Shown here: positions 1 through 64,000 of the stretch, piece by piece
Layout: every line of letters starts with the position of its first letter
Position numbering within the stretch: position 1 is the stretch's first letter
Source of the DNA: Actinomycetota bacterium
Lineage (GTDB): Bacteria > Actinomycetota > UBA4738 > CALAEC01
Assembly: GCA_050692985.1 (NCBI GenBank)
Contig: JBOGVZ010000049.1
Coordinates: forward strand, 80,410 to 144,409
Length of the DNA: 64,000 nucleotides
Reading direction: 5' to 3'
Made by a program: the position numbers and the translations under genes
Notes under the pieces: generated by a model
The model's input: only the letters and a program-made list of their open reading frames with translations
What the model was told of the DNA's origin: nothing
Databases searched by the model: none

Positions 1-723
1 CTCGATCGCCTCCCACAGGTCGTCCACGCCCTCGCCGGTGATGGTCGAGGTCTTGACCACGGGCGGCTTCCACTCCAGCGCCGGCCCCAGGTGCAGCATG
101 GCCTCCAGGTCGCGGACGGCTTCGGTCGCACCATCCTTGTCCGCCTTGTTCACCACGAACACGTCGGCCACCTCCAGGATCCCGGCCTTGGAGGCCTGGA
201 TCGCGTCGCCCCACCCGGGGGCCACCACCACCAGCGTGGTGTCGGCCGCGGTGGCCACCTCGACCTCGGCCTGGCCCACGCCCACGGTCTCGACCAGGAC
301 GACGTCGGAGCCGGCGGCGTCCAGGACCCGGACCGCCTCCGGCGCGGCCAGGGCCAGACCGCCCAGGTGGCCCCGGGTGGCCATCGACCGGATGAACACG
401 CCCTCGTCGGTGGCGTGGGCCTGCATGCGAAGGCGGTCACCCAGCAGGGCGCCGCCCGTGAAGGGAGAGGTGGGGTCGATGGCCAGCACGGCAACCGTCC
501 GCTCGCGCCCGCGGATGGCCTTCACCAGGTCGGCCGCCAGGGAGGACTTCCCGACGCCGGGCGAGCCCGTGAGCCCCACGGTGTAGGCCCGGCCGGTGCC
601 CGGGTAGATGCCGCCGATCAGCTCCGGGAGCCCGTCGGAGCCGTCCTCGACCATCGAGATGGCCCGGGCCACCGCCCGGCGGTTCCCCTCCAGGACCCCC
701 TCGACGACCTGCGAGACGTCCAT
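1..723 (-). CDS. meaB: Methylmalonyl-CoA mutase-associated GTPase MeaB/ArgK (3' end outside window)
   Basis: Reverse translation from ATG at 723 reads MDVSQVVEGVLEGNRRAVARAISMVEDG...GLTGSPGVGKSSL (P-loop) and later ILEVADVFVVNKADKDG. This is typical of the ArgK/MeaB G3E GTPase family. It is not in the ORF track because it runs off the window. Confidence 0.8.
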   Translation of the reverse strand, partial: MDVSQVVEGVLEGNRRAVARAISMVEDGSDGLPELIGGIYPGTGRAYTVGLTGSPGVGKSSLAADLVKAIRGRERTVAVLAIDPTSPFTGGALLGDRLRMQAHATDEGVFIRSMATRGHLGGLALAAPEAVRVLDAAGSDVVLVETVGVGQAEVEVATAADTTLVVVAPGWGDAIQASKAGILEVADVFVVNKADKDGATEAVRDLEAMLHLGPALEWKPPVVKTSTITGEGVDDLWEAIE

Positions 724-841
724 GCCCGGCCAGCGTAGCAGCCGGCCCGTGCCGGCCGGGTCCCCCGGGAGATGGTCCGGAGCGCGGCCCAGGAGTCGGT
801 CACCGATGAGTCCTGCGCCCGGTGTTGGGGAGGACGGTCGC

Positions 842-1249
842 TCAGGCCACGGAGAGCAAGCGATTCAGCCGGGAGACGACCGCCGGGCGGGTGAGGAGGC
901 CCTTCACCGTCAGGTGGCGGCGGAGGAGCTTGGCTGTCACGGCCCGGCCCTCCGCGGTCATGACGTCCGGGAAGCCGAAGCGCAGGGGAACCGAGGTCAG
1001 GTCGGCGAGCGTCTCGGAGTCCGCCCGCACCACCACGCCGGGCCGCCCCACGATCCCGTTGGCCACCTGCACCCCGGCCGGCGACAGCCGCAGGGTCAGG
1101 GCCACGTCCGCGTCGGAGGCCTCGATCCCGATCACGGCCGGGCGCAGCAACGCCTCTCGCTCCGGGTGCTGGGACAGGTTGGCCTCGATGAGGCCGCCGA
1201 TCATGGCCGCCAGGCCGTTGGGCTCGCCCCGGTACTCGACGGTGGCCAC
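842..1249 (-). CDS. Small SCP2-like/hypothetical protein
   Basis: 135-aa ORF on the same strand as its neighbours. The C-terminal KLLRRHLTVKGLL motif is reminiscent of an SCP2 sterol-carrier fold. Assignment is weak. Confidence 0.4.
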   Translation of the reverse strand: MATVEYRGEPNGLAAMIGGLIEANLSQHPEREALLRPAVIGIEASDADVALTLRLSPAGVQVANGIVGRPGVVVRADSETLADLTSVPLRFGFPDVMTAEGRAVTAKLLRRHLTVKGLLTRPAVVSRLNRLLSVA

Positions 1250-1252
1250 GGG

Positions 1253-2293
1253 CTAGGGCTTCAGCAGGACCTTGGTGGCCTCTCGCCGCTCGAACATCTC
1301 GTAGCCTCTGGGGGCGTCGTCGAGCGGCAACGTGTGCGAGATGATCGGGAGGGGATCGATCTCCCCCTCCCGCACGGCCTCCATGGCCCGCTCCCACCAC
1401 GCGTGGATCGGGGTGACGCCCGCGAAGCGGATGTCCAGCATGCGGAACCAGGAGATGCCCAGCTGGAGGTCCGTCGACTCGGTGACGTACATCCCCAGCA
1501 CGCAGATGGTCCCGCCCCGGCGGACGATGTCGATGGCGCTCTGGAAGGCGGGCACCGCTCCGACCGCCTCGATGACCACGTCGGCCCCCCGCCCCTCGGT
1601 GAGATCGGCCACGGCCGTCTGGGCGTTCCGTTCCCCCACGTTGATCGGGGTGAACCCCATCCGCTCCAGCAGCTCGAGCCGGTCCGCCTGCACGTCGAGC
1701 ACCAGCACCTGGGCGGGATCGTGCAGCCGCGCGGCCTGGGCGGCGAAGAACCCCACCGGGCCCGCCCCGATCACGGCCACGGTGTCGCCCGCCCCGATCC
1801 CGGAGATGGCCGCCCCGTAGTACCCCGTGGTCAGGATGTCCCCCACGAACACGGCCCGCTCGTCGGAGACCCCGTCCGGCACCGGCAGGAGGTTCACGTC
1901 GGCGTTCGGGACCCGGACGCGCTCCGCCTGGGTCCCCCCCAGGTCGCCGCCGGCCGCCCCCGCACCCAGGTTCCTGAAGTCCTCGCACAGGGAGTGCTGG
2001 CCGTGCGTGCAGAACCAGCACTCACCGCACACGGCGTTGAACGCCACGACCACCCGGTCCCCGGGCTTCACTTTCTTCACCGCGTCGCCGGCCTCCTCCA
2101 CCACCCCGACACCCTCGTGGCCCAGCTGCTCCCCGGGGAACAGCGGGGCCTTGCCGTGATAGAAGTGCAGGTCCGAGCCGCAGATCGCGGAGATCGTGAC
2201 CCGCAGGATCACGTCGGTGGGCTCCTCGATCGCCGGCTCGGGCACCTCGTCCACCCGAACCTTCTCCACGTCCTCGTAGACGACGGCCCTCAT
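1253..2293 (-). CDS. Zn-dependent alcohol dehydrogenase (MDR family)
   Basis: Starts at internal Met [20 protein letters not shown]. It has the [12 protein letters not shown] catalytic-Zn motif, the structural-Zn cysteines [15 protein letters not shown], and a GAGPVG Rossmann motif. The upstream part of the 400-aa ORF is frame overlap. Confidence 0.85.
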
Positions 2294-2709
2294 CGCTCGT
2301 CGAGGAACTCGGTGGGGACGGTGGTGGCCAGGTTCACCAGCTCGTTGGAGGCCTTCACGTACCGCACGATCGTGGGGAGGTCGCCGCGGAGCTTCAGCTT
2401 GCCCTGCATCATGCCCTTGACCGGGTCGAGCTCCTTGTTGATGACCTCCTTCCACCTGGAGTACGGCGCGCTGATGACGAACGCGGCCTTCTCACCCTCG
2501 TCCTTGGAGACGAGCTTCCCCTCACGGCACTCGCCGTGCCACAGGTCGAGCCAGCCGTGGAGGTCCTCCTTCAGCCCCTTGTCGGGCTCGGCCTCGAAGA
2601 TGAAGCACACGTCGCCCTCCCAGGTGGCCGCGGCCTCCTTGTAGGCCTGGCTCGAGTTGATCCGCTCGACGTACTGGGCCAGCCATTCCTCGCTGGGGAA
2701 CTCCGCCAT
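2290..2709 (-). CDS. SCP2 sterol-binding domain protein
   Basis: 139 aa starting [18 protein letters not shown]. The C-terminal [25 protein letters not shown] matches the SCP-2 signature. Its ATGA start overlaps the ADH stop. Confidence 0.65.
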
Positions 2710-2747
2710 CGGTCCCTCCTTCTCCGCGGCCGAGTAAAGCACGCCCC

Positions 2748-3551
2748 TCAGGCGTGGGCCACCGGGCCTTCGGGGCCCAGCACGGCGTCGGCCAGCACGG
2801 GGAGGACCGTGCCGGCCGGGCCGTTCACCCGGATGTCGGCCCGGATGAAGGTGGGGCCGGGGCCGATCTCCACCACCACGGCCCCCGCGGACCGGGCCCG
2901 CTCGGGCAGGGCCGCCGCGGGCCACACCTCTCCCGACGTCCCCACCACCAGCATGACCCGGCACTCCTCCGCCAGGCGCTCCGCCGCCTCGAACCCGTGG
3001 AGGCGCTCCCCGAAGGCCACGAAGTCCGGCCTGGCCGGGCCGCCGCACAGGGAGCACCGCGGCAGGAGCGACGCCAGGCTCGGGACGAACGCGGCCCGCA
3101 GGCCCATCACGGATCGGTCCACGTTCGCCAGGAAGTCGTCGCGGCTGATCCCCTCCCGGTGCCCACAGACCAGGCACACGGTCCGCCGGAAGCTGCCGTG
3201 CACCTCGACCACGCGCCGGCTGCCGGCGTCCTGGTGCAACCCGTCCACGTTCTGGGTGATGACACCCTCCACCAGGCCGGCCTCCTCCAGCCGGGCCAGG
3301 GCCCGGTGGGCGGCCCCGGGCCTGGCCCCCCCGATGACCCGCCGCAGCTCCTGGAGGAAGGCCACCAGGGCGTCCGGCCGACTCATGGCCACCCGGCTCA
3401 GGCCCTCCCACGTCCCGAACTCGTCCGGATCGAACGTGTCCCACAATCCTCCGGGGTCTCGGAACGTGGGGATCCCCGACTCCGCGGAGACCCCCGCGCC
3501 GGTGAAGGCCACCACCCCGCCGCCGGCGACGGCGGCGGCGGCCTCGGCCAT
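2748..3551 (-). CDS. cobB: NAD-dependent protein deacylase, Sir2 family (CobB-like)
   Basis: Starts [38 protein letters not shown] and contains QNVDGLHQ, two CxxC pairs (CLVCG ... CSLCGG) and VVGTSG. This is the canonical sirtuin layout. The upstream part of the 560-aa ORF is frame artefact. Confidence 0.85.
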
Positions 3552-3568
3552 CCCGGACCGGGGCTCGG

Positions 3569-4219
3569 TCACGCTCGGCTCAGCACGATCGCGGTGAACC
3601 CGATGATGTTGAAGGCCGCGTGGCCGGCCATGCTGGCGGCCAGCGATCCCCGCCACTCGTAGAGGAGCGCCAGCAGCATCCCCACCACGAACATGGCGGG
3701 GACGAGCGCGCCCCCCTGGGGGGCGTGGACCGCGGCGAAGAACCCCGAGGAGACGATGGCCGCCCAGCCCAACCCGATCCGCTTCTTCAGCCCCCCGTAC
3801 AGGAACCCGCGGAAGAAGGTCTCCTCGCCGAAGGGCGCCGCCGCCACGACCAGGACGGCCGACAGCACGGTGTTCAGCAGATCGAACTCCACGGGAAGCT
3901 GATCGATCGGGCTGGGAGGGTGGCCGGTGATCGCCTGCCACAGGAGCTGGATGGCCGGGAACACCACGAACGCGATCACCCCGAAGATGGCCGCCCCGAC
4001 GAACGCGCCCAGCACCACGTCCCCGGTGGGCCGCCGGCTGCGCAGCCCCAGGGCCGGGACGGCTCCTCGGTGCCGGACCGCCACCCACACGACGCTGAAG
4101 CCTCCCAGGGCCAGCTCGAACGCCAGCCCCCCCAGCAGCAGGCCGGGCCCGCCGATCCCCACGGCCGCGGCGATGAGGACCGAGGCGATGGCCGTGGCCC
4201 CGAACGCCGCCAGGGCCAC
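3569..4219 (-). CDS. CPBP family intramembrane metalloprotease (CAAX protease-like)
   Basis: Multi-TM protein with [14 protein letters not shown] and AAVHA/HAAFN motifs. There is no in-frame ATG, so a GTG start near 4219 is assumed. The start is uncertain. Confidence 0.6.
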
Positions 4220-4269
4220 CGGGATCGCCTCCCACGGCTCCCACGGCGGGATCGGCCGCCCGGGCCGGC

Positions 4270-5910
4270 TCAGGCGCTCCGCCACCGGGCCTCCAGGGCC
4301 GGGTACACCAGGGCCGCGGCCAGGTACACGAAGGCCACGCTGGCCGTCCCGAACGTGTCGTTGAGCAGCCACCCCGCCATGGCCCCGGCCGCCAGCACCA
4401 CCACGGCGTCGCGCCACGACGGCCGGGCACGGAGCGGAGCGGCGAACGGGCCCCAGCGGCGCCAGGCCACGAGGAACGCCACCGGGATCATCACCAGCGC
4501 CGGCCACACCGCCGGGGTAGCCGAGGTCGCGTCGTAGTTGAGGACCAGCCGATGCCCGAAGGCGCCCAGGGCGCCCTCCGAGACCGCCGTGGTGAGGTGG
4601 GCGCTCACCGGCCACAGGCGATGGGTGACGATGAGGATCCCCACGCCGGCACCGGCGACCGCCGCCGTGACGGCCACCTCCACCGGGCCCAGGCGGCCGC
4701 GGACCCGCAGCGCCCACCACAGCGCGGCCACCACGAACAGCGTCAGGGCCCCGCCGACGTCCGCGCCCAGGAACGGCAGCCCGGCGAACAGGGCCGCGGC
4801 CACGAGCAGGGCCACGCCGGCGGGCGGCCGGAGGACCGCAGCCACCAGGACCGCCCCGGCCAGCACCAGCCCGGCGTAGGAGTTGCCCAGCCCGAAGAAC
4901 CGCACGCCGTCCAGGGCGCTTCCGCCCAGCAGCGGCGTGAGCAGCGCGGGCCACCCCAGGGCGGCGTCCACGGCCACCAGCGCCAGGCCGGTCCCGGCGA
5001 CCACCGTCACCGGGGCCACGGGGCTCCACCGCCGCGACCACAGGGCCACGGCGGCCACCGCCAGGCCGATGACGAGGATCGCCGTCACCACCGCGGCGGG
5101 CTCGAAGGACGGCAGCCAGCTCCCGGGAAGCAGGGCCACGTGGAACGAGATACCCACCAGGCCCCACACGGCCACCGCCCCGGCCAGGCGCGCCGGGGCA
5201 CCGGGCCAGAACAGGATCACCAACCCGGCCACCAGGGCGGCCAGGGCGAACAGCAGCACCGCCAGGCCCACCGGCACGACGACGGTGCGGTACTCGACGT
5301 ACCGCTCATGCAACGCGGTCGGCGCCTCCCCCTCGACCCGGATCGGCGATCCCGTGATGCCCTCCGGGATCGGCTCCCCCAGGAAGGACAGGATCGTCGG
5401 CGCGAGGTCGACCTCCGCCACGATCCCAGGCCGCCGGGTCGTATCGGAGGTCAGGCCCCGGGGCGGCCCTTCTCCCTCCAGGAGCTCCTGGGGAGCGCCG
5501 CGGGCCAGTATGAGGGGCGCGACCCGGCCGGCCTCCGCCGGTGCCGCGGCGATGAGCACCAGGATCTCCTCGGACCCGGCCCCCTGGAGCAGCGCGCGGA
5601 CACCGGCGTCGATCTCGGGCGCGGCCGTGCCCGGGAACAGGATCGTCACGAGCCTTCCAGGGGCCACGTCCACGCTGGCCTCGTCGATCTCTTCCTCGGT
5701 CTCGAGCGGACGGCCGTCCTCCGCCGTCAGCAGGGCCACTCCGCCGGTCCGAGCCAGCTCTCGAAGCGTCGGCTGGGACAGTGCCTCCTGGTAGGTCAGG
5801 CCGGGGATCAGGAGCAGAAGGACCTGGCGGGCCATCTGGGCGGAGGCGGACGGACCGGGGAGCAGCAGGAGCGAGACCAGCAGGAGGGTGAGCCCGCGGG
5901 CTCCCCTCAC
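4270..5910 (-). CDS. Integral membrane protein of unknown function, signal peptide + periplasmic domain + ~12 TM segments
   Basis: 546-aa ORF. It has an N-terminal signal ([16 protein letters not shown]), a ~200-aa soluble region, then many hydrophobic helices. Its GTG start overlaps the murA stop (GTGA). Confidence 0.55.
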
Positions 5911-7181
5911 GGGGAGAAGGCCGGAGACAGCGAGGGCTGGCGGGTGACCTGGGCGCCGATCCCCCCGAGCTTGGCCTCGAGGTCCTCGTAGCCGCGGTCC
6001 ACGTGCTCCACGTCGGACACCTCGGTGACCCCGTCTGCACCGAGGGCCGCCAGGACCAGGGCCGCCCCGGCCCGCAGGTCGAGGGCTCGGACCGGCGCCG
6101 AGGACAGCCGCTCGACGCCCCGGATGACCGCGTGGTGACCCTCGGTCCGGATGTCGGCCCCCATCCGGTTCAGCTCGTCCACGAACATGAACCGGCTCTC
6201 GAACACGTTCTCGGTGATGATGCTCGTTCCCTCGGCCGCGGCCAGCAGGGCCATGATCGGCGGCTGGAGGTCCGTGGGGAACCCGGGGTACGGGAGCGTG
6301 ACCAGGTCCGCGACCCGCGGCCGGCCGGCCATCCCCACGCGGACGCCCCCTTCCTCGATGTCCACCCGGGCACCGACCTCGTCGAGCTTGGCCAGCACCA
6401 GGTCCAGGTGGTCGGCCCGGGCCCCCTCCAGCAGGACCTCGCCCCCGGTCACGCAGGCGGCGATGGCGAACGTCCCGGCCTCGATGCGGTCGGGGATCAT
6501 GGCGTGCTCCGCGGGGCGGAACCGGTCCACACCCTCGATCTCGATCGTGGGGGTGCCCACGCCCTCGATCCGGGCCCCCATCGCGGTGAGGAACGTGGCC
6601 AGGTCCTCGATCTCCGGCTCCCGGGCGGCGTTCTCGATCACCGTGGTGCCCCGGGCGGCCACCCCCGCCATCAGCAGGTTCTCGGTGGCCCCCACGCTGG
6701 GGAAGTCGAGCGACACCACGGCCCCCTCCAGCCCCCCGGTCTCCGCCTCCAGGTAGCCGTGGTCGAAGGAGAATGTGGCCCCCATCCGCTCCAGCCCCCG
6801 GATGTGCAGGTCGATCCGGCGCCGGCCGATGTTGCAGCCTCCCGGCATGGCCACCCGGGCCCGGCCCGTCCGGGCCAGCAGCGGCCCCAGGACCAGGATC
6901 GAGGCCCGCATCCGCCGCACCAGCTCGTACGGGGTCTCGATGCCCAGCGTCCCGGTGGCGTCGATGACCACGGCGTGGTCCTGCCGCTCCACCCCGGCAC
7001 CCAGCCGCTCGAGGACGTCCACCATGGTCCCGCAGTCGGAGATGTCCGGGACGTTGCGCAGGACCGTCCGGCCCTCCGCCAGGAGGGCCGCCGCCATCAC
7101 CTTCAGGGTGGCGTTCTTGGCCCCCCCGATCCGGACCGAGCCGGCCAGGCGGGGGCCTCCAGTGACCATCAGTCGACCCAT
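5907..7181 (-). CDS. murA: UDP-N-acetylglucosamine 1-carboxyvinyltransferase
   Basis: 424 aa. It carries GAKNATLK, the active-site Cys loop [13 protein letters not shown], and other typical MurA/EPSP-fold motifs. Confidence 0.9.
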
Positions 7182-7277
7182 GACCAGGTGATTCTACGCG
7201 CGCCGCTCCCCTTCCCCCTGCGGGCGGGGAGGAATGAGGCAGCCGGCGTCGAATCTTCCCCCGGGAGCCGTTTCCCC

Positions 7278-9080
7278 ATGCCCGCGACCTGGAGGTGGAG
7301 GATGCGAAGGCTCGCCCCGCTGGCCCTCTCGGTGTCCGTGGTCCTGGCCCTGGTACCGGCCGCCGGCGCCGGCGCCCGAGCCGAGGCGCCGATCGACCCC
7401 CCGGTGCTGGCCACGGCCGGGCGGCAGAGCGCCCTGGTCCACGTCGAGCCGTCGGCCTCCCTGGAGGCCGGGGTGGAAGCGGCCCGCGCCGCCGGCCTGG
7501 ACCTGGGAACCACGTATCCGATGATCAACGTGTTCGTGGCCTACGGCGACCGCGACGCCTTCCGCAAGGTCGCCGCCTCGCCGGTCGTGGAGCAGGTCGA
7601 GGCCAACAGCCTCCTGGAGCTGTTGACGAACACCTCCCACATCGCCACCCGGGGCCAGGACGTGCTCGACGGGGCCGTGACGCTCCCCGACGGCACCGTG
7701 ATCGACGGCACCGGGGTGGGGGTGGCCGTGGTGGACACCGGGGTGGAAGGGACCCACCCCGACCTGGAGAGCCGGATGGGCGGGAACGTGCGGATCTACT
7801 GCACCGCCCCGGGCGCGATCATCGCCATCGGGATCTCCGGCCTGGGGTTCTCGGAGTGCCGGGGCCCGAAGGTCGTGGTGCCCCTGGACGACACCGACAC
7901 CCCCGGAGCCGGCGGGCACGGGACCCACGTGGCCGGGATCGTGGCCGGCGACGGGACGGCCTCGGAGGCCACCTTCCACGGGGCCGCGCCGGGGGCCACC
8001 CTGTTCGGCGTGGCGGTGGGGACCACCCTGCTGGTGGAGAACGCCCTGGACGGGCTGCGGTGGGTCCTCGACAATCACGACCAGGTGGACCCGCCGATCA
8101 GGGTCGTCAACAACTCCTGGGGCGGCGGTCCCGGGCCCGGCGACGAGGACAACGTCCTCCAGGGAGCCATCACCAAACTCCAGAACCTGCTGATCGGCGA
8201 CGGCGTCACCGTGGTGTTCGCCGCCGGGAACTCCGGGGGGAACGGCTCCAACCAGCAGACCACCGCGCAGTGCGCCCTGACCACCCCGGGCAACGTCTGC
8301 GTGGCCTCCTACGACGACGGGGACACCGGCACCCGGGACGGCTCCCTGTCGTCGTTCTCATCCCGGGGCTCGGCAGCCAACGCGGCCACGTGGCCGGACA
8401 TCTCGGCTCCCGGCCAGTTCATCATCTCCACCTGCCGGTACACCCTGCCGGTGTGCTGGGTCCACGCCGGCCAGCAGCTCGATCCCCCGAACTCGTACTC
8501 CGAGCTGTCGGGAACCTCCATGGCCGCCCCCCACATCTCGGGGATCATCGCCCAGCTTTACCAGGCCAACCCCGACCTGACCCCGGCGCTGGTGGAGGAG
8601 GTGCTGGAGGACACCGCTCACAAGTTCACGTTCGGCGCGCCGTACCAGGACGACCCGTTCAACCCCGACGACACGTCGTCGTTCGACAAGGGGCACGGGC
8701 TGGTGGACGTCCTGGCCGCCGTGCAGGCGGTGCTGCCGGAGCCGGTAGAGCCGAGCCTGGAGATCACCGCTCCCGAGGACGGCTCGATCGCCCGCCAGAC
8801 GATCACGGTCTCCGGCACCGCGTCGCATCCAGGCACCGTGACCGTGGCCGTCGATGGGGTCGAGGTGGGCGCCGCCGACGGCAGCGCCCCCATGTGGTCC
8901 TTCGACCTGGACACCCTGAGGCTGCGGGAAGGCCTCCGCCAGGTGTCGGCGACGCTCTCCGCCGCCGACGGGGTGACGGCCCGCGACGCCATCACGATCG
9001 TGGTGGATAACTGCCCGCCCTACCAGGCCCCGGGAGGCTCCCGGCCGCCTCCGCCCAGCTGCCGCAAGGGCGGCCGTTAG
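7278..9080 (+). CDS. Secreted subtilisin-like serine protease (peptidase S8)
   Basis: Signal peptide MPATWRWRMRRLAPLALSVSVVLALVPAAGAGA (alternative ATG at 7302). Catalytic triad motifs: VAVVDTGV (Asp), HGTHVAGIVAG (His), GTSMAAPHISG (Ser). The C-terminus has an Ig-like region and a Cys/Pro tail. Confidence 0.85.
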   Translation: MPATWRWRMRRLAPLALSVSVVLALVPAAGAGARAEAPIDPPVLATAGRQSALVHVEPSASLEAGVEAARAAGLDLGTTYPMINVFVAYGDRDAFRKVAASPVVEQVEANSLLELLTNTSHIATRGQDVLDGAVTLPDGTVIDGTGVGVAVVDTGVEGTHPDLESRMGGNVRIYCTAPGAIIAIGISGLGFSECRGPKVVVPLDDTDTPGAGGHGTHVAGIVAGDGTASEATFHGAAPGATLFGVAVGTTLLVENALDGLRWVLDNHDQVDPPIRVVNNSWGGGPGPGDEDNVLQGAITKLQNLLIGDGVTVVFAAGNSGGNGSNQQTTAQCALTTPGNVCVASYDDGDTGTRDGSLSSFSSRGSAANAATWPDISAPGQFIISTCRYTLPVCWVHAGQQLDPPNSYSELSGTSMAAPHISGIIAQLYQANPDLTPALVEEVLEDTAHKFTFGAPYQDDPFNPDDTSSFDKGHGLVDVLAAVQAVLPEPVEPSLEITAPEDGSIARQTITVSGTASHPGTVTVAVDGVEVGAADGSAPMWSFDLDTLRLREGLRQVSATLSAADGVTARDAITIVVDNCPPYQAPGGSRPPPPSCRKGGR

Positions 9081-9375
9081 GGGGACGACCGGTCCCGCGG
9101 GCGAGGAAGGGGGAGCGGGGCCTGCCGCGCCCCCTCCTCGGGCGGGTCCCGACAGCCTTCGGTGACATTTCTCGGAAGAACCGGCCAATCCCGGAATCCG
9201 AACTTGACGCGGTTGTCCGGAACGGCCAAGATTCCCGGGCGAGGAAGGCAACCACTGGGCGATCCGGCCCGGTTGAGCGGAGGGAGGTGGTTGTCGAGGA
9301 CCAACGCCGTTGTCGGAGCTCTCCATGGGCTCCCTGCCCGTCGAATCCCTTTTCCTACACAGGAGGAACCGCTTG

Positions 9376-11316
9376 ATGAGGAAGTCTCCGCGCGTACTTG
9401 TCATGCTGGCCGGCGCCGTGGCGTTCGCCCTAAGCGGGCTGCCGGGCGCCAGCGCCACGCACAACGCGGACGTCCACACGCCCAACATGGCGTACGAGGG
9501 CACGTCCGTGAAGAACGACATCACCAACTCGGACCTGGCCTTCTGGGGGAACCGGGCCTATGCCGGGAACTACGCGGGGTTCCGGATCATCGACATCACG
9601 GACCCCACGGACATCGAGAACCCGGCCAACGTGATCACCGACTTCTCCTGTCCGGGTCCGCAGAACGACATCTCGGTGTGGGACAGCGATGGGGACGGGA
9701 CCGCCGACCTGCTGTTCCTGTCGGTGGACTCCCCACGCACGGATGACAGCTGTGCCAGTGGAGCCACCACTGCCAGCAACGTGGACTCCTGGGAGGGCGT
9801 CCGCATCTTCGACATCAGCAACGAGCTGGCCCCGGTGCAGATCGCGGCCGTGCCCACGGACTGCGGCTCGCACACCCACACGCTGGTGCCGGGGGACGAC
9901 GGGAACGTGTACCTCTACGTGTCCTCGTATCCGCTGGGAACCGCCGCGGTCACCACGAGCCTGGCGGCTCGCAACGATGTGGTGGTCGACGGCGTCCAGA
10001 TCGACTTCCCCGCGGGTGTCCGCAACGACGGGACGGAGTGCCTGGAGCCCGAGGCCGGGGAGGCCAAGCAGAACGGGATCCACAACAAGATCTCCATCAT
10101 CCGGGTTCCGGAGGCCGACCCGGCCTCTGCCGGCGACCGGACGCCGAACGACCCGGACGGCCCGGGCGGCAACGACCCCATCGGGTGGACCTACCCGAAC
10201 GTGAAGGAGGTCGCGCTCGACGGCGGCACGTACTGGACGCACCGCCCCTCGGGGGGCAGGGTCTTCGACTTCACCGCCTGCCACGACATCGCCGTGTTCA
10301 TGGAGATCAACCGGGCCGCGGGAGCCTGCTGGGCCGAAGGGCACATCTGGGACATCAGCTCCCCCTTCAGCCCGCACTTCCTCCGCCGGTTCCGCCACGA
10401 CAAGGTGAGCGACCTGTTCCACTCGGCCACCTTCTCGTGGGACGGCAAGATCATGGCCTTCGAGGATGAGTCCGGCGGCGGCGGCGCCGACCGGTGCCAC
10501 CTGGAGAACGGGGAGACGGACGAGCAGGGCGCCATGTACTTCTACACCCTGACCGGCGACCTCCTGGGGACCTTCAAGATCCCCATGGACATCCCCGGTC
10601 CGTGCACGGCGCACAACTACAACGTCGTCCCCGTCACCGACGGTCGGTACATCCTGTCGTCGGCCTGGTACACCGGAGGGACGTGGATGGTCGACTTCAC
10701 CGACCCGTCCGAGCCGGTGGACGTCGGCCACTACATCGCCAACACCGCGCCGAACGGCGTCGGGGATCCGATCTCGTCGGACGTGTGGTCGTCGTACTGG
10801 TACAACGGCTACGTCTACGCCAACGACGGGCTCCAGCGCGGCGACGCCATCCAGGAGCGGGGGCTGGACGTGTTCTCGTTCAACTCCCCGAAGGTGGCGA
10901 CGGCCATCGACCTGGACTTCCTGAACCCACAGACGCAGATGGAGCTGATCCCGCAGACTCCGGTGGTGCCACGGTGCTTCGGGCTCAACGCCACGATCGT
11001 GGGCACGAAGGACGCCGACGAGCTCGACGGGACCGCCCTGGCAGACGTGATCGTCCTCAAGGGAGGCCACGACACGTCGAACGGCAAGGGCGGGAACGAC
11101 CGCATGTGCGGCGGCGCCGGGCGCGATGAGCTGAGCGGCGGCAAGGGCAAGGACCGCCTCAAGGGAGGCAAGGGCGCCGACATCCTCGAGGGTGGGCCCG
11201 GAAACGACACCCTCATCGGCGGCCCCGGCGTCGACCTGTGCATCGGCGGCAAGGGCAAGAAGGACAAGGCGAAGGGCTGCGAGTTCATGAAGGGGATCGA
11301 GATCGTCCTCGACTGA
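9376..11316 (+). CDS. Secreted LVIVD-repeat beta-propeller protein with C-terminal RTX-type Ca-binding repeats
   Basis: RBS aggagga lies 8 nt upstream of ATG 9376. Signal peptide MRKSPRVLVMLAGAVAFALSGLPGASA. Repeats of the form GFRIIDITDPTD and GVRIFDISNELAP (LVIVD-like). The C-terminus has GGxGxD nonapeptides (GGHDTSNGKGGNDRMCGGAGRDELSGGKGKDRLKGGKGADILEGGPGNDTLIGGPGVD). It is a paralog of the gene at 13271-15280. Confidence 0.65.
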   Translation: MRKSPRVLVMLAGAVAFALSGLPGASATHNADVHTPNMAYEGTSVKNDITNSDLAFWGNRAYAGNYAGFRIIDITDPTDIENPANVITDFSCPGPQNDISVWDSDGDGTADLLFLSVDSPRTDDSCASGATTASNVDSWEGVRIFDISNELAPVQIAAVPTDCGSHTHTLVPGDDGNVYLYVSSYPLGTAAVTTSLAARNDVVVDGVQIDFPAGVRNDGTECLEPEAGEAKQNGIHNKISIIRVPEADPASAGDRTPNDPDGPGGNDPIGWTYPNVKEVALDGGTYWTHRPSGGRVFDFTACHDIAVFMEINRAAGACWAEGHIWDISSPFSPHFLRRFRHDKVSDLFHSATFSWDGKIMAFEDESGGGGADRCHLENGETDEQGAMYFYTLTGDLLGTFKIPMDIPGPCTAHNYNVVPVTDGRYILSSAWYTGGTWMVDFTDPSEPVDVGHYIANTAPNGVGDPISSDVWSSYWYNGYVYANDGLQRGDAIQERGLDVFSFNSPKVATAIDLDFLNPQTQMELIPQTPVVPRCFGLNATIVGTKDADELDGTALADVIVLKGGHDTSNGKGGNDRMCGGAGRDELSGGKGKDRLKGGKGADILEGGPGNDTLIGGPGVDLCIGGKGKKDKAKGCEFMKGIEIVLD

Positions 11317-11336
11317 CGCTCGCAGGTAGCAGGACG

Positions 11337-11370
11337 GGAAGGGGCCCGGCCGCCAGGCCGGGCCCCTTCC
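11337..11370. terminator. GC-rich hairpin downstream of the LVIVD/RTX gene
   Basis: GGAAGGGGCCCGGC-cgccag-GCCGGGCCCCTTCC. This is a perfect 14-bp stem with a 6-nt loop and no U-tract. Confidence 0.5.
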
Positions 11371-11433
11371 GTTGCCCGGGTCTCCCCTGCAACTCGGACG
11401 AAACGGCCGGGACGCGGTAAGATTCTGAGGCCC

Positions 11434-12747
11434 ATGAGCCGACCTGCCGTCCGGGCTCGAGCCGCCGCCGTGCTGGCCTCCACCGCCGTCCTCGCGGGCA
11501 TCCTGGTCAGCACCCCGGCCCGGGCCGAGGCCTGCGGCAACTTCTCCGTCCGCCTGGCCGAGCTGGCCTACGGCGAGCCCGTGGAGTCGGTGTTCAACCC
11601 GGTCCCGGGGGCCCACTTCTACTGGGCCGCCGAGGGATCCCCGAGCGTGGGGTTCACGATCGTGGCCTTCGGCCACGACTGCACCGGGCAGCAACACACC
11701 GCCAGCTTCGCCACGGGAACGGGGACGGCCACCTCGGGCCAGGACTACCAGGCCCGGACCGGGACCACCCCGCAGATGGAGGTTCAGGACATCGACCCGG
11801 AGTACTGGTCCAGCACCATCACCCTGCTGAACGACGCGGTCGCCGAGCCCGCCGTGGAGTACGTCCCGTTCTCGATCACGGCGTCCGGGGCCAACATCGT
11901 GTCCCCATGGTCGGTCCCGGTGTACCTGGTGGACGACGATGGGCTCAGCCGGGTGAGCCTGCCCCCCACCCCGACGAGCTACACCGTGGGTGAGAACGTG
12001 GGGACGTGGAGGATCCCGGTGTTCCGCGCCGGAGACGCCAGCGCGTCGAGCGGCACGATCACCGTCTCCGCCACGCACGGCACCACGGACGACGCCGACT
12101 TCAGCATCTCGCCGTCTTCGTTCTCCTTCGGCCCGGGGCAGCGGAAGCAAGACATCACGGTGACCATCGTTGACGACAAGGACGACGAAGCGGACTCGGA
12201 GTCCTTCACGGTGTCCATCTCCGGCACCCAGGTGGAGGCGCCCTCCAGCGTCACGATGAACATCCTCGACAACGATCTCCCCCCAGGGAGCGACACCGCA
12301 GCTCCCAAGACGTGGTTCCACCACCCAAAGCACAAGAAGGACTATGCGTTCGGCTCGCTCAAGGCCCGGACGATCCACGTGTTCGCCCCCACCGAGGACG
12401 TGGCCAACAAGTACGGCCCGGCCGAGCCCAGCGGGATCGACAAGGTCCAGGCGGCCCTGAAGAGGAAGAAGACCAGCGGCAAGTGCCAGTGGTGGACGGC
12501 CTCCCGCACGTGGAAGGGCGGGAAGTGCGGCTCGCCGAAGTGGTTCAAGCTGAAGTTCGACTTCAAGCTGGCCTCCGACCGCTACCTGTACGTGTACGAC
12601 CTGCTGACGGACCTCAAACCCAGCAAGGGGACCAAGGTCAAGTTCTACCAGGTGTGGTCCCGGGCCCAGGACGGAGCCGGCAACTGGGAGTCCACCTTCG
12701 AGGTCGGCCGGAACAAGAACAGGTTCGAGATCAACAAGAAGAAGTAG
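11434..12747 (+). CDS. Secreted protein with two Calx-beta-like domains and a Lys-rich C-terminal module
   Basis: Signal peptide MSRPAVRARAAAVLASTAVLAGILVSTPARA. Calx-beta signatures: ATGTGTATSGQDYQARTG and TITVSATHGTTDDADF...TIVDDKDDEADSESFTVSIS. From about nt 12300 the sequence drops in GC and becomes Lys-rich (KWFKLKFDFKL...KVKFYQVWSRAQDGAGNWESTFEV). Confidence 0.6.
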   Translation: MSRPAVRARAAAVLASTAVLAGILVSTPARAEACGNFSVRLAELAYGEPVESVFNPVPGAHFYWAAEGSPSVGFTIVAFGHDCTGQQHTASFATGTGTATSGQDYQARTGTTPQMEVQDIDPEYWSSTITLLNDAVAEPAVEYVPFSITASGANIVSPWSVPVYLVDDDGLSRVSLPPTPTSYTVGENVGTWRIPVFRAGDASASSGTITVSATHGTTDDADFSISPSSFSFGPGQRKQDITVTIVDDKDDEADSESFTVSISGTQVEAPSSVTMNILDNDLPPGSDTAAPKTWFHHPKHKKDYAFGSLKARTIHVFAPTEDVANKYGPAEPSGIDKVQAALKRKKTSGKCQWWTASRTWKGGKCGSPKWFKLKFDFKLASDRYLYVYDLLTDLKPSKGTKVKFYQVWSRAQDGAGNWESTFEVGRNKNRFEINKKK

Positions 12748-12777
12748 TCGGAGCCCGTCGGAAGGGAGGATCGGCCT

Positions 12778-13197
12778 ATGGAGAAGGAATCGCGAGACGC
12801 GCAGGTGGCTCCGGAAGGGACCCGGCGTGTGTGGCGGCGTGTCCTGGCGATCGGGATCGCCCTGGTCCTGGTGGTGGCGATGTCCGCGGTGGCGCTGGCT
12901 GCCGTCCAGAAGGTGAAGGCGGTGGACGGCAACAAGTTCAAGCCCAAGCATGCGTACATCGAGCGGCTCGACAAGATCAAGTGGGTGAACAAGGACAACA
13001 TCACGCACAACGTGAAGTCCACGAACCTGAAGAAGAACTGGAAGTACGGTCCGAAGACCATCAAGCCCGGAGAGAGCGTCAGCCGGAAGTTCAAGAAGCT
13101 GGGGACGTACATCTACCGGTGCACGCTGCATTCCGCGATCGTGAGCGGCGTGTGCGAGGGGATGTGCGGGTTCGTCCACGTGCAGAAGAAGACCTAG
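12778..13197 (+). CDS. Membrane-anchored cupredoxin (plastocyanin/amicyanin-like blue copper protein)
   Basis: RBS gggagga. N-terminal TM anchor. IKWVNKDNITHNV (His ligand region) and GTYIYRCTLHSAIVSGVCEGMCGFVHV (Cys-x2-His...Met type-1 Cu loop). Lys-rich, lower-GC codon usage. Confidence 0.6.
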   Translation: MEKESRDAQVAPEGTRRVWRRVLAIGIALVLVVAMSAVALAAVQKVKAVDGNKFKPKHAYIERLDKIKWVNKDNITHNVKSTNLKKNWKYGPKTIKPGESVSRKFKKLGTYIYRCTLHSAIVSGVCEGMCGFVHVQKKT

Positions 13198-13221
13198 CGC
13201 CGCGCGCGCCACGCACGAGAG

Positions 13222-13250
13222 AAGGGGGCCGGCTGGACGCCGGCCCCCTT
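13222..13250. terminator. Bidirectional hairpin between convergent cupredoxin and LVIVD-2 genes
   Basis: AAGGGGGCCGGC-tggac-GCCGGCCCCCTT. Perfect 12-bp stem with a 5-nt loop. Confidence 0.55.
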
Positions 13251-13270
13251 CCTCGTGAACCGCCCCGGCC

Positions 13271-15280
13271 CTACGGGCCGGTGTACCTGAAGATGTACAG
13301 GCCGAAGTCCCGGTCGCTGGCCACGATCAGGCGACGGCCCTTGTCATCCTTTCCGGCAAGCTGGACGCCCCAGAAATCGTTCCCACCGATGTCGGCGAAG
13401 TGGCCGACCTCGTTGATCCCGATGTTCTTGCCGTACTTGGCCACCCGGAAGCCACCGTCGTAGTAGGCGAAGTACGCCAGCTTCCGGTTCCCCTTCATCG
13501 AGTCGGTGGCCACCTCGTGGACGGAGTAGGTCCCGCCCTGGATGGCCAGGTCCTCGTCGAGGCCTTCGGGGATGACGTACTGATCGAGCTCGGTGGACGT
13601 CCCGTTGAGCGGGTCGCTCTGGAACAGGTGGCTGTAGCCCCACCCGTCGAAGTGCGCGGTGAAGGCCACGTCGTCACCGACGTCACCGACGTCCGGCTCG
13701 ACGTCGCCGGGGTCACCGACCGGATAGGGCACCGTGTAGTCCGGGGGGTACCCGAACAGCAGGTGCATCTCCCGGTGCCCGATGCAGGTGCCCGGGATCT
13801 GCGGGTCGAAGATGTGCCCCTGGCTCCCGCAGATGAAGGCATCCGGGCTGGCTCCCGCGCCCGACCCGGAGTGGTGGTTGGCGACGATGGCGCCGCCGTA
13901 GCCCAGGAGCTGGGCCGTCTCCACCTTCTCGGAGAAGAAGCAGGCGTCCCCCGGGTTGTTCGGGTCAGAGACCGGTCCCCGCTGGGTCACCAGGATGAGC
14001 TCCTCGTCGGGCCCGGTGGCGATCCCGGTCTCCGCGGCCGTGGGGATGTTGTCCCTGTCGTTCGGGCAGGCATAGCCGCCGAACACCGTCGGACCGTTCA
14101 TCGAGTTGTCCGGCAGCGTGGCGATCGGCACCGTCCACCCGAACTCCCCGGCCGGATACTCGCCGGCGTTGGGTCCGCTCGTGATGAAGTGGTCCTGCCG
14201 GAACGGCGAGAAGTCCTCATCGTTGCCGATGAAGAGCTTCTTGGACCGGTTCCACTCCCCGTAGTGTGCGTTGCCCTCCGGAGGGCAGAACGCGGGGAAG
14301 AACGGCTCGCAGGCGGCGTAGTCGCTGTCGCCCAGGAACACCGGGTTGGCCGGGTCGCTGAGGTCCAGGTTGACCCACCCGCCGTCCCAGTACGACAGCA
14401 GCCCGACTGGCGTGCCGTCGACCTTCTTCGTGGTCAGGTCGTGCAGGAAGGCGTTCGTCCCGAAGGCGTCCACGTTCAGGCTCGGCCAGTCCGGTCGCCC
14501 CGTCTCCTGGATCAACACGGGGTTCGTCGGGTCGCTGAGGTCGAAGATGTCGACGTCGTACTGGCCCGACTCGTTGTTGTCCACCGCGATCGCGTAGACG
14601 TTGCCCCCGCCCTTCCAGGCGAACGCGCTGTGGTACTGGTGAGGGGCGGTGATGATCGCGCCGGGGTCCTGGAAGTGGCCGATCGTGGTGTCGCCCACAC
14701 CCTCGGACAGCTTCACCGCGTCCCGGGGATCCGTGATGTCCCAGATCGTCAGGCCCCCGATGCCGCCCGGGCCGCAGATCTCGTTGGAGATCAGCAGGAT
14801 GTCCCCGGTGAATGCGGCGGTGTTCATGTGGAAGGCCTGCATCCCCTCGGTGGCATAGGTGTTCGTGTGGCTCTTGAGGAACCCGCCGACCTTCCCGGGC
14901 TTCTCTGGGTTGTTCATGTCCACGACCCAGGAGCCGCCCGTGCACAGCTCGAACGGAAGGCCCGCCTGCCACCTGGCCAGATAGGCGAAGCCCTTGTGAT
15001 AGGCCACGTCCGCCACGCGGCTCTCGACCTTCGTGACCTGGAGCTTGCCAACGAGCTTCACGTTGGACTTGGTCCCCTCAGGGCGATTGGTCGCCTTGCC
15101 CTTCGGGGCGGCATGGTCACCCCTCTGTTCCGCCACCTCCTGCATGGTGGTCTGCCCGTCCCGGGCATTCTTGCTGCCCCCACCGTCGCCATCGTCGTCG
15201 GCCGACACTGGGCCGGAGACGAATAATCCGGTGGCCAGCGCAAGGCCGAGGACGAGCGCGAGGCTCCTGCGTCGCTGCAT
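13271..15280 (-). CDS. Secreted LVIVD-repeat beta-propeller protein (paralog 2)
   Basis: Signal MQRRRSLALVLGLALATGLFVSGPVSA followed by a DDDGDGGG acidic linker. Repeats GLTIWDITDPRDAV and YDVDIFDLSDPTNPVL. It sits immediately downstream of copCD on the same strand. Confidence 0.65.
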   Translation of the reverse strand: MQRRRSLALVLGLALATGLFVSGPVSADDDGDGGGSKNARDGQTTMQEVAEQRGDHAAPKGKATNRPEGTKSNVKLVGKLQVTKVESRVADVAYHKGFAYLARWQAGLPFELCTGGSWVVDMNNPEKPGKVGGFLKSHTNTYATEGMQAFHMNTAAFTGDILLISNEICGPGGIGGLTIWDITDPRDAVKLSEGVGDTTIGHFQDPGAIITAPHQYHSAFAWKGGGNVYAIAVDNNESGQYDVDIFDLSDPTNPVLIQETGRPDWPSLNVDAFGTNAFLHDLTTKKVDGTPVGLLSYWDGGWVNLDLSDPANPVFLGDSDYAACEPFFPAFCPPEGNAHYGEWNRSKKLFIGNDEDFSPFRQDHFITSGPNAGEYPAGEFGWTVPIATLPDNSMNGPTVFGGYACPNDRDNIPTAAETGIATGPDEELILVTQRGPVSDPNNPGDACFFSEKVETAQLLGYGGAIVANHHSGSGAGASPDAFICGSQGHIFDPQIPGTCIGHREMHLLFGYPPDYTVPYPVGDPGDVEPDVGDVGDDVAFTAHFDGWGYSHLFQSDPLNGTSTELDQYVIPEGLDEDLAIQGGTYSVHEVATDSMKGNRKLAYFAYYDGGFRVAKYGKNIGINEVGHFADIGGNDFWGVQLAGKDDKGRRLIVASDRDFGLYIFRYTGP

Positions 15281-15402
15281 ACCTCTCCCCCCCTTTCAGG
15301 GTCCGTAGGCGGACGAACTCTAGGCTTTTCCCGACTTGCGGCGCAACCCTCGACCTGGGGGTATCGACCTCCTTGGCCGGCTCTTCTTGTGTGACATGCC
15401 GC

Positions 15403-17352
15403 TCAAGCACCCAACCCGGCCTCGAAGCACCCCGACAGGCCGGCCTCCGGGGCCACTCCGTCGAATCGCCAGCGGCCGGGTTCCAGCCTGGCGTTTGCGG
15501 AGAAGTGGCCTCGCGACAGGGGATCGGCCCGGAGCGTCATGGGATCGGTCCCCGGCTGCCACGCCGTGATCGTTGGGGTACCCGCCGCCACCTCCTCCCC
15601 CCCCTCGTCGAGGAACGTGAAGTGCACCTCGTAGCTGGGCCCCCCGAAATACAGGGTGTATCCCTCCACCGACCCTCCGGCCGGCGGCTCCGTCAGGTAG
15701 ATCGTCGGTTGGGCCGAATCCGGGGGCGGCTCGATCTCCTGGGCCCGGCACACCGTGGCCATCTGGAGGGGCACCTCCACGGCGGTGTCCCCCTCCTGGA
15801 CCAGGACCGCGACGTCCCACACCCCGCCCACGGCCAGGTTGCTGCCCACCCCCCGGTAGTCGCCCTCGTCCTCGGCCTGGAGGGCCAGCGTGGTGTCGCT
15901 CACTCCCCCGCCGGTGAACGAGAAGCGCACCTGCACGCGGTCGGCATCAACCGGCTCGCCGGAGTCGAAGTCGGTCACCTGGACCCGGAACCGGTTCGGG
16001 CCGGGGAGCGCGGGGTCGACCTCGAGCCGGGCACGCACCGAGGTGGCGAAGTCCGACCCTGCGACCGACACCGCGGCCGGCGGGACGGTCACCGGGGGGA
16101 CGGACTGCGGGGGAACCAGCGCGGCCAGGGTCCCCGCGGCGGCAAGCGTGACCGCGCCCAGGACGAGCTCCCCCCTGGAGACGCGGCGCAGCCCCCGCAG
16201 GGAGCGGCGGGCCGCCGGCACGTTCCGGTACCGATTGACGGCTCCCAGTCCGGCCAGCCCCAGCAGGAGCCCGGCCTTCACCAGGACGATCACCCCGTAC
16301 GAGGAGGAAACCAGCTCGCCCCAGGCACCGACCTCGTCCACGGCCCGGAGGACGCCGGTCGCGGCCACCGCGCCCAGGCCGAACGCCGCCACCGCCGAGA
16401 ACCGCCGGACGGCCCGGGCCTTGGCCTCGTCCGTGTCGCCCCGGACACCGACGAGCAGGGCGGCCAGGCCGCCGAGCCACACCCCGGCGGCGGTGAAGTG
16501 GGCCCACTGGAACCCGACGCTGGCCCACTCGAACCGCCCACCCGCGGCCGCATGGCCCGAGGCCACGTGGACCAGGATCCCGGCCGAGGCCACCACGCCG
16601 GCGGCCAACAGGGCGGGGCGCCGGGCCGCGGGGCGCCCCCACGTGGCCACGACCACCAGCACCCCGGCCACCCAGATGGCCGCCGCTCGCCACAGCAGGG
16701 CCCGGCCCACCGGGGTCCCAAGCAGGGCGCCCACCCCGGCGCCGGCCGCCCGCCCCTGGGCCACCGCCAGCCCCGCCAGCCCGAGCGCGGCCACCCCGGA
16801 GGCCCACAGGGCCACCCGCAGCGTCCGCCTGGGCGGCTCCCGGAACGCCAGGGCCCCGACCCACCCGGCTCCCACCACGAACCCCAGCCCGACGAACAGC
16901 GCCCACCGGCCGGCGATCTCCAGGAGGGATGGGGACTCCGAGGGCGGCTCGGGGGTCGGCGGGAGCGTCGCCTGGAGCGGCGACACGCCCACCCCAAAGG
17001 CGAACGCGCCCCCGGTGGGATGGCCGTCCACCCGGGACACCACCCGCCACGTCACGGTGTAGACCCCCTCCTCCAGCGGGCGGAGGCCCACCCGGAGCGC
17101 CAGCGGCTGGCCGGGCACGGGCTCCGCGGAGCCCTCCTGGACCTCGGCCCCTCCCTGGTCGAGCACCCGGACGTGTGACAGCGAGGGCTCCGGGGGCTCG
17201 GTCAGGGTGATCGTGACCTCCCGGGGACCCTCCTCGACCTGGGCGCCGTCGGCGGGATCGGACCCGCTCAGCAGGGCGTGGGCTCGGGCCGGGGTTGGGA
17301 GCGACAGCAGCGCCGCCGTGGCCACGGCGGCTGCCAGGAGGAGGCGTCGCAC
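15403..17352 (-). CDS. copCD: Fused CopC-CopD copper resistance/uptake protein (YcnJ-like)
   Basis: GTG start giving VRRLLLAAAVATAALLSLPTPARA-HALLSGSDPADGAQV. The CopC cupredoxin-like domain (TWRVVSRVDGHPTGGAFAFGV) is followed by a ~8-TM CopD domain and a C-terminal soluble domain. Confidence 0.8.
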   Translation of the reverse strand: MRRLLLAAAVATAALLSLPTPARAHALLSGSDPADGAQVEEGPREVTITLTEPPEPSLSHVRVLDQGGAEVQEGSAEPVPGQPLALRVGLRPLEEGVYTVTWRVVSRVDGHPTGGAFAFGVGVSPLQATLPPTPEPPSESPSLLEIAGRWALFVGLGFVVGAGWVGALAFREPPRRTLRVALWASGVAALGLAGLAVAQGRAAGAGVGALLGTPVGRALLWRAAAIWVAGVLVVVATWGRPAARRPALLAAGVVASAGILVHVASGHAAAGGRFEWASVGFQWAHFTAAGVWLGGLAALLVGVRGDTDEAKARAVRRFSAVAAFGLGAVAATGVLRAVDEVGAWGELVSSSYGVIVLVKAGLLLGLAGLGAVNRYRNVPAARRSLRGLRRVSRGELVLGAVTLAAAGTLAALVPPQSVPPVTVPPAAVSVAGSDFATSVRARLEVDPALPGPNRFRVQVTDFDSGEPVDADRVQVRFSFTGGGVSDTTLALQAEDEGDYRGVGSNLAVGGVWDVAVLVQEGDTAVEVPLQMATVCRAQEIEPPPDSAQPTIYLTEPPAGGSVEGYTLYFGGPSYEVHFTFLDEGGEEVAAGTPTITAWQPGTDPMTLRADPLSRGHFSANARLEPGRWRFDGVAPEAGLSGCFEAGLGA

Positions 17353-17368
17353 AGGGCCCTGCGGGTGG

Positions 17369-18001
17369 CTAGGAGGCACGGCGTCCGGCCAGGCCGGCCC
17401 CGGCCAGGACCACGGCCAGGGCGGCCAGGACGACGGCCACGATCGCCAGCACGGTAGAGGCGCCGGCACCGGATCCCAGGTCCTGCGCCTGGATGTCCTG
17501 CCGGAGCGCCTGGATGCGGGAGTCGATCCGATCCAGCCTGGTGGCCAGCTCCCCGGCGGTGGGGTCCCGGGCCGGGAACTGCGCGTCCGCGGGGTTCTGG
17601 ACGTCGTCGAACGTCTCGCCCGAGGTGAACTCCTCGTCGAAGTCCCGACCGGCCAGCGCGCCGGTGATGAGGAACGTGTAGGTCCCCGGGCGGGTCGGGA
17701 TCAGGAACGCGTGGTACTCGCCGGGGCTGCCGAACGCGGGAAGGAGGGGCAGCGGCTCGGTCGACTCCGTGCTGTCGGGGTCGCCGAACAGCACCTGGAC
17801 CTCCAGGTCGGCCCCCCGGACGGGCCGGTTGCCCCGGACCGCCGTGAGCTGGACCGCGTTGGCGAAGCCGGCGAAGGCGGGCTCTTCGAGCCAGCCGACC
17901 TCAACCTCCAACGGCCCGACCTGCCGTTCCTCGTGGGCCCGGGCCGGGGTGAGCGTCAGCAGCAGGACCCCGGACGCGGCAACGACGACACCCCTCCACA
18001 C
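17369..18001 (-). CDS. ycnI: YcnI-like (DUF1775) copper-binding protein with C-terminal TM anchor
   Basis: Signal MWRGVVVAASGVLLLTLTPARA, then the mature protein starts HEERQVG (N-terminal His). It ends in a C-terminal hydrophobic anchor. It lies directly upstream of copCD, matching the ycnI-ycnJ arrangement. Confidence 0.65.
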   Translation of the reverse strand: MWRGVVVAASGVLLLTLTPARAHEERQVGPLEVEVGWLEEPAFAGFANAVQLTAVRGNRPVRGADLEVQVLFGDPDSTESTEPLPLLPAFGSPGEYHAFLIPTRPGTYTFLITGALAGRDFDEEFTSGETFDDVQNPADAQFPARDPTAGELATRLDRIDSRIQALRQDIQAQDLGSGAGASTVLAIVAVVLAALAVVLAGAGLAGRRAS

Positions 18002-18045
18002 GGCCCGCCAAGTGTAGCGGGTGCCCGCGCGCAGGGGCGTCGGTG

Positions 18046-18792
18046 CTAGGGGGCCGGCGTGAGGCCCTCGGCCACCCGGGTGAGCTCGTCCAGGCCGAGC
18101 CCGTACTCGTTCACCGAGTGGAAGGTGCAGTCCTTCGTCGGGTCGCTCGTGGCGCCCCTATTCGGGTGCCGGAACTGGACCATGAAGTCCTCGCCCGCCG
18201 GGCCTTCCTCGTAGTTCGGGACCACCGGGCCGAAGTCGGCCGTCTCCCGGCCGAGCACGGTGATCGTGGGGCCGCCCTCCTCCTGGACGATCTCCACGAA
18301 CAGCATCCCCGGGCGGCGGATCTCGAACGACCGCTCGCCGTCGGTCCAGTGCACCACGCCCTGGCCGTCCTCCGCAGGGTAGATCGACTGGGGGGCGGGC
18401 CCCGGCACCGGGTCCTCGGAGAACCCCTCAGGCAGGTGCGACGGCTCGAAACCCAGCGGGCCGGGGCAGGCCCCGGTCAGGACCACTGAGGACCCCCCGA
18501 CGGGGCTGGGGGTCAGTTCCGCAGTGGCCGTCTCCTCCGGGGTCGGCGAGGGGGCGCTGGGAGAGCCGAAGCCCACCGGTGGCCGCTCCCCTCGGACCGC
18601 CTCCAGGGCCCGGGGGACGCCCACCGCGGCGGCGGCGATCACCGCGGCCGCGGCCATCCCCGCACCGACCCGGTAGAGGGTGCGGCGGCGCCGTCCCCCC
18701 GACACGACCCGGCGCAGCGACGGATCCACCTCGGGATCCGCGTCGGCCGCCAGCCGGGGCAGCCCGTCGCGCAGCCGGTCATCCAGCGACAT
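18046..18792 (-). CDS. Putative anti-sigma factor (single TM, proline-rich extracytoplasmic domain)
   Basis: Starts MSLDDRLRDGLPRLAAD and overlaps the sigma-factor stop by ~14 nt. There is a TM segment at MAAAAVIAAAAVGV. Assignment rests on position and topology only. Confidence 0.5.
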   Translation of the reverse strand: MSLDDRLRDGLPRLAADADPEVDPSLRRVVSGGRRRRTLYRVGAGMAAAAVIAAAAVGVPRALEAVRGERPPVGFGSPSAPSPTPEETATAELTPSPVGGSSVVLTGACPGPLGFEPSHLPEGFSEDPVPGPAPQSIYPAEDGQGVVHWTDGERSFEIRRPGMLFVEIVQEEGGPTITVLGRETADFGPVVPNYEEGPAGEDFMVQFRHPNRGATSDPTKDCTFHSVNEYGLGLDELTRVAEGLTPAP

Positions 18793-19303
18793 CAGAGACC
18801 TCCTCCTCTCCCAGCACCTCGGCCAGGCGCTTCCGCGCCCGGTGGAGGTGCACCTTGGCGGTCGAGGTGGCGCATCCCATGATCTCGGCCACCTCGGCCA
18901 CCGGTCGATCCTCGAAGTAGTGCAGGACCACCGCGGCCCGCTGCGAGGACGGCAGTCCCAGCAGCGCCCGGCGGAGGTCCGGGTCGGACACTGGCTCGGT
19001 CCGTCCCGGGTCCTCGACCTCCGCCTGGAGCACGGTCCGCCGGCCGGCCCGCAGCGACCGCGACGCCAGCCTGATGGCCACCCGGCGGACCCAGGCACCC
19101 GGACGTTCGTACCGGGAGATGCGCCGCCACCGCGCGTACAGTCGGATGAAGGCCTCCTGGGCGACGTCTTCCGCCGCCGCCCGGTCGCCCAGCATCAGGT
19201 ACGCCGTGCGCACGATCGCGGGGTACTCGTCACGGAACAGCCAACCGAACGCGGTGTCCGTGTCCGTCTCCCGTGCCACTCGCAGCTCCGTGGTCAGTGC
19301 CAT
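18779..19303 (-). CDS. ECF-type RNA polymerase sigma factor (sigma-70 family, group 4)
   Basis: MALTTELRVARETDTDTAFGWLFRDEYPAIVRTAYLMLGDRAAAEDVAQEAFIRLYARW (region 2) and LPSSQRAAVVLHYFEDRPVAEVAEIMGCATSTAKVHLHRARKRL (region 4 HTH). Confidence 0.85.
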   Translation of the reverse strand: MALTTELRVARETDTDTAFGWLFRDEYPAIVRTAYLMLGDRAAAEDVAQEAFIRLYARWRRISRYERPGAWVRRVAIRLASRSLRAGRRTVLQAEVEDPGRTEPVSDPDLRRALLGLPSSQRAAVVLHYFEDRPVAEVAEIMGCATSTAKVHLHRARKRLAEVLGEEEVSDVAG

Positions 19304-19364
19304 ACCCTCCCACAGCCCCGGGCGTCGGGGAAGGTTTACCGACGACGGGGCCCTTCCCGGAGGC

Positions 19365-20030
19365 CTACCGGCGGTCGAGCTCCTCTCGAAGGGCTCCCAG
19401 GGCATCGGCTTCCTCGGGGGTGCGGGCCAGCCGGATCAGGTCGTCGACCGAGGCCACGCGGACCGTGAAGTCGCCCATCGGGACAGCCTCCGCGGCGCGG
19501 TCGAGGAGCTCGTAGGAGCCCACGCGGCGGAGCGCCCACCGCGGCGTCACGGTCCCGTACCGGATCCGGCCCGCTCCCAGCCGCTGGACGGCCAGCCGCA
19601 GGCGGCGACGGTTCATGGCGTCCGGCCGGGGAGCAACCTCAACCGTGCTCGGCCAGGCGGGCGCCCCGCGCAGCAACGCGGCCACGCCCCCGATCGCCAC
19701 ACATCGGACGCGGCGGCCCCTGACGAGGATCCGGAGCACCTGGGCCGGCCGGAAGCCTGGGGCGCTCGCATGTGCCAGGCGCTCGGACGGGGTCAGCCGC
19801 AGGAGGTCCCGGATTTCCTTCCGGTCCACGTCCATCCCGAGTCGGGGCTCGACCGCCAGCGAGGCCCCGCACGCTCGCAGGAGCCGCTCGAGCGTGTCGA
19901 CCCGGGGGATGCCCCCGCCACGCTCGATGCGCGCCACGGCGGGCTGAGGCAGCCCGGCCCGCCGGGCCACCTCGGCCTGGGTCAGCCCCGCACGAGCCCG
20001 TGCCTCCCGGAGGACCCTCGCAGCGTTCAC
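19365..20030 (-). CDS. XRE-family HTH transcriptional regulator with C-terminal domain of unknown function
   Basis: N-terminal LTQAEVARRAGLPQPAVARIERG matches a Cro/C1-type HTH. It lies 61 nt upstream of the ECF sigma gene on the same strand. Confidence 0.6.
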   Translation of the reverse strand: MNAARVLREARARAGLTQAEVARRAGLPQPAVARIERGGGIPRVDTLERLLRACGASLAVEPRLGMDVDRKEIRDLLRLTPSERLAHASAPGFRPAQVLRILVRGRRVRCVAIGGVAALLRGAPAWPSTVEVAPRPDAMNRRRLRLAVQRLGAGRIRYGTVTPRWALRRVGSYELLDRAAEAVPMGDFTVRVASVDDLIRLARTPEEADALGALREELDRR

Positions 20031-20075
20031 CCCGAGCCCCGATCCCGGAAGGGGATCTGCACGGCTCGAGAATTT

Positions 20076-20091
20076 ATAACGTTTTCGTTAT
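20076..20091. promoter_or_regulatory. Operator-like inverted repeat ATAACG-tttt-CGTTAT
   Basis: Read directly in the AT-rich intergenic region upstream of the XRE gene. The minus-strand reading gives TATAAAT (-10-like) overlapping the site. Confidence 0.45.
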
Positions 20092-20135
20092 GGGCGTGGG
20101 GGCGCCCCAAGGAAGGAGGGCGGGACAAAAGGCCC

Positions 20136-20153
20136 TATAACACATTCGTTATA
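20136..20153. promoter_or_regulatory. Operator-like inverted repeat TATAAC-acattc-GTTATA
   Basis: Second site with the same ATAAC/GTTAT half-sites, about 60 bp from the first. Confidence 0.45.
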
Positions 20154-20205
20154 ATTTCACGAGGGTGTCCGGAAGGCTCTCGCGATCCTCTCGTCCGCGG
20201 AGGCG

Positions 20206-20604
20206 CTAGCGGGTGCCGTGCTCGGCGCGCATCAGGGCCTTGGACAGCTCCGCCGCGGCGTCGACCTCTCCCTCGTCCGCACGGCGCTTGAGCTCCTCGG
20301 CCCGGGCCCGGGCGTCCGCGGCGTCGACCTCCTCGGGGAGCTGCGCGTGCTCGGCCAGGACGTCGATCCGGGTGCCCTCCTCGCGGGGCGTGACGTGCAG
20401 GTAGCCACCGTCCACCAGGACCACCTGCTTGTCGCGCTCGTCCTCGCGGATCCGCAGCGGCGCGATGCCCAGCTCGATCAGCATGGGGGCATGGCCGGGG
20501 AGGATGCCCACGTCCCCCTCCACCCCGCGGGCCACGACCATGTCTGCCTCGTCCGAGTACAGCTCCCGTTCCGGGGAGACCACGAAGACCTGGAGCTTCG
20601 CCAC
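20206..20604 (-). CDS. atpC: F1Fo ATP synthase epsilon subunit
   Basis: MAKLQVFVVSPERELYSDEADMVVARGVEGDVGILPGHAPML is typical of the epsilon subunit. Confidence 0.9.
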   Translation of the reverse strand: MAKLQVFVVSPERELYSDEADMVVARGVEGDVGILPGHAPMLIELGIAPLRIREDERDKQVVLVDGGYLHVTPREEGTRIDVLAEHAQLPEEVDAADARARAEELKRRADEGEVDAAAELSKALMRAEHGTR

Positions 20605-20611
20605 GTTCCTC

Positions 20612-22938
<2,327 letters not shown>

Positions 22939-22940
22939 GG

Positions 22941-24659
<1,719 letters not shown>

Positions 24660-24663
24660 GTCC

Positions 24664-25203
24664 TCACACCTCGCTCAGCCGTTCCCGGGCCAGCTCCAAC
24701 CGGCGCCGGACCGACCCGTCGATGACCTGATCGCCGATCCTGGCGAACACCCCGCCGATCACGGAGGGATCCACCAGGGCCTTCAGCTCGACCTTCTTCC
24801 CGGTGGCCCGGCCCAGGGCCTGGGCCAGGCGGTTGCGCGTCTCCTCGTCGAGGGGGATGGCGGTGCGGACCTCGGCCACCACTCGCTGCCGGCGCTCGGC
24901 GGCCAGCTCGACCAGCCCCTCCACGATCGCGGACAGCTCCCGGGCCCGCCCCTGCTCCACCACGAACGCCAGCAGGTTGACCGTGTGCAGGTTGGCCCGC
25001 TCCCCCAGCAGGTCCTCCAGGATGGCCCGCTTCCGCTCGGTGGGGAGGGCCAGGTCCGTCAGGGCCTCCCGGAGCGGGGGCTGCTGCTCGACCGTGTGGG
25101 CGAACCCGTACAGCTCGTCCTCGACCACATCGAGGACGCCCTCGGCCTCCGCCACGGCGAACAGCGCCCGGGCGTAGCCGCGGATGGCCTCGTCACGCGC
25201 CAC
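24664..25203 (-). CDS. atpH: F1Fo ATP synthase delta subunit (OSCP)
   Basis: GTG start overlapping the atpF stop. The C-terminus has the [30 protein letters not shown] signature of delta. Confidence 0.85.
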
Positions 25204-25822
25204 CGGGGCCCTCTCCCTCCTCCGAAGACGACGGCTGGCCGTGGCCGTTGCCGCCTCCCATGCGGGCCACATCCTCGATGTAGCCCTCCACCAGGCGGAG
25301 CTGCCGCTCCCGGTCGAGGCTTTCCCCCACCACCCGGGCGGCCAGCTCGACGGAGAGTTCCCCGACCTGTCGGCGGAGGCCCTCGAAGGCCCGGTCCCGC
25401 TCGGCGCGGATCTCCTCCTGGGCCCGCTCCACCACCTGCCGGGATTCGTCCTCGGCCCTGGCCAGCAGGTCCCTCCGCATGGACTCGGCCGTCTTGCGGG
25501 CCTCGTCGATGATGCGTCCCGCCTCGGCGCGGGCATCCCGCAGCTGCTCTTCGTACCGGCCCAACTGCGTCTCCGCCTCCGTCCGGGCCTTCTCGGCCTT
25601 CTCCAGGTCGCCCTGGATCTTGTCGCTCCGTTGCCTCAGCCCCTGGTTGATGCGGGGGAACGCGTACTTGGCCAGGACCAGGAAGACGATCAGGAAGGCG
25701 ATCGCCCCCGGGATCAGCTCATCGATCTCCGGGATGAGCGGGTTGTGCTCCTCGGCGGCCTCGGTCTCGGTGCCGTTCTCCTGGGCCAGGGGGAAGGGGG
25801 TCCCCGCGATGTGCAGCTCCAT
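25193..25822 (-). CDS. atpF: F1Fo ATP synthase subunit b
   Basis: Single N-terminal TM (GAIAFLIVFLVLAKYAFP) followed by a long charged coiled coil. Confidence 0.85.
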   Translation of the reverse strand: MELHIAGTPFPLAQENGTETEAAEEHNPLIPEIDELIPGAIAFLIVFLVLAKYAFPRINQGLRQRSDKIQGDLEKAEKARTEAETQLGRYEEQLRDARAEAGRIIDEARKTAESMRRDLLARAEDESRQVVERAQEEIRAERDRAFEGLRRQVGELSVELAARVVGESLDRERQLRLVEGYIEDVARMGGGNGHGQPSSSEEGEGPGGA

Positions 25823-25833
25823 GGTCGCCTCCG

Positions 25834-26103
<270 letters not shown>

Positions 26104-26904
26104 TCAGTGCTCGGGGTGGATGGCTCCGCCGATGTACACGGCGGTCAGGATCGTGAAGATGTAGGCCTGGAGGACCGACACCAGGAGCTCGAACGCCACC
26201 AGGGCCACCGACAGGCCGAAGGCCGCCCCTCCGGCGATCGGGCCGAACGGCGGGCTCAGGATCAGGTACACGCTTCCCAGGAAGAAGATCGAGAGGATCA
26301 GGTGGCCGGCGATCATGTTGGCCAGGAGACGGACGGACAGCGTGAACGGCCGGACCACGAAGGTCGAGATGAACTCGATGGGGGTCAGCAGGATGTACAT
26401 GGCCTTGGGGACCCCCGGCGGGAACAGGGCGTTCCTCAGGTAGCCGAGGCCCTGGGCCTTGAACCCCACCGCGTTGAAGATGACGTACGCCATGCCGGCC
26501 AGGAGCGCGGGGAGGGCCATCCGGGAGTTGATGGGGAACTGGATGCCCGGGATCACCTCGAAGACGTTGCCCACCAGGATGAAGCAGAACATCGCGGTCA
26601 GGAACGGCACCCACGGGAGGCCCTCCCGCCCGATCACCGGGAGCACGATCTGCTCCCTGATGAAGTCCACGATCACCTCCACGAAGTTGCGGACCCCGCG
26701 GGGCACCAGCCCGGACTTCCTGGCGGCCAGCACGAACAGCACGCTGACCACGGCGGCCGCCAGGAACATGTACAGGACGACGCGGTCGAGCTCGAAGTGC
26801 ACGCCGAACAGGGTGAACTCCAACAGCGACGGGGGCTCGAAGATCTCCAGGCCGGGCGGCTCGAACGGCTCGGGGGGGCGGCTGACGGCCAGGAGGGATG
26901 CCAC
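26104..26904 (-). CDS. atpB: F1Fo ATP synthase subunit a
   Basis: 266-aa polytopic protein with the conserved Arg helix (LSVRLLANMIAGHL). Confidence 0.9.
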   Translation of the reverse strand: MASLLAVSRPPEPFEPPGLEIFEPPSLLEFTLFGVHFELDRVVLYMFLAAAVVSVLFVLAARKSGLVPRGVRNFVEVIVDFIREQIVLPVIGREGLPWVPFLTAMFCFILVGNVFEVIPGIQFPINSRMALPALLAGMAYVIFNAVGFKAQGLGYLRNALFPPGVPKAMYILLTPIEFISTFVVRPFTLSVRLLANMIAGHLILSIFFLGSVYLILSPPFGPIAGGAAFGLSVALVAFELLVSVLQAYIFTILTAVYIGGAIHPEH

Positions 26905-27381
26905 CTAGGGCCTCCCCTCGCGCGTCCGCAGGCGTTCGGCCGCGACCACCGCGGCCCGGTCGGGTGGGATGTCCAGCCGGCCGCCCAGGCCGGCCAGGGC
27001 CAGCCGGGCCTCATAGGTGAGCAGCGCCAGGGTCGAGGCCACGGCGGTGACGCCGAAGATCAGGGGGGAGAAGAGCGCCACGCGGTCGAGGGCGAACAGC
27101 AGTCCCACGATGACCCCCATCCGGAGGACGAAGCCGCCCAGGGCCACGACCTGCACGGCGGTGATCGACACGCCCGCCGCCCACGCCAGCGACAGTCCGT
27201 TCGCGGCGAAGTTCAGCCCGACCACGGCGACCGCCAGTCCCGCCGAGAACGCGCCCTGGGCGCCGGCGGCGACCGCACCGAGGCCCACCGCCGCCGGCAA
27301 CGCCACCGCGCCGGCCGCCAGCGCCCGGCGGACCATCACGTGCTCCGGCCTGGTGACCTCAGGTCCCTTCATCGCTCCCAT
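26905..27381 (-). CDS. atpI: ATP synthase protein I-like membrane protein
   Basis: Small 4-TM protein located immediately upstream of atpB. Confidence 0.6.
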   Translation of the reverse strand: MGAMKGPEVTRPEHVMVRRALAAGAVALPAAVGLGAVAAGAQGAFSAGLAVAVVGLNFAANGLSLAWAAGVSITAVQVVALGGFVLRMGVIVGLLFALDRVALFSPLIFGVTAVASTLALLTYEARLALAGLGGRLDIPPDRAAVVAAERLRTREGRP

Positions 27382-27589
27382 ACCGCTTCATGACCAGATA
27401 GATGCTGCCGCCGGCCCCCAGCACCATGCCGATCGGCAGGAACAGCCACCGGAAGCCCAGGAGCCAGTCCACGAGGAGGCCGATCCCGCCCCAGGTGACG
27501 ATCCCCGCGAGCAGGGTCCCGGTCACCGCCCACGCCGTCCCCATCGCGTGCCACCCGCTGTCGCGCTCGGGCCGAGGTGGGCCACCCAT
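27359..27589 (-). CDS. AtpZ/AtpI-family small membrane protein (first gene of atp operon)
   Basis: MGGPPRPERDSGWHAMGTAWAVTGTLLAGIVTWGGIGLLVDWLLGF...LVMKRYG. The start is uncertain. An alternative ATG at 27544 is possible. Confidence 0.5.
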   Translation of the reverse strand: MGGPPRPERDSGWHAMGTAWAVTGTLLAGIVTWGGIGLLVDWLLGFRWLFLPIGMVLGAGGSIYLVMKRYGSDEGT

Positions 27590-27651
27590 GGGCCGGGCAA
27601 GTATATCGGCGTCGCGGTCGCCCCCGCGAACCAGCCTCGGCCGCCCGGGCG

Positions 27652-27675
27652 AGCTTGTGAAAGTTTTCACAAGCT
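27652..27675. promoter_or_regulatory. CRP/GlxR-type binding site AGCTTGTGAaagtttTCACAAGCT
   Basis: Perfect TGTGA-N6-TCACA core with extended palindromic flanks. It lies in the divergent atp-operon/potA intergenic region. Confidence 0.55.
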
Positions 27676-27809
27676 CATCGTACGCCCCGAGCGGCCCGGC
27701 CGCCACCCTCGGAAGCGGCCCGCCCCGGGCCGCCCGACTGTACAAAGGGCACCCCCCTTTTCGGCCGGGCGGCTCGGCGCTTCCCACGGTCGCCCGCTAC
27801 GCTTGCGCC

Positions 27810-28970
27810 ATGGTGGGGGCCGCGTCGGACGAGGGGTCGGTAGAGGCCGCGTCGGGCCGGGCCGACGTCCGACTGGTGGGGGTCACCAAGAGGTTCGGCG
27901 ATGTCGTGGCGGTGGACGGCATCTCCGTCGACATCGCCAGGGGTGAGTTCTTCAGCCTGCTGGGACCCTCCGGCTGCGGCAAGACCACCACGCTGCGGAT
28001 GATCGGCGGGTTCGAACTGCCCGACACCGGCCGCATCGAGCTGGACGGCGCCGACGTGGCCGGGCTGCCCCCCCACCGCCGAGACGTCAACACGGTGTTC
28101 CAGTCCTACGCCCTGTTCCCCCACCTCGACGTGTTCGGCAACGTGGCGTACGGGCTGCGGCGGCGAGGGATGCCCAAGCGCACGATCGCCGGGCGGGTGG
28201 CCCGCATCCTGGAGCTCGTGGACCTCCCGGGGTTCGAGCGCCGCCGGGTGACGCAGCTCTCGGGCGGCCAGCAGCAGCGGGTGGCGCTGGCCCGGGCCCT
28301 GGTGAACGAGCCGAAGGTGCTCCTGCTCGACGAGCCCCTGGGCGCCCTCGACCTCAAGCTGCGCAAGCAGATGCAGCTCGAGCTCAAGGCCATCCAGCAC
28401 GAGGTCGGGGTCACGTTCATCTACGTGACCCACGACCAGGACGAGGCCATGACGATGTCCGACCGCATCGCGGTGATGCGAGAGGGGCGCATCGAACAGG
28501 TCGGACGGCCGCAGGAGGTGTACGAGCGCCCCGCCACCGAGTTCGTGGCCGGGTTCCTGGGAGCCTCGAACCTGCTGGAGGGGACGGTGGGGCCCTCGGA
28601 GGAGGGGTTCCGGGTGGTGGTGCTGGCGTCCGGAGAGAAGGTCCGGGTCCCGCGGGGCTCGCTGAACGGGTCGGAGGGGACGATCAAGCTCGGGGTGCGA
28701 CCGGAGAAGATCCGCATCCACGCCCGGGCGCCCGGCGGGGGCGACAACGCGATCGAGGGCCGGGTGATGATGGCCACGTTCGTCGGGGTCAGCAACGTCT
28801 ACACCGTGGAGACCCGGACCGGCCAGACCGTCACGGTGTACGCCCAGAACCTCGGCGACCCGGCGGAGCGGGCCCCGGGGCCCGGAGAGCGGGTGGCCCT
28901 GGCGTGGCAGCCCGAGCACACGTTCGTCGTTCGATCACAAGGAGGTGCGGAAGGTGCGAACGGTGGATGA
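27810..28970 (+). CDS. potA: Spermidine/putrescine ABC transporter ATP-binding protein
   Basis: Walker A GPSGCGKTT, signature LSGGQQQRVALARAL, Walker B LLLDEPLGALD, and a C-terminal TOBE-like regulatory domain. Confidence 0.85.
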   Translation: MVGAASDEGSVEAASGRADVRLVGVTKRFGDVVAVDGISVDIARGEFFSLLGPSGCGKTTTLRMIGGFELPDTGRIELDGADVAGLPPHRRDVNTVFQSYALFPHLDVFGNVAYGLRRRGMPKRTIAGRVARILELVDLPGFERRRVTQLSGGQQQRVALARALVNEPKVLLLDEPLGALDLKLRKQMQLELKAIQHEVGVTFIYVTHDQDEAMTMSDRIAVMREGRIEQVGRPQEVYERPATEFVAGFLGASNLLEGTVGPSEEGFRVVVLASGEKVRVPRGSLNGSEGTIKLGVRPEKIRIHARAPGGGDNAIEGRVMMATFVGVSNVYTVETRTGQTVTVYAQNLGDPAERAPGPGERVALAWQPEHTFVVRSQGGAEGANGG

Positions 28971-30174
28971 AGCGGACCGGTTCCTCGACACGCTGAAGCG
29001 ACCGATCACCCGCCGCGAGCTGCTGCGGCGGGCCGGCCACGGGTCCATGTACCTGGGGGCCATGGCGTTCCTGGCGGCGTGCGGTGTCCAGGGCCAGCGC
29101 CGGCAAGGCGGCGACCGCCTGGAGCCCCTCCCGCCGAGGGCCGGCGAGGTGGTCATGGCCAACTGGCCCCTGTACATCGACAAGGAGGGGGGCCGCAGCC
29201 CCACGCTCATCGGCTTCCGCGAGGAAACGGGCGTCCACATCCGGTACCAGGTGGCCATCAACGACAACGAGGAGTTCTTCGCCACCATCCGCGAGCCCCT
29301 GTCCCGGGGGGAGCCCACCGGATGGGACATCATCGTGGTCACCGACTGGATGGTGGCCAAGATGATCCAGCTCGGCTACCTGGAGCGGCTCCACCACGAC
29401 CGGCTCCCGAACTTCGAGGCGGAGGCCGCCGACAAGTTCAAGGACCCCTGGTACGACCCCGACAACGCCCACAGCATCCCGTGGGCGGCAGGCATCACCG
29501 GGATCGGCTACGACGTGTCGCTCACCGGGCGGGACCTGACGAGCGTCCACGACCTGTTCGACCCCGCCTTCGCCGGCCGGGTGGGGATGTTCTTGGAGAT
29601 GCGCGACACCTTCGGGCTGGCCCTGGCTGCGCTGGGGATCCGCTCCGCCGACGCCACGGTGGAGGACGTGGAGCGGGCCCAGCAGCTCCTGCTCGACAAC
29701 CGTGACAGCTTCCGGGGCTTCTACGGGAACGACTACACCGAGCAGCTGGCCACCGGGAACCTGGTGGCCTCCATGGCCTGGTCCGGCGACATCTTCGCCC
29801 TCCAGCTCGACAACCCGAACCTGCGATTCATCATCCCGGAGGAGGGGGGGATGCGGTGGGTGGACAACATGGTCATCCCCGCCGGGGCCGAGCACCCCAC
29901 CGACGCCCACATGTTCATGGACTACGTGTACCAGCCCCGCATCGCCGCGAACATCACGGAGTGGGTGTGGTACGAGCCCCCGGTCGCCGAGGTCGAGCAG
30001 ATCGTCCAGGAGGACGTGGCCGGCGGCGGGCCCGGCTACCTGAAGCAGCTGGCCGAGAGCGACCTGGTGTTCCCCGACGAGGGGACCCTGGCCCAGACGA
30101 TCCCCTACAAGCGGCTCGACCTGGAGGAGGAGCAGATCTGGAACGACCTGTTCCAGCAGGTGGTGCAGGGGTAG
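28945..30174 (+). CDS. potD: Polyamine ABC transporter substrate-binding protein (Tat-type signal, lipobox)
   Basis: RRELLRRAGHGSMYLGAMAFLAAC and PotD/PotF-type periplasmic binding-protein motifs. Its start overlaps the potA 3' end. Confidence 0.8.
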   Translation: MRKVRTVDEADRFLDTLKRPITRRELLRRAGHGSMYLGAMAFLAACGVQGQRRQGGDRLEPLPPRAGEVVMANWPLYIDKEGGRSPTLIGFREETGVHIRYQVAINDNEEFFATIREPLSRGEPTGWDIIVVTDWMVAKMIQLGYLERLHHDRLPNFEAEAADKFKDPWYDPDNAHSIPWAAGITGIGYDVSLTGRDLTSVHDLFDPAFAGRVGMFLEMRDTFGLALAALGIRSADATVEDVERAQQLLLDNRDSFRGFYGNDYTEQLATGNLVASMAWSGDIFALQLDNPNLRFIIPEEGGMRWVDNMVIPAGAEHPTDAHMFMDYVYQPRIAANITEWVWYEPPVAEVEQIVQEDVAGGGPGYLKQLAESDLVFPDEGTLAQTIPYKRLDLEEEQIWNDLFQQVVQG

Positions 30175-31052
30175 CCACGGGAGGAGCCGCGGAGGAACCC
30201 GCCGGGCGATGGCGGGGGCGCTCGGCCGCGTACTGGCTCCTGCTCCCCGGGGGCCTGTGGCTGCTGGCGTTCTACGTTGTCCCCACCATCTTCATGCTGT
30301 CGGTGTCGCTCCAGACCGGCTCGCTGGAGGCCGGATACCGCCTGACCTGGAACTTCGGCGTGTACCCGGAGGTGCTGCTGCGCAACGACACCCAGATGAT
30401 CCGCTCCGTGGGGTACGGGCTGTTCATCACGGTGGCCTGCCTGCTGATCTCCTATCCCCTGGCCTACACGATCGCCGTGCGCGGGGGCCGGTGGAAGAAC
30501 GCCCTGCTGTTCATGGTCATCCTTCCGTTCTTCGTGTCGTTCGTGATCCGCACCCTGTCGTGGAAGTTCGTCCTGGCCGACGAGGGCTTCCTGCTGGGGG
30601 CGCTGAAGAGCGTGGGCCTGCTGGGAGAGGGATTCCGGGTGCTGGGGACGCCCATGGCCGTGCTGGGAGGGCTCGTCTACAACTTCCTCCCGTTCATGGC
30701 CCTGCCGCTGTACGTGTCCCTGGAGAAGATGGACAAGAGCCTCCTGGATGCCGCGGGCGACCTGTACTCCAACCGGGTCACGGCGTTCTTCCGGGTGACG
30801 TTCCCGCTGTCCCTGCCGGGGGTCTTCGCCGGATCGTTGCTCACCTTCATCCCCGCGGTGGGCGACTTCATCAACGCCCAGATCTTGGGCAGCCCCGGCA
30901 CCACCATGATCGGCAACGTGATCCAGCGGGAGTTCCTGGTGAACAACGACTACCCGCAGGCCGGGGCCCTGTCCTTCATCCTGATGGTGGGGATCCTGGT
31001 GGCGGTGGCGTCCTACGCACGGCTGCTGGGGACGGAGGAGCTGACCGGGTGA
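30168..31052 (+). CDS. potB: Polyamine ABC transporter permease
   Basis: 6-TM permease with an EAA-like loop (LLDAAGDLYSNRVTAFFRVTFP). There is no canonical in-frame start near the first TM. The only ATG (29856) would overlap potD by 300 nt. The start is unresolved. Confidence 0.65.
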   Translation, partial: GVATGGAAEEPAGRWRGRSAAYWLLLPGGLWLLAFYVVPTIFMLSVSLQTGSLEAGYRLTWNFGVYPEVLLRNDTQMIRSVGYGLFITVACLLISYPLAYTIAVRGGRWKNALLFMVILPFFVSFVIRTLSWKFVLADEGFLLGALKSVGLLGEGFRVLGTPMAVLGGLVYNFLPFMALPLYVSLEKMDKSLLDAAGDLYSNRVTAFFRVTFPLSLPGVFAGSLLTFIPAVGDFINAQILGSPGTTMIGNVIQREFLVNNDYPQAGALSFILMVGILVAVASYARLLGTEELTG

Positions 31053-31135
31053 GCACGGGCACCGCCACCGCACAGCCCCGGGCGGCGGAGGTCCCCGCCC
31101 CGGCCCCCCGGCGCCGCCGGCGCCGGCAGTGGGGG

Positions 31136-31945
31136 ATGCCGCTCTACACCGGCCTGGTCATCACCTACCTGTTCTTCCCGATCGCGGTGATGATGCTGTT
31201 CGGCTTCAACGACATCCGGGGCCGCTTCAACTTCACGTGGCAGGGATTCACGCTGCGGTGGTACCGGCAACTGTTCGACGTGCCCGAGCTCACCGAGGCC
31301 CTGCGGAACTCCCTCATCGTGGCCGGAGCCAGCACCATCGTGGCCACCGCCCTGGGGACGTTGATGGCCCTGGCCCTGACGCGCTACCGGTTCCGGGGAC
31401 GGGGTGCCACGAACCTGTTCGTGTTCCTGCCGCTGGGGACGCCGGAGGTCGTCCTCGGAGCCTCCCTGCTGTCGCTGTTCATCACGTTCGGCGTGTCCCG
31501 GGGGCTGGGGACGATCCTGATCGCCCACATCATGTTCAACATCTCGTTCGTGGTCGTCACGGTGAAGGCCCGGACCCACGGCTTCAACAACGAGTGGGAG
31601 GAGGCGGCCAAGGACCTGGGGGCCACGTCGTGGACCGCGTTCTGGACGGTGACGTTCCCCCTGATCTTCCCGGGCATCCTGGCCGCGGCGGTCCTGGCCT
31701 TCGCCCTGTCCGTGGACGACTACGTGATCACGCTGTTCAACGCGGGGCAGACGCTGACGTTCCCGCTGTGGGTGGTGGGAGCCTCCCGGTTCGGCATCCC
31801 CCCGCAGGTCAACGTGATGGGTACGATCATCTTCCTGGTGGGGGCCGCCCTGGCGCTGGGGAGCGTGGCCATCCAGCGGCGGAGCTACCTCGGCGCGAAG
31901 CCCGAGGAGCTCACCCCGCGGCTCCCGTCGGCGGCGGCCGGGTGA
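31136..31945 (+). CDS. potC: Polyamine ABC transporter permease
   Basis: MPLYTGLVITYLFFPIAV... plus the EAA motif WEEAAKDLGATSWTAFWTVTFP. A GTG at 31049 (GTGA overlap with the potB stop) is an alternative start. Confidence 0.8.
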   Translation: MPLYTGLVITYLFFPIAVMMLFGFNDIRGRFNFTWQGFTLRWYRQLFDVPELTEALRNSLIVAGASTIVATALGTLMALALTRYRFRGRGATNLFVFLPLGTPEVVLGASLLSLFITFGVSRGLGTILIAHIMFNISFVVVTVKARTHGFNNEWEEAAKDLGATSWTAFWTVTFPLIFPGILAAAVLAFALSVDDYVITLFNAGQTLTFPLWVVGASRFGIPPQVNVMGTIIFLVGAALALGSVAIQRRSYLGAKPEELTPRLPSAAAG

Positions 31946-31953
31946 GGAGAGAC

Positions 31954-33312
31954 ATGAGCGACGACCGGATGACCGCGCGGGCCCGCGAGATCGCCGAGCG
32001 GGAAGCCGCCGGGCTGCTGGAGCGGACCCCGGCCTCGGCGCGGCTGTACGAGCGAGCCGTGGGGTCGCTGCCGCTGGGGGTGGCGTCCTCGTTCCAGGCC
32101 AACGATCCCTACCCGATCTACCTGGCCCGGGGGCGGGGGAGCCGGGTGTGGGACGTGGACGGGACCGAGTACGTGGACTTCCACAACGGCTTCGGGACGA
32201 TGGCGGTCGGGCACGCCCATCCCAAGGTGGCGGAGGCCATCGAGCGGGCGGCCCGCACCGGCACCCATTTCGCCGTGTCCACCGAGCGGACCGTGGCCCT
32301 GGCCGAGGAGCTGTGCCGGCGGTTCTCGCTCGACCGGGTGCGGTTCACGAACTCCGGCACCGAGGCCACCATGGACGCCATCCGCCTGGCCCGGGCCGCC
32401 ACCGGGCGGGACACGATCGCCAAGATCGAGGGGTCCTACCACGGCCACCACGACGCGGTCATGTTCTCTGTGGTCCCCAACGCCGACGTCATGGGGGGCC
32501 GGGACCGGCCGTCCTCGGCGCCGCTGTCGAAGGGCATCCCCGCCGACACCGCCCGGCACACCGTGGTGGTGCCGTTCAACGACGCCCCCGCCCTGGAGCG
32601 GCTGCTGGAGGAACGGGGCGGGGAGATCGCCTGCCTGATCATGGAGCCGGTGATGATGAACATCGGCATCTGCCTCCCCCAACCCGGTTACCTCCGGGCG
32701 GTCCGGGACCTGTGCACGCGGCACGGCGTGGTCCTGATCTTCGACGAGGTGAAGTCCGGGGCCACGATCGCCCCGGGCGGCGCGGCCGAACGGTTCGGGG
32801 TGGAGCCCGACCTCAAGTGCTTCGCCAAGGCCATCGGCGGCGGGGTGCCGCTGGGGGCCTTCGGTGGACGGGTGGAACTCATGGACGTCATCGGCACCGG
32901 GGCGGCTCAGCTGGGGACGTTCAACGGGAACCCCCTGGCCATGGCCGGGGGCCTGGCGGCGCTCACGGAGGTCCTGACCGCGGACGCCTACGAGCACCTG
33001 GCCAAGCTGGGGACCCTCCTGGCCGAGGGGTGCCACGGAGCCATATCCGAGCACGCCGTTCCCGCGCACACCGTGGACCTGGGGTGCAAGGGATGCGTCT
33101 CGTACCGCCCCGAGCCGCTTCGGAGCTACCGGGACTTCCTGGAGTGCCGGGTGGAGTTGTTCGAGGCCTCGTGGCCGTGGATGGTCAATCGAGGGCTGTT
33201 CATGACCCCCGGAGACGAGGAGCAGTGGACGATCAGCGTCCAGCACACCGAGGAGGACATCGCCCGGTACGTGGACGCCTACGCGGAGTTCTGCGCCGCC
33301 CTGGCCGCCTGA
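31954..33312 (+). CDS. Class III (PLP-dependent) aminotransferase
   Basis: RBS gaggaga. The FHNGFGTMAVGHAHPKV, FTNSGTEATMDAIRLAR and IFDEVKSG (PLP Lys) motifs fit the GSA-aminomutase/acetylornithine aminotransferase family. It is co-directional with the pot genes. Confidence 0.8.
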   Translation: MSDDRMTARAREIAEREAAGLLERTPASARLYERAVGSLPLGVASSFQANDPYPIYLARGRGSRVWDVDGTEYVDFHNGFGTMAVGHAHPKVAEAIERAARTGTHFAVSTERTVALAEELCRRFSLDRVRFTNSGTEATMDAIRLARAATGRDTIAKIEGSYHGHHDAVMFSVVPNADVMGGRDRPSSAPLSKGIPADTARHTVVVPFNDAPALERLLEERGGEIACLIMEPVMMNIGICLPQPGYLRAVRDLCTRHGVVLIFDEVKSGATIAPGGAAERFGVEPDLKCFAKAIGGGVPLGAFGGRVELMDVIGTGAAQLGTFNGNPLAMAGGLAALTEVLTADAYEHLAKLGTLLAEGCHGAISEHAVPAHTVDLGCKGCVSYRPEPLRSYRDFLECRVELFEASWPWMVNRGLFMTPGDEEQWTISVQHTEEDIARYVDAYAEFCAALAA

Positions 33313-33369
33313 CCGTCCCGTCCTGAGGGGTTCGCTCGCCGTCCGGTCGGGTGCTGTCCGGCTCAGGGC

Positions 33370-33393
33370 GGGCCGGTCCCGGAAGCCCGGCCC
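33370..33393. terminator. Hairpin between convergent aminotransferase and L,D-transpeptidase genes
   Basis: GGGCCGG-tcccggaagc-CCGGCCC overlapping the L,D-transpeptidase stop codon. Confidence 0.35.
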
Positions 33394-34595
33394 TAGGAGT
33401 GGTAGACGCGGACCTGGGTGCCGATGGGCATCAGGCCGTGGAGCCAGATCGCCGTCCAGTACGGGACCCGCGAGCAGCCGTGGCTGGCCGGGTAGCTCGG
33501 CACCGACGGCCAGCCGTGCACGGCCCTGTTCCCGTCGAAGTAGCTCGGGTAGTAGAGGTTGTTCGGGCTGTACCCCGCGATCTTCCGGTGCACCGAGAAC
33601 ACGCCGTCGTTCGTCGGCGTGCTGGCCTTCCCCGTCGAGGTGTGGACGATCTCGTCGATGTCCCCATTCTTGATGACGTACAGCACCTGCCGGGTCTGGT
33701 CGATCTCGATGTGGAACTTCGGCTTCGTGGACACGGACTTGGGCACGAACGGCTTCGTGAGCTTCTTCCAGGTAGCCGCCTTCACCGTCTCCACCCGGGC
33801 CATCCCCTGGACCTTGTGGAAGGCCATGACCGCGTCGCCGGTGCGGTAGTCGAACGACTTGTTCACGCCAGTCAGGCGGTGGTCGAGGTTCCGGAGCCGC
33901 CACTCCAGCGACTTGACGTAGGGCCCGTGGGCGCCCGTCGACAGGTTCGGCGGCAGGGGCGCGGTGCGCCGGGCGCTCTGCTTACTGGCCGCGGCGTGGT
34001 CCTCGTCGTTGAAGCGCAGCTTGGCCCGGTGCTTGCCGAGCTTCATGATCCGGAACTTCACCGAGAAGGTGCTCTTGCCGGAGAGCTTGGGATGCTTGCG
34101 GCCGACCACCTTGCCGGCCCGCCGCAGGGTCACGGTGACCTTCTCTCCGGGGTGGGCCGGCTCCACGCTCCCGGTCACCTTGGCCTTGTCGAACAGCCGC
34201 ACCTTCTTGAGCTTGACCTGGAGGACCGGCCGGACCTTCAGCAGGAGCGCGTCGCTGACGATCCCAAGGTCATCCAGCTGCGCCTGCACGGTGGTGTTGC
34301 GCTCGGGGGCCTGGTCCAGCTTCGTCTCGAAGTGGCCGGCGCCGTCGGCCGCCGTGGTGGCCAGCACGTCGGAGGGATCGTCGGCGTCCACGATCGTCAC
34401 GGTCGTGCCCTCGGGGGGAGGGGGCGTCACGTCGCCGAACAGGGTGGTGTTGTGCCCGTACGTGAGGATCGTGCTGGTGGCGTCCAGCGTCACGACCTCG
34501 CCGGCGGCCACGGCGGGAGCGGCGGCCCACAGCATCGCCACTCCCAGCAGCACGGCCAGCGGTGGCACGGATCGTGTGCGACGGTCCCCACCCAT
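33393..34595 (-). CDS. L,D-transpeptidase (YkuD domain) with N-terminal Ig-like domains
   Basis: Signal MGGDRRTRSVPPLAVLLGVAMLWAAAPAVAAGE. The C-terminal catalytic motif is HGWPSVPSYPASHGCSRV. Confidence 0.8.
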   Translation of the reverse strand: MGGDRRTRSVPPLAVLLGVAMLWAAAPAVAAGEVVTLDATSTILTYGHNTTLFGDVTPPPPEGTTVTIVDADDPSDVLATTAADGAGHFETKLDQAPERNTTVQAQLDDLGIVSDALLLKVRPVLQVKLKKVRLFDKAKVTGSVEPAHPGEKVTVTLRRAGKVVGRKHPKLSGKSTFSVKFRIMKLGKHRAKLRFNDEDHAAASKQSARRTAPLPPNLSTGAHGPYVKSLEWRLRNLDHRLTGVNKSFDYRTGDAVMAFHKVQGMARVETVKAATWKKLTKPFVPKSVSTKPKFHIEIDQTRQVLYVIKNGDIDEIVHTSTGKASTPTNDGVFSVHRKIAGYSPNNLYYPSYFDGNRAVHGWPSVPSYPASHGCSRVPYWTAIWLHGLMPIGTQVRVYHS

Positions 34596-36463
34596 CCCCT
34601 CTCTCCTCCTCTTCCGCGTTCCGAGCCGGACTATACGGCAACGGCGGGCACGGGAGAATACCTCTCGGGCGGATCGGGGGTCGACGGCGGGGCGGACATC
34701 GGGGAGAATCCGGCCGAGGAGAGGGGGACCCGATCGGCCTGCGCGCACTCACGATCATCGCCGCTGTGGCGATCCTCCAGCTCCCGGTGGCGGCCGAGGC
34801 AGCGACCGGCGACCTGGTGGTGGCGCTCACGGCGGGAGGCACCGGCACCGCCGGGCTCGACCTGTCGCTCACCGCCCGGGTCGACAACGTGGGGGACGGC
34901 CCGGCCGACGATGTCACCGTCACGATCACCGTTCCGGCCACGATGCCGGTGGCGTCGGCGCGATCCTCCGCGGGCGGCTGCCAGGAGGAGGCGGGGGCGG
35001 TCACCTGCGAACCGGGCACCGTCGCGGCCGGGGAACACGTGACCGTGGATCTCACCGTGACGCCCACCCAGGCCGGGCCGGCGGCCGTGGACGCCGCGGC
35101 CACGGGCACCGGGGCGGACCCCACGCCGGACGACAACATGGACCAGGTGTCCGTCGCCGTGGACGGGCCCTCCTGCCAGGTGGTGGGGACCCAGGAGCGG
35201 GACACCCTGGAGGCCCTGCCCGGGGGCAGCGTGGTGTGCGGGCTGGGCGGGCGGGACGCGCTCGTGGGCGGCCCGGGGGACGACGTGCTCGTGGGCGGCT
35301 CGGGCATCGACCGGGCCACCTTCGCCGGGGCCGAAGGGCCGGTCACCGCCAGCCTGGCGGGGGGCACGGCGGGGGGCCACGGCGACGACCTCCTGGTGGC
35401 GATCGAGCACCTCACCGGAGGCCCGTCCGGCGACCACCTCACCGGCAACGCCGGGGGCAACATCCTGCGCGGAGGGGGCGGGGGCGACACGCTGGAGGGG
35501 CGCAGAGGTCCGGACGTCCTGGCCGGCGGGCCGGGCCCGGACACGCTCAAGGGCGGGAAGGGCCGCGACCGAGCCACGTTCGCCGGAGCCGGCAAGGGGG
35601 TCGTGGTCGACCTCGGTCCGGGAACCGCCACCGGGGAGGGGGCCGACGCCCTTCGGGGCATCGAGGACGTCACCGGAAGCGCCCACGACGACGTGCTGAT
35701 CGGATCCGGCGCCCCCAACCGCCTCCGCGGCCTGGGGGGGCGGGACGTGCTGCGGGGCGAAGGGGCCAAGGACCGTCTGTTCGGCGGGCCCGGACCCGAC
35801 TCCCTGGTCGGCGGGGCCCGCCGGGACCGGCTCGACGGCGGGGGTGGCACCGACGGGTGCCTCCAGGGCGTGGGGAAGGGGACCAAGCGCCGGTGCGAGG
35901 TCCTGGCGTGGAGCGAGGCCCCGGACGTGGCCCTGTTCGTCCCGTCGCGCTCGCTGGTGGGCATCGGGTTCCACCAGTCGCTGTTCGGCTCGGCCGTGGC
36001 CCTGCGCCCTCACGGCAAGCTCCACCGGAACGACCACGGCGGGTTCACGGCCCCCGCCCCCACCGACGGTCCCGGCTACGCGGTGATGGGGAGTCGCGGC
36101 CGAGGGACGCCGGCCACGTCCGCCGCCGACCTCGTGGTCGGCTCTCACACGAAGGTCACGTCGCCGGTGCACGGCGTGGTGACCCGGGTCCGGCGCTACC
36201 TGCTGTACTGCCACACCCCCGACTGGCAGGTGCTGATCCGGCCTGCGGGACGGCCGGACCTGGTGGTCATGGTTCTCCACCTGGCCTCGGTGCACGTGAG
36301 CAAGGGAGATCGCGTCGCGGCGGGCGTGACCGGGCTGGGGAAGGCCGCCGGGAACGACGCGGCATCCGCCCAGGCGAACGCGTACTTCCCGGACCAGCAC
36401 CCCCACGTCCACATCGAGGTCGAGCGGGACGGCGCCAAGCCGATCCCGGGCTGTCCCCTCTGA
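34562..36463 (+). CDS. Secreted protein with DUF11-like repeat, RTX-type Ca-binding repeats and a C-terminal M23-peptidase-like region
   Basis: Hydrophobic leader LRALTIIAAVAILQLPVAAEAA. DNVGDGPADDVTVTITVPAT (DUF11-like). More than 12 GGxGxD repeats (GGPGDDVLVGGSGIDRATFAG...). C-terminal HPHVHIEVERDG. The first ATG (34562) would overlap the divergent L,D-transpeptidase start, so the real start is probably downstream. Confidence 0.55.
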   Translation: MARIVCDGPHPSPLSSSSAFRAGLYGNGGHGRIPLGRIGGRRRGGHRGESGRGEGDPIGLRALTIIAAVAILQLPVAAEAATGDLVVALTAGGTGTAGLDLSLTARVDNVGDGPADDVTVTITVPATMPVASARSSAGGCQEEAGAVTCEPGTVAAGEHVTVDLTVTPTQAGPAAVDAAATGTGADPTPDDNMDQVSVAVDGPSCQVVGTQERDTLEALPGGSVVCGLGGRDALVGGPGDDVLVGGSGIDRATFAGAEGPVTASLAGGTAGGHGDDLLVAIEHLTGGPSGDHLTGNAGGNILRGGGGGDTLEGRRGPDVLAGGPGPDTLKGGKGRDRATFAGAGKGVVVDLGPGTATGEGADALRGIEDVTGSAHDDVLIGSGAPNRLRGLGGRDVLRGEGAKDRLFGGPGPDSLVGGARRDRLDGGGGTDGCLQGVGKGTKRRCEVLAWSEAPDVALFVPSRSLVGIGFHQSLFGSAVALRPHGKLHRNDHGGFTAPAPTDGPGYAVMGSRGRGTPATSAADLVVGSHTKVTSPVHGVVTRVRRYLLYCHTPDWQVLIRPAGRPDLVVMVLHLASVHVSKGDRVAAGVTGLGKAAGNDAASAQANAYFPDQHPHVHIEVERDGAKPIPGCPL

Positions 36464-36472
36464 GCCGGCCCC

Positions 36473-37603
36473 TCAGCGGCGCTTGGGCGAGGGCACCGTC
36501 CCGGCCCGGACCCGACCGTTCGGCCGTCGCAGGATCCGCGGCACCGAGGTGCCCAGCAGCACGACGGCCACGCCGGCCAGCAACCCGGCGGCCAGGGCGG
36601 TGCTGCGGACGAACGTGACGGCCAGGGCGGCCCCACCGAGCAGGGCGCTCCACAGGTACATCAGCAGGACGGCCTGGCGGTGGCTGTGGCCGATCTCCAG
36701 CAGCCGGTGGTGGATGTGCTCCTTGTCGGGCCTGGTGACCGGCCTCCCCCGCCGGATCCGCCTGAGGATCGCCAGGGCCACGTCGGTCAGCGGAACGGCC
36801 AGCACCAGCACGGGGATGAAAACCGGGATGGCCAGGGCGGCGAACTCCGTGCCGGTGGGGGCCTCGGTGCGGCCCACCCCGGAGATGGTTGCCGCGGCCA
36901 GCACCACCCCCAGCAGCATGCTCCCCGAGTCGCCCATGAAGATCCGGGCCGGATGCAGGTTGTAGGGGAGGAACCCCACGCAGGCCCCGGCCACCACCGC
37001 GGTGAGCAGGGATGCCGGGGAGGGGCCGTCGCCCCAGATCGGCGAGTCGGGCACCACCATGTAGATGAAGAACGCCGCCGCGGCGATGGCCACCACCCCC
37101 GCCGCCAGTCCGTCGAGGCCGTCGATCAGGTTGACCGCGTTGATCATGGCCAGGACCCAGAGCAGGGTCAGCGGCACCGAGAGGTCGGCCGACAGCGACA
37201 GCACGCCCAGCCCCGGGAACCAGAAGAACAGCAGCTCCACCCCGAACAGCATGAGCACCCCGGCGGCCAGCACCTGGCCCGCCAGCTTGGCCGGAACCGA
37301 GAGCCCGCGCACGTCGTCGTAGGCGCCCAGGATCATCACCGCGGTCCCCGCCAGCAGGGCTCCCAGCGGCTCGAACGAGCCCACGAACAGCTCCCGGAAC
37401 CACGGGATCAGCCGGGCCACGCCCAGGCCGACCAGGATGGCGAACCACAGGGCGACCCCACCCAGCGTCGGCGTGGGGTTGGGATGGACCTTGCGGTCCG
37501 AGGGCCGGTCGATGGCCCCGAACCGCACGGCCAGGCGGCGGACCACCGGCGTGGCCGCGAACGCGGCCACGGCCGCCGCCAGGAACACGCCCAGGTGTGG
37601 CAC
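36473..37603 (-). CDS. wecA: UDP-GlcNAc:undecaprenyl-phosphate GlcNAc-1-phosphate transferase (WecA/Rfe, MraY-like GT4)
   Basis: 11-TM protein with NAVNLIDGLDGLAAG and the MraY/WecA family layout. Its position relative to glyA/atp matches mycobacterial rfe. Confidence 0.8.
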   Translation of the reverse strand: MPHLGVFLAAAVAAFAATPVVRRLAVRFGAIDRPSDRKVHPNPTPTLGGVALWFAILVGLGVARLIPWFRELFVGSFEPLGALLAGTAVMILGAYDDVRGLSVPAKLAGQVLAAGVLMLFGVELLFFWFPGLGVLSLSADLSVPLTLLWVLAMINAVNLIDGLDGLAAGVVAIAAAAFFIYMVVPDSPIWGDGPSPASLLTAVVAGACVGFLPYNLHPARIFMGDSGSMLLGVVLAAATISGVGRTEAPTGTEFAALAIPVFIPVLVLAVPLTDVALAILRRIRRGRPVTRPDKEHIHHRLLEIGHSHRQAVLLMYLWSALLGGAALAVTFVRSTALAAGLLAGVAVVLLGTSVPRILRRPNGRVRAGTVPSPKRR

Positions 37604-37607
37604 GGGG

Positions 37608-38864
37608 CTACGGGTAGGCCGGGAAGCGGGCCGTGAGGTCGGCCACCCGGCCCCGGGCCCGCCGCTTCACGTCCTCGTCCTCCGGTGCCCGGATCACCTC
37701 GCCGATGATCTCAGCGACCTCCTTCATCTCGCCCTCGTCCATGCCCAGGGTGGCCGGACCGGGGGTGCCCACCCGGATCCCCGACGCGGTGGCCGGAGGC
37801 AGGGGGTCGAACGGGATGGCGTTCTTGTTGATGGTGACGTTGACCTCGTCGCAGGCGGCCTCGGCGTCCGCCCCGGTGATCCCCACCGGCTGGAGGTCCA
37901 CCAGCGCCAGGTGCGAGTCCGTGCCGCCGGAGACCAACCGCAGCCCCTGGTCGGCCAGCCCGGCCGCCAGGGCCCGGGCCGTGCGGACCACCCGGTGGGC
38001 ATAGTCGCGGAACTCCGGGGTCATCGCTTCCTTCAGGGCCACCGCCTTGGCCGCGATGCAGTGCTCCAGCGGCCCGCCCTGCATCATGGGGAACGCGGCC
38101 TTGTCGATGGCCCTGGCGTGCTCCGCCTTCGACAGGATCATGGCCCCCCGCGGGCCCCGCAGGGTCTTGTGGGTGGTGAACGTGACCACGTCGGCATGGG
38201 GGATGGGGCTGGGGAACGCGCCGCCGGCCACCAGGCCGATGAAGTGCGCCGCGTCGACCAGGAAGATCGCGCCCACCTCGTCGGCGATCTCCCGGAACGC
38301 GGCGAAGTCGATCGTCCTGGGGTACGCGGTGGCTCCGGCCACGATGACCTTCGGTCGATGCTCCTTGGCCAGGTCGCGGACCTGGTCCATGTCGATCAGC
38401 TCGGTGTCCTTGTCGACCTCGTAGCCCACCACGTCGAACCACTTCCCGGAGAAGTTGACCGGCGAACCGTGGGTCAGGTGGCCGCCGTGCGGGAGGCTCA
38501 TGCCCAGCAGCGTGTCCCCGATCTCCATGAACGCGAAGTAGGCGGCCATGTTGGCCTGGGCTCCGGCGTGCGGCTGGACGTTGGCGTGCTCGGCGCCGAA
38601 GAGCTCCCTGGCCCGGTCGATGGCCAGCTGCTCGGTGACGTCCACGAAGCGACAGCCGCCGTAGTAGCGCTTCCCGGGCAGTCCCTCGGCGTACTTGTTG
38701 TTCATCGTGGAGGCCAGGGCCGCCAGGACGGCGGGGCTGGTGTAGTTCTCCGAGGCGATCAGCCGGATCGTGGTGCGCTCCCGGTCCAGCTCGGACACCA
38801 TCGCCTCGGCCACCTCGGGATCGGTGGCCCGGAGCGCCTCCCAGTCCGCCACCCACTCCTTCAT
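37608..38864 (-). CDS. glyA: Serine hydroxymethyltransferase
   Basis: Begins [11 protein letters not shown] and contains the [14 protein letters not shown]-Lys motif. The upstream part of the 483-aa ORF (GTG-initiated) is frame overlap. Confidence 0.9.
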
Positions 38865-39313
38865 CGCTCTCGCTCCTCGTTCTCGATGGCCTCGATCTGG
38901 CGGATCCGTCGCTCGTGGCGCCCACCGCCGAACCCGGTCTGGAGCCACGTGCGGACGATCTCCCGGGCCAGGGCCGGGGCCACGATCCGGCCCCCCATGG
39001 ACAGGACGTTGGCGTCGTTGTGCTCCCGCGACAGCGTCGCGGTGAACGGATCGTTGCACAGGGCGGCCCGGACTCCACGGACCTTGTTGGCCACGATCTG
39101 CTCGCCCTGCCCCGAGCCCCCCAGCACGATCCCCCGGTCCGCCGTCCCCTCGCGGACCGCCCGGGCCACGATCACGCAGAACCGCGGGTAGTCGACGGGC
39201 TCCTCGGAGTGCGTTCCCACGTCCTCGACCTCGTGGCCCAGCTCCTTGAGGAACCCCTTCAGGTCCTCCTTCAGCGCGTACCCGGCGTGATCGGATCCGA
39301 TGGCGATGCGCAC
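38861..39313 (-). CDS. rpiB: Ribose-5-phosphate isomerase B
   Basis: [18 protein letters not shown]...[17 protein letters not shown] is the RpiB/LacAB signature. ATGA overlap with the glyA start. Confidence 0.85.
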
Positions 39314-39314
39314 C

Positions 39315-39908
39315 CTACACCCTTCCCTCCCCCGTGGCGGCCCGCTCGGTGACCCCGAACAGGCCCTCGACCAGCGCGTCGACGTGGCCCTCGATCTCCC
39401 AGGCCACCGCCCGGTAGGTCTGTTCGGACAGGCCCAGCGGGTCGGACACGTCCATGTCCGGGATCTCCGGGGCCCGGGGGTCGCCGCGGAGCCGATGCGC
39501 CACCGCGATCCGCTGGAGGAGCGCCTCCTGGGAGGGACCGGGCTGGGGCGGAGGAAGGACGCGGAGCAGCCCCACGATCTCCTTGAGGGTGAACGTCTTG
39601 GGGGACGCCTCGGGGACCAGGGCCAGCACCTGGTCCCGATGGTCGGCGGTCATCGTCAGGATCAGGTCCGAGCGCGCCACCACGCCGGCATCCAGGGCCG
39701 AAGCCTGGAGCGCGGACACGTCGACGCCCCGTTCGGCCGCGGCCCGGACGGCCTCGGGCGTGGGAGGCATCCCCGGCCGGCCCAGCGTGCCGGCGGAGCG
39801 CACCCGGACGGCACCGCCGAGCAGGCGCTCCGACCGGTCGAGGAGGAAGCCTTCGGCCATCGGGGAGCGGCAGATGTTGCCGGTGCAGACGACGAGAACG
39901 GCCAGCAC
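39315..39908 (-). CDS. Low-molecular-weight protein tyrosine phosphatase
   Basis: LAVLVVCTGNICRSPMAEG (C-x5-R P-loop) and the DP acid loop (MDVSDPLG). A GTG start is assumed. Confidence 0.75.
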   Translation of the reverse strand: MLAVLVVCTGNICRSPMAEGFLLDRSERLLGGAVRVRSAGTLGRPGMPPTPEAVRAAAERGVDVSALQASALDAGVVARSDLILTMTADHRDQVLALVPEASPKTFTLKEIVGLLRVLPPPQPGPSQEALLQRIAVAHRLRGDPRAPEIPDMDVSDPLGLSEQTYRAVAWEIEGHVDALVEGLFGVTERAATGEGRV

Positions 39909-39960
39909 GTCGGCAGTGTAGCACCGGGCAAATCCGGCTCCTCCCGGCCCGCGGCGCTCG

Positions 39961-40887
39961 CTAGCGGCGGAGGATGACCTCGTCCACGACCTCCGACCCG
40001 GGGACGGCCACCGCCCGCAGCCGCAGCGTCTCCCGGGTCGCTCGCACGGTAACGAAGTGGTGCCGGTCATCCAGGGCGAACACCGGATCGGGGGTCCCCG
40101 CGGGGCACTCGTCCACGTCGTCGAGGTCCTGCCCTCCGCCGCCGGAGACCACGAACACCACGTCCCCGAGCCGTGGGAAGCGCTGGTAGTTGTGGTCGTG
40201 TCCGGAGAGCACCAGGTCCACGCCCCCCGCCCGGAAGACCGGGAGCCACCGCTCCCGGATCTCCCCGTGGCCGTCGTGGTGCCCACAGGTGTACGGGGGA
40301 TGGTGGACCACGGCCACCTTCCACGGCGCGGCGGACCGGCGCAGCGCCGAGCCCACGAACGACAGCTGGGCCGGGTCCTCGAGGTGGTTCCCGTCCAGGA
40401 CGAAGAGCTCCACGGGCCCCAACCGGTGCGCGTACCAGGGGCCGGGCATCGACAACAGCTCCATGACCGGCGCTCCCCCGCCCGTCTCCGCGTCGTGGTT
40501 GCCCAACGACGCCAGCACCGGGATCCCCTCCCGGTCCACCCAGCCGTACGGTTGGTGCCAGGCCTGGTCGAACTCGTCGGGATGCCCGGAGTCGTAGATG
40601 TTGTCGCCGGTGGTCACCAGGGCGTCGAGGGGTCGCCCATCGGCCCACGTGCGGAGGGCCTCGGCCACCTCCCGCTGGGCCTCCTCCCCGGTGCCGAAGT
40701 CCCCGATCACCGCGAGGTCGACGGGCCCCCGGACCGCCGTGCGCTGGAGGAGCGGTCCCGTGGGCTCGGGGGGCGCGTCCCGCCCGCACCCCACCGCCAC
40801 CAGGACGATGGCGGCCAGGACGGCGAGCCCAGCCTTCCGGCCGGCACGCCGCCGGGGGCGGCAGAGCTCAGAGCGCGGCGAGGACAT
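39961..40887 (-). CDS. Lipoprotein metallophosphoesterase (calcineurin-like)
   Basis: Lipobox LAVLAAIVLVAVGCG, then GDFG, GDNIYD, GNHD and GHDH metallophosphatase motifs. Confidence 0.75.
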   Translation of the reverse strand: MSSPRSELCRPRRRAGRKAGLAVLAAIVLVAVGCGRDAPPEPTGPLLQRTAVRGPVDLAVIGDFGTGEEAQREVAEALRTWADGRPLDALVTTGDNIYDSGHPDEFDQAWHQPYGWVDREGIPVLASLGNHDAETGGGAPVMELLSMPGPWYAHRLGPVELFVLDGNHLEDPAQLSFVGSALRRSAAPWKVAVVHHPPYTCGHHDGHGEIRERWLPVFRAGGVDLVLSGHDHNYQRFPRLGDVVFVVSGGGGQDLDDVDECPAGTPDPVFALDDRHHFVTVRATRETLRLRAVAVPGSEVVDEVILRR

Positions 40888-41491
40888 CGGCTGCCGGGAC
40901 GGCGCCCTCGCGGAGGACCCGGGGTGGCGACCCGGTGAGGTCGACCACCGTGGAGGCCGTGTCCCCGGCCACCGAGGCATCCGCGCACAGGTAGACGGCC
41001 ACGGCCTCGCCCAGCGCCTCTCGGACGTCCCGGCACGTGGCGGGGGTCGGCTCACCGGAGCGGTTGGCGCTGGTGACCGCCAGCGGCCCGGTCCGCCGGA
41101 GGAGCCCCAGCGCGGTCTCGTGACCGGGAACCCGCACGCCCACCGTGTCCCGCTCGGCCCCCAGGTCCCACTCGCGGCTGGCCTCGGCACGGGGGAGGAC
41201 CAGCGTGACCGCGCCGGGCCAGAAGCGCTCGGCCAGGCCGCGGGCCCGCCGGTCGAAGACCGCCACCTCGGCGGCCTGGTCCATCCCGGCGGCCAGGACC
41301 GGCAGCGTCAGGCGCGGGGGGCGCTGCTTGGCCTCGAAGATCCGCGCGGTTGCGCCCGGCAGATCCGGCCGTCCGCCGACGCCGTACACCGTGTCGGTGG
41401 GGAACACCACCAGCCGTCCGTCCCCCACGGCCCGCTCGGCCGCGTCCAGGGCGGCCGTCGGATCTCGCCCGACGTCGAAGGCCTCACTCAC
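40868..41491 (-). CDS. tsaC: L-threonylcarbamoyladenylate synthase (TsaC/YrdC/Sua5 family)
   Basis: GTG start (GTGA overlap with the prmC stop). GRLVVFPTDTVYGVGG and SANRSGEP motifs. Confidence 0.8.
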   Translation of the reverse strand: MSEAFDVGRDPTAALDAAERAVGDGRLVVFPTDTVYGVGGRPDLPGATARIFEAKQRPPRLTLPVLAAGMDQAAEVAVFDRRARGLAERFWPGAVTLVLPRAEASREWDLGAERDTVGVRVPGHETALGLLRRTGPLAVTSANRSGEPTPATCRDVREALGEAVAVYLCADASVAGDTASTVVDLTGSPPRVLREGAVPAADVLAAL

Positions 41492-42330
41492 CGAGCCGCC
41501 CCCCGGGCCACGCGATCCCGCCCGGCGAGGTCCGGGAGCACCTCCACCTCGGTGAAGCGCTCCTCGAGGAGCCGGCGAGCCTCGCGGCCCTGCCGGTCGC
41601 CGATCTCCATCACCAGCCACCCCCCCGGCCGGAGCCACCCGGGCGACTCCTCGGCCAGGCGGCGGTGGATCTCGGTCCCTCCCACCAGGGCCTCGTACGG
41701 CTCGGCCCGGACCTCCGCCGGCAGGTCCTCGTACTCCTCCATCGTCACGTACGGCGGGTTGCTGACCACCAGGTCCACCCCACCCCGGAGCTCGTCCGGG
41801 ACCGGGGCGAACAGGTCGCCGCGGAGCACCTCGACCTTCAGCGCGTGCCGCGAGGCGTTGGCCCGGGCCACCGCCACGGCCTCGTCCGAGACGTCCGTGG
41901 CCACCACGCGGGCGTCCGGACGGCGGCGCTTCACGGCCAGGGCCACCGCACCGGTGCCCGTGCCCACATCGACCACGACGGGTTCCCGGCGCCCGTCCAC
42001 CGCCTCCAGGGCCCGCTCGACGACCACCTCCGTCTCCGGCCGGGGGACGAACACACCCGGGGCCACGCCCAGGACCAGGTCGAGGAACTGCTGCTCGCCG
42101 GTGAGGTACTGGAGCGGCACCCCGTGGCACCGCTGGCACAGGGCCCGGCCGAACAGCCGGGCGGTCCGCGTGTCGAGCCCCTCGGTGCGGGCGTACAGCC
42201 CGGCCCGGTCGGTGCCCAGGAAGTACATCAGCAGGGCTTCGGCCGTCTCCCGTGGCGACTCCACCCCGTGCCGCTCCAGGTACTCCGCCGCACGCGTGAC
42301 GACCTCGGCCGGCCTCATGACTGAGTTCAT
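41488..42330 (-). CDS. prmC: Release factor glutamine N5-methyltransferase
   Basis: VVDVGTGTGAVALA SAM motif and the NPPY catalytic motif (VVSNPPYV). Confidence 0.85.
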   Translation of the reverse strand: MNSVMRPAEVVTRAAEYLERHGVESPRETAEALLMYFLGTDRAGLYARTEGLDTRTARLFGRALCQRCHGVPLQYLTGEQQFLDLVLGVAPGVFVPRPETEVVVERALEAVDGRREPVVVDVGTGTGAVALAVKRRRPDARVVATDVSDEAVAVARANASRHALKVEVLRGDLFAPVPDELRGGVDLVVSNPPYVTMEEYEDLPAEVRAEPYEALVGGTEIHRRLAEESPGWLRPGGWLVMEIGDRQGREARRLLEERFTEVEVLPDLAGRDRVARGAAR

Positions 42331-42429
42331 TGTCGCTGACTCCGCGGGCGGGTGGCCTCCTCACTGGGAATCGAACCGATGTCGACGCCCCAGTAGATCG
42401 ACGGTCGGGCGATCCGGGGGTGGAGGAAC

Positions 42430-44088
42430 CTACGCGACCACCTTGAAGTAGGCCCACGGTGACCCGTCCTTCGCATGGTCCTCACCGTGGGAGAACCAGC
42501 CTCTGATGCGGAAGCTATAACCGCCAGCTGGATCGACGAGCTCGATGAATACCGAGCTCTTCTTCCCGAGCGTAGCCTTCAGCTTCCCGAGAGACTTCCA
42601 CTTGCCCGCGAAGCGCACCTCGAGTACCACGACGAGCTTGTTGCCCGCATGATTCGGGACGACCTTACCCTTATAGATCGGATCATCGCCTTCATCGTAC
42701 AGGTGGTATTTCGCTTGCTTTCCGTAGGCGCCGAGCAGCTTTCCCGTGGTAATTACCTTCACCCTCACGGTCCGCGAATTGCTCTCGGCGGGACGCCAAT
42801 CAGCCTCACCTGCCCACGTCGCTGTGTACTTGGTGTTCTTCGAGGGTGAAACCTTCACGGTGAGGTCACCGTCACCGTCAACGAGGCCCGAGGTGAGCAG
42901 GGTCTTCGTGCCATTGATCGGTTCCTTATAGATGGAGACCTTCTTGTTCGAGCTCTGGGCGAACGCATCGAGGTGTGCGGTCAGCTTGGCGGACTTCCCG
43001 AAGCCGATCGTGCCTTTCGACGTCGCGAGGGTCAGGGCGGTGATCTTGATCGCCGGTCCGTACAGCGAGTGGAAGTACGCATCTCCACCGTAGATGCTGG
43101 TCCCGGTCACGGCGAAGATTCGGGCTTCGTCCTCCGTGATCCCGACGCCCCTGGGGTAGAGGTAGGGCCCGGGAGTGCCATCGAAGTCCACCGATTCCGA
43201 TGGTGTGGGATCGCCGGCCGGAAACACATGCACGTCGGGCTCATAGATCCCATGAACCCCCCCCACCACGTGACTCGGCCCGACGGCGAGCGCATCCGGG
43301 TAGGGCGGCAGCGGATACGTGAACCCGGTGGGTTTGAGGTCGGACGCAGACAGCTGTCGGATCTCGTAGGGGGCGCTTGCCGTCACCAGGAGGCCCTGAC
43401 CGTCCGGCATCACGGCTACGTCCTGGATGTTGGTCATGTCGGAGGCCCAATTCTTGGCGACGAGCGCGGGCGGGTCGACGCTGATGTCGTAGCGGGAAAT
43501 GGAGCTGCCCGCCATGAACAGCGCGTCAGGGATGACCGGGCTCGAGGCGAACAGGCCGCATCCGAAGTCCCCTGTGTGCATCGTGACCACCTCGGTGGAG
43601 AGATCGACGGACGCCACTTGGGAACCGAAGGACCCACATGAATGCGCGAACCATAGGCGGCCGCCCCCGACCCCAAGCGTTCCCCAAGCCGTGACATCGA
43701 GTTCGATCGAACCGGTCTTCTCCAGCGTCACGGCGTCCACCTTGTAGATCTGATCGCGACCTTCGGCCACCGCATACAGCGTCTGGTCGATCAGGACCAT
43801 CCCCGCAGCACGGGGCACGTCCCCGACGGTGGCGGCGAGGGTCGCGTCGAAGTCCATGACGAGGATCTCCGAGGACCCAAGGCCGCCCGAGACGAACACG
43901 TGCCCGCCTTCCTCGTCGATCACGAGGTCGTAGAAATTCGCAAGGGGCAACTTCACGCCCACATCAGCGGATGCCTGAGCGGATGGCGTGACCTGTCCGA
44001 CCAGCGCTGTCAGTGTGGCGATCAACGCGACGGTGCCGATTGAGGCGCGAAGCGCCGAGGCTCCGGAATTGCTGGCCCGCAACATCAC
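42430..44088 (-). CDS. Secreted beta-propeller-like protein with Lys-rich C-terminal module, in a low-GC insert
   Basis: Signal MMLRASNSGASALRASIGTVALIATLTALVGQVTPSAQASA. YVTN/YncE-like repeats (HVFVSGG, LYAVAEGRDQIYKVD). Lys-rich C-terminus (KWKSLGKLKATLGKK...GYSFRIRGWFSHGEDHAKDGSPWAYFKVV). Codon usage is visibly more AT-rich than the flanking prmC/prfA. Confidence 0.6.
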   Translation of the reverse strand: MMLRASNSGASALRASIGTVALIATLTALVGQVTPSAQASADVGVKLPLANFYDLVIDEEGGHVFVSGGLGSSEILVMDFDATLAATVGDVPRAAGMVLIDQTLYAVAEGRDQIYKVDAVTLEKTGSIELDVTAWGTLGVGGGRLWFAHSCGSFGSQVASVDLSTEVVTMHTGDFGCGLFASSPVIPDALFMAGSSISRYDISVDPPALVAKNWASDMTNIQDVAVMPDGQGLLVTASAPYEIRQLSASDLKPTGFTYPLPPYPDALAVGPSHVVGGVHGIYEPDVHVFPAGDPTPSESVDFDGTPGPYLYPRGVGITEDEARIFAVTGTSIYGGDAYFHSLYGPAIKITALTLATSKGTIGFGKSAKLTAHLDAFAQSSNKKVSIYKEPINGTKTLLTSGLVDGDGDLTVKVSPSKNTKYTATWAGEADWRPAESNSRTVRVKVITTGKLLGAYGKQAKYHLYDEGDDPIYKGKVVPNHAGNKLVVVLEVRFAGKWKSLGKLKATLGKKSSVFIELVDPAGGYSFRIRGWFSHGEDHAKDGSPWAYFKVVA

Positions 44089-44147
44089 CGGATTGTCTGG
44101 GGCGGGAGAGATGCGGTCAATACAGGGAAGTGCGTATCTGAGAACGA

Positions 44148-45218
44148 TCAGGTAGAGGTAGCGCCGAGCTGGGCGGCGCGCTCGCGGGCGGTGAGGGCGT
44201 CGACGAACTCGTCCAGCTCCCCCTCCAGGATCTGGGTCAGGCGGTGGGAGGTGATCGGGATCCGGTGGTCGGTCACCCGGCTCTGGGGGAAGTTGTAGGT
44301 GCGGATCTTCTCGGCGCGGTCGCCGGTGCCCACCTGGGCCCGGCGGGCCTGGGCCTCCTCGCGCTGCTGGCGATCCTGCTCCAGCTTGAGCAGCCGGGCC
44401 CGCAGGTAGCGAAGCGCCTTCTCCTTGTTCTGCCGCTGGGACCGCTCCTCCTGGACGGCGATCACGATGCCGGTCGGCTTGTGGGTGAGCCGCACCGCGG
44501 AGTCGGTGGTGTTCACCGACTGGCCGCCGGGGCCGGAGGACCGGTACACGTCCGTCTCGATGTCCTCCTCCCGGACCTCGACCTCCACCTCATCGGCCTC
44601 GGGCAACACCGCCACGGTGGCCGTCGAGGTGTGGATGCGCCCGCCGGACTCGGTCTCGGGGATCCGCTGGACCCGGTGGACCCCGGACTCGTGCTTCAGC
44701 CTCGAGTAGGCCCGATCCCCGCGAACCTCCAGGACGATGTCCTTGAAGCCTCCCAGGTCCGACGGGCTCGAGGACAGGACCTCGGTCTTCCACCGGTGCC
44801 GCTCGGCGTACCGCCGGTACATCTCGAACAGGTCCGAGGCGAACAGCGCCGCCTCCTGCCCCCCGGCTCCGGCCCGGATCTCCAGCACGACGTTCTTGTC
44901 GTCGTAGGGATCCCTGGGCAGCAGCAGCACCTCCAGCCTGGCCTCCAGGTCCCGGGCTTCCGCGGCGGCCCGGTCGGCCTCCTGCCGGAAGTACGCCTGG
45001 GACTCGGGGTCCTTCTCCTCGTGCGCCAGCGCGCGCGCCTCCTCCGCGTCGGCAGTGGCCTTCTTGAGCTGCCGGTAAGCGGTGACGACCTCCTCGAGCT
45101 CCCGGTGGCGCTTGCCCAGGTCCCGGAGGCGGGCAGGGTCGGCCGCGACCTCGGGGCTCGACAGCTCCCGGGTCAGCTCCTCGAAGGACGCTTCGATCTC
45201 GTCCAGGCGCTCGCGCAT
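44148..45218 (-). CDS. prfA: Peptide chain release factor 1
   Basis: GGQ motif ([17 protein letters not shown]) and a PxT-type region, which assigns RF1. Confidence 0.95.
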
Positions 45219-45269
45219 GACGGCTCCATTATCCGCGCTGCGGGGAGCCTCGCCCCGGCCTCCGGCGCC

Positions 45270-46187
45270 CTACTCGGGGAGTGGCGGGGCGGGGGACTCG
45301 GCGGGGGCACCGGCGGCGGCCTCGCCCTCCATGGCGCGCACCTGCTCGAAGGCGGCGATGGCCACCTCGATCTGCTCCCGAGCGGGAGGCTTCGTGGTGA
45401 CCTTCTGGAGCCACAGTCCCGGGGCCATCAGGGCCCGCATGACCCGGGAGCCCGAGTGCCGGGCCCCCAGCCGCAGCAGCTCGAAGGCCAGCCCGGCGAT
45501 CAGCGGGATGGCGATGAGCCGCGAGCCGATCCGCCACGGCAGGGAGGGGTTGCCGAACAGGGCGAACACGAAGATCGTCAGGATCATCACGATCAGCAGG
45601 AAGTTCGTGCCGCACCGCACGTGGAGCGTGGAGTAGCGGTCCACGCTCTCCGGCTCCAGCGGGGCCCGGCGCTCGTACGCGGCGATCGTCTTGTGCTCGG
45701 CGCCGTGGTACTCGAACACCCGGCGGATCTCCTTCATCCGCCCGATCAACAGCAGGTACCCCAGGAACAGCGCCACCCGGAAGATCCCCTCGGCCACGTT
45801 GAGCAGGAGCCCCGAGCCCACCCGGTCCCGGGCCAGGCTCGACACGAAGGCGGGGAACACCACGAACAGGCCGACGAACAGGGCCAGGGCCACGGTCATC
45901 GACAGGGCCATCTGGCGGGGGGTGAGCTTCTCCTCCTCCTGGGCCGACTGGTTGGCCGAGATCGTGAGGGCCTTCACCCCGATGGCCAGGGCCTGCCCCA
46001 GGGCGATCACCCCGCGGAGGGGGGGCATCCGAAGGATGCGGTACCGCTTGGCGATCGAGTCGATCTCCCGCCCCTCGAGGTGGATCTCGCCGTCCGGCTT
46101 CCGGACCGCGATCGCCCAGTCGTCGCGGCCCCGCATCATCACGCCCTCGAGGACCGCCTGCCCCCCGTAGTAGTGCTCCTCGGCCAC
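45270..46187 (-). CDS. DUF1385-family membrane protein (YqhQ-like)
   Basis: GTG start. HYYGGQAVLEGVMMRG and HGAEHKTIAAYE motifs. This gene is a common prfA neighbour. Confidence 0.7.
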   Translation of the reverse strand: MAEEHYYGGQAVLEGVMMRGRDDWAIAVRKPDGEIHLEGREIDSIAKRYRILRMPPLRGVIALGQALAIGVKALTISANQSAQEEEKLTPRQMALSMTVALALFVGLFVVFPAFVSSLARDRVGSGLLLNVAEGIFRVALFLGYLLLIGRMKEIRRVFEYHGAEHKTIAAYERRAPLEPESVDRYSTLHVRCGTNFLLIVMILTIFVFALFGNPSLPWRIGSRLIAIPLIAGLAFELLRLGARHSGSRVMRALMAPGLWLQKVTTKPPAREQIEVAIAAFEQVRAMEGEAAAGAPAESPAPPLPE

Positions 46188-46228
46188 GAAGCCATTGTAG
46201 GGGCGGGCCGAGGAGGGCGGCCGCCCCC

Positions 46229-46735
46229 CTACCGGGCCGTCACCTCGATCGCCTCCGCGATCTCCGGGTCGAACGAGATGTGCCGGTTGTCGACGTACTC
46301 CACCCGCAGGGTGTGCCGCCCGGGCTCCAGCTCGACCTGGGCGATGCTCGAGTACGGCATCTGCTGGAGCTGCCCGTCCACGTACAGGTGCAGGTGGCCC
46401 CCCTGCTCGTCGGTGGGAGAGGTGGCGATCTCCGCACCCACCACCGCAACCTCGATCTCTACGGGCTCGCCGGCGGCGACCCGCTCCCCGGGCGCCGGCC
46501 GGAGGATCGCTACCGTGGCGTCGGGGGCCGGGGAGCCGAACGGCGAGAGCACCGCGCCGAGGACCACGAGCACCAGGCCGACGCCCAGGACCCACCGGCC
46601 CACCGACAGGCCGCCCTTCCAGGCGGCCGACAGGGCGACGGCCACCAGGACGAGCGCGCCGCCGGCGATCATCACCGGGACGTTCCCGCCCTCCGGCCCG
46701 GCGATGTGGGCGATCAGGGGAACCATCTCCTTCAT
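46229..46735 (-). CDS. Small membrane-anchored protein with periplasmic His-containing domain (possible Cu-associated accessory protein)
   Basis: MKEMVPLIAHIAG..., two TM segments, then a beta-rich domain with GGHLHLYVDGQ. It sits directly downstream of copCD-2. Function is unknown. Confidence 0.45.
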   Translation of the reverse strand: MKEMVPLIAHIAGPEGGNVPVMIAGGALVLVAVALSAAWKGGLSVGRWVLGVGLVLVVLGAVLSPFGSPAPDATVAILRPAPGERVAAGEPVEIEVAVVGAEIATSPTDEQGGHLHLYVDGQLQQMPYSSIAQVELEPGRHTLRVEYVDNRHISFDPEIAEAIEVTAR

Positions 46736-46799
46736 TCTGATCGTATCTTCCCTTCCGGCGAGTGCCGGGCCGACGTCATCCCGGCCAACGTCGCGGCGT

Positions 46800-48752
46800 T
46801 CACCCTTCGATCTCCTCCCTGAAGTACGCGTCGACCGGGGTTCCCTCCGGCGTCGAGCCCTCCACCCGGAACGTCCACCGGCCCGCCCCGAGGTCCTCCT
46901 GGGCCACGAAGTGCCCCGGGGAGAGCACAACCGGGTCCAGCAGGAGCGGTGCCCCGGTTTCGGGAGCGGCCTCGAAACGGGCGACCTCTACCGGCTGCTC
47001 GGCCCCTTCTGGGGTGAGGAAGGTGAGGTGGACCTCGTTGGGGCCTTCCTTCCCCGGATCGACGAATCCCTGGATCGAGATCCCGTTCGGCAGCGCGATC
47101 GTGTAGATGGTGGGCTGGCCCTCCGCCTCGGAGACCGTGATGTCCTGGGGTGGGAGGCGGGTGCGGAGCCCGAGGTCGATCGTCCGGGAGTCCCCGCCCA
47201 GGAGGACCAACGCGTCGACCTCCCAGGAGCCGTCGACCGAGAGGTTGGGCCCCTCGGCTCGCCACGCTGCCTGCCCGACGCTCTCCAGGTCCAGCTCCGA
47301 GGGCGCGATGTCCGGCCGAGAGGGGAGGGAGAACGACAGACGAACGCCAGTCGCGTCCACGGGCTCTCCCTCGCCGTCCGTGACCCTCACGTCGAATCGA
47401 TTGACCCCCGCCGTGCCGGGGGTGGCGGTCAGCCGGACATGGAGCAATCCCGCGGGATCCGACCCCTCGGCCACCACGCGGGCGGGAGCAACCGGAGGGG
47501 GGGCCTGGGCCGGCGGGGGGAGACCGGCCATCAGGCCGGTGAGCCCGAAGACTCCCGCCCCGATGGCCAGCTCGGCGCCCACCGTGCGGCGGAGGGTCCC
47601 GAACAGCCGGCCGCGCGAGGAGATGCGGGGGACGATCCGGTACCGGTTGTAGGCGCCCAGGGCCAGCAGACCCAGGAACAGGGCGCTCTTGCCCACCACG
47701 GTCAGGCCGAAGCCCGTGTCGATCAGGCGATCCGGCTCCAGGCCCACCTGGTTCAGCGCGCGGAGGACCCCCGTCACGGCCACCACGGGGAGGGCCACCG
47801 TGGCCAGCGCGGAGAACCGGCGGACGGCACCGGAGCGTTCCTCGTCCGGCTCCCCCCTGATCCCCACCAGGAGCCACAGCAGCCCTCCCACCCAGGCCGC
47901 CACGCTGAGGATGTGGACCCACTGCACCCCGACGTGCAGGGGCGCGTTCTCCACGGCGCTGGCATGGCCGGCGAAGGCGTGGACCAGCATGGCGAGGGCG
48001 GCCGCCGCGGCGAGGATCGCGGCGATCCACCGGCGGGGCCGGAGCGCCGAGGCCGCGGTCGCCGGCAGGGCCAGCAGGACGACGGCGCCGCGCGCCACGA
48101 GGAGCCGGCCCCGCTCGGATCCCAGCAGCTCGGCCGCGGGGACGTCCACGGCGGCACGCTCGGCCAGGAACATGCCGAGGACGCCGAGGGCGGCCGCGGC
48201 CCAGGCGAGCCACAGCAACCCCGGCACCGGACTCCGTGCCCGGAAGACAAGGAGGCGCCCCAGGGCCCCGCCGAACAGCAACGCGAGCCCCCAGTAGAAG
48301 GCCCACCGGGATCCGACGGCCAGGGGGGTGGGACGCTCCTGGGTCGGGTAGGACCCCTTGGGCTCGGCGACAGGCTCCACCGCCTGGCCCACCCCGAAGG
48401 CGAACGACCCCGTGGTGACGTGACCGTCGGCCGTGGAGAGGACCCGCCAGCTCACCGTGTACGTGCCCCGGGACAACTCCGGCAGCGACACCCTGAGCCC
48501 GCGTGGCTGGCCGGCGACGCCCTCGAGGGGGCCGACCTCCACGGGGGCTCCGGTGGAGTCGAACACCCGGATCTGCGACAGCCCGTGATCGGGCGGCTCG
48601 GTGAACGTGATCACGATCTCCGGCGGGGCGGTGTCGAGCACATCGCCGTTGGCCGGGGAGGAGCTCTGCAGGAGCGCGTGGGCGTGGGCGGCCGGGCCGG
48701 TCATCACCAGCCCGGCCGCCGCCAGCCCGAGAACGACGAGCGCCCGCCGCAC
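46800..48752 (-). CDS. copCD: Fused CopC-CopD protein, second copy
   Basis: MRRALVVLGLAAAGLVMTGPAAHA-HALLQSSSPANGDVL. CopC domain (YTVSWRVLSTADGHVTTGSFAFGV), then CopD TM helices, then a C-terminal soluble domain. Same architecture as 15403-17352. Confidence 0.8.
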   Translation of the reverse strand: MRRALVVLGLAAAGLVMTGPAAHAHALLQSSSPANGDVLDTAPPEIVITFTEPPDHGLSQIRVFDSTGAPVEVGPLEGVAGQPRGLRVSLPELSRGTYTVSWRVLSTADGHVTTGSFAFGVGQAVEPVAEPKGSYPTQERPTPLAVGSRWAFYWGLALLFGGALGRLLVFRARSPVPGLLWLAWAAAALGVLGMFLAERAAVDVPAAELLGSERGRLLVARGAVVLLALPATAASALRPRRWIAAILAAAAALAMLVHAFAGHASAVENAPLHVGVQWVHILSVAAWVGGLLWLLVGIRGEPDEERSGAVRRFSALATVALPVVAVTGVLRALNQVGLEPDRLIDTGFGLTVVGKSALFLGLLALGAYNRYRIVPRISSRGRLFGTLRRTVGAELAIGAGVFGLTGLMAGLPPPAQAPPPVAPARVVAEGSDPAGLLHVRLTATPGTAGVNRFDVRVTDGEGEPVDATGVRLSFSLPSRPDIAPSELDLESVGQAAWRAEGPNLSVDGSWEVDALVLLGGDSRTIDLGLRTRLPPQDITVSEAEGQPTIYTIALPNGISIQGFVDPGKEGPNEVHLTFLTPEGAEQPVEVARFEAAPETGAPLLLDPVVLSPGHFVAQEDLGAGRWTFRVEGSTPEGTPVDAYFREEIEG

Positions 48753-48755
48753 CGC

Positions 48756-49378
48756 TCAGGCCGCTCGCTTCCTCCACAGGGCCATGACCGCCACCACCAG
48801 GGCCAGGACCCCCGCCGCGATCCCCACGTAGGCCAGTGTTTGCGCCGACGAGGCCTCGTCGGACGCCCCCGCCTCCGCGCTCACCTGCTCGATGAGGTCG
48901 CCCAGCTCGGCGTTCGACGGGTCATCCACGGGGAACGCTACCTCGCCCGGATCTTCGATGTCGCTGAAGGTCTCGGGCCCGGAGGTGAACATCTCGTCCA
49001 CCTCCTGGTCCTCTACGGTCCCGAAGATGCGGAAGGTCCACGTCCCAGCGCGGGTCGGATAGATGTCCGTGTTGTAGTTCCCCGGCTCGCCGAAGACGCC
49101 CACCACGAACGCCGGCTCGAGGACAGCCGTCATTGTCTCGCCCTCGAAGCGATCTCCACCTGAAGCTCGACGCCCTCGACGACGGGGTCGCCCCGCGAGT
49201 CGGTGATGGTCACCTCCGGGCCGTTCTTCGCGTTGGCGAAGGCGGGCTCGTCGTACCACCCCACCACGAACTCGTAGTCTCCGACTTGGCGGCTCTCGTG
49301 CGCCGCGGCCGGAGCGGCCGGCATCGCCACCAGCGCGCCGGCGGCCAGCGCGATCACCGCGCGTGCAGCGTTACGCAT
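48756..49378 (-). pseudogene. ycnI: YcnI-like copper-binding protein gene disrupted by a frameshift
   Basis: The N-terminal piece (49130-49378: signal + AHESRQVGDYEFVVGWYDEPAFANA...VELQVEIASRARQ*) and the C-terminal piece in another frame (48756-49259: ...FEGETMTAVLEPAFVVGVFGEPGNYNTDIYPTRAGTWTFRIF...TM anchor) both align to the intact YcnI at 17369-18001. The frame switches near 49130-49160. Confidence 0.6.
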
Positions 49379-49451
49379 GTGTCCTCCCTTTTCGTAGGTT
49401 CGACCGACGCTCGCCGAGAGACCCGGGCGGCGCCGAGGTGCTACGGATCGG

Positions 49452-50042
49452 TCAGGAAGAGGGAGGCCCCCGAAGGGTGAGCCCGCCCAAGGCCACGTGC
49501 GCGTGCGACGGGGTGTAGACGACGGCGGAAGGGGGTCTCAGCGCGCGGGGCGCCCGGGCCCTTCGGGGCCGCATCGCGGATACCAGCGCTTCGACCATCC
49601 TCGTCACCAGGACGACCAGCGCTGCGATGGCCAGGGCAACCACGACCTGGAGGCCGACTCCGATCAGGAACGCCGGTTCGCGCACCAGGTCGAGCGGCCC
49701 GTGACCCGACAGGATCCGCTCGACGAACTCCAGGAGGCCGAAGCCGAGGACCTGCACCAGGATCAGGCGGGCCGCGGCGTGAGCGAGCACGCCTCCGAGT
49801 GACGGCGCTCCCCCGGATCGCCGCCACAGAGCCAGGTGGATGAACGTGGCGACCACTCCGGCAACGGCGATCGCCGGGAGCGCGGGCCACCAGGCGTGCC
49901 CGGTGCTGTGGAGCAGGGCCTCCCGTTCGGCCTCGTGAGGAACGGCGAGCCGGAAGGCCACGACGTGAGCCAGGGCGATCCCGGACCCGGCCATCGCTCC
50001 GAGGACCAGCCGCATGCGGAGGCTGACGCGTCCGCCCATCAT
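49452..50042 (-). CDS. His-containing polytopic membrane protein of unknown function
   Basis: 196 aa with 4-5 predicted TM helices and HVVAF...HEAEREALLHSTGH. It is located upstream of the ycnI-copCD-2 unit. Confidence 0.45.
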   Translation of the reverse strand: MMGGRVSLRMRLVLGAMAGSGIALAHVVAFRLAVPHEAEREALLHSTGHAWWPALPAIAVAGVVATFIHLALWRRSGGAPSLGGVLAHAAARLILVQVLGFGLLEFVERILSGHGPLDLVREPAFLIGVGLQVVVALAIAALVVLVTRMVEALVSAMRPRRARAPRALRPPSAVVYTPSHAHVALGGLTLRGPPSS

Positions 50043-50066
50043 GGCGAGTCTACCCGGAGGCCGGGG

Positions 50067-50573
50067 TTACCGGAGCAGCAGGAACACGAGGGCGCCGGCG
50101 ACCCCCAGGGCGATGAGCGCCGCCAGGACCACGGCTCGGGACCGCTGGGCCGCCGCCGGGTCCGCGGGGATGGGGCGCAGGGACTCCCTCGCCGTGAATG
50201 CCGGGCTGGGGTGGGCGTGCCACCACTCCCGCAGCGAGCGGCACCGGCCGTCTTCGGCGAACTCCAGCAGGAACACTCCGTCGAGGCGGGTGGGCTCGCC
50301 GTTCCGGATCTTCACGTAGGAGGCCCACCACCGGACGATGGCCCGTTCCCCATCCACCGACAGGGTCTCGAACCCGAACGCGATGTCCCGCTGCGTCTCG
50401 GGGATCTCCGACCAGTACCGGTAGATGGCCGCCCGCCCGGTCATGGGCTCGTCGAACGGCTTCTCCCGATACTCGGCATCCTCGGTGAACAGCTCGGCGG
50501 CCGCGCCCGGGTCGCGGGTCTCCCACGCGCGGCCGTACCGCTCCAGCCAGCCCTCGACCGCGGCGCGGTCCAC
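50067..50573 (-). CDS. SnoaL-like (NTF2-fold) protein with C-terminal TM anchor
   Basis: MDRAAVEGWLERYGRAWETRDPGAAAELFTEDAEYRE is typical of SnoaL/DUF4440 proteins. It has a C-terminal hydrophobic helix. Confidence 0.55.
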   Translation of the reverse strand: MDRAAVEGWLERYGRAWETRDPGAAAELFTEDAEYREKPFDEPMTGRAAIYRYWSEIPETQRDIAFGFETLSVDGERAIVRWWASYVKIRNGEPTRLDGVFLLEFAEDGRCRSLREWWHAHPSPAFTARESLRPIPADPAAAQRSRAVVLAALIALGVAGALVFLLLR

Positions 50574-50579
50574 CGGGTG

Positions 50580-50783
50580 CTAGGCCTTCTTGCCGTAGCG
50601 GCGCTGGAACCGCTCCACGCGGCCGCCGGTGTCCACGAACTTCTGCTTGCCCGTGTAGAACGGATGGCACACGTTGCAGATCTCGACGTGGATCTCGGGC
50701 TTGGTGGCCCGCGTCTCGAACGTGTTGCCGCACGAGCACCGCACCACCGCGGGGCCGTACTCGGGATGGATCCCCTGCTTCAT
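50580..50783 (-). CDS. rpmE: 50S ribosomal protein L31 (Zn-ribbon type A)
   Basis: [47 protein letters not shown]. Confidence 0.95.
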
Positions 50784-50835
50784 CTCTCGCCTTTCAGCTC
50801 ACGCGCCTGGGGGCCTCCGGCCGCCGGACGCAGTG

Positions 50836-51063
50836 TCAAGAATACGAGAGGCCGTGGTCCTCCATCAGCCCCTCCACGTACCGGTGGAACGCCAGGTGGT
50901 CGCTCCGGTATTCCCGCTCCTCATCGTCCTTGCGGACGGTGACGACGTCGTACGGGCCGCCCGGCGTGTCCCGGTCCTCGGTGATCTTCACCGGCTCCCA
51001 ACCGTCGTCCTCGACGGCCTGGCGCAGCTCGACGAGCGTCGGATCGTCTCCCCACCCCGCCAT
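50836..51063 (-). CDS. Small acidic hypothetical protein
   Basis: 75-aa ORF (MAGWGDDPTLVELRQAVEDDGWEPVKITED...) between rho and rpmE. No recognisable motif. Confidence 0.35.
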   Translation of the reverse strand: MAGWGDDPTLVELRQAVEDDGWEPVKITEDRDTPGGPYDVVTVRKDDEEREYRSDHLAFHRYVEGLMEDHGLSYS

Positions 51064-51086
51064 CGGCTCTCCCCCCGAACCCCCGC

Positions 51087-52574
51087 TCAGTCCCGCATCG
51101 GGGCCTTGGCGATCTCCTTGAGGAACTGCTCGTTCGACTTCGTGGCCCGGATCTTGTCGATGAGCATCTCGATGGAGGCCCCGCTGTCGAGGGCGTGGAG
51201 CACCCGGCGGAGCCGCCACGTGAGAGCCAGCTCCTCGCTGGGCATGAGGCGCTCCTCCTTGCGGGTCCCCGAGGCCTCGATGTTGATGGCCGGGAAGATC
51301 CGCTTCTCGGAGAGCTGCCGGTCGAGCCGGAGCTCCATGTTCCCGGTGCCCTTGAACTCCTCGAAGATCACCTCGTCCATGCGCGACCCGGTCTCCACCA
51401 GGGCGCTGGCGATGATCGTCAGCGACCCGCCCTCCTCGATGTTTCGGGCCGCCCCGAAGAACCGCTTGGGCGGGTACAGCGCGGTGGAGTCCACGCCTCC
51501 CGACAGGATCTTCCCGGACGCGGGCGCTGCCAGGTTGTAGGCCCGGGCCAGCCGGGTGACCGAGTCGAGCAGGATGGCCACGTTCTGGCCGGACTCCACC
51601 AGCCGCTTGGCACGCTCCAGCACCAGCTCGGTGACCTGGATGTGCTGGTCGGCCGGCTTGTCGAACGTGGAGTACACGACCTCGGCGGCCTCCACGGTCC
51701 GCTGCCAGTCCGTGACCTCCTCGGGACGCTCGTCCACCAGCAGGACCATCACGTGGGTCTTCGAGTCGGCGGTGATGATCCCGTTGGCGATCTGCTTGAG
51801 GACCGTGGTCTTGCCGGCCTTGGGCGGCGAGACCACCATCCCTCGCTGCCCCTTCCCGATGGGGGCCACCAGGTCGATGATCCGCTCGGTCACCGCGGTC
51901 GGTCCGCTCTCCAGGCGGAACCGCTCCTCCGGGAACAGGGGGGTGAGCTTCTCGAACTGGGGGCGCTCGCGGGCCTCATCCGGGCTCATCCCGTTGACGG
52001 TGTCGATGCGCAGCAGCGCGAAGTACTTCTCGCTGTCCTTGGGGTGGCGCACCGCGCCGGTGACCTCGTCACCCTTGCGCAGCGCGAACCGGCGGATCTG
52101 CGACAGCGAGACGTAGACGTCCTGGGCGCTGGGCAGGTATCCGCCGGTGCGGAGGAAGCCGTACCCCTCCGGGAGGATGTCGAGGATGCCGGTGTGCACC
52201 GGCGCCTCGGCCAGCTCCTCCTCGGTGGCCTCGCGGGGTCCCCGCTCACGCCGGCGATCCCGTCCCCGGCGCCCGCGACCGTCCCGGCCGTCGGGCCGGC
52301 GGTCCCTGGGCGGGGCCTGCGTTCGGACCTGCCCGCCACCGCCCTCGGAGCCCTGGCGAGCCTCGCCGGAGCCCTGGGCGGCCCGGGAGGCCTCCCCGCC
52401 GTCTCCGGCGGACCGGCGGGCCTCCCCGTCGTCCGAGCGGGCCACGATGGCGTCGATGAGGTCACCCTTCTTCAGCCGCTGGTGCCCCTCGACGCCCAGC
52501 CCCGAGGCGATCTCCTGGAGCTCGGGCAGGACCTTCTGCTCGAGCTTGGATCGATCCACGGTTCGAGATTCCAC
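51087..52574 (-). CDS. rho: Transcription termination factor Rho (with Arg/Gly/Asp-rich N-terminal insertion)
   Basis: N-terminal Rho_N ([35 protein letters not shown]), RNA-binding CSD, and a RecA-type ATPase (PPKAGKTT). A ~80-aa RG/RD-rich insert separates the N-terminal domains. Confidence 0.95.
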
Positions 52575-52575
52575 G

Positions 52576-53241
52576 TTACGCTCCTTCCTTACCGAGCTTC
52601 TTCTTCAGCTCACCCCAGTCCGCCAGGAACCTCTCGAGGCCCGCGTCGGTCAAGGGGTGCTTCACCAGCTTCGAGAACACGTCGTACGGCATGGTGGCAA
52701 TGTCAGCGCCGGTCAGGGCCGCCTCGACCACGTGCATCGGATGGCGGAGCGATGCGGCCAAGACCTGGGTCTCGTAGCCCTGGACCCGGTAGATGTCGCA
52801 GATCTGCCGGAGGGCGTGCATCCCGTCCGCGGCCGCATCGTCGATGCGACCCAGGAACGGAGACACGATGTACGCGCCGATCTCCGCAGCAAGGATAGCC
52901 TGTGCCGGCGAGAACGTCAGCGTCACGTTGATCTTGATCCCGTCGCCGACCAGCCGCTTGCCGCACTGGAGACCGTCGGGGGTCATGGGAACCTTGACCA
53001 CGGCGTTCGGTCCCAGCGAGGCCAGGTACTTCCCTTCCTCGTACATCGCCTCGGCCTGTGGCTCGGTGGTCTCCAGGGACACGTCGCCCTCGACCTCGTC
53101 CAGGACCTCCTTCCACACCCGCTCCGGCTCGAGCGCTTCCTTGAAGATGAGGGAGGGGTTCGTGGTCACGCCCGACAGGACGCCCCACCGGTTGATCTCC
53201 CGGATCTCCTCGATGTTCGCCGTGTCCAGGAACAACCTCAC
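52576..53241 (-). CDS. Fructose-6-phosphate aldolase/transaldolase (TalC/Fsa subfamily)
   Basis: GTG start. [13 protein letters not shown]...GVTTNPSLI...VKVPMT (Schiff-base Lys region). ~221 aa, which is the short Fsa-type length. Confidence 0.8.
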
Positions 53242-54212
53242 CGCTTCCTCCCCCCTTCGAGCTCCAGCACCTGTTCGCGGTCGGCGCCTCCCCGGGCACG
53301 GACGCGAGCGGTGGCCCGCTCCACCACGAGGTCGATGATGGCCGTGATCGCCTGGTCCAGGTTGTACGAGGCCACCACGGGCCAGTCGTGGGACAGGGCC
53401 TGGCTCTTGATGTACTTCTGCACCTTCCGGATGTTGTCGAAGTTGTCCAGGTAGCGGTCGAAGGGACGGGCCGCCGAGTCCGCTGACCGGGCCTGGAAGT
53501 GGCTGCGGTGCAGCTCCTCGTCCTCCACGGTCACCACCACCGGCACGGCCACGACCCGCTCGGTGAACGCCAGCACGTCGAGGAACCCCGGGACGATGTG
53601 TGCGCCCTCGATGATCACGCTGATCCCCTCGACGGCCGAGCGCTCGATCAGGGCCCGGACGCCCACGGCCACCGCGTGGGTCTGCTCGCGGAATCCCACG
53701 ATCACCTGGTCCGCCGCCCGGGCCGGCGGCTCCCGCAGCGCCGTGTCCGCATCGAACGACGACGTGTACAGGGTGGGCATCAGCTCCCGGGAGAACAGCG
53801 CCCGCATGACTTCCCGGACCGCATCGGTGGGGATCACCCGGACCACGCCCAGGCGGGCGGCGATCTGCGTGGCCATCGTGGACTTCCCCACGCCGGTAGA
53901 CCCGCCGATGAGGATCACCAGGGGCACGTCGAGCGCGGCCACCTCCTGCCACCGCATGAAGTTCTTGGCGTAGCGCTCGCCGGCGATGTCGTCGAGGACC
54001 CGCACCGTCAGCGCCCTCAGCTCCTCGGTGGTCACCGAGCTGAGCCCCCGGTCCACGAGCACGTCCTCGATGCGCTCGGCCACCTGGTAGGCGCGGTACG
54101 GGTTCAGGCCGGTCACCGAGACCTGCGAGGCCATCAGCCCCTTCGAGTACGGAAGGCCGGGTTCTCCGTCCGACACGATGATGTGGGTGTTGCGCTTCGT
54201 CTTCTTCTTCAT
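53238..54212 (-). CDS. 2-phosphoglycerate kinase (archaeal-type, P-loop)
   Basis: 324 aa. P-loop LILIGGSTGVGKSTMATQIA, with the N-terminal region preceding it as in methanogen 2PGK. Its ATG overlaps the stop of the cyclic-2,3-diphosphoglycerate synthetase gene. Confidence 0.6.
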   Translation of the reverse strand: MKKKTKRNTHIIVSDGEPGLPYSKGLMASQVSVTGLNPYRAYQVAERIEDVLVDRGLSSVTTEELRALTVRVLDDIAGERYAKNFMRWQEVAALDVPLVILIGGSTGVGKSTMATQIAARLGVVRVIPTDAVREVMRALFSRELMPTLYTSSFDADTALREPPARAADQVIVGFREQTHAVAVGVRALIERSAVEGISVIIEGAHIVPGFLDVLAFTERVVAVPVVVTVEDEELHRSHFQARSADSAARPFDRYLDNFDNIRKVQKYIKSQALSHDWPVVASYNLDQAITAIIDLVVERATARVRARGGADREQVLELEGGRKR

Positions 54213-55546
54213 CTCGCTCCCGCGCGCTCGACCGCCAGCCGAGCCGTGTCCAGCAGCACCTCCGACAGCTCGCCGTCACCGTCCAGCGTCTCGGCCCGGT
54301 TGTCGGCGAACACCACCTCGGCGCCCCGCGCGACGGCCCGGTCGGCGGCCACGTCCACCGCGGCCGCCTTGAGCTCGGTCACCAGCACGTCGAAGTCGGG
54401 GGCCGCCTCGAGGTCCTCGGCCAGCCCCGCCCGGTCGGCCAGGCGGTGGCTCGCCCCGACCACCGTGCATCCGAACCCTCGTTCCAGGGAAGCCACGAGG
54501 TCTGGGAGGCCGGCCTGGGGCGCCGTGGTCGTGAAGAACACCTTCTTCCCCCCGACTTCGCCCAGTGGCACGGGACGGAAATCCGTGATGACGATCCGCG
54601 CGTCTGGACGTAGCCTTCGGACGTGGGATACCAGATCGGAAAGATCCTGCGGCCCGCGTTGAGGGCCACCTCCCATTGTAAAGATGACGGCGTCGGATAG
54701 CAATACCCTGAACGGTCCCAGGTACCCCGCCAGGTGCTCCTGCGGCGCCGAGGCCGGGCACACCAGCACACCCGCATCCCAGGGGATGGGGGGCACCGCC
54801 GCGCCGCTCCCCTCCAGCAGGACCAGCCCGGCACCCCGTTCCTCGGCCACCGCGGCGGCCTCGCGGACGTTCGACACGAACGGCCGCCCCGCCAGGCCCC
54901 CCCCGCACCGACGGGCCCCCACGGTCGTGACCCCGGTGGTCAGCGCGTCCTCCAAGTAGTCGCTGGCCGCGTGCTCGCCGGCCCGGACCAGGTCCACCAG
55001 GCGCTCGAGGTCCACCGAGCCCGGGTCGGCCACCTGCGGGGCGGGCGGACCGCCCCGGCCCATGGCCACGACCACCGGGCGCATCCCCGCCCGGTCGGCC
55101 ACCCGGGCGGCCTCCCCGGCGATGGCGGTCTTCCCCGTTCGCTTGCCGGTCCCGATCACCGCCAGCGTGGGCGTGGACAGCGGGGGCCCGGTCACCGGCG
55201 GCTCCAAGGAGAAGTCCGGCCCCACGTAGCGGAGGCCGGCCGACAGGGCCACCGCGGCGACCAGCATCCGCTCCCGGTAGCCGAGCACCGGCTCGTCCGA
55301 GAGGTCCAGGACCACCTCCGGCCGGTGGGCCACGATGGCCTTCACCAGCCCCGCCGCCAGATCGTCGCCCGCGACCTCCACGGGGACCGGACCGAAGTCC
55401 AGGTTGCCGCCGGCGTCGATCTTCTCCACCCCGCCCACGAACAGGCACGCCGCCGGCTCGTACCCGAGGGTGCGGGCGGCCGCCAGCCCCCACCTGGTGG
55501 TGGGTGGGTAGTGCTCGCCGTCCACGAGGACCAGGGCTCGGATCAT
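54209..55546 (-). CDS. Cyclic 2,3-diphosphoglycerate synthetase
   Basis: 445 aa. N-terminus MIRALVLVDGEHYPPTTRWGL and P-loop-like LAVIGTGKRTGKTAIAGE. Its length and pairing with 2PGK resemble the archaeal cyclic-2,3-diphosphoglycerate synthetase. Confidence 0.6.
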   Translation of the reverse strand: MIRALVLVDGEHYPPTTRWGLAAARTLGYEPAACLFVGGVEKIDAGGNLDFGPVPVEVAGDDLAAGLVKAIVAHRPEVVLDLSDEPVLGYRERMLVAAVALSAGLRYVGPDFSLEPPVTGPPLSTPTLAVIGTGKRTGKTAIAGEAARVADRAGMRPVVVAMGRGGPPAPQVADPGSVDLERLVDLVRAGEHAASDYLEDALTTGVTTVGARRCGGGLAGRPFVSNVREAAAVAEERGAGLVLLEGSGAAVPPIPWDAGVLVCPASAPQEHLAGYLGPFRVLLSDAVIFTMGGGPQRGPQDLSDLVSHVRRLRPDARIVITDFRPVPLGEVGGKKVFFTTTAPQAGLPDLVASLERGFGCTVVGASHRLADRAGLAEDLEAAPDFDVLVTELKAAAVDVAADRAVARGAEVVFADNRAETLDGDGELSEVLLDTARLAVERAGAR

Positions 55547-55573
55547 CGTCGCGCGTCCCGGCTGGCGCCCGGC

Positions 55574-56374
55574 CTACTCGGCCGGAAGCGGCGCTTCCTG
55601 CCGCGGCTCCAGCGTCAGGGTCTCCAGCTCTCGGTGGTACTGGGTGCCGCTGGCGACCGAGAAGTGGGCGTTGAGGGTGGACCCTCCGAAGGGGAACTTG
55701 CGGAAGATCTTCACCTCGTCCCCCTCGATCTCCAGGACGTTGTAGCAGGGTTTGGTGTGGCCGCGCAGCCGCAACGACGCGCAGGTCCCGGCGTTGGCCA
55801 CGTAGAGGTCCTCCAGCCGCCACACGTAGGGCACGTGCTTGTGCCCCGTCAGGACCACGGTGACCCCGGTGCCGATGAGGACCTCCAGGAGGTCGCCGGC
55901 ATCGTAGACGATGTTGCGCTCCCGGCCGGTTCCCGGCACGGGGAGCAGGTGGTGGTGCAGGACGAAGATCTTGAGCTCGGCCGGAACCGAGAACTGCTCC
56001 TTGATCCAGCCGTACCGCTCCCGCCCGATCTGGCCGTGGTCGAGGTCTGGCTCGCTGGAGTCCGCTCCCACGATCCGAACCCCCCGGACGTCGACCGACC
56101 AGTGCCTGGGGCCGATCAGCTCCTCGAAGTGCACGTAGCCCACGTTTCGGGCGTCGTGGTTGCCCGGCACCGAGTACACCGGGGCCTTGATCCGCTCCAG
56201 GTACGCCACCGCGGTCTTGAACTCCTGCCGGTAGCCGAAGTTCGTGAAGTCCCCGGTGCACAGGACGGCGTCGGGCTGGAGCTCGTTCAGCTCCACGATC
56301 ACCCGGTTCATCAGGTTCGGCACGAAGTACGGGGAGCCGATGTGCGGGTCCGAGATGTGAGCGATGGTGGCCAT
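55574..56374 (-). CDS. Metallophosphoesterase
   Basis: MATIAHISDPHIG, CTGDFT, VPGNHD and GHKHV calcineurin-like motifs. The upstream part of the ORF is frame overlap. Confidence 0.7.
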   Translation of the reverse strand: MATIAHISDPHIGSPYFVPNLMNRVIVELNELQPDAVLCTGDFTNFGYRQEFKTAVAYLERIKAPVYSVPGNHDARNVGYVHFEELIGPRHWSVDVRGVRIVGADSSEPDLDHGQIGRERYGWIKEQFSVPAELKIFVLHHHLLPVPGTGRERNIVYDAGDLLEVLIGTGVTVVLTGHKHVPYVWRLEDLYVANAGTCASLRLRGHTKPCYNVLEIEGDEVKIFRKFPFGGSTLNAHFSVASGTQYHRELETLTLEPRQEAPLPAE

Positions 56375-56441
56375 CGTCGGGCCCAGTCTACCCAGCCGCG
56401 CACTTCGGGGACCGAGCGGGGGCCGTGAGAGGATTGGCGGC

Positions 56442-57614
56442 GTGAACCTCCTGGACCTCCTGATCGTCCTCCTGGTGGCGATCTCCATCTATACGGGGTT
56501 CCGCCGGGGAGCGGCCCTCCAGCTGGTGACGTACACGGGGCTGATCCTGGGGCTGGCGGCCGGAGCGCTGCTGGCCCCGGTGCTGGCCCGGACGGCCACC
56601 GAGCCGTTCGCCCAGGCCACCATCGCCCTGGTGACGCTGCTGGTGCTGGCGGCCCTGGGGGACGCCATCGGCTGGGCCCTGGGGACCCGGGCGTGGCTGG
56701 CGGCCCGCCGAAGCGCGATCAGCCCGGTCGACCAGGGCGCCGGATCCCTGGTGGCCGGCCTGGCCGCGTTGCTGGCGGTGTGGTTCCTGGCGTTCAACCT
56801 GGTCCAGGGCCCGTTCCCGGTGGTCTCCAAGCAGATCCGGGGCTCGGCCATCGTGCGGGGGATCGACAACGTCCTCCCCCGGCCGCCCTCTGTGTTCTCC
56901 CAGGTGCGCCAGTTCCTCAACCGGTTCGGGTTCCCCGAGGTGTTCGCCAACCTCCCCCCGGCCCCGGCCGGTCCCGTGCAGGGCCCGTCGGAGGCCGAGG
57001 CGAACGCGGCCTTCCAGGCCGCGGCCGCCAGCACGTTCAAGGTGGTGGGCCAGGCCTGCGACCGTATCCAGGAGGGCAGCGGATTCCTGATCGAGCCGAA
57101 CTACGTGGTGACGAACGCCCACGTGGTGGCGGGCGTGGGCTCGCCCCAGGTCCAGCCCCAGGGCGGAGCGACGCTACCCGCCACCACCGTGCTGTTCGAT
57201 GACGACCTCGACCTGGCGGTGCTCCGCATCGAGACCAGCCCATCCGACGACCTGGACTTCATCGAGGGCACCGCCGGCCGGGGGGCCACCGGTGCCGTGG
57301 TCGGCTACCCGGGCGGAGGCGGCCTCACCGGGGTGGATGCCGCGGTCCGCCAGCGACTGGTGGCCCGGGGCTACGACATCTACAACGACGACCAGGTCCG
57401 GCGGCGGGTCTACGAGCTCCAGGCCGTGGTCCGGCCGGGGAACTCGGGCGGCCCGTTCGTGACCACCGACGGCCTGGTGGCCGGCGTTGTCTTCGCGGCG
57501 TCGACCACCGACGGGAACATCGGCTACGCGCTCACCTCCGACGAGGTGCTGCCGATGGTCCAGCAGGCCCTGGGGCGAACCGAGACAGTGGGCACCGGCC
57601 CCTGCATCCGGTGA
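56442..57614 (+). CDS. Membrane-anchored CvpA-domain/trypsin-like serine protease (MarP-like)
   Basis: GTG start after RBS gagagga. An N-terminal 4-TM CvpA-like domain is followed by a chymotrypsin-fold domain (TNAHVV His, DLAVLRI Asp, GNSGGP Ser). Confidence 0.7.
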   Translation: MNLLDLLIVLLVAISIYTGFRRGAALQLVTYTGLILGLAAGALLAPVLARTATEPFAQATIALVTLLVLAALGDAIGWALGTRAWLAARRSAISPVDQGAGSLVAGLAALLAVWFLAFNLVQGPFPVVSKQIRGSAIVRGIDNVLPRPPSVFSQVRQFLNRFGFPEVFANLPPAPAGPVQGPSEAEANAAFQAAAASTFKVVGQACDRIQEGSGFLIEPNYVVTNAHVVAGVGSPQVQPQGGATLPATTVLFDDDLDLAVLRIETSPSDDLDFIEGTAGRGATGAVVGYPGGGGLTGVDAAVRQRLVARGYDIYNDDQVRRRVYELQAVVRPGNSGGPFVTTDGLVAGVVFAASTTDGNIGYALTSDEVLPMVQQALGRTETVGTGPCIR

Positions 57615-57644
57615 GGATCGGCACCCGGCAGCATCGCGCCGGAG

Positions 57645-59834
57645 CTACTCCTCCATCACGACGCGGACGTCGCCCTCCTTCTCCTCCAGGGAGAACGAGG
57701 TGATACCCGCCTCCCGCCGGAACTGGAGCGTGAGGACGCTGTCCCCCACCCGGAGGTTCCGCAGCTCCGCCCGGTTCAGCCACACGGGCAGGTGCGGCTG
57801 GTTCACCCGCAGGAGGTTCTCGTGGGCCACCGCGGAGATGCCCAGCATGGCCTGGAGCAGCAGCACCGGCACACCGGCGGCCCACGCCTGCGGCGAGCAG
57901 GCCACCGGGTACTCGACAGGTGGGCTGGGGGTCCGCCGGACGAACCCGCAGAAGAGCTCGGGGAGCCGCATGTAGTCGCTGAAGGTGGCCGCGTCGAACA
58001 GGGCGGTACCGATGCGGTTGATGGTCTCCACGAACTTGAACCGCTTCATCCCCGACGCGATCAGGGCGTTGTCGTGCGGCCATACCGTGCCGTTGTGGTA
58101 GCTCATGGGGTTGTAGGCTGCGGCGGCCTTGCTCATCGTCCGGACCCCCCACCCGGAGAACATCTCGGGCGAGAGCAGCCGGCGGGTCACCAGCTCGGCG
58201 TGGTCCGGGTCCACCACGTCGCAGTACAGCAGGTGCCCGGGGTTCGACACGATCGTGCGGACCTGGCGCTTGTCCCCGTCCAGGGCCATGGCGAAGTACT
58301 GCTCGTCCTCCATCCAGAACGCCTCGTTGACCGCCCTGCGCAGGGCCGCCGCCTCCTCGCGCAGGCGGACGGCGCGCTCCCGGTCACCGAGCGCCTCGAA
58401 CACGAAGGCCATCCGGGACTTGGCCATGTACACGTACCCCTGCACCTCGACGAGCGCGATGGGCGGCTCGGCCAGGGTGCCGTCGGCGTGGACCACGGAG
58501 TCCTCGGAATCCTTCCACCCCTGGTTCACCAGCCCCCGCGGGGAGCGAGATCGGTACTCGACGAACCCGTCGCCGTCGAGGTCCCCGTACTCGTCGATCC
58601 ACCGCAGCGCCGCGTTGGCCGCCGGGAGCAGCTCCTTGACGAATCCCAGGTCGTTCGTCCACCGGAAGTACTGGGCCAGCACGATGAGGAACCAGGGCGT
58701 GGCGTCCACCGACCCGTAGTACGGCGTGTGGGGCAGGTACCCGGAGGCCGCCAGCTCCCCGCGGCGGATCTCGTGCAGGATCTTCCCGGGCTCCTCGTCG
58801 CGCCAGTCGTCCACCACGGTTCCCTGGCGGGCCGCCAGCACCCGCAGGCTGTCCCGGGCCGTCTTCGGTGACAGGAGCAGCGTCTGGTGCGAAGAGATCA
58901 GGGCGTCCCGGCCGAACACCGCCACGTACCACGGGATCCCCGCCGCGGGAAGCGATCCTCCCTCCACCGGCGTGTACAGGGCCCGGAGGTCGCGGAGCCC
59001 CCTGGCCACCCACTTGTTGAACAGCGCGTTGTCGGTGCGGATCTGGGTGCACTCGCTCTCCCAGTCCTCGTACGAGTGCCGCAGGGTGCTGACGGTGGCG
59101 TCGAACTCTCCCGGTGGGAGCTCCTCGTCTCCCACCCGCGGCTCCACGACGATCGGCAGGACCCTCGTCCGCCCCCCGCCCAGCCGCACGTCGAAGGCCA
59201 CGGACACCACGTCCCCTCGCACGGAGGTGGCCACGGGGTCGGCCCCCATCACGATCCTCGTGGTCCGCCGGGCCCCGTCGTGGCCGACGTAGGCGAACTC
59301 CACCTCCCGGCCCTCGGCCCGGGGTGGCTCGAAGGTGCCCCGGACCTCCCGCACCAGGCCCCGGACCTCGAAGATGTCGGCGAAATCGGCCCCGAACGTC
59401 AGCTCCAGGCGGAACCGCACGGGGGACGCGTTGTAGTTCTTGATCCGGATCCGGTCGTACAGGCGGTGCCGGATCGTGCGGATCCGCCGGATGCTCAGGG
59501 AGTGCTGGGGAATGGCCCCGTTCCCGGCGTCGGCCAGCGGGGGGTTCGTCAGGTCCACGTGGGAGATGTAGGCGCGCTCCGCCGAGGACGACAGCAGGAT
59601 CGGCTCCACCCCGGAGACCCGCATGCGGTAGTGCGACAGGAACCGGGTGTCGCGATGGTAGAACCCCAGCCCGAGCTCGTGGCGATCGCTGATGTTGCCC
59701 TCGACATCGGAGTAGAGGAAGGATTCGCCTTCCTTGATCGTGAGGACCTTGCTGGGGAGATCGCTGGTCACCACGGGGACTCGAGGGATCCTCACGGCGT
59801 CCCCGGAGCCGGGGGCGTCGGGCTCGGTCACCAC
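57645..59834 (-). CDS. Amylo-alpha-1,6-glucosidase / glycogen debranching enzyme-like protein (GDE_N + GDE_C)
   Basis: 729 aa. The C-terminal (alpha/alpha)6 barrel motifs (GWGVRTMS...YHNGTVWPHDN) are typical of the bacterial/archaeal GDE family. Confidence 0.7.
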   Translation of the reverse strand: MVTEPDAPGSGDAVRIPRVPVVTSDLPSKVLTIKEGESFLYSDVEGNISDRHELGLGFYHRDTRFLSHYRMRVSGVEPILLSSSAERAYISHVDLTNPPLADAGNGAIPQHSLSIRRIRTIRHRLYDRIRIKNYNASPVRFRLELTFGADFADIFEVRGLVREVRGTFEPPRAEGREVEFAYVGHDGARRTTRIVMGADPVATSVRGDVVSVAFDVRLGGGRTRVLPIVVEPRVGDEELPPGEFDATVSTLRHSYEDWESECTQIRTDNALFNKWVARGLRDLRALYTPVEGGSLPAAGIPWYVAVFGRDALISSHQTLLLSPKTARDSLRVLAARQGTVVDDWRDEEPGKILHEIRRGELAASGYLPHTPYYGSVDATPWFLIVLAQYFRWTNDLGFVKELLPAANAALRWIDEYGDLDGDGFVEYRSRSPRGLVNQGWKDSEDSVVHADGTLAEPPIALVEVQGYVYMAKSRMAFVFEALGDRERAVRLREEAAALRRAVNEAFWMEDEQYFAMALDGDKRQVRTIVSNPGHLLYCDVVDPDHAELVTRRLLSPEMFSGWGVRTMSKAAAAYNPMSYHNGTVWPHDNALIASGMKRFKFVETINRIGTALFDAATFSDYMRLPELFCGFVRRTPSPPVEYPVACSPQAWAAGVPVLLLQAMLGISAVAHENLLRVNQPHLPVWLNRAELRNLRVGDSVLTLQFRREAGITSFSLEEKEGDVRVVMEE

Positions 59835-59922
59835 GCCGGAAGCCGCGACGGGTCCATGGTGACGAGTCTATGGGACCCCCGGGGCGTGGGGGCGGCTTCC
59901 ACGACCCGAACGTGTCCCACGT

Positions 59923-60786
59923 TCAGGCCACGTGGGCCCCGGTGGCGGAGACGCCCGGCCGGAGCACCCGCCACCCCGGCCCCAACGCCGGCAGCGGCGA
60001 GGCGTCCACCTCGAAGGCCAGCAGCGACGGCCCCGAGCCGGCCACGCACACGGGGATGTCCGCCTGGCGGAGGTCCTCGAACAGGGCCCGGCTGGACGGG
60101 GCCAGCGGCAGCCGCCGGGACTGGTGGAGCCGGTCCTCGAGGGCCTCGGCCAGCAGGTCGGGGCGAGCCGTCAGGGCCAGCACCGCCAGCGCCGCCCGGC
60201 CGGCGTTGAAGGCCGCGTCGCTCAGCGGCACCTGCCGGGGCAGCACCCGGCGGGCGTCCTCGGTGGCCACCCGCTCCTCCTCGGGCACCAGCAGCACGGG
60301 CCGAAGCGCGGGGTGCGTCTCCAGGCGCTCCGCTCGCCACCCCTGTCGGGACAGGTACGCCAGCACCAGGCCGCCCCGGAGGCACGCCGACACGTTGTCG
60401 GGATGGCCCTCGATGTCGATGGCCACCTCGAGGAGGCGGTAGGGGTCGAGCTGCGTGCCCAGCAGCCGGTCCGCCAGCACCAGTCCCGACACCACCGCGG
60501 CCGCCGACGAGCCCAGGCCCCGCTGAAGCGGGATGCGGTTCACGCACCGCAGAGCCATCTGGGGCAGCGGCCGCCCGGTCTCCCGGGCCAGGTAGGCCAT
60601 GGCCCGGAAGACCACGTTCGAGCCGTCCTCCGGCAGCTCCCCCCGGCCCTGGCCCTCCACCACGACCGCGGCCTCCGCGCCGGTGTCGGCGGTGACCTCG
60701 TTGGTTAGGTCCATGGCCAGGCCCAGCGCGTCGAAGCCGGGGCCGAGGTTCGCCACCGTGGCCGGCGCGGTGACCGAGACCCGCAC
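59923..60786 (-). CDS. thrB: Homoserine kinase
   Basis: GTG start. ATVANLGPGFDALG and the GHMP motif PLQRGLGSSAAAVVSG. Confidence 0.85.
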   Translation of the reverse strand: MRVSVTAPATVANLGPGFDALGLAMDLTNEVTADTGAEAAVVVEGQGRGELPEDGSNVVFRAMAYLARETGRPLPQMALRCVNRIPLQRGLGSSAAAVVSGLVLADRLLGTQLDPYRLLEVAIDIEGHPDNVSACLRGGLVLAYLSRQGWRAERLETHPALRPVLLVPEEERVATEDARRVLPRQVPLSDAAFNAGRAALAVLALTARPDLLAEALEDRLHQSRRLPLAPSSRALFEDLRQADIPVCVAGSGPSLLAFEVDASPLPALGPGWRVLRPGVSATGAHVA

Positions 60787-60788
60787 CG

Positions 60789-61841
60789 CTACAGCCCCAG
60801 CGCCTCGGCCACCGCGGCGGGGTCCGCGGCCACGGCGGTGGGCGGCGCCGTGTGGGCCAGGGCGGTGTCCGGGTCCTTGAGGCCGTGCCCGGTGAGGACG
60901 CACACCACGGTGGCCCCCGGGGCAACACGGCCGGCCCGCGACAGCGCCCGCAGCCCGGCCACCGAGGCGGCAGAGGCGGGCTCCGCGAACAGCCCCTCCC
61001 CGGCCACGCTGGCATAGGCGTCCAGGATCTCCTCGTCGGTGACGGCGGCGATCTCCCCACCGGAGAGCTCCGCGGCGGCCAGTGCCCCCTTCCACGACGC
61101 GGGGTTGCCGATGCGGATCGCGCTGGCGACGGTTTGGGGGTCCTCCACCGGCTCACTCCGCACGATGGGGGCCGCCCCCGCCGCCTGGAAGCCGTGGAGG
61201 GCCGGGGGCCGGGCGATCACGCCGTCGTCGGCGTACTCCCGGTACCCCTTCCAGTGGCTGGTGATGTTCCCGGCGTTCCCCACGGGGACCAGGTGGAGGT
61301 CGGGGGCCCCGCCCAGGTCGTCGCAGACCTCGAACGCGCACGTCTTCTGGCCCTCGATCCGGTCGGGGTTCACCGAGTTCACCAGGGTGACGGGGTGGTC
61401 GTCCGCCAGGGTCCGGGTGAGCCGCAGCGCGGCGTCGAAGCCGCCGTCGACCTCGAGCACCGTGGCCCCGGCCACCAGGGTCTGGGCCATCTTGCCCAGG
61501 GCCACGCCTCCCTTGGGCACCAGGACCGCGCAGGTGAGGCCGGCCCGGGCCGCGTACGCGGCCGCCGAGGCACTGGTGTTCCCGGTCGAGGCGCACACCA
61601 CGGCCCGGGCCCCCACCTCCAGGGCCCGGGACACCGCCACGGTCATACCCCGGTCCTTGAACGACCCGGTGGGGTTGGCCCCCTCGACCTTGAGGTACAC
61701 CTGTGCTCCGGTCTCCGCCGACAGCGCCTCCGATCGCACCAGCGGCGTGCCGCCTTCCCGGAGGGTCACCACCGGGGTGGAGTCGGTGACCGGGAGCCGG
61801 TCCCGGTAGGCCTCGATGACTCCGGGCCAGGTCCCCCTCAA
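60789..61841 (-). CDS. thrC: Threonine synthase
   Basis: PLP-Lys motif [13 protein letters not shown] and the glycine-rich STGNTSAS loop. Confidence 0.9.
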
Positions 61842-63130
61842 CCCTCACCGCCCTCGACCCGCATCACGCTGCGGACCTCGGCCACCACGTCCAGCGCTCG
61901 CAGGTCGGACGCGGTGGCCTGGACCGCGCCCTCGTTGGCCCGGTGGGTGATGAGCACGAGCAGGGCCTCCTCCCCGGTGCCCTCCTGCCACACCTCCTTG
62001 ATCGACACCAGGTTCCGGCCGAACGCGTCGGCCACCTGGGCCAGCACCCCGGGCCGGTCCACCACGTCGAGCAGGAGGTAGTACTGGCTCTCCATGTCCT
62101 GCATCGGCCGCAGCGGCCGGTCCCGGTAGCAGGTGCACCCCACCCCCCGGCCGCCGGAGGCGACGTTCCGGGCCACCTGGGCCAGGTCACCGACCACGGC
62201 CGTGGCGGTGGGGCCCCCTCCGGCCCCGCGCCCGTAGAACATGAGCTGGCCCACGGTGGGGCCCTCCACGAAGACGGCGTTGAACGTCTCCCGCACGGCG
62301 GCCAGGGGATGGTCGGCCGGGATCATCGCCGGGTGGACCCGGGCGGAGACGTCGCCGTCCTCCAGCTCGGCGATGGCCAGGAGCTTGACCACGTACCCCA
62401 GGCGGCGGGCGAACACGATGTCCTCCACGGTCACGCCGGAGATCCCCTCCCGGTACACCTCGCCCGCCACCACTCGGCTGTTGAAGGCGATCGAGGCCAG
62501 GATGGCGCACTTGGCCGCGGCGTCGAAGCCCTCGATGTCGTCCGTGGGATCGCGCTCCGCGTAGCCCAGCCTCTCCGCCTGGGCCAGGGCTTCCTCGAAG
62601 GCCATCCCATCCTCGGTCATCCTGGTGAGGACGTAGTTCGTGGTGCCGTTCACGATGCCCAGCACCCGGGCCAGCCGCTCCCCGGCCAGCGACTCCTTCA
62701 AGGGGCGGACCAACGGGATGCCCCCGCCGACCGCCCCCTCGAAGAACAGGTCCACCCCGGCCGCCTCCGACGCGTCGAACAGCTCCCGACCGAGGGAGGA
62801 CAACAGCTCCTTGTTGGCGGTGACCACGTGCTTCCCCGCGGACAGGGCCCGAAGGATCAGGGAGCGGGCCGGCTCGATCCCCCCGATCAGCTCCACGACG
62901 ACGTCCACGTCGGGATCCGAGGCCACGGCCCGGGCGTCACCGGTGATGCGCTCGATGGACACCGGGACGTCTCGCTCCAACGCCGGGTTCCGGACGGCCA
63001 CGGCCGTCACCTCGATCCGGCAGCCGGTCCGGCGCTCGAGGTCCTCGGCGCCCGCGTGGAGCATGCGGGCCACCGCCGAACCGACGTGGCCGCAGCCCAG
63101 CAACCCGACACGGATCGTCCTCACAGCCAC
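61838..63130 (-). CDS. hom: Homoserine dehydrogenase
   Basis: [15 protein letters not shown] Rossmann motif, a catalytic domain, and a C-terminal ACT domain. Confidence 0.9.
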
Positions 63131-63720
63131 CGTCCCATCACGATCTCATCCTCGTACCCGGAGGACTTCTTCGAGTGGCCGGACAGCCGCCCCTCCACCG
63201 CGAACCCGAACTTCTCGTACAGGGCCAGGGCCGCCTCGTTGTCCGGGTACACCGATAGGGCAAGCTTCTCCACCCCCGACCACCTGGCCCACCGGAAGGC
63301 CTCCGCCAGCAGCGCCGAGCCGACTCCCCGGGCGCGCCAGTCCGCGGCCACCGACATGCCGAGCGAGGCCACGTGGGCGGTGGCCGGCCCTTCCTCCCGG
63401 CTCACCCCGAGGTGGCCGATCACCCGGTCGCCCACCGCGGCCACGACGTCGGCCCGGTCCGTGGTCCAGGGGCGACGGAACCGGCGCCGGACCATGCGGG
63501 TCCGGGTCCCGGTCACCTCCTCGATGCGGATGAATCGACGCTCGGCGGCGACCTCGGCCAGCATCGCCAGCATGGAGCGAGCGTCCCGCGGGCGGGCCCG
63601 CCGGACCTCCACCTCCGGCGGGGGCTCTGACCGGGGGATCGGACCGCCGGCCTGAGGCCGACCCAAGCCGTTCTTCTCGGGGGGATCGCCGGCTCTCCGT
63701 CCTCGTGTCCTCTCACCCAT
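63121..63720 (-). CDS. GNAT-family N-acetyltransferase
   Basis: The C-terminal half carries the acetyl-CoA binding motif WRARGVGSALL and ...ALALYEKFGF. Its start codon lies inside a tandem duplication. Confidence 0.7.
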   Translation of the reverse strand: MGERTRGRRAGDPPEKNGLGRPQAGGPIPRSEPPPEVEVRRARPRDARSMLAMLAEVAAERRFIRIEEVTGTRTRMVRRRFRRPWTTDRADVVAAVGDRVIGHLGVSREEGPATAHVASLGMSVAADWRARGVGSALLAEAFRWARWSGVEKLALSVYPDNEAALALYEKFGFAVEGRLSGHSKKSSGYEDEIVMGRWL

Positions 63721-63826
63721 GGCCGGCTACTCCCCCCGAACCCCCCCGGTTCTTCTCGGGGGGATCGCTGGCCCTCCGTCCTCGTGTGCTCTCACCCATG
63801 GCCGGCTTCTCCCCCGAACCCCCCTA
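63671..63826. repeat. Tandem direct repeat, 2 copies of ~79 bp (about 92% identical)
   Basis: gttcttctcggggggatcgccggctctccgtcctcgtgtcctctcacccatggccggctactccccccgaaccccc repeats immediately with few substitutions. It spans the GNAT start codon and extends to the argS stop. Confidence 0.8.
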
Positions 63827-64000
63827 CGGTCGCTCCTCCAGCCGCTCCATCGACTCGGGGCCGGAGACGCCCAGCAGGTCGAGCACGTTGGCGATGACCT
63901 GCTTCGTGGCCGCGGCCAGCTGGAGGCGGGCCTGCGTGAGGGCCGCGTCGTCGGTCACGACCCGGCACTCGGTGTAGAAGCGGTGGAACCCGGCAGCGAG
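63825..64000 (-). CDS. argS: Arginine--tRNA ligase, C-terminal fragment (5' end outside window)
   Basis: Reverse translation ...[57 protein letters not shown] matches the DALR anticodon-binding C-terminus of ArgS. Confidence 0.7.

Follow-up and report, generated by a model that had tools for sequence, protein, structure and literature searches.

A probable mosaic around a putative copper-uptake gene pair between murA and atpC in an uncultured actinobacterial group

The copper proteins described below can be compared with YcnJ, YcnI and CtaK of Bacillus subtilis (PMC12362106, PMC13344008), among which YcnJ has no known reductase according to the literature (PMC13344008). Here, we report the analysis of an interval of about 13 kb between murA and atpC in a 64,000-nucleotide stretch of actinobacterial DNA, which we denote the window (Table 1). 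Gene calls made independently for the source contig (MAG GCA_975305695.1) give the same gene order, and both flanking genes and most domain calls of a preliminary description were borne out by profile searches (S8 protease, RTX, Calx-beta, cupredoxin, CopC-CopD, ECF sigma and XRE, all by Pfam). The interval is, as that description proposed, a lineage-variable insertion zone, which is filled differently in the relatives L041, L171 and L169. We favour, with a probability of roughly 0.55, the reading that it is a mosaic of four layers differing in depth of conservation, in which a real copper-uptake gene pair is joined by a small secreted set, including a blue copper protein, that co-travels with it in one uncultured actinobacterial group.

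Table 1 Positions in the window of genes and sequence elements in the murA–atpC interval, its flanks and a second copper cluster
Feature	Position	Strand	Basis
murA	5907-7181	-	TIGR01072, 550 bits
Secreted S8 (subtilisin-family) protease, C-terminal Ig-like domain	7278-9080	+	Peptidase_S8 165 bits; Big_7
P2, secreted LVIVD-type beta-propeller, C-terminal RTX calcium-binding repeats	9376-11316	+	RTX 55.5 bits
Hairpin between P2 and the P3-P4 unit, 15-bp perfect stem	11336-11370	+	z = -4.2
P3, secreted Calx-beta protein of a rare family, Lys-rich C-terminal domain	11434-12747	+	Calx-beta 48 bits
P4, small Lys-rich type-1 blue copper protein, 30 nt 3' of P3	12778-13197	+	Pfam Copper-bind 32.6 bits
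Bidirectional terminator hairpin, 13-bp G+C stem, 5-nt loop	13221-13251	both	z = -6.2 (+), -6.7 (-)
P5, secreted 7-bladed LVIVD-type propeller with inserted PA domain	13271-15280	-	
P5 promoter-like element TTGCGC-N18-TAGAGT, inside a 122-nt gap	15317-15346	-	
P6, YcnJ-type CopC-CopD-YtkA/FixH fusion, putative Cu(II) importer	15403-17352	-	Pfam: CopC 78.5, CopD 66.6, FixH 38.3, YtkA 33.0 bits, above cut-offs
P7, membrane-tethered YtkA/CtaK-like beta-sandwich, mature N-terminal His, C-terminal membrane anchor	17369-18001	-	
P8, single-pass membrane protein, anti-sigma candidate	18046-18792	-	Topology from sequence
P9, ECF-type sigma factor	18779-19303	-	Sigma70_r2 48 bits, r4_2 61 bits
P10, XRE-family regulator, C-terminal domain without assignment	19365-20030	-	HTH_3 55.5 bits
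17-bp palindromic operator-like site upstream of XRE, TATAACGTTTTCGTTAT	20075-20091		
17-bp palindromic operator-like site upstream of XRE, TATAACACATTCGTTAT	20136-20152		
atpC	20206-20604	-	TIGR01216
Second, canonical copper cluster	46229-50042	-	ORFs; CopC and CopD by NCBIfam

The copper core consists of P6 and P7. P6 carries a DGH motif and a signal peptide that ends in ARA directly before a His, which becomes the N terminus of the mature protein. The neighbouring P7 had been called YcnI; DUF1775, the YcnI domain, matches neither the window protein nor any of 34 family members, 22 of which are YtkA-like, and we therefore replace that name by YtkA/CtaK-like. P7 is an obligate extracytoplasmic partner of P6: it adjoins a CopCD gene in 55 of the 57 informative metagenome loci (those with at least 500 nt downstream) and in all five long contigs. 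Its N-terminal His is almost invariant across the family, and the window protein lacks the His of a ‘TFH’ motif common to most members. To judge from its fold, topology and N-terminal His, P7 may bind copper. The pair is an extra paralogue of the second cluster, which runs from a 4-TM His-rich membrane protein through a frameshift-split P7 paralogue and a CopCD paralogue (46800-48752, 40% identical to P6) to a DUF4399 protein (33 bits), an order found identically in L085-L088. The proposal of extracytoplasmic copper handling stands for this core, whereas the genes outside both the core and the secreted set that travels with it are, on the mosaic reading, unlinked neighbours.

P2, P3 and P4 form a clade-specific trio. 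P2 contains the RTX repeats expected of it, whereas its LVIVD match (18.7 bits) stays under the 20.2 cut-off; in L169, L171 and L172 its orthologues (48–63% identity) are neighbours of the Calx gene, and D99, H167, H304-D305, H350, E366 and H414 are invariant in the family. For P3, previously termed a double Calx-beta protein, only one domain passes the HMM threshold, and the hint of a second comes from a weak resemblance between parts of the protein (E = 4e-4). Its C terminus contains 17% Lys, and its family has 19 homologues among 5.8 billion proteins, always with a P4-like cupredoxin adjacent and CopCD near. P4 is a plastocyanin-type cupredoxin with 14% Lys, as described. Its hydrophobic N terminus is present, but the claimed membrane anchoring is in doubt because this segment ends in an AxA site and may be cleaved. 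The type-1 ligands, His (THNV), Cys-x2-His (YRCTLH) and Met (GM), are kept in the L084, L169 and L171 homologues, which points to an electron carrier and copper client rather than a copper-trafficking fold.

Co-localisation of these partners with CopCD beyond the window, as had been predicted, holds for P2, P3 and P4, which accompany CopCD in the window, L084, L169, L170, L171 and the JGI contig RTe5Vdrk; it fails for P5 at the 81 loci of its family described below, and for the S8 protease. In all five informative contigs the trio is convergent on CopCD, and the block stays intact through changes of its surroundings: its flanks are variously murA, atpC-XRE, MeaB-SCP2 or an M14 peptidase gene, and its orientation relative to atpC is opposite in the window and L171, consistent with local inversions. 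The contigs carrying it all belong to one clade (murA 74–82% identical), so that the co-localisation could stem from shared ancestry of the gene order, with no functional link involved. Such an explanation would confine function to P6 and P7 and regard P2, P3, P4, P5 and the S8 protease as surface or secreted proteins gathered in a murA/atpC hot spot. It accords with the shared anchors murA, atpC and MeaB in fairly close kin, and with the fluctuating number of LVIVD genes at this spot, where L041 carries six but is devoid of CopCD, and PA-LVIVD genes adjoin murA in L037 and L038. Further in its favour, a cupredoxin, Calx or LVIVD neighbour is missing at 83 of 85 P7 loci, so that the core can do without the trio, and conserved residues in P2 and P5 resemble those of Sb-PTE-type metalloenzymes. 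We nonetheless regard pure inheritance as a rather unlikely account, as P3-P4 keep their convergence on CopCD despite altered flanks and inversion, in contigs that have diverged considerably (P3 33–46% identity, CopCD down to 28%), and the adjacent importer would furnish the copper on which a type-1 protein depends. On the mosaic reading, the simplest logic would have P6 and P7 supply copper to P4 as a client encoded at the same locus; at the cell surface, P4 may then carry single electrons, possibly for P2.

P5 stands apart from the trio. It yields no LVIVD match of its own and only a weak PA match in Pfam, but its homologues carry PF08309 and PF02225. Its asserted paralogy to P2 comes down to a remote relationship (BLASTP E = 0.001, 24 residues aligned; hhalign probability 91%, 89 columns). 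Neither CopCD nor P7 was found near the P5 family at any of 81 loci, HMM searches included, and no neighbouring family recurs in more than 8 of these; in the lineage of the window the gene is inserted at the P4/CopCD junction. The propeller pattern of four His and two carboxylates is typical of hydrolytic Mn, Zn or Fe centres. The Sb-PTE-like residues of P2 and P5 suggest a binuclear-metal hydrolase in place of the copper binders previously envisaged, P5 looks like a metal-dependent enzyme of the Sb-PTE type, and on the mosaic reading it is probably an independent secreted passenger. If the conserved His and Glu of the propellers do mark a hydrolase-type site, P4 is left without an obvious redox partner.

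This last point bears on a redox-coupled alternative, in which P4 would deliver the electrons otherwise missing for the step from CopC-bound Cu(II) to the Cu(I) transported by CopD, or P2 would be a propeller oxidoreductase feeding electrons to P4, with metal from P6 and P7. The intact type-1 site, the invariable convergence of P4 and CopCD and the want of a known reductase for YcnJ (PMC13344008) fit this idea, as do the His residues conserved in several P2 blades, perhaps at the propeller hub. One P5-family member also matches SBP56, a family of copper-dependent thiol oxidases. However, most CopCD-P7 pairs manage without any cupredoxin, the nearby genes offer P4 no source of electrons and the propeller residues follow the hydrolytic pattern, and we consider a redox module improbable.

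The S8 protease, with no homologue in L084 or L169-L172 (in L169 its position is taken by a 328-aa protein without a family match), is a passenger outside the conserved block; its absence from all other instances of the block speaks against the proposed role as a maturase.

Among the regulators, P9 scores just below the TIGR02983 cut-off (139 versus 141.55 bits); translation probably begins with the ATG at 19303, after a GGGAGG ribosome-binding site (19304-19311), and 19405 is an alternative start. P8 overlaps the stop of the sigma gene by 14 nt. Its position and topology suit the anti-sigma role assigned to it, but profile searches returned no family match and hence no recognisable anti-sigma domain. 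Only L173, the closest relative, has a P8 homologue (69% identical) upstream of P7; the L173 contig starts inside the P8 gene, and a sigma gene is therefore not visible there. P10-type XRE genes recur on a single other contig, L171, where the homologue (43% identical) directly adjoins atpC. The two palindromes upstream of P10 are separated by 61 bp, in a genome whose G+C content is about 73%, and the mosaic reading places this regulator, probably autoregulated, with the atpC flank.

To judge from its hairpins and promoter-like elements, the interval comprises several transcription units. The convergent terminator predicted earlier is a strong hairpin, and a second hairpin follows P2 (-46.6 kcal/mol for its 64-nt context); a weak stem-loop 3' of the S8 gene (9081-9150, z = -1.7) is not significant against shuffles. 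A promoter-like TTGACG-N17-CAAGAT (9204-9232) precedes P2. On the minus strand, short or overlapping junctions are confirmed for sigma > P8 > P7 > P6 but not for P5, which seems to possess a conserved promoter of its own, as both hexamers lie within a conserved stretch of an upstream region 87% identical to that of L173.

These observations weigh on the original model, in which all ten genes would form one ECF-sigma-controlled machine for extracellular copper acquisition, sensing or delivery, with propellers and Calx-beta protein handling copper and the S8 protease maturing them. Export is predicted for every product except the regulators, P6, P7 and P4 are copper-related, the sigma-to-P6 junctions are tight, and the order P8-P7-CopCD-P5 is collinear in L173 (69–82% identity). 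Yet the S8 protease, ECF sigma and anti-sigma candidate are missing from all other P2-P3-P4-CopCD blocks, P5 accompanies CopCD at none of the 81 loci of its family, none of 80 metagenome P7-CopCD loci has P8 or XRE (ECF matches, weak and distant, occur in two), and the elements above imply at least five units. With no ECF-type promoter motif in the intergenic regions of the interval, and with propellers resembling hydrolases, a single machine is highly improbable.

The mosaic reading leaves a core that can be set beside known systems. By analogy with B. subtilis, P7 may capture Cu(II) outside the membrane through its N-terminal His site and exchange it with the His-brace of the P6 CopC domain, from which CopD would move copper inward for cuproprotein assembly. 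From its position, the ECF sigma factor with P8 may place this extra copy under envelope-signal control. In contrast to the canonical 46-50 kb cluster, the P6-P7 copy is without the 4-TM and DUF4399 genes; its CopC-CopD-YtkA architecture is of the YcnJ type.

The interval between murA and atpC contains a real copper-import core, in which a putative CopC–CopD–YtkA importer (P6) stands beside a new kind of partner protein (P7). The preliminary description had proposed that the ten genes of the interval form one extracellular copper module under ECF sigma control, possibly with the secreted S8 protease as a maturase. Genes were delimited by third-position G+C and agree with independent gene calls (contig CDIABC010000071.1, MAG GCA_975305695.1). 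Because Pfam and NCBIfam confirm most of the domain calls, the observation behind that proposal is real in outline; it was partly confirmed, and the interpretation partly supported.

Genes of the murA–atpC interval and of the second copper cluster, with coordinates in the window
Feature	Coordinates	Strand	Remarks
murA	5907-7181	minus	flank; TIGR01072, 550 bits
S8 protease	7278-9080	plus	confirmed by Pfam/NCBIfam
P2, RTX/LVIVD propeller	9376-11316	plus	RTX confirmed by Pfam/NCBIfam
P3, Calx-beta protein	11434-12747	plus	Calx-beta confirmed by Pfam/NCBIfam
P4, type-1 blue copper protein	12778-13197	plus	plastocyanin-type copper domain confirmed by Pfam/NCBIfam
P5, PA-LVIVD propeller	15280-13271	minus	weak PA match
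P6, CopCD	17352-15403	minus	CopC + CopD + FixH/YtkA
P7, partner protein	18001-17369	minus	YtkA-like
P8, single-pass protein	18792-18046	minus	without family match
P9, ECF sigma	19303-18779	minus	sigma-70 regions 2 and 4
P10, XRE regulator	20030-19365	minus	HTH_3
atpC	20206-20604	minus	flank
Canonical four-gene copper cluster	46229-50042	minus	adjoins rpmE, rho, prfA
DUF4399 protein	within 46229-50042	minus	second cluster
CopCD paralogue	46800-48752	minus	second cluster; 40% identical to P6
P7 paralogue	49130-49378 + 48756-49259	minus	second cluster; split into overlapping ORFs in different frames
4-TM His-rich membrane protein	49452-50042	minus	second cluster

Several features of the interval argue against its expression as one transcript. 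A hairpin with a 15-bp stem follows P2 (z = -4.2), a bidirectional 13-bp hairpin lies between P4 and P5 (z = -6.2 and -6.7), and the 122-nt gap 5′ of P5, which is 87% identical to that of the closest relative (locus L173), contains a promoter-like element, TTGCGC-N18-TAGAGT. A consensus sigma-70 scan returned nothing, and the promoter-like elements reported here come from visual inspection and from comparison with the conserved sequence of L173; an Rfam scan of positions 7000-20800 (E <= 0.1) gave no match. G+C content is 0.64-0.70 at 9000-15000 compared with 0.73-0.79 in the flanks. That the island as a whole arrived by recent horizontal transfer was considered and rejected, as the 9-15 kb dip coincides with genes for Lys-rich secreted proteins (14% Lys in P4 and 17% in the P3 C-terminus, with <=1% in most other interval genes), the orthologues of which are equally Lys-rich in relatives. 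Just 3′ of murA, at 3569-5910 on the minus strand, lie an Rce1-like CPBP protease gene and the gene for a conserved 546-aa exported protein without a family match; Rce1-like genes also lie 3′ of CopCD–DUF4399 genes in three other loci (L085-L087).

P6 is a putative YcnJ-type copper importer, as judged from its three-domain sequence. The N-terminal CopC domain (PF04234) scores 78.5 bits (cut-off 23.3), the membrane CopD domain (PF05425) 66.6 bits (cut-off 32.1), and the C-terminal domain (residues 436-525) is recognized both as FixH (38.3 bits, cut-off 23) and as YtkA (33.0 bits, cut-off 25.9); the match to NCBIfam copper_CopC, at 63.5 bits, is under the equivalog cut-off of 95. Cleavage at the inferred site, PARA/HALLSGSDP, would leave a His at the mature N terminus, and a second His lies in a D-x-H motif (RVDGHPTGG), so that the two together would form a predicted Cu(II) His-brace. 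Reading the CopC domain revealed no Met-rich Cu(I) site.

The identification of P7 as YcnI in the preliminary description does not hold. DUF1775 (PF07987) does not match P7 at E <= 0.01 and, even at E <= 1, matches none of the 34 members of its family that were examined, and no YcnI entry is among the top matches for the P7 structure. Instead, the YtkA-like family PF13115 matches 22 of the 34 relatives at E <= 1 (best 2e-6), some of which also carry precomputed PF13115 annotation; P7 itself scores 17.5 bits, under the gathering cut-off of 25.9. Three YcnI-like traits are present, namely a His directly after the signal peptide, a C-terminal anchor and a gene beside copCD. The alignment of the 34 members has a nearly invariant A-x-A/H-E signal-peptide junction, with H23 conserved in at least 90%, and an AF2 model (pLDDT 86) has an eight-strand β-sandwich followed by a helix and transmembrane segment, the helix at 181-208 being the C-terminal anchor. 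P7 represents a large unnamed family (115 word-index matches; representatives of 2,337 clusters with E <= 1e-3) that is YtkA-like, carries a mature N-terminal His and is membrane-tethered; all members of the ten clusters checked are annotated as hypothetical.

The pairing of this family with importers extends well beyond the window. A CopC–CopD gene of about 650 aa lies directly 3′ of the P7-like gene in five of five long contigs, and a same-strand CopCD gene is present in 55 of the 57 metagenome P7 loci (of 80) that have at least 500 nt downstream. In Actinomycetota, the P7 family seems to stand in for YcnI next to CopC–CopD–YtkA importers. In B. subtilis, the YcnJ CopC domain and YcnI pass Cu(II) to each other, haem-copper oxidases are supported by YcnJ, and CtaK, a YtkA protein, acts in CuA assembly (PMC12362106, PMC13344008), a function that overlaps that of the YtkA domain of YcnJ (PMC13344008). 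By analogy with YcnI, YcnJ and CtaK, we infer that P7 would serve as the extracytoplasmic copper-capture partner of P6. The canonical cluster has a 4-TM His-rich gene 5′ and often a DUF4399 gene 3′. The former encodes a protein of about 190 aa with four predicted transmembrane helices, conserved His and no Pfam family; it precedes P7–CopCD in many Actinomycetota (L084-L088, L092 and others), was found by tblastn in 16 of 56 loci, probably an undercount, and may be another unnamed importer component.

The second copper cluster of the window has this canonical composition (see table), with its genes in the order 4-TM protein, P7 paralogue, CopCD, DUF4399 protein. The split in its P7 paralogue reflects either a genuine frameshift or a pseudogene, or else faulty assembly of the MAG. 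Because the canonical cluster is also in the window, the P7–P6 pair of the island is an extra paralogue without the 4-TM and DUF4399 genes. Orthologues of the island pair in L084 and L092 (54-56% identical) keep the 4-TM gene and are sited between MeaB–ADH–SCP2 and murA.

Upstream of P7, evidence for regulation is confined to gene position. P9 matches sigma-70 regions 2 and 4 only (Sigma70 r2, 48 bits; r4_2, 61 bits) and scores 139 bits against TIGR02983, for which the cut-off is 141.55. P8, described earlier as an anti-sigma factor, has no Pfam or NCBIfam match and so no recognizable anti-sigma domain; about 43 cytoplasmic residues can be read before its transmembrane helix, and the one feature that marks it as a putative anti-sigma factor is the 14-nt overlap of its gene with that of the sigma factor. 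P8 was also considered as the counterpart of the ~190-aa gene that precedes P7 elsewhere and rejected, the two being unrelated and the latter encoding a 4-TM His-rich protein. The locus L173 is collinear with the window (P8 69%, P7 75%, CopCD 82% and P5 74% identical), but its contig starts inside the P8 gene, upstream of which the sigma position falls outside the contig; the P8–P7–CopCD–P5 arrangement was not found outside L173 and the window. The proposed search for an ECF promoter motif gave no match to GGAAC-N14-19-CGTY in the intergenic regions of the interval, and the 16 matches in the window, against 9.5 expected, are close to chance, for a motif that may not be that of this sigma group. 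The view of the island as one ECF-controlled unit is not borne out. ECF control of P7–P6 is plausible from position but conserved only shallowly, and the sigma factor and its putative anti-sigma factor are, at the most, a recent addition with narrow conservation.

The XRE regulator belongs to the atpC flank, because a homologue, 43% identical, directly adjoins atpC in the related locus L171. Upstream of the XRE gene are two AT-rich 17-bp palindromes, TATAACGTTTTCGTTAT (20075-20091) and TATAACACATTCGTTAT (20136-20152), 61 bp apart in a genome with a G+C content near 73%; they resemble operator sites through which a repressor would control its own gene.

The secreted proteins had been proposed as a linked set of partners, and this is true of P2, P3 and P4, which are tied to the core in one clade of uncultured Actinomycetota, but not of S8 and P5, which fall outside the conserved module. 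The P3 family is rare (19 matches). In every informative contig (the window, L084, L169, L170, L171 and JGI RTe5Vdrk), P3 is followed by a P4-like cupredoxin, and the pair faces a CopCD gene in convergent orientation. Wherever the P2 side is on the contig, a gene that is orthologous to P2 or P2-like adjoins this block; L170 ends there. The flanks of the block vary (murA plus a 328-aa gene, atpC–XRE, SCP2–MeaB, M14 peptidase), its orientation relative to atpC is inverted between the window and L171, and P5 stands as an insertion between P4 and CopCD in the window. Conversely, P2, P3 and P4 are missing from 83 of 85 P7 loci. The trio thus accompanies the copper core as an accessory specific to one clade, in which it is truly linked to that core. 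Because the block-bearing contigs are all related (murA 74-82% identical), inherited synteny is a possible cause of the co-localization of trio and CopCD.

P4 passes PF00127 (32.6 bits, cut-off 21.2) and has the type-1 ligands His (THNV), Cys-x2-His (YRCTLH) and Met, which are conserved in four close homologues; it is therefore a copper-needing electron carrier, not a chaperone fold. Although it retains the His/Cys/His/Met set of plastocyanin and amicyanin, P4 differs from these blue copper proteins in its 14% Lys and in being always paired with the Calx-beta protein, convergent on CopCD, and in most members a Cys-containing insertion of 10 residues separates the second His from the Met. At the N terminus of P4 (12778-12910), Arg pairs in the n-region and an AxA site (ALA/AVQK) after the hydrophobic stretch indicate that the protein may be cleaved, possibly after Tat export, rather than membrane-anchored; the twin-Arg motif is inconsistent among homologues. 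This rare Calx-beta and blue-copper pair lies beside an importer in every informative contig and may be a local client for its copper or a redox partner. We give only about one chance in ten to the further idea that a YcnJ-type importer acquired a dedicated extracytoplasmic redox partner set, made up of P4, the Calx-beta protein P3 and an RTX/LVIVD metallo-propeller, P2. In such a set, P4 would act on CopC-bound Cu(II), reducing it to Cu(I) ahead of uptake, which, if true, would make it the first reductase to be identified for any CopCD or YcnJ system; alternatively, it would carry electrons for an importer-metallated propeller oxidoreductase of a new type.

Both P2 and P5 have a β-propeller fold, and a P5 model (pLDDT 86.7, pTM 0.83) comprises seven blades and a PA insert. 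Many P5 homologues and P2 orthologues carry the LVIVD family PF08309, some faintly (P5 homologues also PF02225), but P2 itself, at 18.7 bits, falls short of the 20.2-bit cut-off, and P5 lacks a match. Nor are the two the paralogues once supposed: a BLASTP match to a 24-residue repeat motif (E 0.001) and an hhalign probability of 91% over 89 columns indicate only distant homology. The P5 family comprises more than 941 proteins. Among 81 P5 loci (78 from a species-representative genome scan and three from contig look-ups), tblastn and HMMs found no CopCD, P7, P8 or XRE gene. Because unbiased neighbour clustering gave no family in more than eight of the 81 loci, a conserved operon partner for P5 was rejected. 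In close relatives, P5-like genes often adjoin murA, frequently in several copies (L037, L038, L041), and in related MAGs secreted LVIVD-type genes form a hot spot close to murA (L041 923-16460; L037 5215-8709; L038 5821-11533); L041 has six such genes between murA and atpC, plus a seemingly frameshifted cupredoxin, without CopCD.

A literature search on LVIVD returned only the 2004 repeat description and incidental mentions, and these propellers are so far without an assigned function. Their only characterized relative is Sb-PTE, a seven-bladed phosphotriesterase of Sphingobium sp. TCM1 (PDB 5HRM/5IOJ) with a binuclear Mn centre and LVIVD-like repeats. Among solved structures, it alone is recovered in a sequence search with the P5-family profile (E 1.5e-4), although a central sub-profile of the family did not recover it, and both P5 and P2 are related to it in sequence and fold. 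P5 differs from Sb-PTE in a PA-domain insert of about 130 residues, and P2 in its RTX repeats. Invariant residues are E145, H217, H280, H339, E355 and H588 in the P5 family and D99, H167, H304, H350, E366 and H414 in the P2 family, such that conserved His, Glu or Asp recur about one blade apart in both; P5 E145 aligns with Sb-PTE E201, the sole ligand equivalence aligned by the tool. The order and spacing of these residues resemble what we take to be the binuclear metal ligands of Sb-PTE (2 Glu and 4 His). Because the conserved pattern recalls this site, it suggests that both propellers may be metalloenzymes rather than adhesins, and they resemble enzymes more than proteins that handle copper. 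Membership in SBP56 (methanethiol oxidase) was rejected: one distant P5 homologue has the Pfam match, and the window proteins have none.

Copper import in bacteria is far less understood than export; the work on YcnJ, YcnI and CtaK is recent, and in B. subtilis it leaves Cu(II) capture, reduction and routing open. The fold of P7 is reminiscent of Helicobacter pylori CrdA and the P19/FetP/Tp34 β-sandwich copper and iron binders, but identities are 11-17%, metal ligands differ, and apart from the fold nothing points to a common ancestor. With CtaK, the B. subtilis YtkA lipoprotein that aids assembly of the CuA site of cytochrome caa3, P7 relatives have a Pfam signal in common (PF13115), and both proteins are extracytoplasmic and membrane-tethered; P7 differs in its helical C-terminal anchor in place of a lipid, its conserved N-terminal His and its obligate pairing with CopCD. 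The closest parallel is the B. subtilis ycnKJI operon, which encodes the importer YcnJ, the DUF1775 Cu(II) protein YcnI and the repressor YcnK. P6 has the three-domain architecture of YcnJ, with the mature N-terminal His and DGH motif expected for a Cu(II) His-brace. Like YcnI, P7 is exported, begins with His after cleavage, ends in a transmembrane helix and is encoded next to the importer (PMC8424229, PMC12362106); unlike YcnI, it is YtkA-like, with DUF1775 in none of 34 members. A YcnK-type repressor is absent, an ECF sigma factor and a single-pass protein being encoded upstream instead. The gene order here is partner then importer, in contrast to importer then partner in ycnKJI, and in Actinomycetota the canonical cluster is extended by genes for a 4-TM His-rich and a DUF4399 protein.

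Follow-up and report, generated by a model that had tools for sequence, protein, structure and literature searches.

Two LVIVD-type beta-propeller proteins with a putative metal-ligand ring, encoded beside a blue copper protein in an actinomycete

Proteins A and B, encoded in the 64,000-nucleotide stretch of actinomycete DNA analyzed here (the window), are probably extracellular metalloenzymes. Judging by homology, their families preserve the binuclear-metal ligands of a solved relative, the phosphotriesterase Sb-PTE. In this lineage, A and B belong to a loose, recurrent module that also includes a type-1 (blue) copper protein and a secreted Calx-beta protein. We give a probability of about 40% to the reading that they are extracytoplasmic metalloenzymes of this Calx-beta/cupredoxin module, here with redox coupling to the cupredoxin.

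Organization of the locus

The features of the locus are as follows.

9376..11316, plus strand: protein A, 646 aa (NCBI protein ACRDI0_06410 of an Actinomycetota MAG)
10993..11265, plus strand: about 8 RTX repeats of A, nonapeptides of the GGxGxD type (Pfam HemolysinCabind, E 5e-15)
11434..12747, plus strand: secreted Calx-beta protein (Pfam Calx-beta, E 1.5e-12)
12778..13197, plus strand: cupredoxin (Pfam Copper-bind, 32.6 bits; cutoff, 21.2)
13221..13251, no strand: GC-rich hairpin, 13-bp core stem and 5-nt loop (sequence and fold)
13271..15280, minus strand: protein B, 669 aa (NCBI protein ACRDI0_06425 of an Actinomycetota MAG)
13676..14128, minus strand: protease-associated (PA) domain inserted in B, aa ~385 to 535 (Pfam PA)
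15403..17469, minus strand: CopC-CopD-FixH/YtkA fusion (Pfam CopC 9e-22, CopD 3e-18, FixH 2e-9)
17369..18001, minus strand: YtkA-like small exported protein (Pfam YtkA, 17.5 bits, under the cutoff)
18046..19098, minus strand: putative anti-sigma factor, a member of the minus-strand gene string
18779..19405, minus strand: ECF-type sigma factor (Pfam Sigma70_r2 and r4_2)

The Calx-beta and cupredoxin genes described between A and B were confirmed by Pfam. The minus-strand string runs from the sigma factor at its head through the putative anti-sigma factor, the YtkA-like gene, and the CopC-CopD fusion to B. In a related locus, L164, the same sigma/anti-sigma pair comes after an A-Calx-LVIVD block. 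The fusion, a CopC/CopD copper importer of the uptake type, shares its strand with B and lies 122 bp upstream of it. The YtkA-like gene lies upstream of the fusion, and a second copy of this pair is found at 46800-49259 (YtkA-like paralogue at 48780-49300 by tblastn). The hairpin sits within the 73-bp gap separating the convergent cupredoxin and B genes and is likely a bidirectional terminator; the fold of 13205-13265 has a free energy of -45 kcal/mol (z = -7.4), with 0 of 200 shuffles equally stable. A subtilase gene lies directly upstream, and the stretch flanked by murA and the atp operon differs among relatives.

Two ancient propeller families with different accessory modules

Both proteins are predicted to be exported, seven-bladed beta-propellers of the LVIVD type (AF2 models, pLDDT 87.9 for A and 86.8 for B), in agreement with the initial annotation, and we infer that both are located outside the cytoplasm. 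Protein A consists of a Sec-type signal (aa 1 to 27), the propeller (aa ~35 to 520), and an RTX beta-roll (aa ~540 to 630). Protein B has a signal (aa 1 to 27), an acidic disordered linker (aa ~28 to 65; residues 17 to 64 are of low confidence in the model), and a propeller with a PA insert between blades 5 and 6. The RTX-type tail noted for one propeller is present on A, where it matches the RTX blocks of CyaA and a lipase among PDB sequences and is modeled as short strands with a 9-residue period from 549 to 623. By its repeats, the tail is a Ca2+-binding beta-roll. Serralysins, family I.3 lipases, and CyaA share this C-terminal GGxGxD roll, but A differs from these RTX-tailed enzymes in its N-terminal Sec-type signal and actinomycete host, and no type I secretion genes were found near A. 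We read the RTX repeats of A as a module for Ca2+ binding and do not take them to indicate type I secretion or a toxin function. The DDDGDGGG linker was likewise found in B, behind a signal-like N terminus. The PA insert, which was not mentioned in the first reading of the sequence, scores 22.3 in B itself against a cutoff of 23.9; it is matched by 41 of the 47 B homologues and supported by the helix/strand pattern in the model. Its invariant columns are H469, H470, H502, and H506 and C405, C447, C484, and C499.

The repeat motifs that had led to the description of a paralogous pair were located in the translations of A (GFRIIDITDPTD at residues 68 to 79; GVRIFDISNE at residues 141 to 150) and B (GLTIWDITDPRD at residues 176 to 187; YDVDIFDLSDPTNP at residues 241 to 254). 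Kinship holds as remote homology, since the A and B families align by hhalign with a probability of 98.4% (E 5e-15, 236 columns, ~20% identity), but not as a recent duplication, since BLASTP gave a single 24-residue match (E 0.001). On this evidence, A and B are members of two ancient, widespread families, separated long ago, each represented by hundreds of orthologues across many genera of actinomycetes. The two proteins do differ in their accessory modules, with the RTX tail on one and the acidic linker, as well as the PA insert, on the other. However, RTX-tailed members occur in both families, which marks the tail as a mobile accessory and not as something gained by this pair alone; sub-functionalization after duplication, as had been proposed, is not supported for families of such age and divergence.

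The Pfam LVIVD model (PF08309) scores A at 18.7 and B at 14.8, both under the gathering score of 20.2, and both proteins are also under the threshold of TIGR04312 ("choice-of-anchor B"). PF08309 is matched by 41 of 46 A homologues and 40 of 47 B homologues, with weak matches to TIGR04312; the LVIVD assignment therefore stands for the families and not for either protein alone. Like A and B, proteins of these models are exported and have blades of ~42 residues with a G-x-x-I-x-D-I-S-D-P-x-x-P motif. Neither model carries an assigned function, and we know of no conserved metal-ligand ring in the description of either.

A ring of residues corresponding to the metal ligands of Sb-PTE

LVIVD proteins are not as uncharacterized as was first stated. 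Sb-PTE, a haloalkylphosphorus hydrolase/phosphotriesterase of Sphingobium sp. TCM1 (PDB 5HRM, 5IOJ), has been solved and studied. 5HRM was the only propeller match by profile against PDB sequences and is the only solved relative of A and B; it was also the top Foldseek match (E 1e-10; next, 1.5e-7). Sb-PTE resembles A and B in its seven LVIVD-like blades and in a Pfam LVIVD score under the threshold (16.2 bits), at an identity of ~20% or less. It differs in being a plasmid-borne, proteobacterial xenobiotic hydrolase and in lacking the RTX tail of A and the PA insert of B, and the ~2.5 kb inspected to either side of its gene contained no Calx-beta or cupredoxin gene.

We take the binuclear-metal ligands of Sb-PTE to be E201, H258, H317, H389, E407, and H475, numbers that reportedly go back to Mabanglo et al. 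in 2016; the sequence has E or H at all six. The B family aligned with Sb-PTE by hhalign at 83% (E 9e-6), pairing E201 with E145 and H258 with H217, and the A family at 90% (E 1.5e-6) over blades 5 to 7. In a joint MAFFT alignment, H475 of Sb-PTE shares a column with H413 of A and H588 of B, and H258 falls with H166 of A. The equivalences of H317, H389, and E407 were taken from blade order and the H-x16-18-E spacing, the blade-level hhalign register being ambiguous. On this basis, the six ligands correspond to invariant residues in the A and B families.

The ring of A comprises D53, D98, H166, H303 (with D304), H349 (with E365), H413, and W471, invariant residues placed where the innermost strand of each of blades 1 to 7 begins. 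In B, the invariant ring residues are D91, E145, H217, H280 (with D281), H339 (with E355), H588, and W637. Ring geometry was deduced from the homology to Sb-PTE and from where the residues fall along the predicted strands. Invariance extends to 121 to 122 of 122 A-type and 90 to 94 of 94 B-type proteins, down to ~28% identity, and the ring His are the only four conserved His of the A family. By this deduction, both proteins would keep a ligand set of four His and two carboxylates where the central channel opens.

This ring bears on the classical view of LVIVD, a domain defined in cell-surface proteins, under which A and B would be noncatalytic, Ca2+-stabilized propellers binding wall polymers, proteins, or surfaces, with the ring serving a structural role. 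The sparse LVIVD literature favors attachment or protein-protein interaction, Ca2+-binding parts (RTX and Calx-beta) abound in the module, and the surface-protein model "choice-of-anchor B" is weakly matched. However, a purely structural His/Asp/Glu set would not be expected to stay invariant in two families sharing 20% identity and to match the ligands of a solved enzyme, and neither A nor B has a C-terminal wall-anchoring motif. We consider this explanation improbable.

Neighboring genes across related loci

Neighborhoods were surveyed in ~170 related loci (80 of the A family, 80 of the B family, and 8 further). The most regular neighbor of A- and B-type genes is the Calx-beta protein, which is secreted and has a conserved, unannotated C-terminal domain; in 11 loci, an orthologue lies 1 to 2 genes away from an LVIVD gene, and orthologues also stand by an LVIVD gene in L164 and L165. 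The cupredoxin has an N-terminal signal or membrane anchor and the type-1 copper ligand set (His, Cys-x2-His, Met) with an extra C-x-G-M-C pair, and the ligands are kept in all aligned orthologues whose called open reading frame covers the site. Its best-scoring models are plastocyanin and amicyanin, under their cutoffs. Ten cupredoxin genes were found in nine loci, nine of them within three genes of an LVIVD gene; this amounts to only ~6% of all loci, and to 4 of the ~10 loci with close orthologues. The placement of the cupredoxin and Calx-beta genes beside A- or B-type genes is shuffled, with varying order and orientation.

The propellers had been placed at a copper locus, with co-occurrence of LVIVD and CopC/CopD genes as a lead. 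Three of the surveyed loci carried CopC/CopD (2 of 80 A-family, 0 of 80 B-family, and 1 of 8 further loci), a number that does not clearly exceed a rough estimate of chance proximity. What holds of the copper locus is the CopC-CopD fusion adjoining B and the recurring type-1 cupredoxin; the CopC/CopD adjacency is not conserved. Copper genes make up 16 of 692 genes within three genes of an LVIVD gene versus 4 of 687 farther away (odds ratio 4.0, p = 0.006), for a gene set partly picked after data inspection (CopA, CsoR). About 90% of the loci have no copper gene, and in both families a nearby metal gene is absent from most loci.

These counts make it quite unlikely that A and B are copper homeostasis proteins that bind or detoxify extracytoplasmic copper with CopC/CopD. 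Such a role would suit the position of B directly downstream of the fusion, behind an ECF sigma factor. It would also suit L164, where a CopC-CopD fusion lies 4.6 kb from the A orthologue, and the Cu P1B-ATPases, CsoR, or SCO1 near LVIVD genes in seven loci (L013, L048, L082, L101, L110, L160, and L167, the last with SCO1 and an HMA-type P-ATPase near a B homologue). However, the second YtkA-like/CopC-CopD pair of the window, ~30 kb away, has no LVIVD gene beside it, and the ligand set is His plus carboxylates, with no Met or Cys in family B. To our knowledge, this is not the set of known Cu(I) trafficking proteins.

Comparison with other propeller enzymes

Propellers and cupredoxins are combined in the methylamine dehydrogenase heavy chain with amicyanin and in nitrous-oxide reductase, which has propeller and cupredoxin domains. 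Both systems pair an extracytoplasmic seven-bladed propeller enzyme with an electron-carrying cupredoxin, but the likeness to A and B is one of analogy only: no sequence relationship to either enzyme was detected, and the locus holds no TTQ light chain, Nos, or Mau accessory genes. [quoted passage not shown] Sub-threshold PF05694 (SBP56) matches occur in 3 of 47 B-family members, over 39 residues overlapping an LVIVD blade; membership of the B family was rejected, as the hhalign probability was 9.5% and not significant. For SELENBP1, a His/Asp/Glu copper pocket has been proposed (PMC11394908).

Proposed function

The only characterized homologue, with the same ligand set, is a hydrolase and not a redox enzyme. 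A and B could accordingly be secreted binuclear (Mn/Zn-type) hydrolases like Sb-PTE, such as scavengers of phosphoesters or other esters or amides, with the cupredoxin and copper genes as bystanders in a variable genomic island. RTX tails and PA domains are usual accessories of secreted lipases and proteases, the gene directly upstream encodes a subtilase, the murA-atp interval varies among relatives, and most related loci have no redox or copper partner. This explanation does not account for the roughly fourfold enrichment of copper genes or for a cupredoxin that has kept its place next to A- or B-type genes despite several rearrangements. In addition, the bridging position (E201 of Sb-PTE) is occupied by Asp, not Glu, in the A family, which also has eight conserved Cys that are absent from Sb-PTE. 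We regard it as a somewhat unlikely but serious alternative.

Under the preferred metalloenzyme reading, the ring His and carboxylates would hold a binuclear-type metal centre at the mouth of the propeller channel, and the PA domain of B probably caps or gates this site. Single-electron transfer is the established function of blue copper proteins, and on this basis the metal centre of at least one of the propellers in this locus may be a site of redox chemistry, with the cupredoxin as electron partner. The Calx-beta and RTX modules may serve Ca2+-dependent folding or wall association, while the CopC-CopD importer stands outside the conserved module and at most supplies metal locally. The retention of the Sb-PTE ligand set suggests that A and B are most likely extracytoplasmic metalloenzymes rather than inert surface repeats.

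Gene organization of the locus

The genes for A and B, two LVIVD-type propeller proteins (A with an RTX tail, B with a probable PA insert), lie in a part of the window (GC ~70%, from an Actinomycetota metagenome-assembled genome [MAG]) where two gene strings converge. A is identical to NCBI ACRDI0_06410 and B to ACRDI0_06425, and all sequence motifs that the initial annotation had quoted for them were found in their translations.

Features of the locus
7278-9080, +, subtilase (Peptidase_S8)
9376-11316, +, A
11434-12747, +, Calx-beta protein, 117 bp after A
12778-13197, +, cupredoxin, 30 bp after the Calx-beta gene
13221-13251, strong hairpin in the 73-bp convergent gap (-45 kcal/mol, z = -7.4)
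13271-15280, -, B
15403-17469, -, CopC-CopD-FixH/YtkA fusion
17369-18001, -, YtkA-like protein
18046-19098, -, putative anti-sigma factor
18779-19405, -, ECF sigma factor

The plus-strand string of subtilase, A, Calx-beta, and cupredoxin genes meets a minus-strand string of sigma/anti-sigma, YtkA-like, CopC-CopD, and B genes, and both probably end at the strong hairpin that occupies the convergent gap. A scan of positions 8900-19600 found no sigma-70-like promoter, as is expected for an actinomycete at 70% GC. The longest ORFs of the sigma and putative anti-sigma genes overlap by 320 bp, and the real start of the latter is probably further downstream; no Pfam model matches the 350-aa product.

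The closest long contigs all keep A beside murA (5907-7181 in the window), an anchoring seen in three related genomes. The genes downstream differ, indicating that those for the Calx-beta protein, cupredoxin, B, and CopC-CopD come and go at this position. In the locus with 59% identity (L164) the order is CopC-CopD, SIR2, Rce1-like, X, murA, A, Calx-beta, LVIVD/RTX, anti-sigma, sigma, and in that with 50% identity (L166) it is murA, A, HNH, and, almost directly after A, the atp operon. From murA to about 20-28 kb, the region resembles a variable island flanked by core genes.

Domain architecture and predicted export

The assignment of both proteins to the LVIVD repeat family (PF08309) did not hold for the single sequences, which scored 18.7 (A) and 14.8 (B) bits against a gathering threshold of 20.2, but it did hold for their families. 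Matches were obtained for 41 of the 46 homologues aligned with A (best E value, 2e-12) and 40 of the 47 aligned with B (best E value, 4e-14). AF2 models built with these family alignments (pLDDT 87.9 and pTM 0.80 for A; pLDDT 86.8 and pTM 0.85 for B) predict a closed propeller of seven four-stranded blades in each protein, in agreement with the initial annotation, which had proposed a beta-propeller and left the blade count to structure prediction. Its RTX-type tail on A was likewise recovered. PF00353 (HemolysinCabind) matches the tandem GGxGxD nonapeptides with an E value of 5e-15 (55.5 bits; cutoff, 23), and the model shows, after the propeller, a beta-roll whose three-residue strands recur at intervals of nine residues between 549 and 623. 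RTX-type GGxGxD repeats occur again at 35165-35905 (+) in the window, with 30-41% identity to the A tail by tblastn; one candidate long ORF over them (33964-36618) has no Pfam match.

The N termini of A and B read as putative Sec signals, with a charged start, a hydrophobic core, and a site of the A-x-A type. Because A has this N-terminal signal, its RTX repeats were not taken as a sign of toxin function or type I secretion, and type I secretion found no support among the neighboring genes (subtilase, Calx-beta, cupredoxin, B, CopC-CopD, and sigma). A Tat signal in B, considered because of an RRR motif, was rejected, as the motif is absent from the family consensus.

Residues 17 to 64 of B are disordered in the model, and residues ~385 to 535 form a probable PA-type insert between blades 5 and 6 that the initial annotation had overlooked. 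The PA model (PF02225) scores 22.3 bits in B, below the cutoff of 23.9, and matches 41 of the 47 homologues (best E value, 6e-8). This insert (window 13676-14128, -) carries invariant residues of its own, H469, H470, H502, H506, C405, C447, C484, and C499, which may make up disulfides or a further site for metal or substrate; we know of no such His set in a typical PA domain. To our knowledge, LVIVD propellers have not been described with a PA insert, nor putatively Sec-exported ones with an RTX roll. RTX tails are present in 26 of the 46 A-family and 2 of the 47 B-family members, and some other A-type proteins have a CarboxypepD_reg domain or no extension; the tails are interchangeable accessories.

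Relationship of A to B

The paralogy proposed for A and B stands as homology but is ancient. Pairwise BLASTP aligned just one 24-residue blade motif (E value, 0.001), whereas comparison of the two family profiles gave a probability of 98.4% (E value, 5e-15) over 236 columns at ~20% identity. In the protein database, 7,693 of 8,000 scored candidates passed an E value of 0.001 for A and 941 did so for B. GTDB, with one genome per species, holds 558 genomic matches to A, including cultured Kribbella, Lentzea, Nocardioides, Amycolatopsis, Haloechinothrix, and Phytoactinopolyspora. Given the low identity and the separate, wide distributions of the two large families, a recent duplication followed by subfunctionalization within this locus was rejected as unsupported; subfunctionalization had been suggested from the divergent architectures of A and B.

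A conserved ring and its likely counterpart in Sb-PTE

In both families, the AF2 models and family alignments place invariant polar residues where, in one blade after another, the innermost strand begins, a position that, by propeller topology, would set them around the mouth of the central channel. The ring consists of D53, D98, H166, H303 (with D304), H349 (with E365, where the following strand ends), H413, and W471 in A and of D91, E145, H217, H280 (with D281), H339 (with E355), H588, and W637 in B. Among all proteins recovered from related loci, these residues are invariant in 121 to 122 of 122 A-type and 90 to 94 of 94 B-type sequences, down to ~28% identity, and the four ring His are the only His conserved at ≥80% in the A family. 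The A family also has eight conserved Cys (residues 92, 126, 163, 222, 302, 318, 374, and 410) that the B family and the solved relative described below do not have. C163, C302, and C410 lie 0 to 3 residues before a ring His. C302 is invariant even where C318 is lost, so that simple sequential disulfide pairing cannot account for all eight.

When the family profiles were searched against all PDB sequences, the single propeller match was the haloalkylphosphorus hydrolase of Sphingobium sp. TCM1 (Sb-PTE; 5HRM and 5IOJ), with hmmsearch E values of 3e-4 (B profile) and 0.02 (A profile). A Foldseek comparison of the B model with 350,542 chains also ranked 5HRM first (1e-10, versus 1.5e-7 for the next). 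The relationship is remote; hhalign probabilities were 83% for the B family (E value, 9e-6) and 90% for the A family (E value, 1.5e-6). Sb-PTE, like A and B, has a subthreshold LVIVD score (16.2 bits). Since this relative has been solved and studied, the view that LVIVD-repeat proteins are essentially uncharacterized was too strong. SBP56/methanethiol oxidase, suggested by a precomputed hit to PF05694, was rejected as a family and kept as an analogy only; its best score was 27.8 bits (cutoff, 34) over 39 residues, a single blade, and hhalign against human SELENBP1 gave a probability of 9.5%. The SELENBP1 query was validated through its match to 2ECE (6e-106).

Sb-PTE reportedly holds a binuclear Mn center with the ligands E201, H258, H317, H389, E407, and H475. 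In the full sequence, taken from a Sphingobium plasmid, all six positions are E or H, a check of residue identity only. Each has a candidate counterpart in the rings of A and B.

Candidate counterparts of the Sb-PTE ligands, with the basis of the placement
E201: A D98; B E145 (paired by hhalign)
H258: A H166 (joint alignment); B H217 (paired by hhalign)
H317: A H303; B H280 (probable, by blade order)
H389: A H349; B H339 (probable, by blade order)
E407: A E365; B E355 (probable, by blade order; H-x18-E in Sb-PTE, H-x16-E in A and B)
H475: A H413; B H588 (one column of the joint alignment)

Blades 5 to 7 of A are anchored by hhalign to blades 5 to 7 of Sb-PTE. The H317 and H389 counterparts are placed on the grounds that blades 1 to 3 and 6 to 7 are anchored and that each protein has seven blades. 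Blade-restricted hhalign paired nonequivalent blades, so that the repeat register is ambiguous and we infer the equivalences of H317, H389, and E407 from blade order. With hmmalign, only part of the Sb-PTE sequence could be aligned to the family HMMs.

The well-supported reading, to which we give a probability of about three in four, makes A and B exported propellers that carry a metal site of the Sb-PTE type, and hence metalloenzymes. The ligand set and the single studied relative both point to hydrolysis, and a plain hydrolase is a possibility, though less likely than not; at ~20% identity or less to Sb-PTE, phosphotriesterase activity cannot be transferred to A or B. A structural or adhesive role for these repeat proteins is improbable, less likely than either hydrolysis or redox coupling.

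Calx-beta and cupredoxin partners across related loci

Gene neighborhoods were compared in 80 genomic loci of the A family, 80 metagenomic loci of the B family, and 8 further loci with Pfam-annotated genes. The 160 fetched loci and 2 of the 8 annotated ones were searched with the window's proteins, and Pfam tables were read for the other six. The 162 searched loci contain 258 LVIVD genes, often in several copies, and 1,637 called neighbor genes, which were clustered. A- and B-type genes are adjacent to each other in ~17 to 19 of the 80 B loci and 7 of the 80 A loci. In six loci (L056, L064, L066, L070 [Lentzea], L014, and L159), a TetR regulator and a ~190-aa membrane protein accompany two or three LVIVD genes in the order A, A, B or B, B, A, often with BlaI/CopY-BlaR1 pairs within a few kilobases.

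The Calx-beta gene is the most regular partner, found in 11 loci and always one or two genes off, and it is also present in L164 and L165. Cupredoxin orthologues number 10 in nine loci, and 9 of these genes lie within three genes of an LVIVD gene. Their arrangements vary: A-Calx-cupredoxin, cupredoxin divergent from A-Calx, cupredoxin-B, B-Calx-cupredoxin-cupredoxin, and B-B-A converging on cupredoxin-Calx. We know of no previous description of an LVIVD/Calx-beta/cupredoxin module. The window's cupredoxin scores 32.6 bits for Copper-bind (cutoff, 21.2), and the type-1 ligand pattern H...C-x2-H...M is kept in those aligned orthologues with an ORF that spans it. A C-x-G-M-C motif surrounds the axial Met in the window's cupredoxin and in the orthologues of L004, L094, L142, and L159; two others, that of L010 and the second one of L142, have other residues in place of both Cys, which suggests a disulfide clamping the ligand loop.

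The blue-copper neighbor, retained through repeated rearrangement, points to electron transfer. At this locus we tentatively favor redox coupling over a plain hydrolase.

Copper genes near LVIVD genes

The initial annotation had placed the LVIVD proteins at a copper locus and proposed an association with CopC/CopD. This attractive link is unsupported. CopC/CopD genes were found within the fetched flanks of 2 of 80 A-family loci, 0 of 80 B-family loci, and 1 of the 8 Pfam-annotated loci, which by a rough estimate, assuming that a genome carries one or two of them, is not clearly above chance. Membership of A and B in the Cop system proper is unlikely, again less likely than redox coupling or hydrolysis. 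A second YtkA-like and CopC-CopD-FixH fusion pair, ~40% identical to that at 15403-18001, lies at 46800-49259 (-) in a housekeeping context, where its neighbors include prfA and a DUF1385 gene but no LVIVD gene. Within 35 kb, the MAG thus encodes two or more copper-uptake units of this type.

Cu-type P1B-ATPases with a CPC or CPH motif were found in five loci and CsoR-like repressors in three, and in L167 SCO1 and an HMA-ATPase lie near the LVIVD gene. When cupredoxin, Cu-ATPase, CsoR, CopC/CopD, and YtkA-like genes were pooled, they made up 16 of the 692 genes up to three positions away from an LVIVD gene and 4 of the 687 more distant genes of these loci (odds ratio [OR] by Fisher test, 4.0; P = 0.006), although the ATPase and CsoR classes joined the pool after the clusters had been seen and the a priori classes alone give ~10 versus 2. 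Directly adjacent genes gave 11 of 294 versus 9 of 1,085 (OR, 4.6; P = 0.0009). Sixteen of the 162 loci (10%) have a copper gene. This modest enrichment fits electron transfer and would equally fit proteins that have to be supplied with copper.

Two unrelated loci, L082 (3058-4098) and L167 (13150-14109), have a BNR/PSII_BNR (Ycf48-like) propeller gene beside a Cu-ATPase gene in the vicinity of LVIVD genes, in the latter also beside SCO1; in L082 a large exported protein (7801-9186) is encoded between the ATPase and the LVIVD pair. In L169, the locus of B homologue P0213, genes for an ArsR/SmtB-type regulator and a CDF cation-efflux protein come after three consecutive LVIVD genes, with a DUF2933 gene at the contig start; the metal link there is not obviously copper.

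Implications

The two families are unstudied, and their fold, repeat family, and metal site are of known kinds. A full-text literature search for "LVIVD" returned relevant papers that are silent on function, the abbreviation belonging mostly to veterinary cardiology. A more speculative reading, which we consider rather unlikely as a whole, is that A/B-type propellers, a dedicated membrane-anchored blue-copper protein, and the Calx-beta protein may constitute an extracytoplasmic oxidoreductase system, not described so far, in soil Actinomycetota. The Sb-PTE-like four-His/two-carboxylate center of this system would be redox active and possibly copper loaded via the CopA, SCO1, or CopC/CopD enriched nearby, and the known phosphotriesterase would have branched off recently, as a hydrolase, from a superfamily whose chemistry is mainly redox.

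Soil bacteria encode thousands of LVIVD-type propellers, which are annotated as hypothetical surface proteins. Two large actinomycete families appear to retain the complete metal-ligand set of the sole solved enzyme of this kind. Together with the recurring blue-copper carrier and the proximity of copper genes, this makes these "repeat proteins" candidate extracellular metalloenzymes. A concrete list of ring residues and a candidate redox partner are now at hand, and orthologues in cultured Kribbella, Lentzea, Nocardioides, Amycolatopsis, and Haloechinothrix make the hypothesis experimentally accessible.

Follow-up and report, generated by a model that had tools for sequence, protein, structure and literature searches.

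The four closely spaced genes analysed here, located in a window of 64,000 nucleotides (the whole stretch of DNA under study), belong to two separate and independently conserved modules, i.e., a pair formed by an ECF sigma factor and a membrane partner and a pair of copper genes, which have been joined in a narrow lineage only. The direct reading of the sequence discloses sigma, partner, gene 3 and CopCD (gene 4) in tight succession on the minus strand (Table 1). The sigma and partner genes overlap by 14 nt (ATGTCGCTGGATGA) and 44 nt separate partner from gene 3, as reported in a preliminary description of this DNA, while the last gap, given there as 17 nt, is of 16 nt. The GC3 of all four genes (0.87-0.94) is typical of the genome, and homologues exist for each of them. 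The sigma start at 19303 matches the N-termini of its homologues.

Table 1. Features of the two modules and of their surroundings, with the evidence on which each one is based.
Feature	Coordinates	Strand	Basis
Candidate autoregulatory ECF promoter, GTAAACC-N16-GCTGTG	19311..19339	-	Exact motif at orthologous sigma genes
ECF sigma factor, 174 aa, ATG start	18779..19303	-	Pfam and NCBIfam matches
Single-pass membrane partner of sigma (probable anti-sigma), 248 aa	18046..18792	-	Sigma overlap, AF2 and Foldseek
Junction hairpin, 57 nt	17986..18042	-	Folding versus shuffles, pairs shared with L041
Gene 3, YtkA/CtaK-like beta-sandwich protein, 210 aa, GTG start	17369..18001	-	Pfam YtkA, AF2 model
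Gene 4, YcnJ-type CopC-CopD-YtkA/FixH membrane protein, 649 aa, GTG start	15403..17352	-	Pfam, NCBIfam
Secreted protein of 669 aa, with relatives that match LVIVD faintly	13271..15280	-	Homologues at related loci
Second, canonical copper module	46800..50042	-	tblastn, six-frame reading, Pfam
4-TM protein of the second module	50042..49452	-	
YtkA-like copy 2	49378..48756	-	Apparent frameshift near 49150 (six-frame reading)
CopCD copy 2	48752..46800	-	Pfam CopC/CopD/FixH; 40% identical to copy 1

Distribution of the two modules

The same sigma/partner pair is found in seven other genomic contexts, in each of which it is followed by unrelated, non-copper genes. Conversely, CopCD comes directly after a YtkA-like gene in 33 out of 36 other loci, about 17 of which have a 4-TM gene upstream of the copper pair, and in none of the 36 is the sigma pair located upstream. 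The two pairs occur together only in the window, in locus L041 (collinear with the window, 80% nucleotide identity) and in one further contig. In L037, which shares 93% nucleotide identity with L041, sigma and partner are retained together with the 5' half of the junction hairpin, beyond which the sequence resumes at codon ~595 of the gene located downstream: the copper module has been cleanly deleted, whereas the sigma pair has been kept. These three observations speak against the copper-dedicated regulation proposed in the preliminary description, and the view of the sigma/partner pair as a copper-dedicated regulator is not supported.

The next co-directional gene, coding for a 669-aa protein, starts 122 nt past CopCD, possibly as a further part of the same transcription unit. 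Its product, which in Pfam yields a weak PA-domain match only, has a counterpart after copCD in L041, where the contig contains 123 residues of it, with 74% identity; it shows 52% identity to the product of a 674-aa gene adjoining the sigma pair in L037, and has a homologue (38% identical) about 3.7 kb downstream in L047; proteins with faint LVIVD matches adjoin the sigma pair in L040 and L045. A cupredoxin gene also lies close to the sigma pair both in the window and in L040, with a fragment in L045, and its recurrence represents a loose link to copper.

The products of the four genes

The sigma factor matches Sigma70_r2 (E 1.4e-12) and Sigma70_r4_2 (E 1e-16) in Pfam and the sigma70-ECF model of NCBIfam (75 bits versus a cut-off of 42.9), whereas the SigE-family model TIGR02983 scores 139 bits, below its cut-off of 141.55; the ECF assignment made previously is supported, the regions present being sigma-2 and sigma-4 only. 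Its orthologues at related loci are 68-83% identical. The 3' end of the motif GTAAACC-N16-GCTGTG lies 7 nt 5' of the sigma ATG, and the same motif, exact and with identical spacing, precedes the sigma orthologues of L039, L040, L045 and L047/L048. Five independent loci thus have it 5' of sigma, and none of them has it elsewhere; it occurs once in the 64-kb window, where relaxed searches gave matches no commoner than in shuffled sequence. The motif may act as a promoter; it was found neither before gene 3 nor before the second copper module.

The partner, first described as a membrane anti-sigma, is a single-pass membrane protein translationally overlapping sigma. Its residues 1-40 form a cytoplasmic N-module, which is followed by a TM helix (about aa 41-63), a Pro-rich linker and an outer domain (aa ~100-248). 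The protein has no sequence match in Pfam, NCBIfam or PDB; in particular, the N-module matched no curated anti-sigma domain. All of its 43 close homologues come from uncultured Actinomycetota, and the partner gene overlaps the sigma gene by 11-14 nt in four loci with a whole sigma gene and in two with a sigma gene cut at the contig end. The N-module is common to hundreds of proteins with different C-terminal domains, and in the one that was checked (L049) the gene also overlaps an ECF sigma gene. The partner is a probable anti-sigma, whose N-module would bind sigma.

The "Pro-rich extracytoplasmic domain" of the preliminary description has to be redefined, since the Pro-rich stretch (about aa 67-105) shows little conservation and is a disordered linker (pLDDT <50) that precedes the conserved folded domain. 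When the AF2 model was submitted to Foldseek, the best 11 PDB matches were all MucB/RseB, with low TM-scores (about 0.25) and rmsd values of 6.5-7.3 A; the modelled outer domain thus resembles a MucB/RseB-like fold rather than a metal sensor, which argues against the copper sensing tentatively proposed for this protein. In this domain C109, H148 and C222 are invariant, and a Cu(I) site made up of these residues, instead of a disulfide, is conceivable. The outer domain is also found in proteins without a copper context, where the Cys/His positions are retained.

Gene 3 had been labelled as YcnI, but this candidate was rejected: DUF1775 is not matched in Pfam, no YcnI was retrieved from PDB at E<=10 either by sequence or by family profile, and the hhalign alignment with a genuine DUF1775 protein covers only the signal peptide and the cleavage-site Ala-His (AH). 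The Pfam YtkA domain is matched by 20 of the 28 gene 3 family members (best 2e-6) and DUF1775 by none; the window protein itself (E 0.0069, 17.5 bits) lies under the YtkA cut-off of 25.9. The 115 homologues are named "hypothetical" or "YtkA-like". The AF2 model (pLDDT 84.9) finds its best PDB fold matches in CrdA, filamin-type domains, FetP and FtrA, and the protein belongs to an unannotated and uncharacterised YtkA/CtaK-like beta-sandwich family, in which G36, E40, P41, P102, G106, Y108, G114, F142, P143 and P147 are invariant. Its signal peptide has the n-h-c layout and ends in an A-x-A site, and the chain further includes a coiled helix and, at the C-terminus, a TM anchor; since A20, A22 and H23 are each kept in at least 90% of the 28 members, the mature N-terminal His suggested earlier (ARA/HEERQ) is plausible, and the protein is extracytoplasmic, His23 being probably its mature N-terminus. 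On the basis of conservation and analogy, it might bind copper through this residue.

As for gene 4, the earlier CopC-CopD call was correct: in Pfam it matches CopC (78 bits), CopD (66.5), FixH (38) and YtkA (32.7), all exceeding the cut-offs, and NCBIfam CopD and CopC are also matched. The top PDB match of the CopC domain is B. subtilis YcnJ (9c14), with the DGHP motif aligned and His25 corresponding to His1 of the YcnJ CopC structure; the signal layout (ARA/HALL) is like that of gene 3, and about 8-9 hydrophobic segments are present. Gene 4 is a YcnJ-type CopC-CopD-YtkA/FixH protein with histidine-brace residues.

The junction and the proposed organization

The 44-nt gap, of which the preliminary description gives the length only, is no neutral spacer: a hairpin extends over the greater part of it and over five initial codons of gene 3. 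Both the GUG start codon and the GGCGGG located upstream of it are paired, so that the start codon is buried. The 91-nt junction segment has a folding energy of -58.2 kcal/mol (z -3.58; none of 200 shuffles was as stable), and the orthologous segment of L041 gives z -4.0; between these two sequences, on which the conservation was judged, 20 pairs are shared, with compensatory changes in two of them and a one-sided change in one.

The organization that we slightly favour consists of module A (19339..18046) and module B (18001..15403) arranged head to tail. Module A would be an autoregulated ECF sigma with its cognate single-pass membrane partner, whose N-module of about 40 residues most likely holds sigma in the manner of a short class-II-style anti-sigma segment, while the MucB/RseB (LolA-like) outer domain would most likely relay a signal from the envelope (e.g., from a lipid, a lipoprotein or the cell wall), probably not copper. 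Module B would represent a copper acquisition and delivery pair, in which copper is exchanged between the YtkA-like protein and the histidine brace of CopC and is then carried inward by CopD, and the YtkA-type domains assist the loading of extracytoplasmic cuproproteins; the functional analogy is backed by the literature on YtkA/CtaK function and on YcnI-YcnJ Cu(II) exchange (PMC13344008, PMC12154828). Module B, which normally follows the 4-TM protein, would have been placed behind module A in this lineage. Read-through of the copper genes from the sigma promoter is possible, and the balance tips a little toward a co-transcription from it in which the hairpin gates the translation of gene 3.

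The two modules might instead be independent neighbouring units, the hairpin being a tail-less terminator or insulator and the copper pair being expressed, nearly leaderless, from a housekeeping-type promoter with TACACT (18016..18011, in the apical region of the hairpin) as -10. The strength and conservation of the hairpin and the different evolutionary histories of the modules would fit this possibility, as would the TANNNT hexamer preceding the start codon of gene 3 by 9 nt in the window (GTG) and by 8 nt in L041 (ATG); in the canonical copper modules such hexamers lie 4-10 nt ahead of the first start codon, in keeping with a leaderless mode of expression. However, the hairpin lacks a T-tract and its 3' arm falls within the gene 3 coding sequence, an uncommon position for a terminator; moreover, a TANNNT is expected by chance in roughly 1 in 10 stretches of 44 nt (an estimate from base composition), its conservation concerns two sequences only, about 85% identical, and the consensus scan found no two-hexamer promoter. 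On the whole, we consider this arrangement rather doubtful.

A copper-responsive system, whose anti-sigma would sense extracytoplasmic copper and free a sigma driving the copper-uptake genes as a dedicated regulon, appears very improbable (and copper sensing by the partner, which is unsupported, equally so): the close same-strand spacing without a T-tract terminator, the arrangement retained in L041, the invariant Cys/His residues, the recurrent cupredoxin genes and the precedent of ECF sigmas in metal responses, e.g., the copper-responsive CarQ/CarR and CorE (PMC6851896), are outweighed by the distribution of the two pairs, the L037 variant, the occurrence of the same outer domain outside copper contexts, its match to the lipid-binding MucB/RseB and the missing sigma motif at both copper modules.

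Comparison with known systems

The favoured module A recalls the RpoE-RseA-RseB and AlgU-MucA-MucB systems in that an ECF sigma is associated with a presumably co-transcribed single-pass membrane partner and the outer domain best matches MucB/RseB structures; unlike in those systems, where RseB is a separate periplasmic protein, the RseB-like fold forms part of the membrane partner itself, RseA, RseB and zf-HC2 are not matched at the sequence level, and the host, being an actinobacterium, lacks an outer membrane. With about 40 residues, arranged as two helices in the AF2 model, the cytoplasmic part of the partner is short, as in CnrH-CnrY, and similar in size to class II anti-sigma domains, although no significant CnrY match was obtained (one of 26 members at E 0.08) and no CnrX-like sensor is present. 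Differently from CorE, the sigma has no Cys-rich extension.

In the ycnKJI system of B. subtilis, YcnJ is the importer, YcnI its Cu(II)-binding partner and YcnK the repressor. The gene order is reversed here, with the small protein, which is not DUF1775, coming first; no YcnK/CsoR-type regulator is adjacent, and the place upstream is occupied by the ECF sigma pair (by the 4-TM protein in most relatives). Nevertheless, gene 4 shares with YcnJ the CopC-CopD-YtkA fusion and the CopC histidine brace, and the gene 3 protein reproduces the architecture of YcnI, i.e., a small extracytoplasmic beta-sandwich that has a signal peptide, begins with His in its mature form and is held by a TM anchor at the C-terminus (PMC8424229). 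B. subtilis CtaK (YtkA) is a membrane-tethered factor for CuA assembly, and YcnJ carries a YtkA domain (PMC13344008). The gene 3 protein differs from CtaK in being anchored by a C-terminal helix and not by a lipid, in its sub-threshold YtkA score, and in the family-specific N-terminal His and GW-x-x-EP motif, located outside the YtkA match; like CtaK, it is membrane-tethered, extracytoplasmic and copper-associated, and YtkA is the sole family signal that it shows.

Structure of the locus and its surroundings

The four genes of the locus (Table) are best accounted for as a juxtaposition of two modules, which would be lineage-specific: a module formed by an ECF sigma factor and its membrane partner, answering to an envelope signal, and a YcnJ-type copper acquisition/delivery module, whose small component would be a YtkA/CtaK-like protein with an N-terminal histidine rather than YcnI. 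The preliminary description, which had read the genes as a single ECF sigma/anti-sigma/YcnI/CopC-CopD operon whose anti-sigma may sense copper, was largely right in what it observed and only partly so in its interpretation. Since all four genes have homologues and a native codon composition, the four-ORF structure is correct; the overlap of the first two genes (14 nt, previously given as about 14) and the 44-nt gap before the third were found as described, and the last junction is indeed tight, its exact length being 16 rather than 17 nt.

Features of the locus, of its neighborhood and of the second copper module (window coordinates unless preceded by the name of another contig)
Feature	Position	Strand	Product or remark
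Calx-beta gene	11434..12747	+	secreted protein
Small cupredoxin gene	12778..13197	+	secreted, plastocyanin/azurin type
669-aa protein gene	15280..13271	-	secreted; relatives show faint LVIVD matches
CopCD	17352..15403	-	649 aa
Third gene (YtkA-like)	18001..17369	-	210 aa
Junction hairpin	18042..17986	-	57 nt
Membrane partner	18792..18046	-	248 aa
Sigma	19303..18779	-	174 aa
GTAAACC-N16-GCTGTG	19339..19311	-	candidate sigma promoter
XRE-family HTH gene	19365-20030	-	221 aa
Second copper module	46800-50042	-	between rho and DUF1385 gene
CopCD copy 2	48752..46800	-	second copper module
YtkA-like copy 2	49378..48756	-	apparent single-base frameshift near 49150
4-TM protein gene	50042..49452	-	second copper module
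rho	52574..51087	-	flanks second copper module
4-TM family, other contigs	L001:5347-5907; L002:5318-5914; L003:5353-5952		

The source of the window is a metagenome-assembled genome of high GC from the Actinomycetota, and the product of the third gene is 100% identical to the NCBI entry 'MAG: hypothetical protein ACRDI0_06435 [Actinomycetota bacterium]'. Since none of the genes departs in GC3 from those around it, a recent horizontal transfer of the copper pair was considered and set aside. No Rfam family reached its gathering score over the whole window, a scan of positions 15000..19800 disclosed neither a two-hexamer promoter nor a relevant T-tract terminator, and the 122-nt gap 3' of CopCD has no unusual structure (z +1.3).

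According to Pfam, the neighboring genes comprise an XRE-type HTH protein, the sigma pair, the 669-aa secreted protein, a cupredoxin and a Calx-beta protein, and no copper repressor of the YcnK/CsoR type is found among them. The end of the XRE-family gene lies 61 nt upstream of the start of sigma; in NCBIfam its product is matched best by antitoxin-type HTH models, and the ATP synthase genes atpC, atpD, atpG and atpA are located upstream of it. Relatives of at least one of the three secreted-protein genes lying between 11434 and 15280 also occur near the sigma pair in four other contigs (L037, L040, L045 and L047), and these genes may represent the real functional neighborhood of the pair.

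The YtkA-like protein and CopCD

The CopC-CopD label of the fourth gene was borne out. CopC, CopD, FixH and YtkA all score above their Pfam cut-offs in this one protein, and the best alignment of its CopC domain is to the solved CopC domain of YcnJ (9c14), with His25 and the DGHP motif in register; judging from its sequence, CopCD is a YcnJ-type CopC-CopD-YtkA fusion carrying the CopC His-brace residues.

Rather than being YcnI, the third gene belongs to a different, unannotated family. The defining features of YcnI are a DUF1775 domain, a C-terminal helix and a mono-histidine brace formed by the N-terminal His27, Glu50 and Trp137 (PMC8424229). Its identity with the third gene was ruled out by Pfam, NCBIfam and PDB sequence and profile searches and by hhalign: the protein has no match to DUF1775 (PF07987) at E<=0.01, the domain is absent from the 25 Pfam families listed at E<=1 for 28 members of the family, and neither the sequence nor the family profile matches YcnI of the PDB at E<=10. 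An alignment to YcnI, which had been proposed as a check, was run against a genuine DUF1775 protein encoded by another contig (L039); only 35 columns were aligned, corresponding to the signal peptide and the Ala-His of the cleavage site. The equivalents of Glu50 and Trp137 are not assignable, because the sequences cannot be aligned.

The predicted N-terminal histidine of the mature protein, on the other hand, withstood the analysis: the family shares a predicted A-x-A↓H-E mature start, with H23 present in at least 90% of the 28 members. On the next strand a G-W-x-x-E-P motif is found, in which E40 is invariant and W37 mostly conserved; in the AF2 model (pLDDT 84.9) these two residues lie on the strand pairing with the one bearing the histidine, a hairpin register that would place His23 near them. 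In the model an Ig-like beta sandwich precedes two helices, a long one and a C-terminal membrane helix, the latter corresponding to a hydrophobic segment (aa 174-208) that fits a C-terminal anchor. The best PDB fold matches, all of them weak, are the Helicobacter pylori copper protein CrdA, filamin-type domains, FetP and FtrA. YtkA (PF13115) alone gives a family signal: the protein itself scores 17.5 bits, below the cut-off of 25.9, 20 of the 28 members match at E<=1 (best 2e-6), and some database members were already annotated as PF13115. The family, which counts 115 members in protein clusters at 90% identity, looks like a divergent relative of YtkA. Under its present name, CtaK, YtkA is known as a membrane-tethered factor for CuA assembly, and the YtkA domain of YcnJ overlaps it in function (PMC13344008).

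In 33 of the 36 examined loci encoding relatives of the YtkA-like protein, CopCD is located directly 3' of the gene, and in about 17 of the 36 an unannotated protein of about 190 aa with four transmembrane segments is encoded directly upstream. Members of this 4-TM family have conserved GH motifs and no Pfam or NCBIfam match, and they may belong to the copper module as its third component. The second copper module of the window shows this canonical arrangement and is about 40% identical to the first copy; the frameshift in its YtkA-like gene reflects either a pseudogene or an assembly error. In L039, a genuine DUF1775 (YcnI-type) gene (L039:11955-12738) is adjacent to a CopCD gene, the two lying about 5 kb from a sigma/partner pair and on the opposite strand; true YcnI-CopCD and YtkA-like-CopCD pairs therefore coexist in these organisms.

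The sigma factor and its membrane partner

The ECF label of the first gene holds: the small protein contains two regions only, sigma-2 and sigma-4 (Pfam Sigma70_r2 and Sigma70_r4_2), it reaches 75 bits with the sigma70-ECF model TIGR02937 of NCBIfam (cut-off 42.9), and its score with the actinobacterial SigE-family model TIGR02983 is just under the cut-off (139 against 141.55 bits). Just 5' of its start, the sequence GTAAACC-N16-GCTGTG is shared exactly by five independent upstream regions, and it looks like an autoregulatory ECF promoter. No other occurrence exists in the 64-kb window, and no second copy above chance was found 5' of the third gene, CopCD, the 669-aa gene, the cupredoxin gene or the second copper module; any control of the copper genes by this sigma factor would be exerted, if at all, through read-through. 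Two of the contigs compared, L045 and L046, have the same sigma upstream region except that L046 (~5440-5500) lacks about 31 nt including GTAAACC, a difference that could stem from the assembly or from variation between strains in the putative promoter.

The partner has no match in Pfam, NCBIfam or the PDB sequences, and its 43 full-length relatives all belong to uncultured Actinomycetota. Their alignment reveals an invariant N-terminus (MSLDDRLR..L..LA, then GRRRR), a single hydrophobic helix on the C-terminal side of GRRRR (about aa 39-66), a variable Pro-rich linker, and a conserved C-terminal domain in which C109, H148-W149 and C222 are invariant. Seven further contexts were inspected (L037, L038, L039, L040, L045/L046, L047/L048 and L041). 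A metagenome scan for additional loci of the partner yielded three, one of them usable. A complete ECF sigma gene lies upstream in four of the seven; in L037 and L038 it is cut by the contig end, and in L041 the partner itself is truncated, its upstream side falling outside the contig. Wherever that side is visible (6/6), the partner and sigma genes overlap by 11-14 nt.

When 1.84 billion representative proteins were searched with a profile, the partner fell into two parts; 417 proteins match the profile of the partner. Its N-terminal ~90 positions match hundreds of proteins with other outer domains (Germane/Gmad2, PD40), one of which was looked up and also overlaps an ECF sigma gene; the C-terminal domain also stands alone, in a setting that includes an amidase and a two-component system and lacks copper genes. 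In the AF2 model the C-terminal domain is confident and the Pro-rich linker disordered, and the 11 best Foldseek matches of the outer domain in the PDB are MucB/RseB without exception (E 4e-4 to 0.1, probability 0.87-1.0), the matches being weak as folds (TM-score ~0.25, rmsd 6.3-8.8 A); no member of the family matches MucB_RseB in Pfam. From this model we conclude that the sensor domain is probably of the LolA/RseB type. As for the anti-sigma label, the coupling to the sigma gene and the N-in single-pass topology agree with it, whereas no recognized anti-sigma domain (zf-HC2, RskA or CnrY type) was found in Pfam or NCBIfam, a single CnrY match (E 0.08) appearing among 26 family members. The partner is very probably the membrane-bound regulator of the sigma factor. 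The proposal that, with its Pro-rich extracytoplasmic domain, it may sense copper found no support: the Pro-rich part is the variable, disordered linker, nothing ties the outer domain to copper, and copper sensing by the partner appears unlikely.

Relationship between the two modules

The fusion of the sigma pair with the copper pair was found in three places only, i.e., the window, L041 (collinear with the window, 80% nucleotide identity, the same 44-nt gap) and one further contig. Neither a sigma nor a partner gene is adjacent to the YtkA-like gene in any of the 36 loci, which argues that this sigma factor is normally dispensable for the copper genes. Elsewhere, the sigma pair is followed by genes for HEPN/MNT, EPSP synthase, BNR or faint-LVIVD proteins, or by unknown genes. 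L037, 93% identical to L041 at the nucleotide level, keeps the sigma factor, the partner and the 5' half of the hairpin present at the junction, after which (L037:940-1190) it runs into codon ~595 (the last 75 codons) of the 669-aa gene, with an in-frame TAG; by comparison of the sequences, the copper pair has been lost here through a natural deletion of roughly 4.3 kb. The separate contexts and the deletion imply that the sigma pair is not maintained for the sake of the copper genes, so that the idea of a copper-dedicated ECF operon is not upheld.

Whether the copper genes are nevertheless co-transcribed with the sigma operon is about evenly balanced. The junction hairpin extends over most of the 44-nt gap into the third gene, whose first five codons it includes, and pairs the GUG start codon and the purine-rich stretch 5' of it. 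Its folding gives a z of -3.6 for the window and -4.0 for L041, and compensatory changes affect two of the 20 shared pairs, a conservation that, with two sequences, is suggestive and not proven. It lacks a T-tract; its loop contains a TACACT hexamer 9 nt 5' of the start codon, and canonical copper modules have TANNNT hexamers 4-10 nt 5' of their first gene, a pattern expected of leaderless mRNAs. The hairpin could act as a gate on translation of the third gene, the transcript being a read-through one, or else as an insulator between the sigma operon and a copper pair with its own promoter.

Building on the gate, a broader reading, which we consider doubtful, would make the third gene the representative of a family of Cu(II) carriers, membrane-anchored and so far undescribed, combining a YtkA-type fold with an independently acquired YcnI-like mono-histidine brace (amino terminus, His23 and the invariant Glu40, beside Trp37). 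Such a family would replace YcnI as the partner of the YcnJ-type importer in many uncultured Actinomycetota and other soil phyla, one copy having been captured by an envelope-signal ECF operon, where the hairpin burying the start codon would make translation dependent on the operon transcript.

The YtkA-like family, which in uncultured Actinomycetota and several other phyla usually accompanies YcnJ-type proteins, is a candidate for copper handling, and it offers itself for tests of Cu(II) binding and for a comparison with the model of YcnI-YcnJ exchange. The short N-terminal module of the membrane partner (MSLDxRLR...GRRRR plus the TM helix) is widespread, its context-checked members adjoin ECF sigma genes, and it could mark out a class of anti-sigma factors, actinobacterial and not yet curated, whose sensor domains are interchangeable. 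The correction also prevents 'ECF-controlled YcnI/CopCD copper uptake' from spreading as a new regulatory paradigm; none of these results overturns current understanding.

As regards known systems, the putative cytoplasmic sigma-binding module of the partner is similar in size to class II anti-sigma domains (PMC6851896). The third gene shares with YcnI the N-terminal histidine after (predicted) cleavage, the C-terminal transmembrane anchor and the adjacency to CopCD, and therefore mimics it in architecture and position; unlike YcnI, it has no detectable DUF1775 domain. Overall, the whole locus consists of known kinds of system in a new variant form.

Follow-up and report, generated by a model that had tools for sequence, protein, structure and literature searches.

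The closest described counterpart of the protein studied here, by fold and by family profile alike, is a surface-layer protein fragment from Methanosarcina mazei (PDB 1L0Q), an exported protein with tandem YVTN beta-propeller and PKD domains, in which a seven-bladed propeller is likewise followed directly by an Ig-like domain. However, it is archaeal, shares 14% identity with our target and carries PKD where the target has two Big_3_5-like domains; an S-layer role for the target cannot be claimed from this likeness. E. coli YncE (PDB 3VGZ) and leptospiral Lp49 (PDB 3BWS) are also secreted seven-bladed propellers with no known catalysis, at about 10–14% identity to the target. YncE lacks an Ig stalk, while Lp49 (Foldseek E-value to the target 6e-9) does combine an Ig-like domain with a propeller, but with the Ig domain at the N-terminus. 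Pfam family Big_3_5 (PF16640, bacterial Ig-like domain, group 3) comprises stalk domains found in adhesin-like and surface proteins. Both target Ig domains are of this type, although the first falls below the family gathering score and the second is linked to it only through the profile of the first (hhalign probability 94%, E 1.3e-7, 80 columns). In actinobacterial L,D-transpeptidases, Ig-like domains lie N-terminal to the YkuD domain, as in M. tuberculosis LdtMt2.

The window (the whole 64,000-nucleotide stretch of Actinomycetota DNA that was analysed) was originally predicted to hold a 1.66-kb gene for a secreted propeller between prfA and prmC, on the same strand as both, and the corresponding ORF was found exactly there. 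The features of the locus are as follows.

44148–45218, minus strand: prfA, peptide chain release factor 1, the upstream flank (PCRF and RF-1 domains)
44092–44120, minus strand: predicted sigma-70-like promoter, TTGACC-17 nt-GACAAT, ending 4–6 nt upstream of the start codons (consensus match and conservation)
42430–44088, minus strand: target gene for the propeller plus two-Ig protein (ORF call, 552 aa; GTG start at 44088, with an ATG one codon downstream at 44085 that is the NCBI choice)
43972–44088, minus strand: predicted Sec signal peptide, residues 1–39, ending TPSAQA before SADV (read by eye from the sequence)
43057–43968, minus strand: seven-bladed YVTN/YncE-type beta-propeller, residues 41–344 (AF2 strands, Foldseek, family profile against PDB)
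42754–43056, minus strand: first Ig-like domain, Big_3_5-like, residues 345–445, net charge +7 (Pfam PF16640, AF2 beta-sandwich)
42433–42753, minus strand: second Ig-like domain, Lys-rich, residues 446–552, net charge +7 (the C-terminal 'module' of the original prediction; hhalign to the first Ig domain)
41488–42330, minus strand: prmC, release-factor glutamine methyltransferase, the downstream flank (PrmC_N and MTS domains), separated from the target by a 99-bp spacer

The encoded protein is 100% identical to a database entry (NCBI/Logan protein) named 'MAG: hypothetical protein ACRDI0_06575 [Actinomycetota bacterium]'. A word-indexed homologue search returned only the target itself; its family emerged from an exhaustive HMMER scan, which recovered at least 1,497 cluster representatives at E ≤ 1e-3. 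The architecture is constant within the family, many matches being 530–560 aa long and alignable end to end. All members with a source name come from Actinomycetota MAGs, and every name seen was 'hypothetical protein'. An NCBIfam search of the target, YVTN repeat models included, gave no family at E ≤ 1. The literature on YVTN and Big_3_5 provided general adhesin and S-layer context, with nothing on the target family or on insertions between prfA and prmC.

The AF2 model of the target (pLDDT 92, pTM 0.84) has 28 strands within residues 45–343, corresponding to seven four-stranded blades. The top Foldseek match is 1l0q_A (E 6e-15), the S-layer protein with YVTN propeller and PKD domains, and alignments to seven-bladed propellers gave target-normalised TM-scores of 0.53–0.75. 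When a profile of 70 family members was compared with PDB sequences, 1l0q_A was matched with an E-value of 1.7e-20, hydrazine synthase beta (5c2v_B) with 4.2e-16 and YncE (3vgz_A) with 5.1e-13. Pfam returned no propeller family for the full-length target at E ≤ 1, and only weak matches to DUF7144 and Glu_cyclase_2 for the excised propeller. The N-terminal propeller that had been anticipated is supported by model, fold search and family profile, and secretion by a predicted signal peptide with a positive n-region, the hydrophobic IGTVALIATLTALVG and an AQA motif (residues 6–34 have pLDDT <50).

The two Ig domains are consecutive, all-beta and modelled with pLDDT 91–98. Big_3_5 matches the target over 85 of the 88 profile positions with an E-value of 3.9e-5 and 24.6 bits, rising to 27.9 bits for the excised two-Ig module, against a gathering score of 35.5; the family relatives P0009 (115 bits) and P0013 (45 bits) score above it. 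The isolated second domain matched no Pfam family, and its invariant residues P478, W497 and R527 are family-specific. This second Ig-like domain is a diverged duplicate of the first. Of 70 family members, 97% have a C-terminal domain with a net positive charge (mean +8.9, target +7), while the propeller carries a net charge of −26 (family mean −18). No lipobox Cys, LPXTG or L[PA]xT[GAS] motif was found; the only Cys residues are 151 and 177, and the chain ends (WAYFKVVA) inside a folded domain. The target lacks both the sorting signal with C-terminal transmembrane segment of a sortase substrate and the lipobox Cys of a lipoprotein. Taken with the AF2 model, these features demonstrate the architecture of a predicted Sec-exported, non-anchored surface or extracellular protein, with an acidic propeller head on a basic two-Ig stalk.

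The target differs from its surroundings in composition, as had been proposed. Its GC content is 0.626 compared to 0.71–0.75 in prfA and prmC, and its GC3 is 0.80 compared to 0.947–0.955 in the same flanks and 0.90–0.955 in neighbouring genes overall. Across 46 genes of the window GC3 averages 0.908 (sd 0.056), making the target atypical for its host. It was found that GC3 is low in each domain (0.76–0.82; C-terminal domain 0.76). Lys codons were therefore rejected as the cause of the low GC, since the third positions are themselves depleted throughout.

To place the gene in context, the prfA–prmC junction was compared across relatives whose prfA is 63–87% identical to the window copy. The two genes are normally adjacent, as originally stated, with a spacer of ≤150 bp in 68 of 78 related loci. 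Outgroups keep the pair contiguous, as do half of the close relatives; of 14 close relatives, 7 have an empty slot, and so do nearly all outgroups. The comparison shows that the ancestral state is one in which prfA and prmC abut or overlap. Among about 17 close relatives five occupancy states were observed: empty (7), a small lipoprotein (6), a subtilase (1), an FG-GAP propeller on a two-Ig stalk (1, locus L009) and orthologues of the target (2). The slot is hence shown to be a lineage-specific site of gene turnover, where sister lineages hold other genes for exported proteins.

The two orthologues, P0002 at locus L083 and P0004 at L084, occupy the same slot and are 39–40% identical to the target, whereas the flanking prfA (80%) and prmC (77–86%) are far better conserved. 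Their GC3 is 0.79–0.81 compared to 0.88–0.955 in their flanks, and the cassette orthologues all lie about 0.12–0.15 below their own flanks. In contrast, the slot lipoproteins, for which NCBIfam gave nothing, have native GC3 (0.86–0.91). The original view of an insertion with foreign composition is answered in two parts: relatives do carry the gene at this position, which counts against it, but with reduced rather than native GC3. One of the three closest target homologues, P0003, is located elsewhere, between a GlnR-like regulator and glnA. In a neighbour-joining tree of prfA, a single short protein and poorly resolved, the window, L009 and L083 cluster; the prmC tree lacks that grouping. In a further neighbour-joining tree of 128 sequences, likewise poorly resolved, a clade of 5 unites the C-terminal modules of the target, L084 and L009. 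The window contains no tRNA, no meaningful Rfam element lies around the target, direct and inverted repeats there are short and at chance level, and the called neighbouring genes are housekeeping genes without integrase- or transposase-type Pfam families.

The putative promoter is the sole promoter-like site in 41400–45400, where 0.2 would be expected. L009, L083 and L084 show the arrangement TTGAC[CG]-17-nACAnT ahead of their slot genes as well. The motif TATTGAC[CG] is found a single time in the window; in 882 kb of loci there are 10 copies, 4 of them at this position upstream of a slot gene. No terminator-like site was detected in 41400–45400, including the 99-bp spacer between target and prmC. 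The target would be transcribed from its own predicted promoter, with read-through keeping prmC expressed, and given the short distance to the predicted start codons a leaderless mRNA is possible. The subclade that includes this genome is shown by these comparisons to hold a propeller-plus-two-Ig cassette together with its own predicted sigma-70-type promoter in the slot. The low-GC3 orthologues of ~40% identity, along with the conserved promoter motif, argue that the target is a long-standing occupant of the slot and not a fresh foreign insertion.

We consider it likely that the gene encodes an exported propeller-on-two-Ig protein long resident in a turnover slot, and that its resemblance to a Calx-beta protein elsewhere in the window (see below) is compositional. 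The low GC3 would then reflect an equilibrium that is stable and specific to this gene, a fast-evolving and probably weakly expressed accessory one, and not a trace of recent transfer. A value of 0.80 looks like an equilibrium because synonymous sites should be saturated at ~40% protein identity.

The same slot could alternatively be a recombination hotspot, in which whole exoprotein cassettes are exchanged again and again for others from a common pool of lower GC, with the ~40%-identical genes representing different imported alleles. The number of occupancy states, which includes a swap between FG-GAP and YVTN heads on related stalks, the low GC3 of every propeller-plus-two-Ig occupant and the presence of the close homologue P0003 at a different locus all agree with such a model. 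Nevertheless, the lipoprotein occupants have native GC3, the prfA tree unites the propeller-plus-two-Ig carriers as a single acquisition predicts, and the promoter is conserved together with the cassette, with no mobility machinery seen. On balance, we regard repeated import as unlikely. Somewhat less probable still is a dedicated exoprotein cassette slot at the prfA–prmC junction, where heads (YVTN, FG-GAP) would be exchanged on a conserved, basic, promoter-bearing two-Ig stalk and GC3 kept below that of the genome by diversifying selection or recurrent exchange, much like a variable surface receptor or antigen.

With respect to function, the architecture and charge distribution of the long-standing slot occupant suggest that the propeller may act as a ligand-binding head rather than as an enzyme, while the basic Ig tandem could serve as a spacer and provide a non-covalent hold on the negatively charged cell envelope. 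The propeller could instead be an enzyme or cofactor-binding module of the lactonase, glutaminyl-cyclase or hydrazine-synthase-beta-like type. Hydrazine synthase beta is found among both profile and fold matches, there are weak matches to Glu_cyclase_2 and SGL, and the propeller columns D58, F65, Y105, W146 and Y258 are nearly invariant. However, the best matches are non-enzymatic (the 1l0q S-layer protein, YncE, Lp49 and BamB), the Pfam matches to enzyme families are far below threshold (E 0.18, and 2e-4 in a 1222-aa relative), and we identified no conserved grouping of His, Asp or Cys. A catalytic propeller is therefore improbable.

A recent horizontal insertion, i.e. a genomic islet unique to this genome with a low GC3 reflecting incomplete amelioration, is highly improbable. 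It would account for a GC3 of 0.80 against 0.95 in the flanks, for the empty slot in many relatives and for the self-only result of the word-indexed search. Against it stand the ~40%-identical orthologues in the same slot of two other organisms, which have an equal GC3 deficit and a conserved promoter motif upstream, and the appearance of equilibrium in GC3 at such divergence. Furthermore, the target is accompanied by no tRNA, no flanking repeat and no integrase/transposase-type Pfam among its neighbours.

The two-Ig stalk itself is not restricted to this propeller. It is found behind the FG-GAP propeller of L009, behind PPC and galactose-binding-like domains (P0041 and P0044) and standing alone (P0090 and P0142). 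Within the window a single other gene carries a related module, ahead of a YkuD catalytic domain:

33984–34493, minus strand: tandem Ig region of the YkuD L,D-transpeptidase gene at 33393–34595 (two-Ig HMM, BLASTP, Pfam)

The HMM of the two-Ig module matches this tandem over HMM positions 8–196 (E 1.1e-11), and BLASTP aligns the target and the YkuD protein at 27% identity over 146 aa (E 8e-4). Pfam assigns YkuD, Big_3_5 and Big_6 to the gene. The YkuD protein resembles the target in having a related Ig tandem within a protein acting in the cell wall; it differs in the N-terminal rather than C-terminal placement of the tandem, in its catalytic partner and in its native GC3 of 0.958. The K/(K+R) ratio in the window is 0.45–0.67 for secreted proteins, compared to 0.04–0.36 otherwise, with all soluble secreted proteins favouring Lys over Arg. 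Lys-richness is a general bias of the secreted proteins of this organism.

This bias bears on the original prediction that the target shares a C-terminal module with a second protein 30 kb away:

11434–12747, plus strand: Calx-beta protein (Calx-beta Pfam, E 1.5e-12), with a C-terminal domain from about residue 286 to 437

Like the target, this protein is secreted, its N-terminal domains (beta-sandwiches) are acidic, and its C-terminal domain is basic, rich in Lys and all-beta. Lys makes up 13.6% (target) and 17.3% (Calx-beta) of the C-terminal 110 aa, compared to 3.6% and 2.4% elsewhere in the respective proteins. Both peptides that had been quoted exist; their proposed ungapped alignment contains 6 identities in 56 positions and scores slightly above shuffled sequences (p 0.037).

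No homology between the two C-termini was recovered by statistical comparison. Smith-Waterman alignment with 2,000 shuffles remained within the shuffled range (p 0.21–0.79), BLASTP gave no C-terminus-to-C-terminus alignment, and hmmsearch --max with an HMM of the target C-terminal domain (113 homologues) found nothing in the Calx-beta protein at E ≤ 100. In hhalign the two profiles reached a probability of 0.12% (E 0.46, 4 columns; overall range 0.1–0.7%), and an HMM of the Calx-beta C-terminal domain searched against six-frame ORFs of the window matched its own gene and not the target ORF. The distant Ig tandem of the YkuD protein is recovered by the same methods and provides a positive control for these nulls. 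The module claimed for both proteins hence did not survive alignment.

Nor do the two genes share a foreign composition: the GC3 of the Calx-beta gene is native (0.945; 0.973 in the C-terminal part), compared to 0.76 in the target C-terminal domain, and its low GC is ascribed to Lys codons (GC3 0.95–0.97). The domains also differ in build, with 107 aa and 9 strands in the target compared to ~150 aa, 11 strands, a helix and two invariant Cys in the Calx-beta protein. In the latter, the signature FHHPKH...C.WW...C...DGAGN...GRNKN includes both Cys, and 13 full-length homologues retain their own C-terminal domain. These homologues were found with the full-length query; the C-terminal 155 aa by themselves gave no match in a word-indexed search, and Pfam gave only a chance-level match for that domain. 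Foldseek with the whole Calx-beta model is uninformative on the C-terminal domain because Calx-beta/CBD12 matches dominate. Unlike the Ig pair of the target, the Calx-beta C-terminal domain thus has its own two-Cys signature and native codons, with no relationship between the two detectable by sequence or profile. We conclude that the likeness is one of composition, judging from these comparisons. The idea of a shuffled C-terminal module holds for the two-Ig stalk on other heads and in the YkuD protein, but not for the Calx-beta partner.

A mobile, foreign-composition, Lys-rich module common to both proteins can accordingly be dismissed as most improbable, for although the C-terminal ~110 aa of either protein are rich in Lys, basic in net charge and all-beta, and follow acidic N-terminal domains, and the ungapped score slightly exceeds shuffles, BLASTP, Smith-Waterman, HMM and hhalign comparisons are all null where the YkuD control is detected, Calx-beta GC3 is native, and domain lengths and secondary-structure elements differ.

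The target is largely ordinary in itself, being one more uncharacterised secreted propeller-plus-Ig-stalk protein of an uncultured actinobacterium. Its setting shows that a core, normally overlapping prfA–prmC pair tolerates, and in one lineage repeatedly hosts, genes for exported proteins, which lets the slot serve as a convenient natural marker for gene turnover and calls for care in annotation by synteny. Low GC3 alone is no evidence of recent transfer, since a deficit of ~0.13 persists across orthologues only 40% identical. Similarly, the Lys-over-Arg bias of secreted proteins in this organism can imitate a shared module to the eye. Should the dedicated cassette slot prove true, the junction would represent a surface-variation locus concealed within a core translation operon.

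The target gene is a single ORF lying between prfA and prmC in the order DUF1385, prfA, target, prmC, sua5, metallophosphatase, LMW phosphatase, rpiB, glyA and a family 4 glycosyltransferase (Pfam Glycos_transf_4), with the three central genes placed as follows.

44148-45218, minus strand: prfA, flank of the target
42430-44088, minus strand: target ORF, 552 aa, GTG start with an ATG one codon downstream
41488-42330, minus strand: prmC, flank of the target

The Pfam families of the neighbouring genes are housekeeping ones, and no terminator, tRNA, Rfam element or meaningful repeat was found in the flanking surroundings. NCBI lists a protein of 100% identity to the product under the name 'MAG: hypothetical protein ACRDI0_06575 [Actinomycetota bacterium]', encoded on a 128-kb contig of assembly GCA_975305695.1. 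The GC content of the gene is 0.626, compared to 0.711 for prfA and 0.749 for prmC, while GC3 is 0.80 compared to 0.955 and 0.947, respectively (window mean 0.908, sd 0.056, n=46 genes). Every domain of the target is GC3-poor (0.75-0.82). The coordinates, the prfA-prmC position and the low GC of the original prediction are thus borne out by the ORF call and by both composition measures. Two paralogous membrane proteins of ~650-690 aa with similar exported N-terminal regions (...HALL.S.P..G...) are encoded at 15403-17469 and 46800-48752, both on the minus strand; by appearance they may be CopC/CopD-type copper-resistance fusions, and one of them lies two genes upstream of prfA, past the DUF1385 gene.

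An AlphaFold2 model of the target (70-sequence alignment; pLDDT 92, pTM 0.84) shows disorder in the N-terminal signal region (residues 6-34), then 28 beta-strands forming seven four-stranded blades (45-343) and two beta-sandwich domains (345-445 and 446-552). The best PDB match is 1l0q_A (E 6e-15), followed by other seven-bladed propellers including Lp49, hydrazine synthase beta and BamB. The family sequence profile agrees with the fold (1l0q E 1.7e-20, hydrazine synthase beta 4e-16, YncE 5e-13), and membership of the YVTN-type propeller class is hence supported by fold and profile, with no curated Pfam or NCBIfam model making that assignment. The first sandwich matches the bacterial Ig-like domain Big_3_5 at E 3.9e-5, which is under the gathering score (24.6 versus 35.5 bits), a score that relatives exceed. 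The second, Lys-rich sandwich has no Pfam match; by hhalign it is a divergent duplicate of its predecessor (probability 94%, E 1.3e-7, 80 columns). The sequence contains neither a lipobox nor an LPXTG motif, and the chain terminates within a folded domain. An exhaustive HMMER scan returned 1,497 cluster representatives at E<=1e-3 and 161 at E<=1e-30, many of them 530-560 aa long and aligned end to end at 26-41% identity; the target therefore belongs to a large family of constant architecture. All source names seen in the family are 'hypothetical protein', and the named members come from Actinomycetota MAGs. Throughout the family the last domain keeps a basic charge (mean +8.9, net positive in 97% of members). 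The target is a secreted-type propeller-plus-two-Ig protein of this family.

The closest known systems include the YncE and Lp49-type secreted propellers and the Big_3_5 domains that form stalks in adhesin-like proteins, the target sequence itself being sub-threshold for Big_3_5. Also among them is the YVTN propeller-PKD tandem fragment of a Methanosarcina surface-layer protein (1L0Q), which has the same head-plus-Ig logic, but shares only 14% identity with the target and uses a different Ig family. A further close system is the Ig-YkuD architecture seen in actinobacterial L,D-transpeptidases such as LdtMt2, and the window's own YkuD gene was tested in this respect.

11434-12747, plus strand: Calx-beta protein, 437 aa (Pfam Calx-beta, E 1.5e-12)
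33393-34595, minus strand: YkuD L,D-transpeptidase, with a tandem Ig region at about 33984-34493 related to the target stalk

The original prediction held that the target shares a Lys-rich C-terminal module of foreign composition with the Calx-beta protein. Both quoted peptides do occur in the two proteins. However, BLASTP leaves the C-termini unaligned, the ungapped register first proposed contains 6/56 identities, and Smith-Waterman scores for the terminal 57-140 residues fall within the distribution of 2,000 shuffles (p 0.21-0.79). An HMM of the target C-terminal domain (113 homologues), run against the Calx-beta protein with a one-sequence search space and all filters off, gave no match even at E<=100. 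As a positive control, the target-module HMM does find a distant relative in the window, the YkuD tandem Ig region, at E 1.1e-11. In the reciprocal direction, the Calx C-terminal HMM matched only its own gene among all six-frame window ORFs, and profile-profile comparison of the two C-terminal domains yielded a probability of 0.12% (E 0.46, 4 aligned columns). The Calx-beta protein has its own family, with 13 full-length homologues at 32-46% identity and a conserved C-terminal domain (FHHPKH..ARTIHVF..EPSGI..C.WW..C..W..PS.GTK..Y.VYSRA.DGAGN.E..GRNKN.FE) in which two Cys are invariant. The shared module is thus refuted, and the two C-termini are without relationship. Nor is the Calx-beta gene foreign in composition: GC3 reaches 0.945 for the gene as a whole and 0.973 for its C-terminal part, the lower total GC being due to amino-acid content.

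The likeness that was picked up lies in composition: each protein pairs an acidic N-terminal part (net -26 in the target, -24 in the Calx-beta protein) with a C-terminal part that is basic and rich in Lys. The soluble secreted proteins examined in the window all favour Lys over Arg, with K/(K+R) of 0.45-0.67, compared to 0.04-0.36 in the other genes examined, which are cytoplasmic and membrane genes of a 72% GC genome. The strongly Lys-shifted genes are at 9310-11316 (plus), 11434-12747 (plus), 13271-15280 (minus), 33393-34595 (minus) and 42430-44088 (minus). The target and Calx C-terminal domains carry Lys where their families mostly have Arg; for the target family, the domain has 10.9% Arg versus 3.7% Lys in most relatives. 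Three clustered secreted-protein genes at 9310-15280 encode an LVIVD-like propeller carrying RTX repeats, the Calx-beta protein and a second LVIVD-like protein, this one with a PA domain. They have lowered total GC (0.64-0.67) with native GC3 (0.93-0.95), and adjoin a subtilase-like ORF ending at 9080.

Modularity of the stalk, i.e. the tandem Ig domains, does hold with other partners. The YkuD Ig region aligns to the target by BLASTP (E 8e-4, 27% identity), and this gene, of native GC3 (0.958), is the true second carrier of the module in the window. The two-Ig stalk is also found behind PPC and galactose-binding-like domains, and alone, and other family members occur at loci unrelated to the prfA-prmC interval.

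This interval (the slot) was surveyed by a prmC scan using one genome per species, giving 80 loci, 78 with both prfA and prmC. Of these 78, 68 have a corrected spacer of <=150 bp. Seven close relatives (prmC 66-80% identical) have an empty slot, with prfA and prmC abutting or overlapping (spacers -5 to +12 bp); other close relatives carry the occupants listed.

L006, 5175-5813: lipoprotein
L008, 424-1077: lipoprotein
L010, 812-1429: lipoprotein
L011, 5357-5986: lipoprotein
L012, about 1800-2427: lipoprotein
L013, 1764-2387: lipoprotein
L015, 3687-4904, minus (opposite) strand: S8 subtilase, a 405-aa subtilisin-like secreted protease, in one relative
L009, 4164-5951, plus strand: 595-aa protein with a seven-repeat FG-GAP propeller (Pfam E 3.7e-35), then a two-Ig stalk

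The ~205-217-aa lipoprotein has no Pfam or NCBIfam match, and its genes have native GC3 without deficit. Conserved across the six MAGs, it has a signal peptide with a Cys and the motifs EELWPSDCC and LYLWR.GRLVL. The spacer is occasionally filled in more distant Gaiellales-like genomes too: L076 carries a ~1,000-aa ORF (2448-5483), whose translation resembles an acyl-AMP ligase with carrier domain, followed by a ~208-aa ORF, and L055 a 216-aa ORF (5314-5964).

L009 has the prfA most similar to that of the window (87%), and its stalk is 43-45% identical to the target's; the FG-GAP in place of a YVTN-type propeller suggests that the head was swapped while the stalk was kept. Two of the target's three closest homologues, P0002 (locus L083) and P0004 (L084), occupy the same slot. 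In these loci identity to the window is 80% for prfA and 77-86% for prmC, but just 39-40% for the slot proteins. The GC3 deficit recurs, with 0.79-0.81 for the P0002 and P0004 genes compared to 0.88-0.955 for neighbours, and 0.82 in L009 compared to 0.92-0.97. In a prfA neighbour-joining tree, the window clusters with L009 and L083, the lipoprotein carriers cluster, and the outgroups are slot-empty; the prmC tree is less resolved. A stalk-module tree (n=128) places the target, L084 and L009 within one five-sequence clade.

The 59-bp spacer after prfA contains the sole promoter-like site in 41400-45400, TTGACC-17-GACAAT, ending 4-6 nt ahead of the target start codons. In L009, L083 and L084 the slot gene is preceded by the same arrangement. 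The extended, -35-like motif TATTGAC[CG] has a single copy in the whole window and 10 copies in 882 kb of retrieved loci, 4/10 at the slot-gene upstream position, with equivalent placement as follows.

Window, 44115-44122, minus strand: TATTGAC[CG]
L009, 4128: TATTGAC[CG]
L084, 149: TATTGAC[CG]

The -10 is no more than about 6 nt from the start codon in the window and in L009, and these slot-gene mRNAs may accordingly be leaderless. The target would have its own transcript, possibly leaderless, with read-through into prmC.

The slot is a lineage-specific, variable interruption of an ancestrally contiguous prfA-prmC pair, and several related genomes share its propeller-plus-two-Ig cassette, which is highly diverged, retains its promoter and has a GC3 deficit that persists. 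The slot may have a history of vertical descent with fast divergence or one of repeated cassette replacement, the L009 head swap implying at least one recombination event on the stalk. As synonymous sites should be saturated at 40% protein identity, the low GC3 would be an equilibrium value particular to this fast-evolving accessory gene, not a mark of recent transfer. The propeller may act as a binding head, since the propellers closest to it are non-enzymatic ones of the cell surface or periplasm, with the basic Ig tandem as a possible spacer and non-covalent tether to the anionic envelope. Only two aspects are mildly unusual: the variability of the prfA-prmC slot and the persistence of the GC3 deficit.
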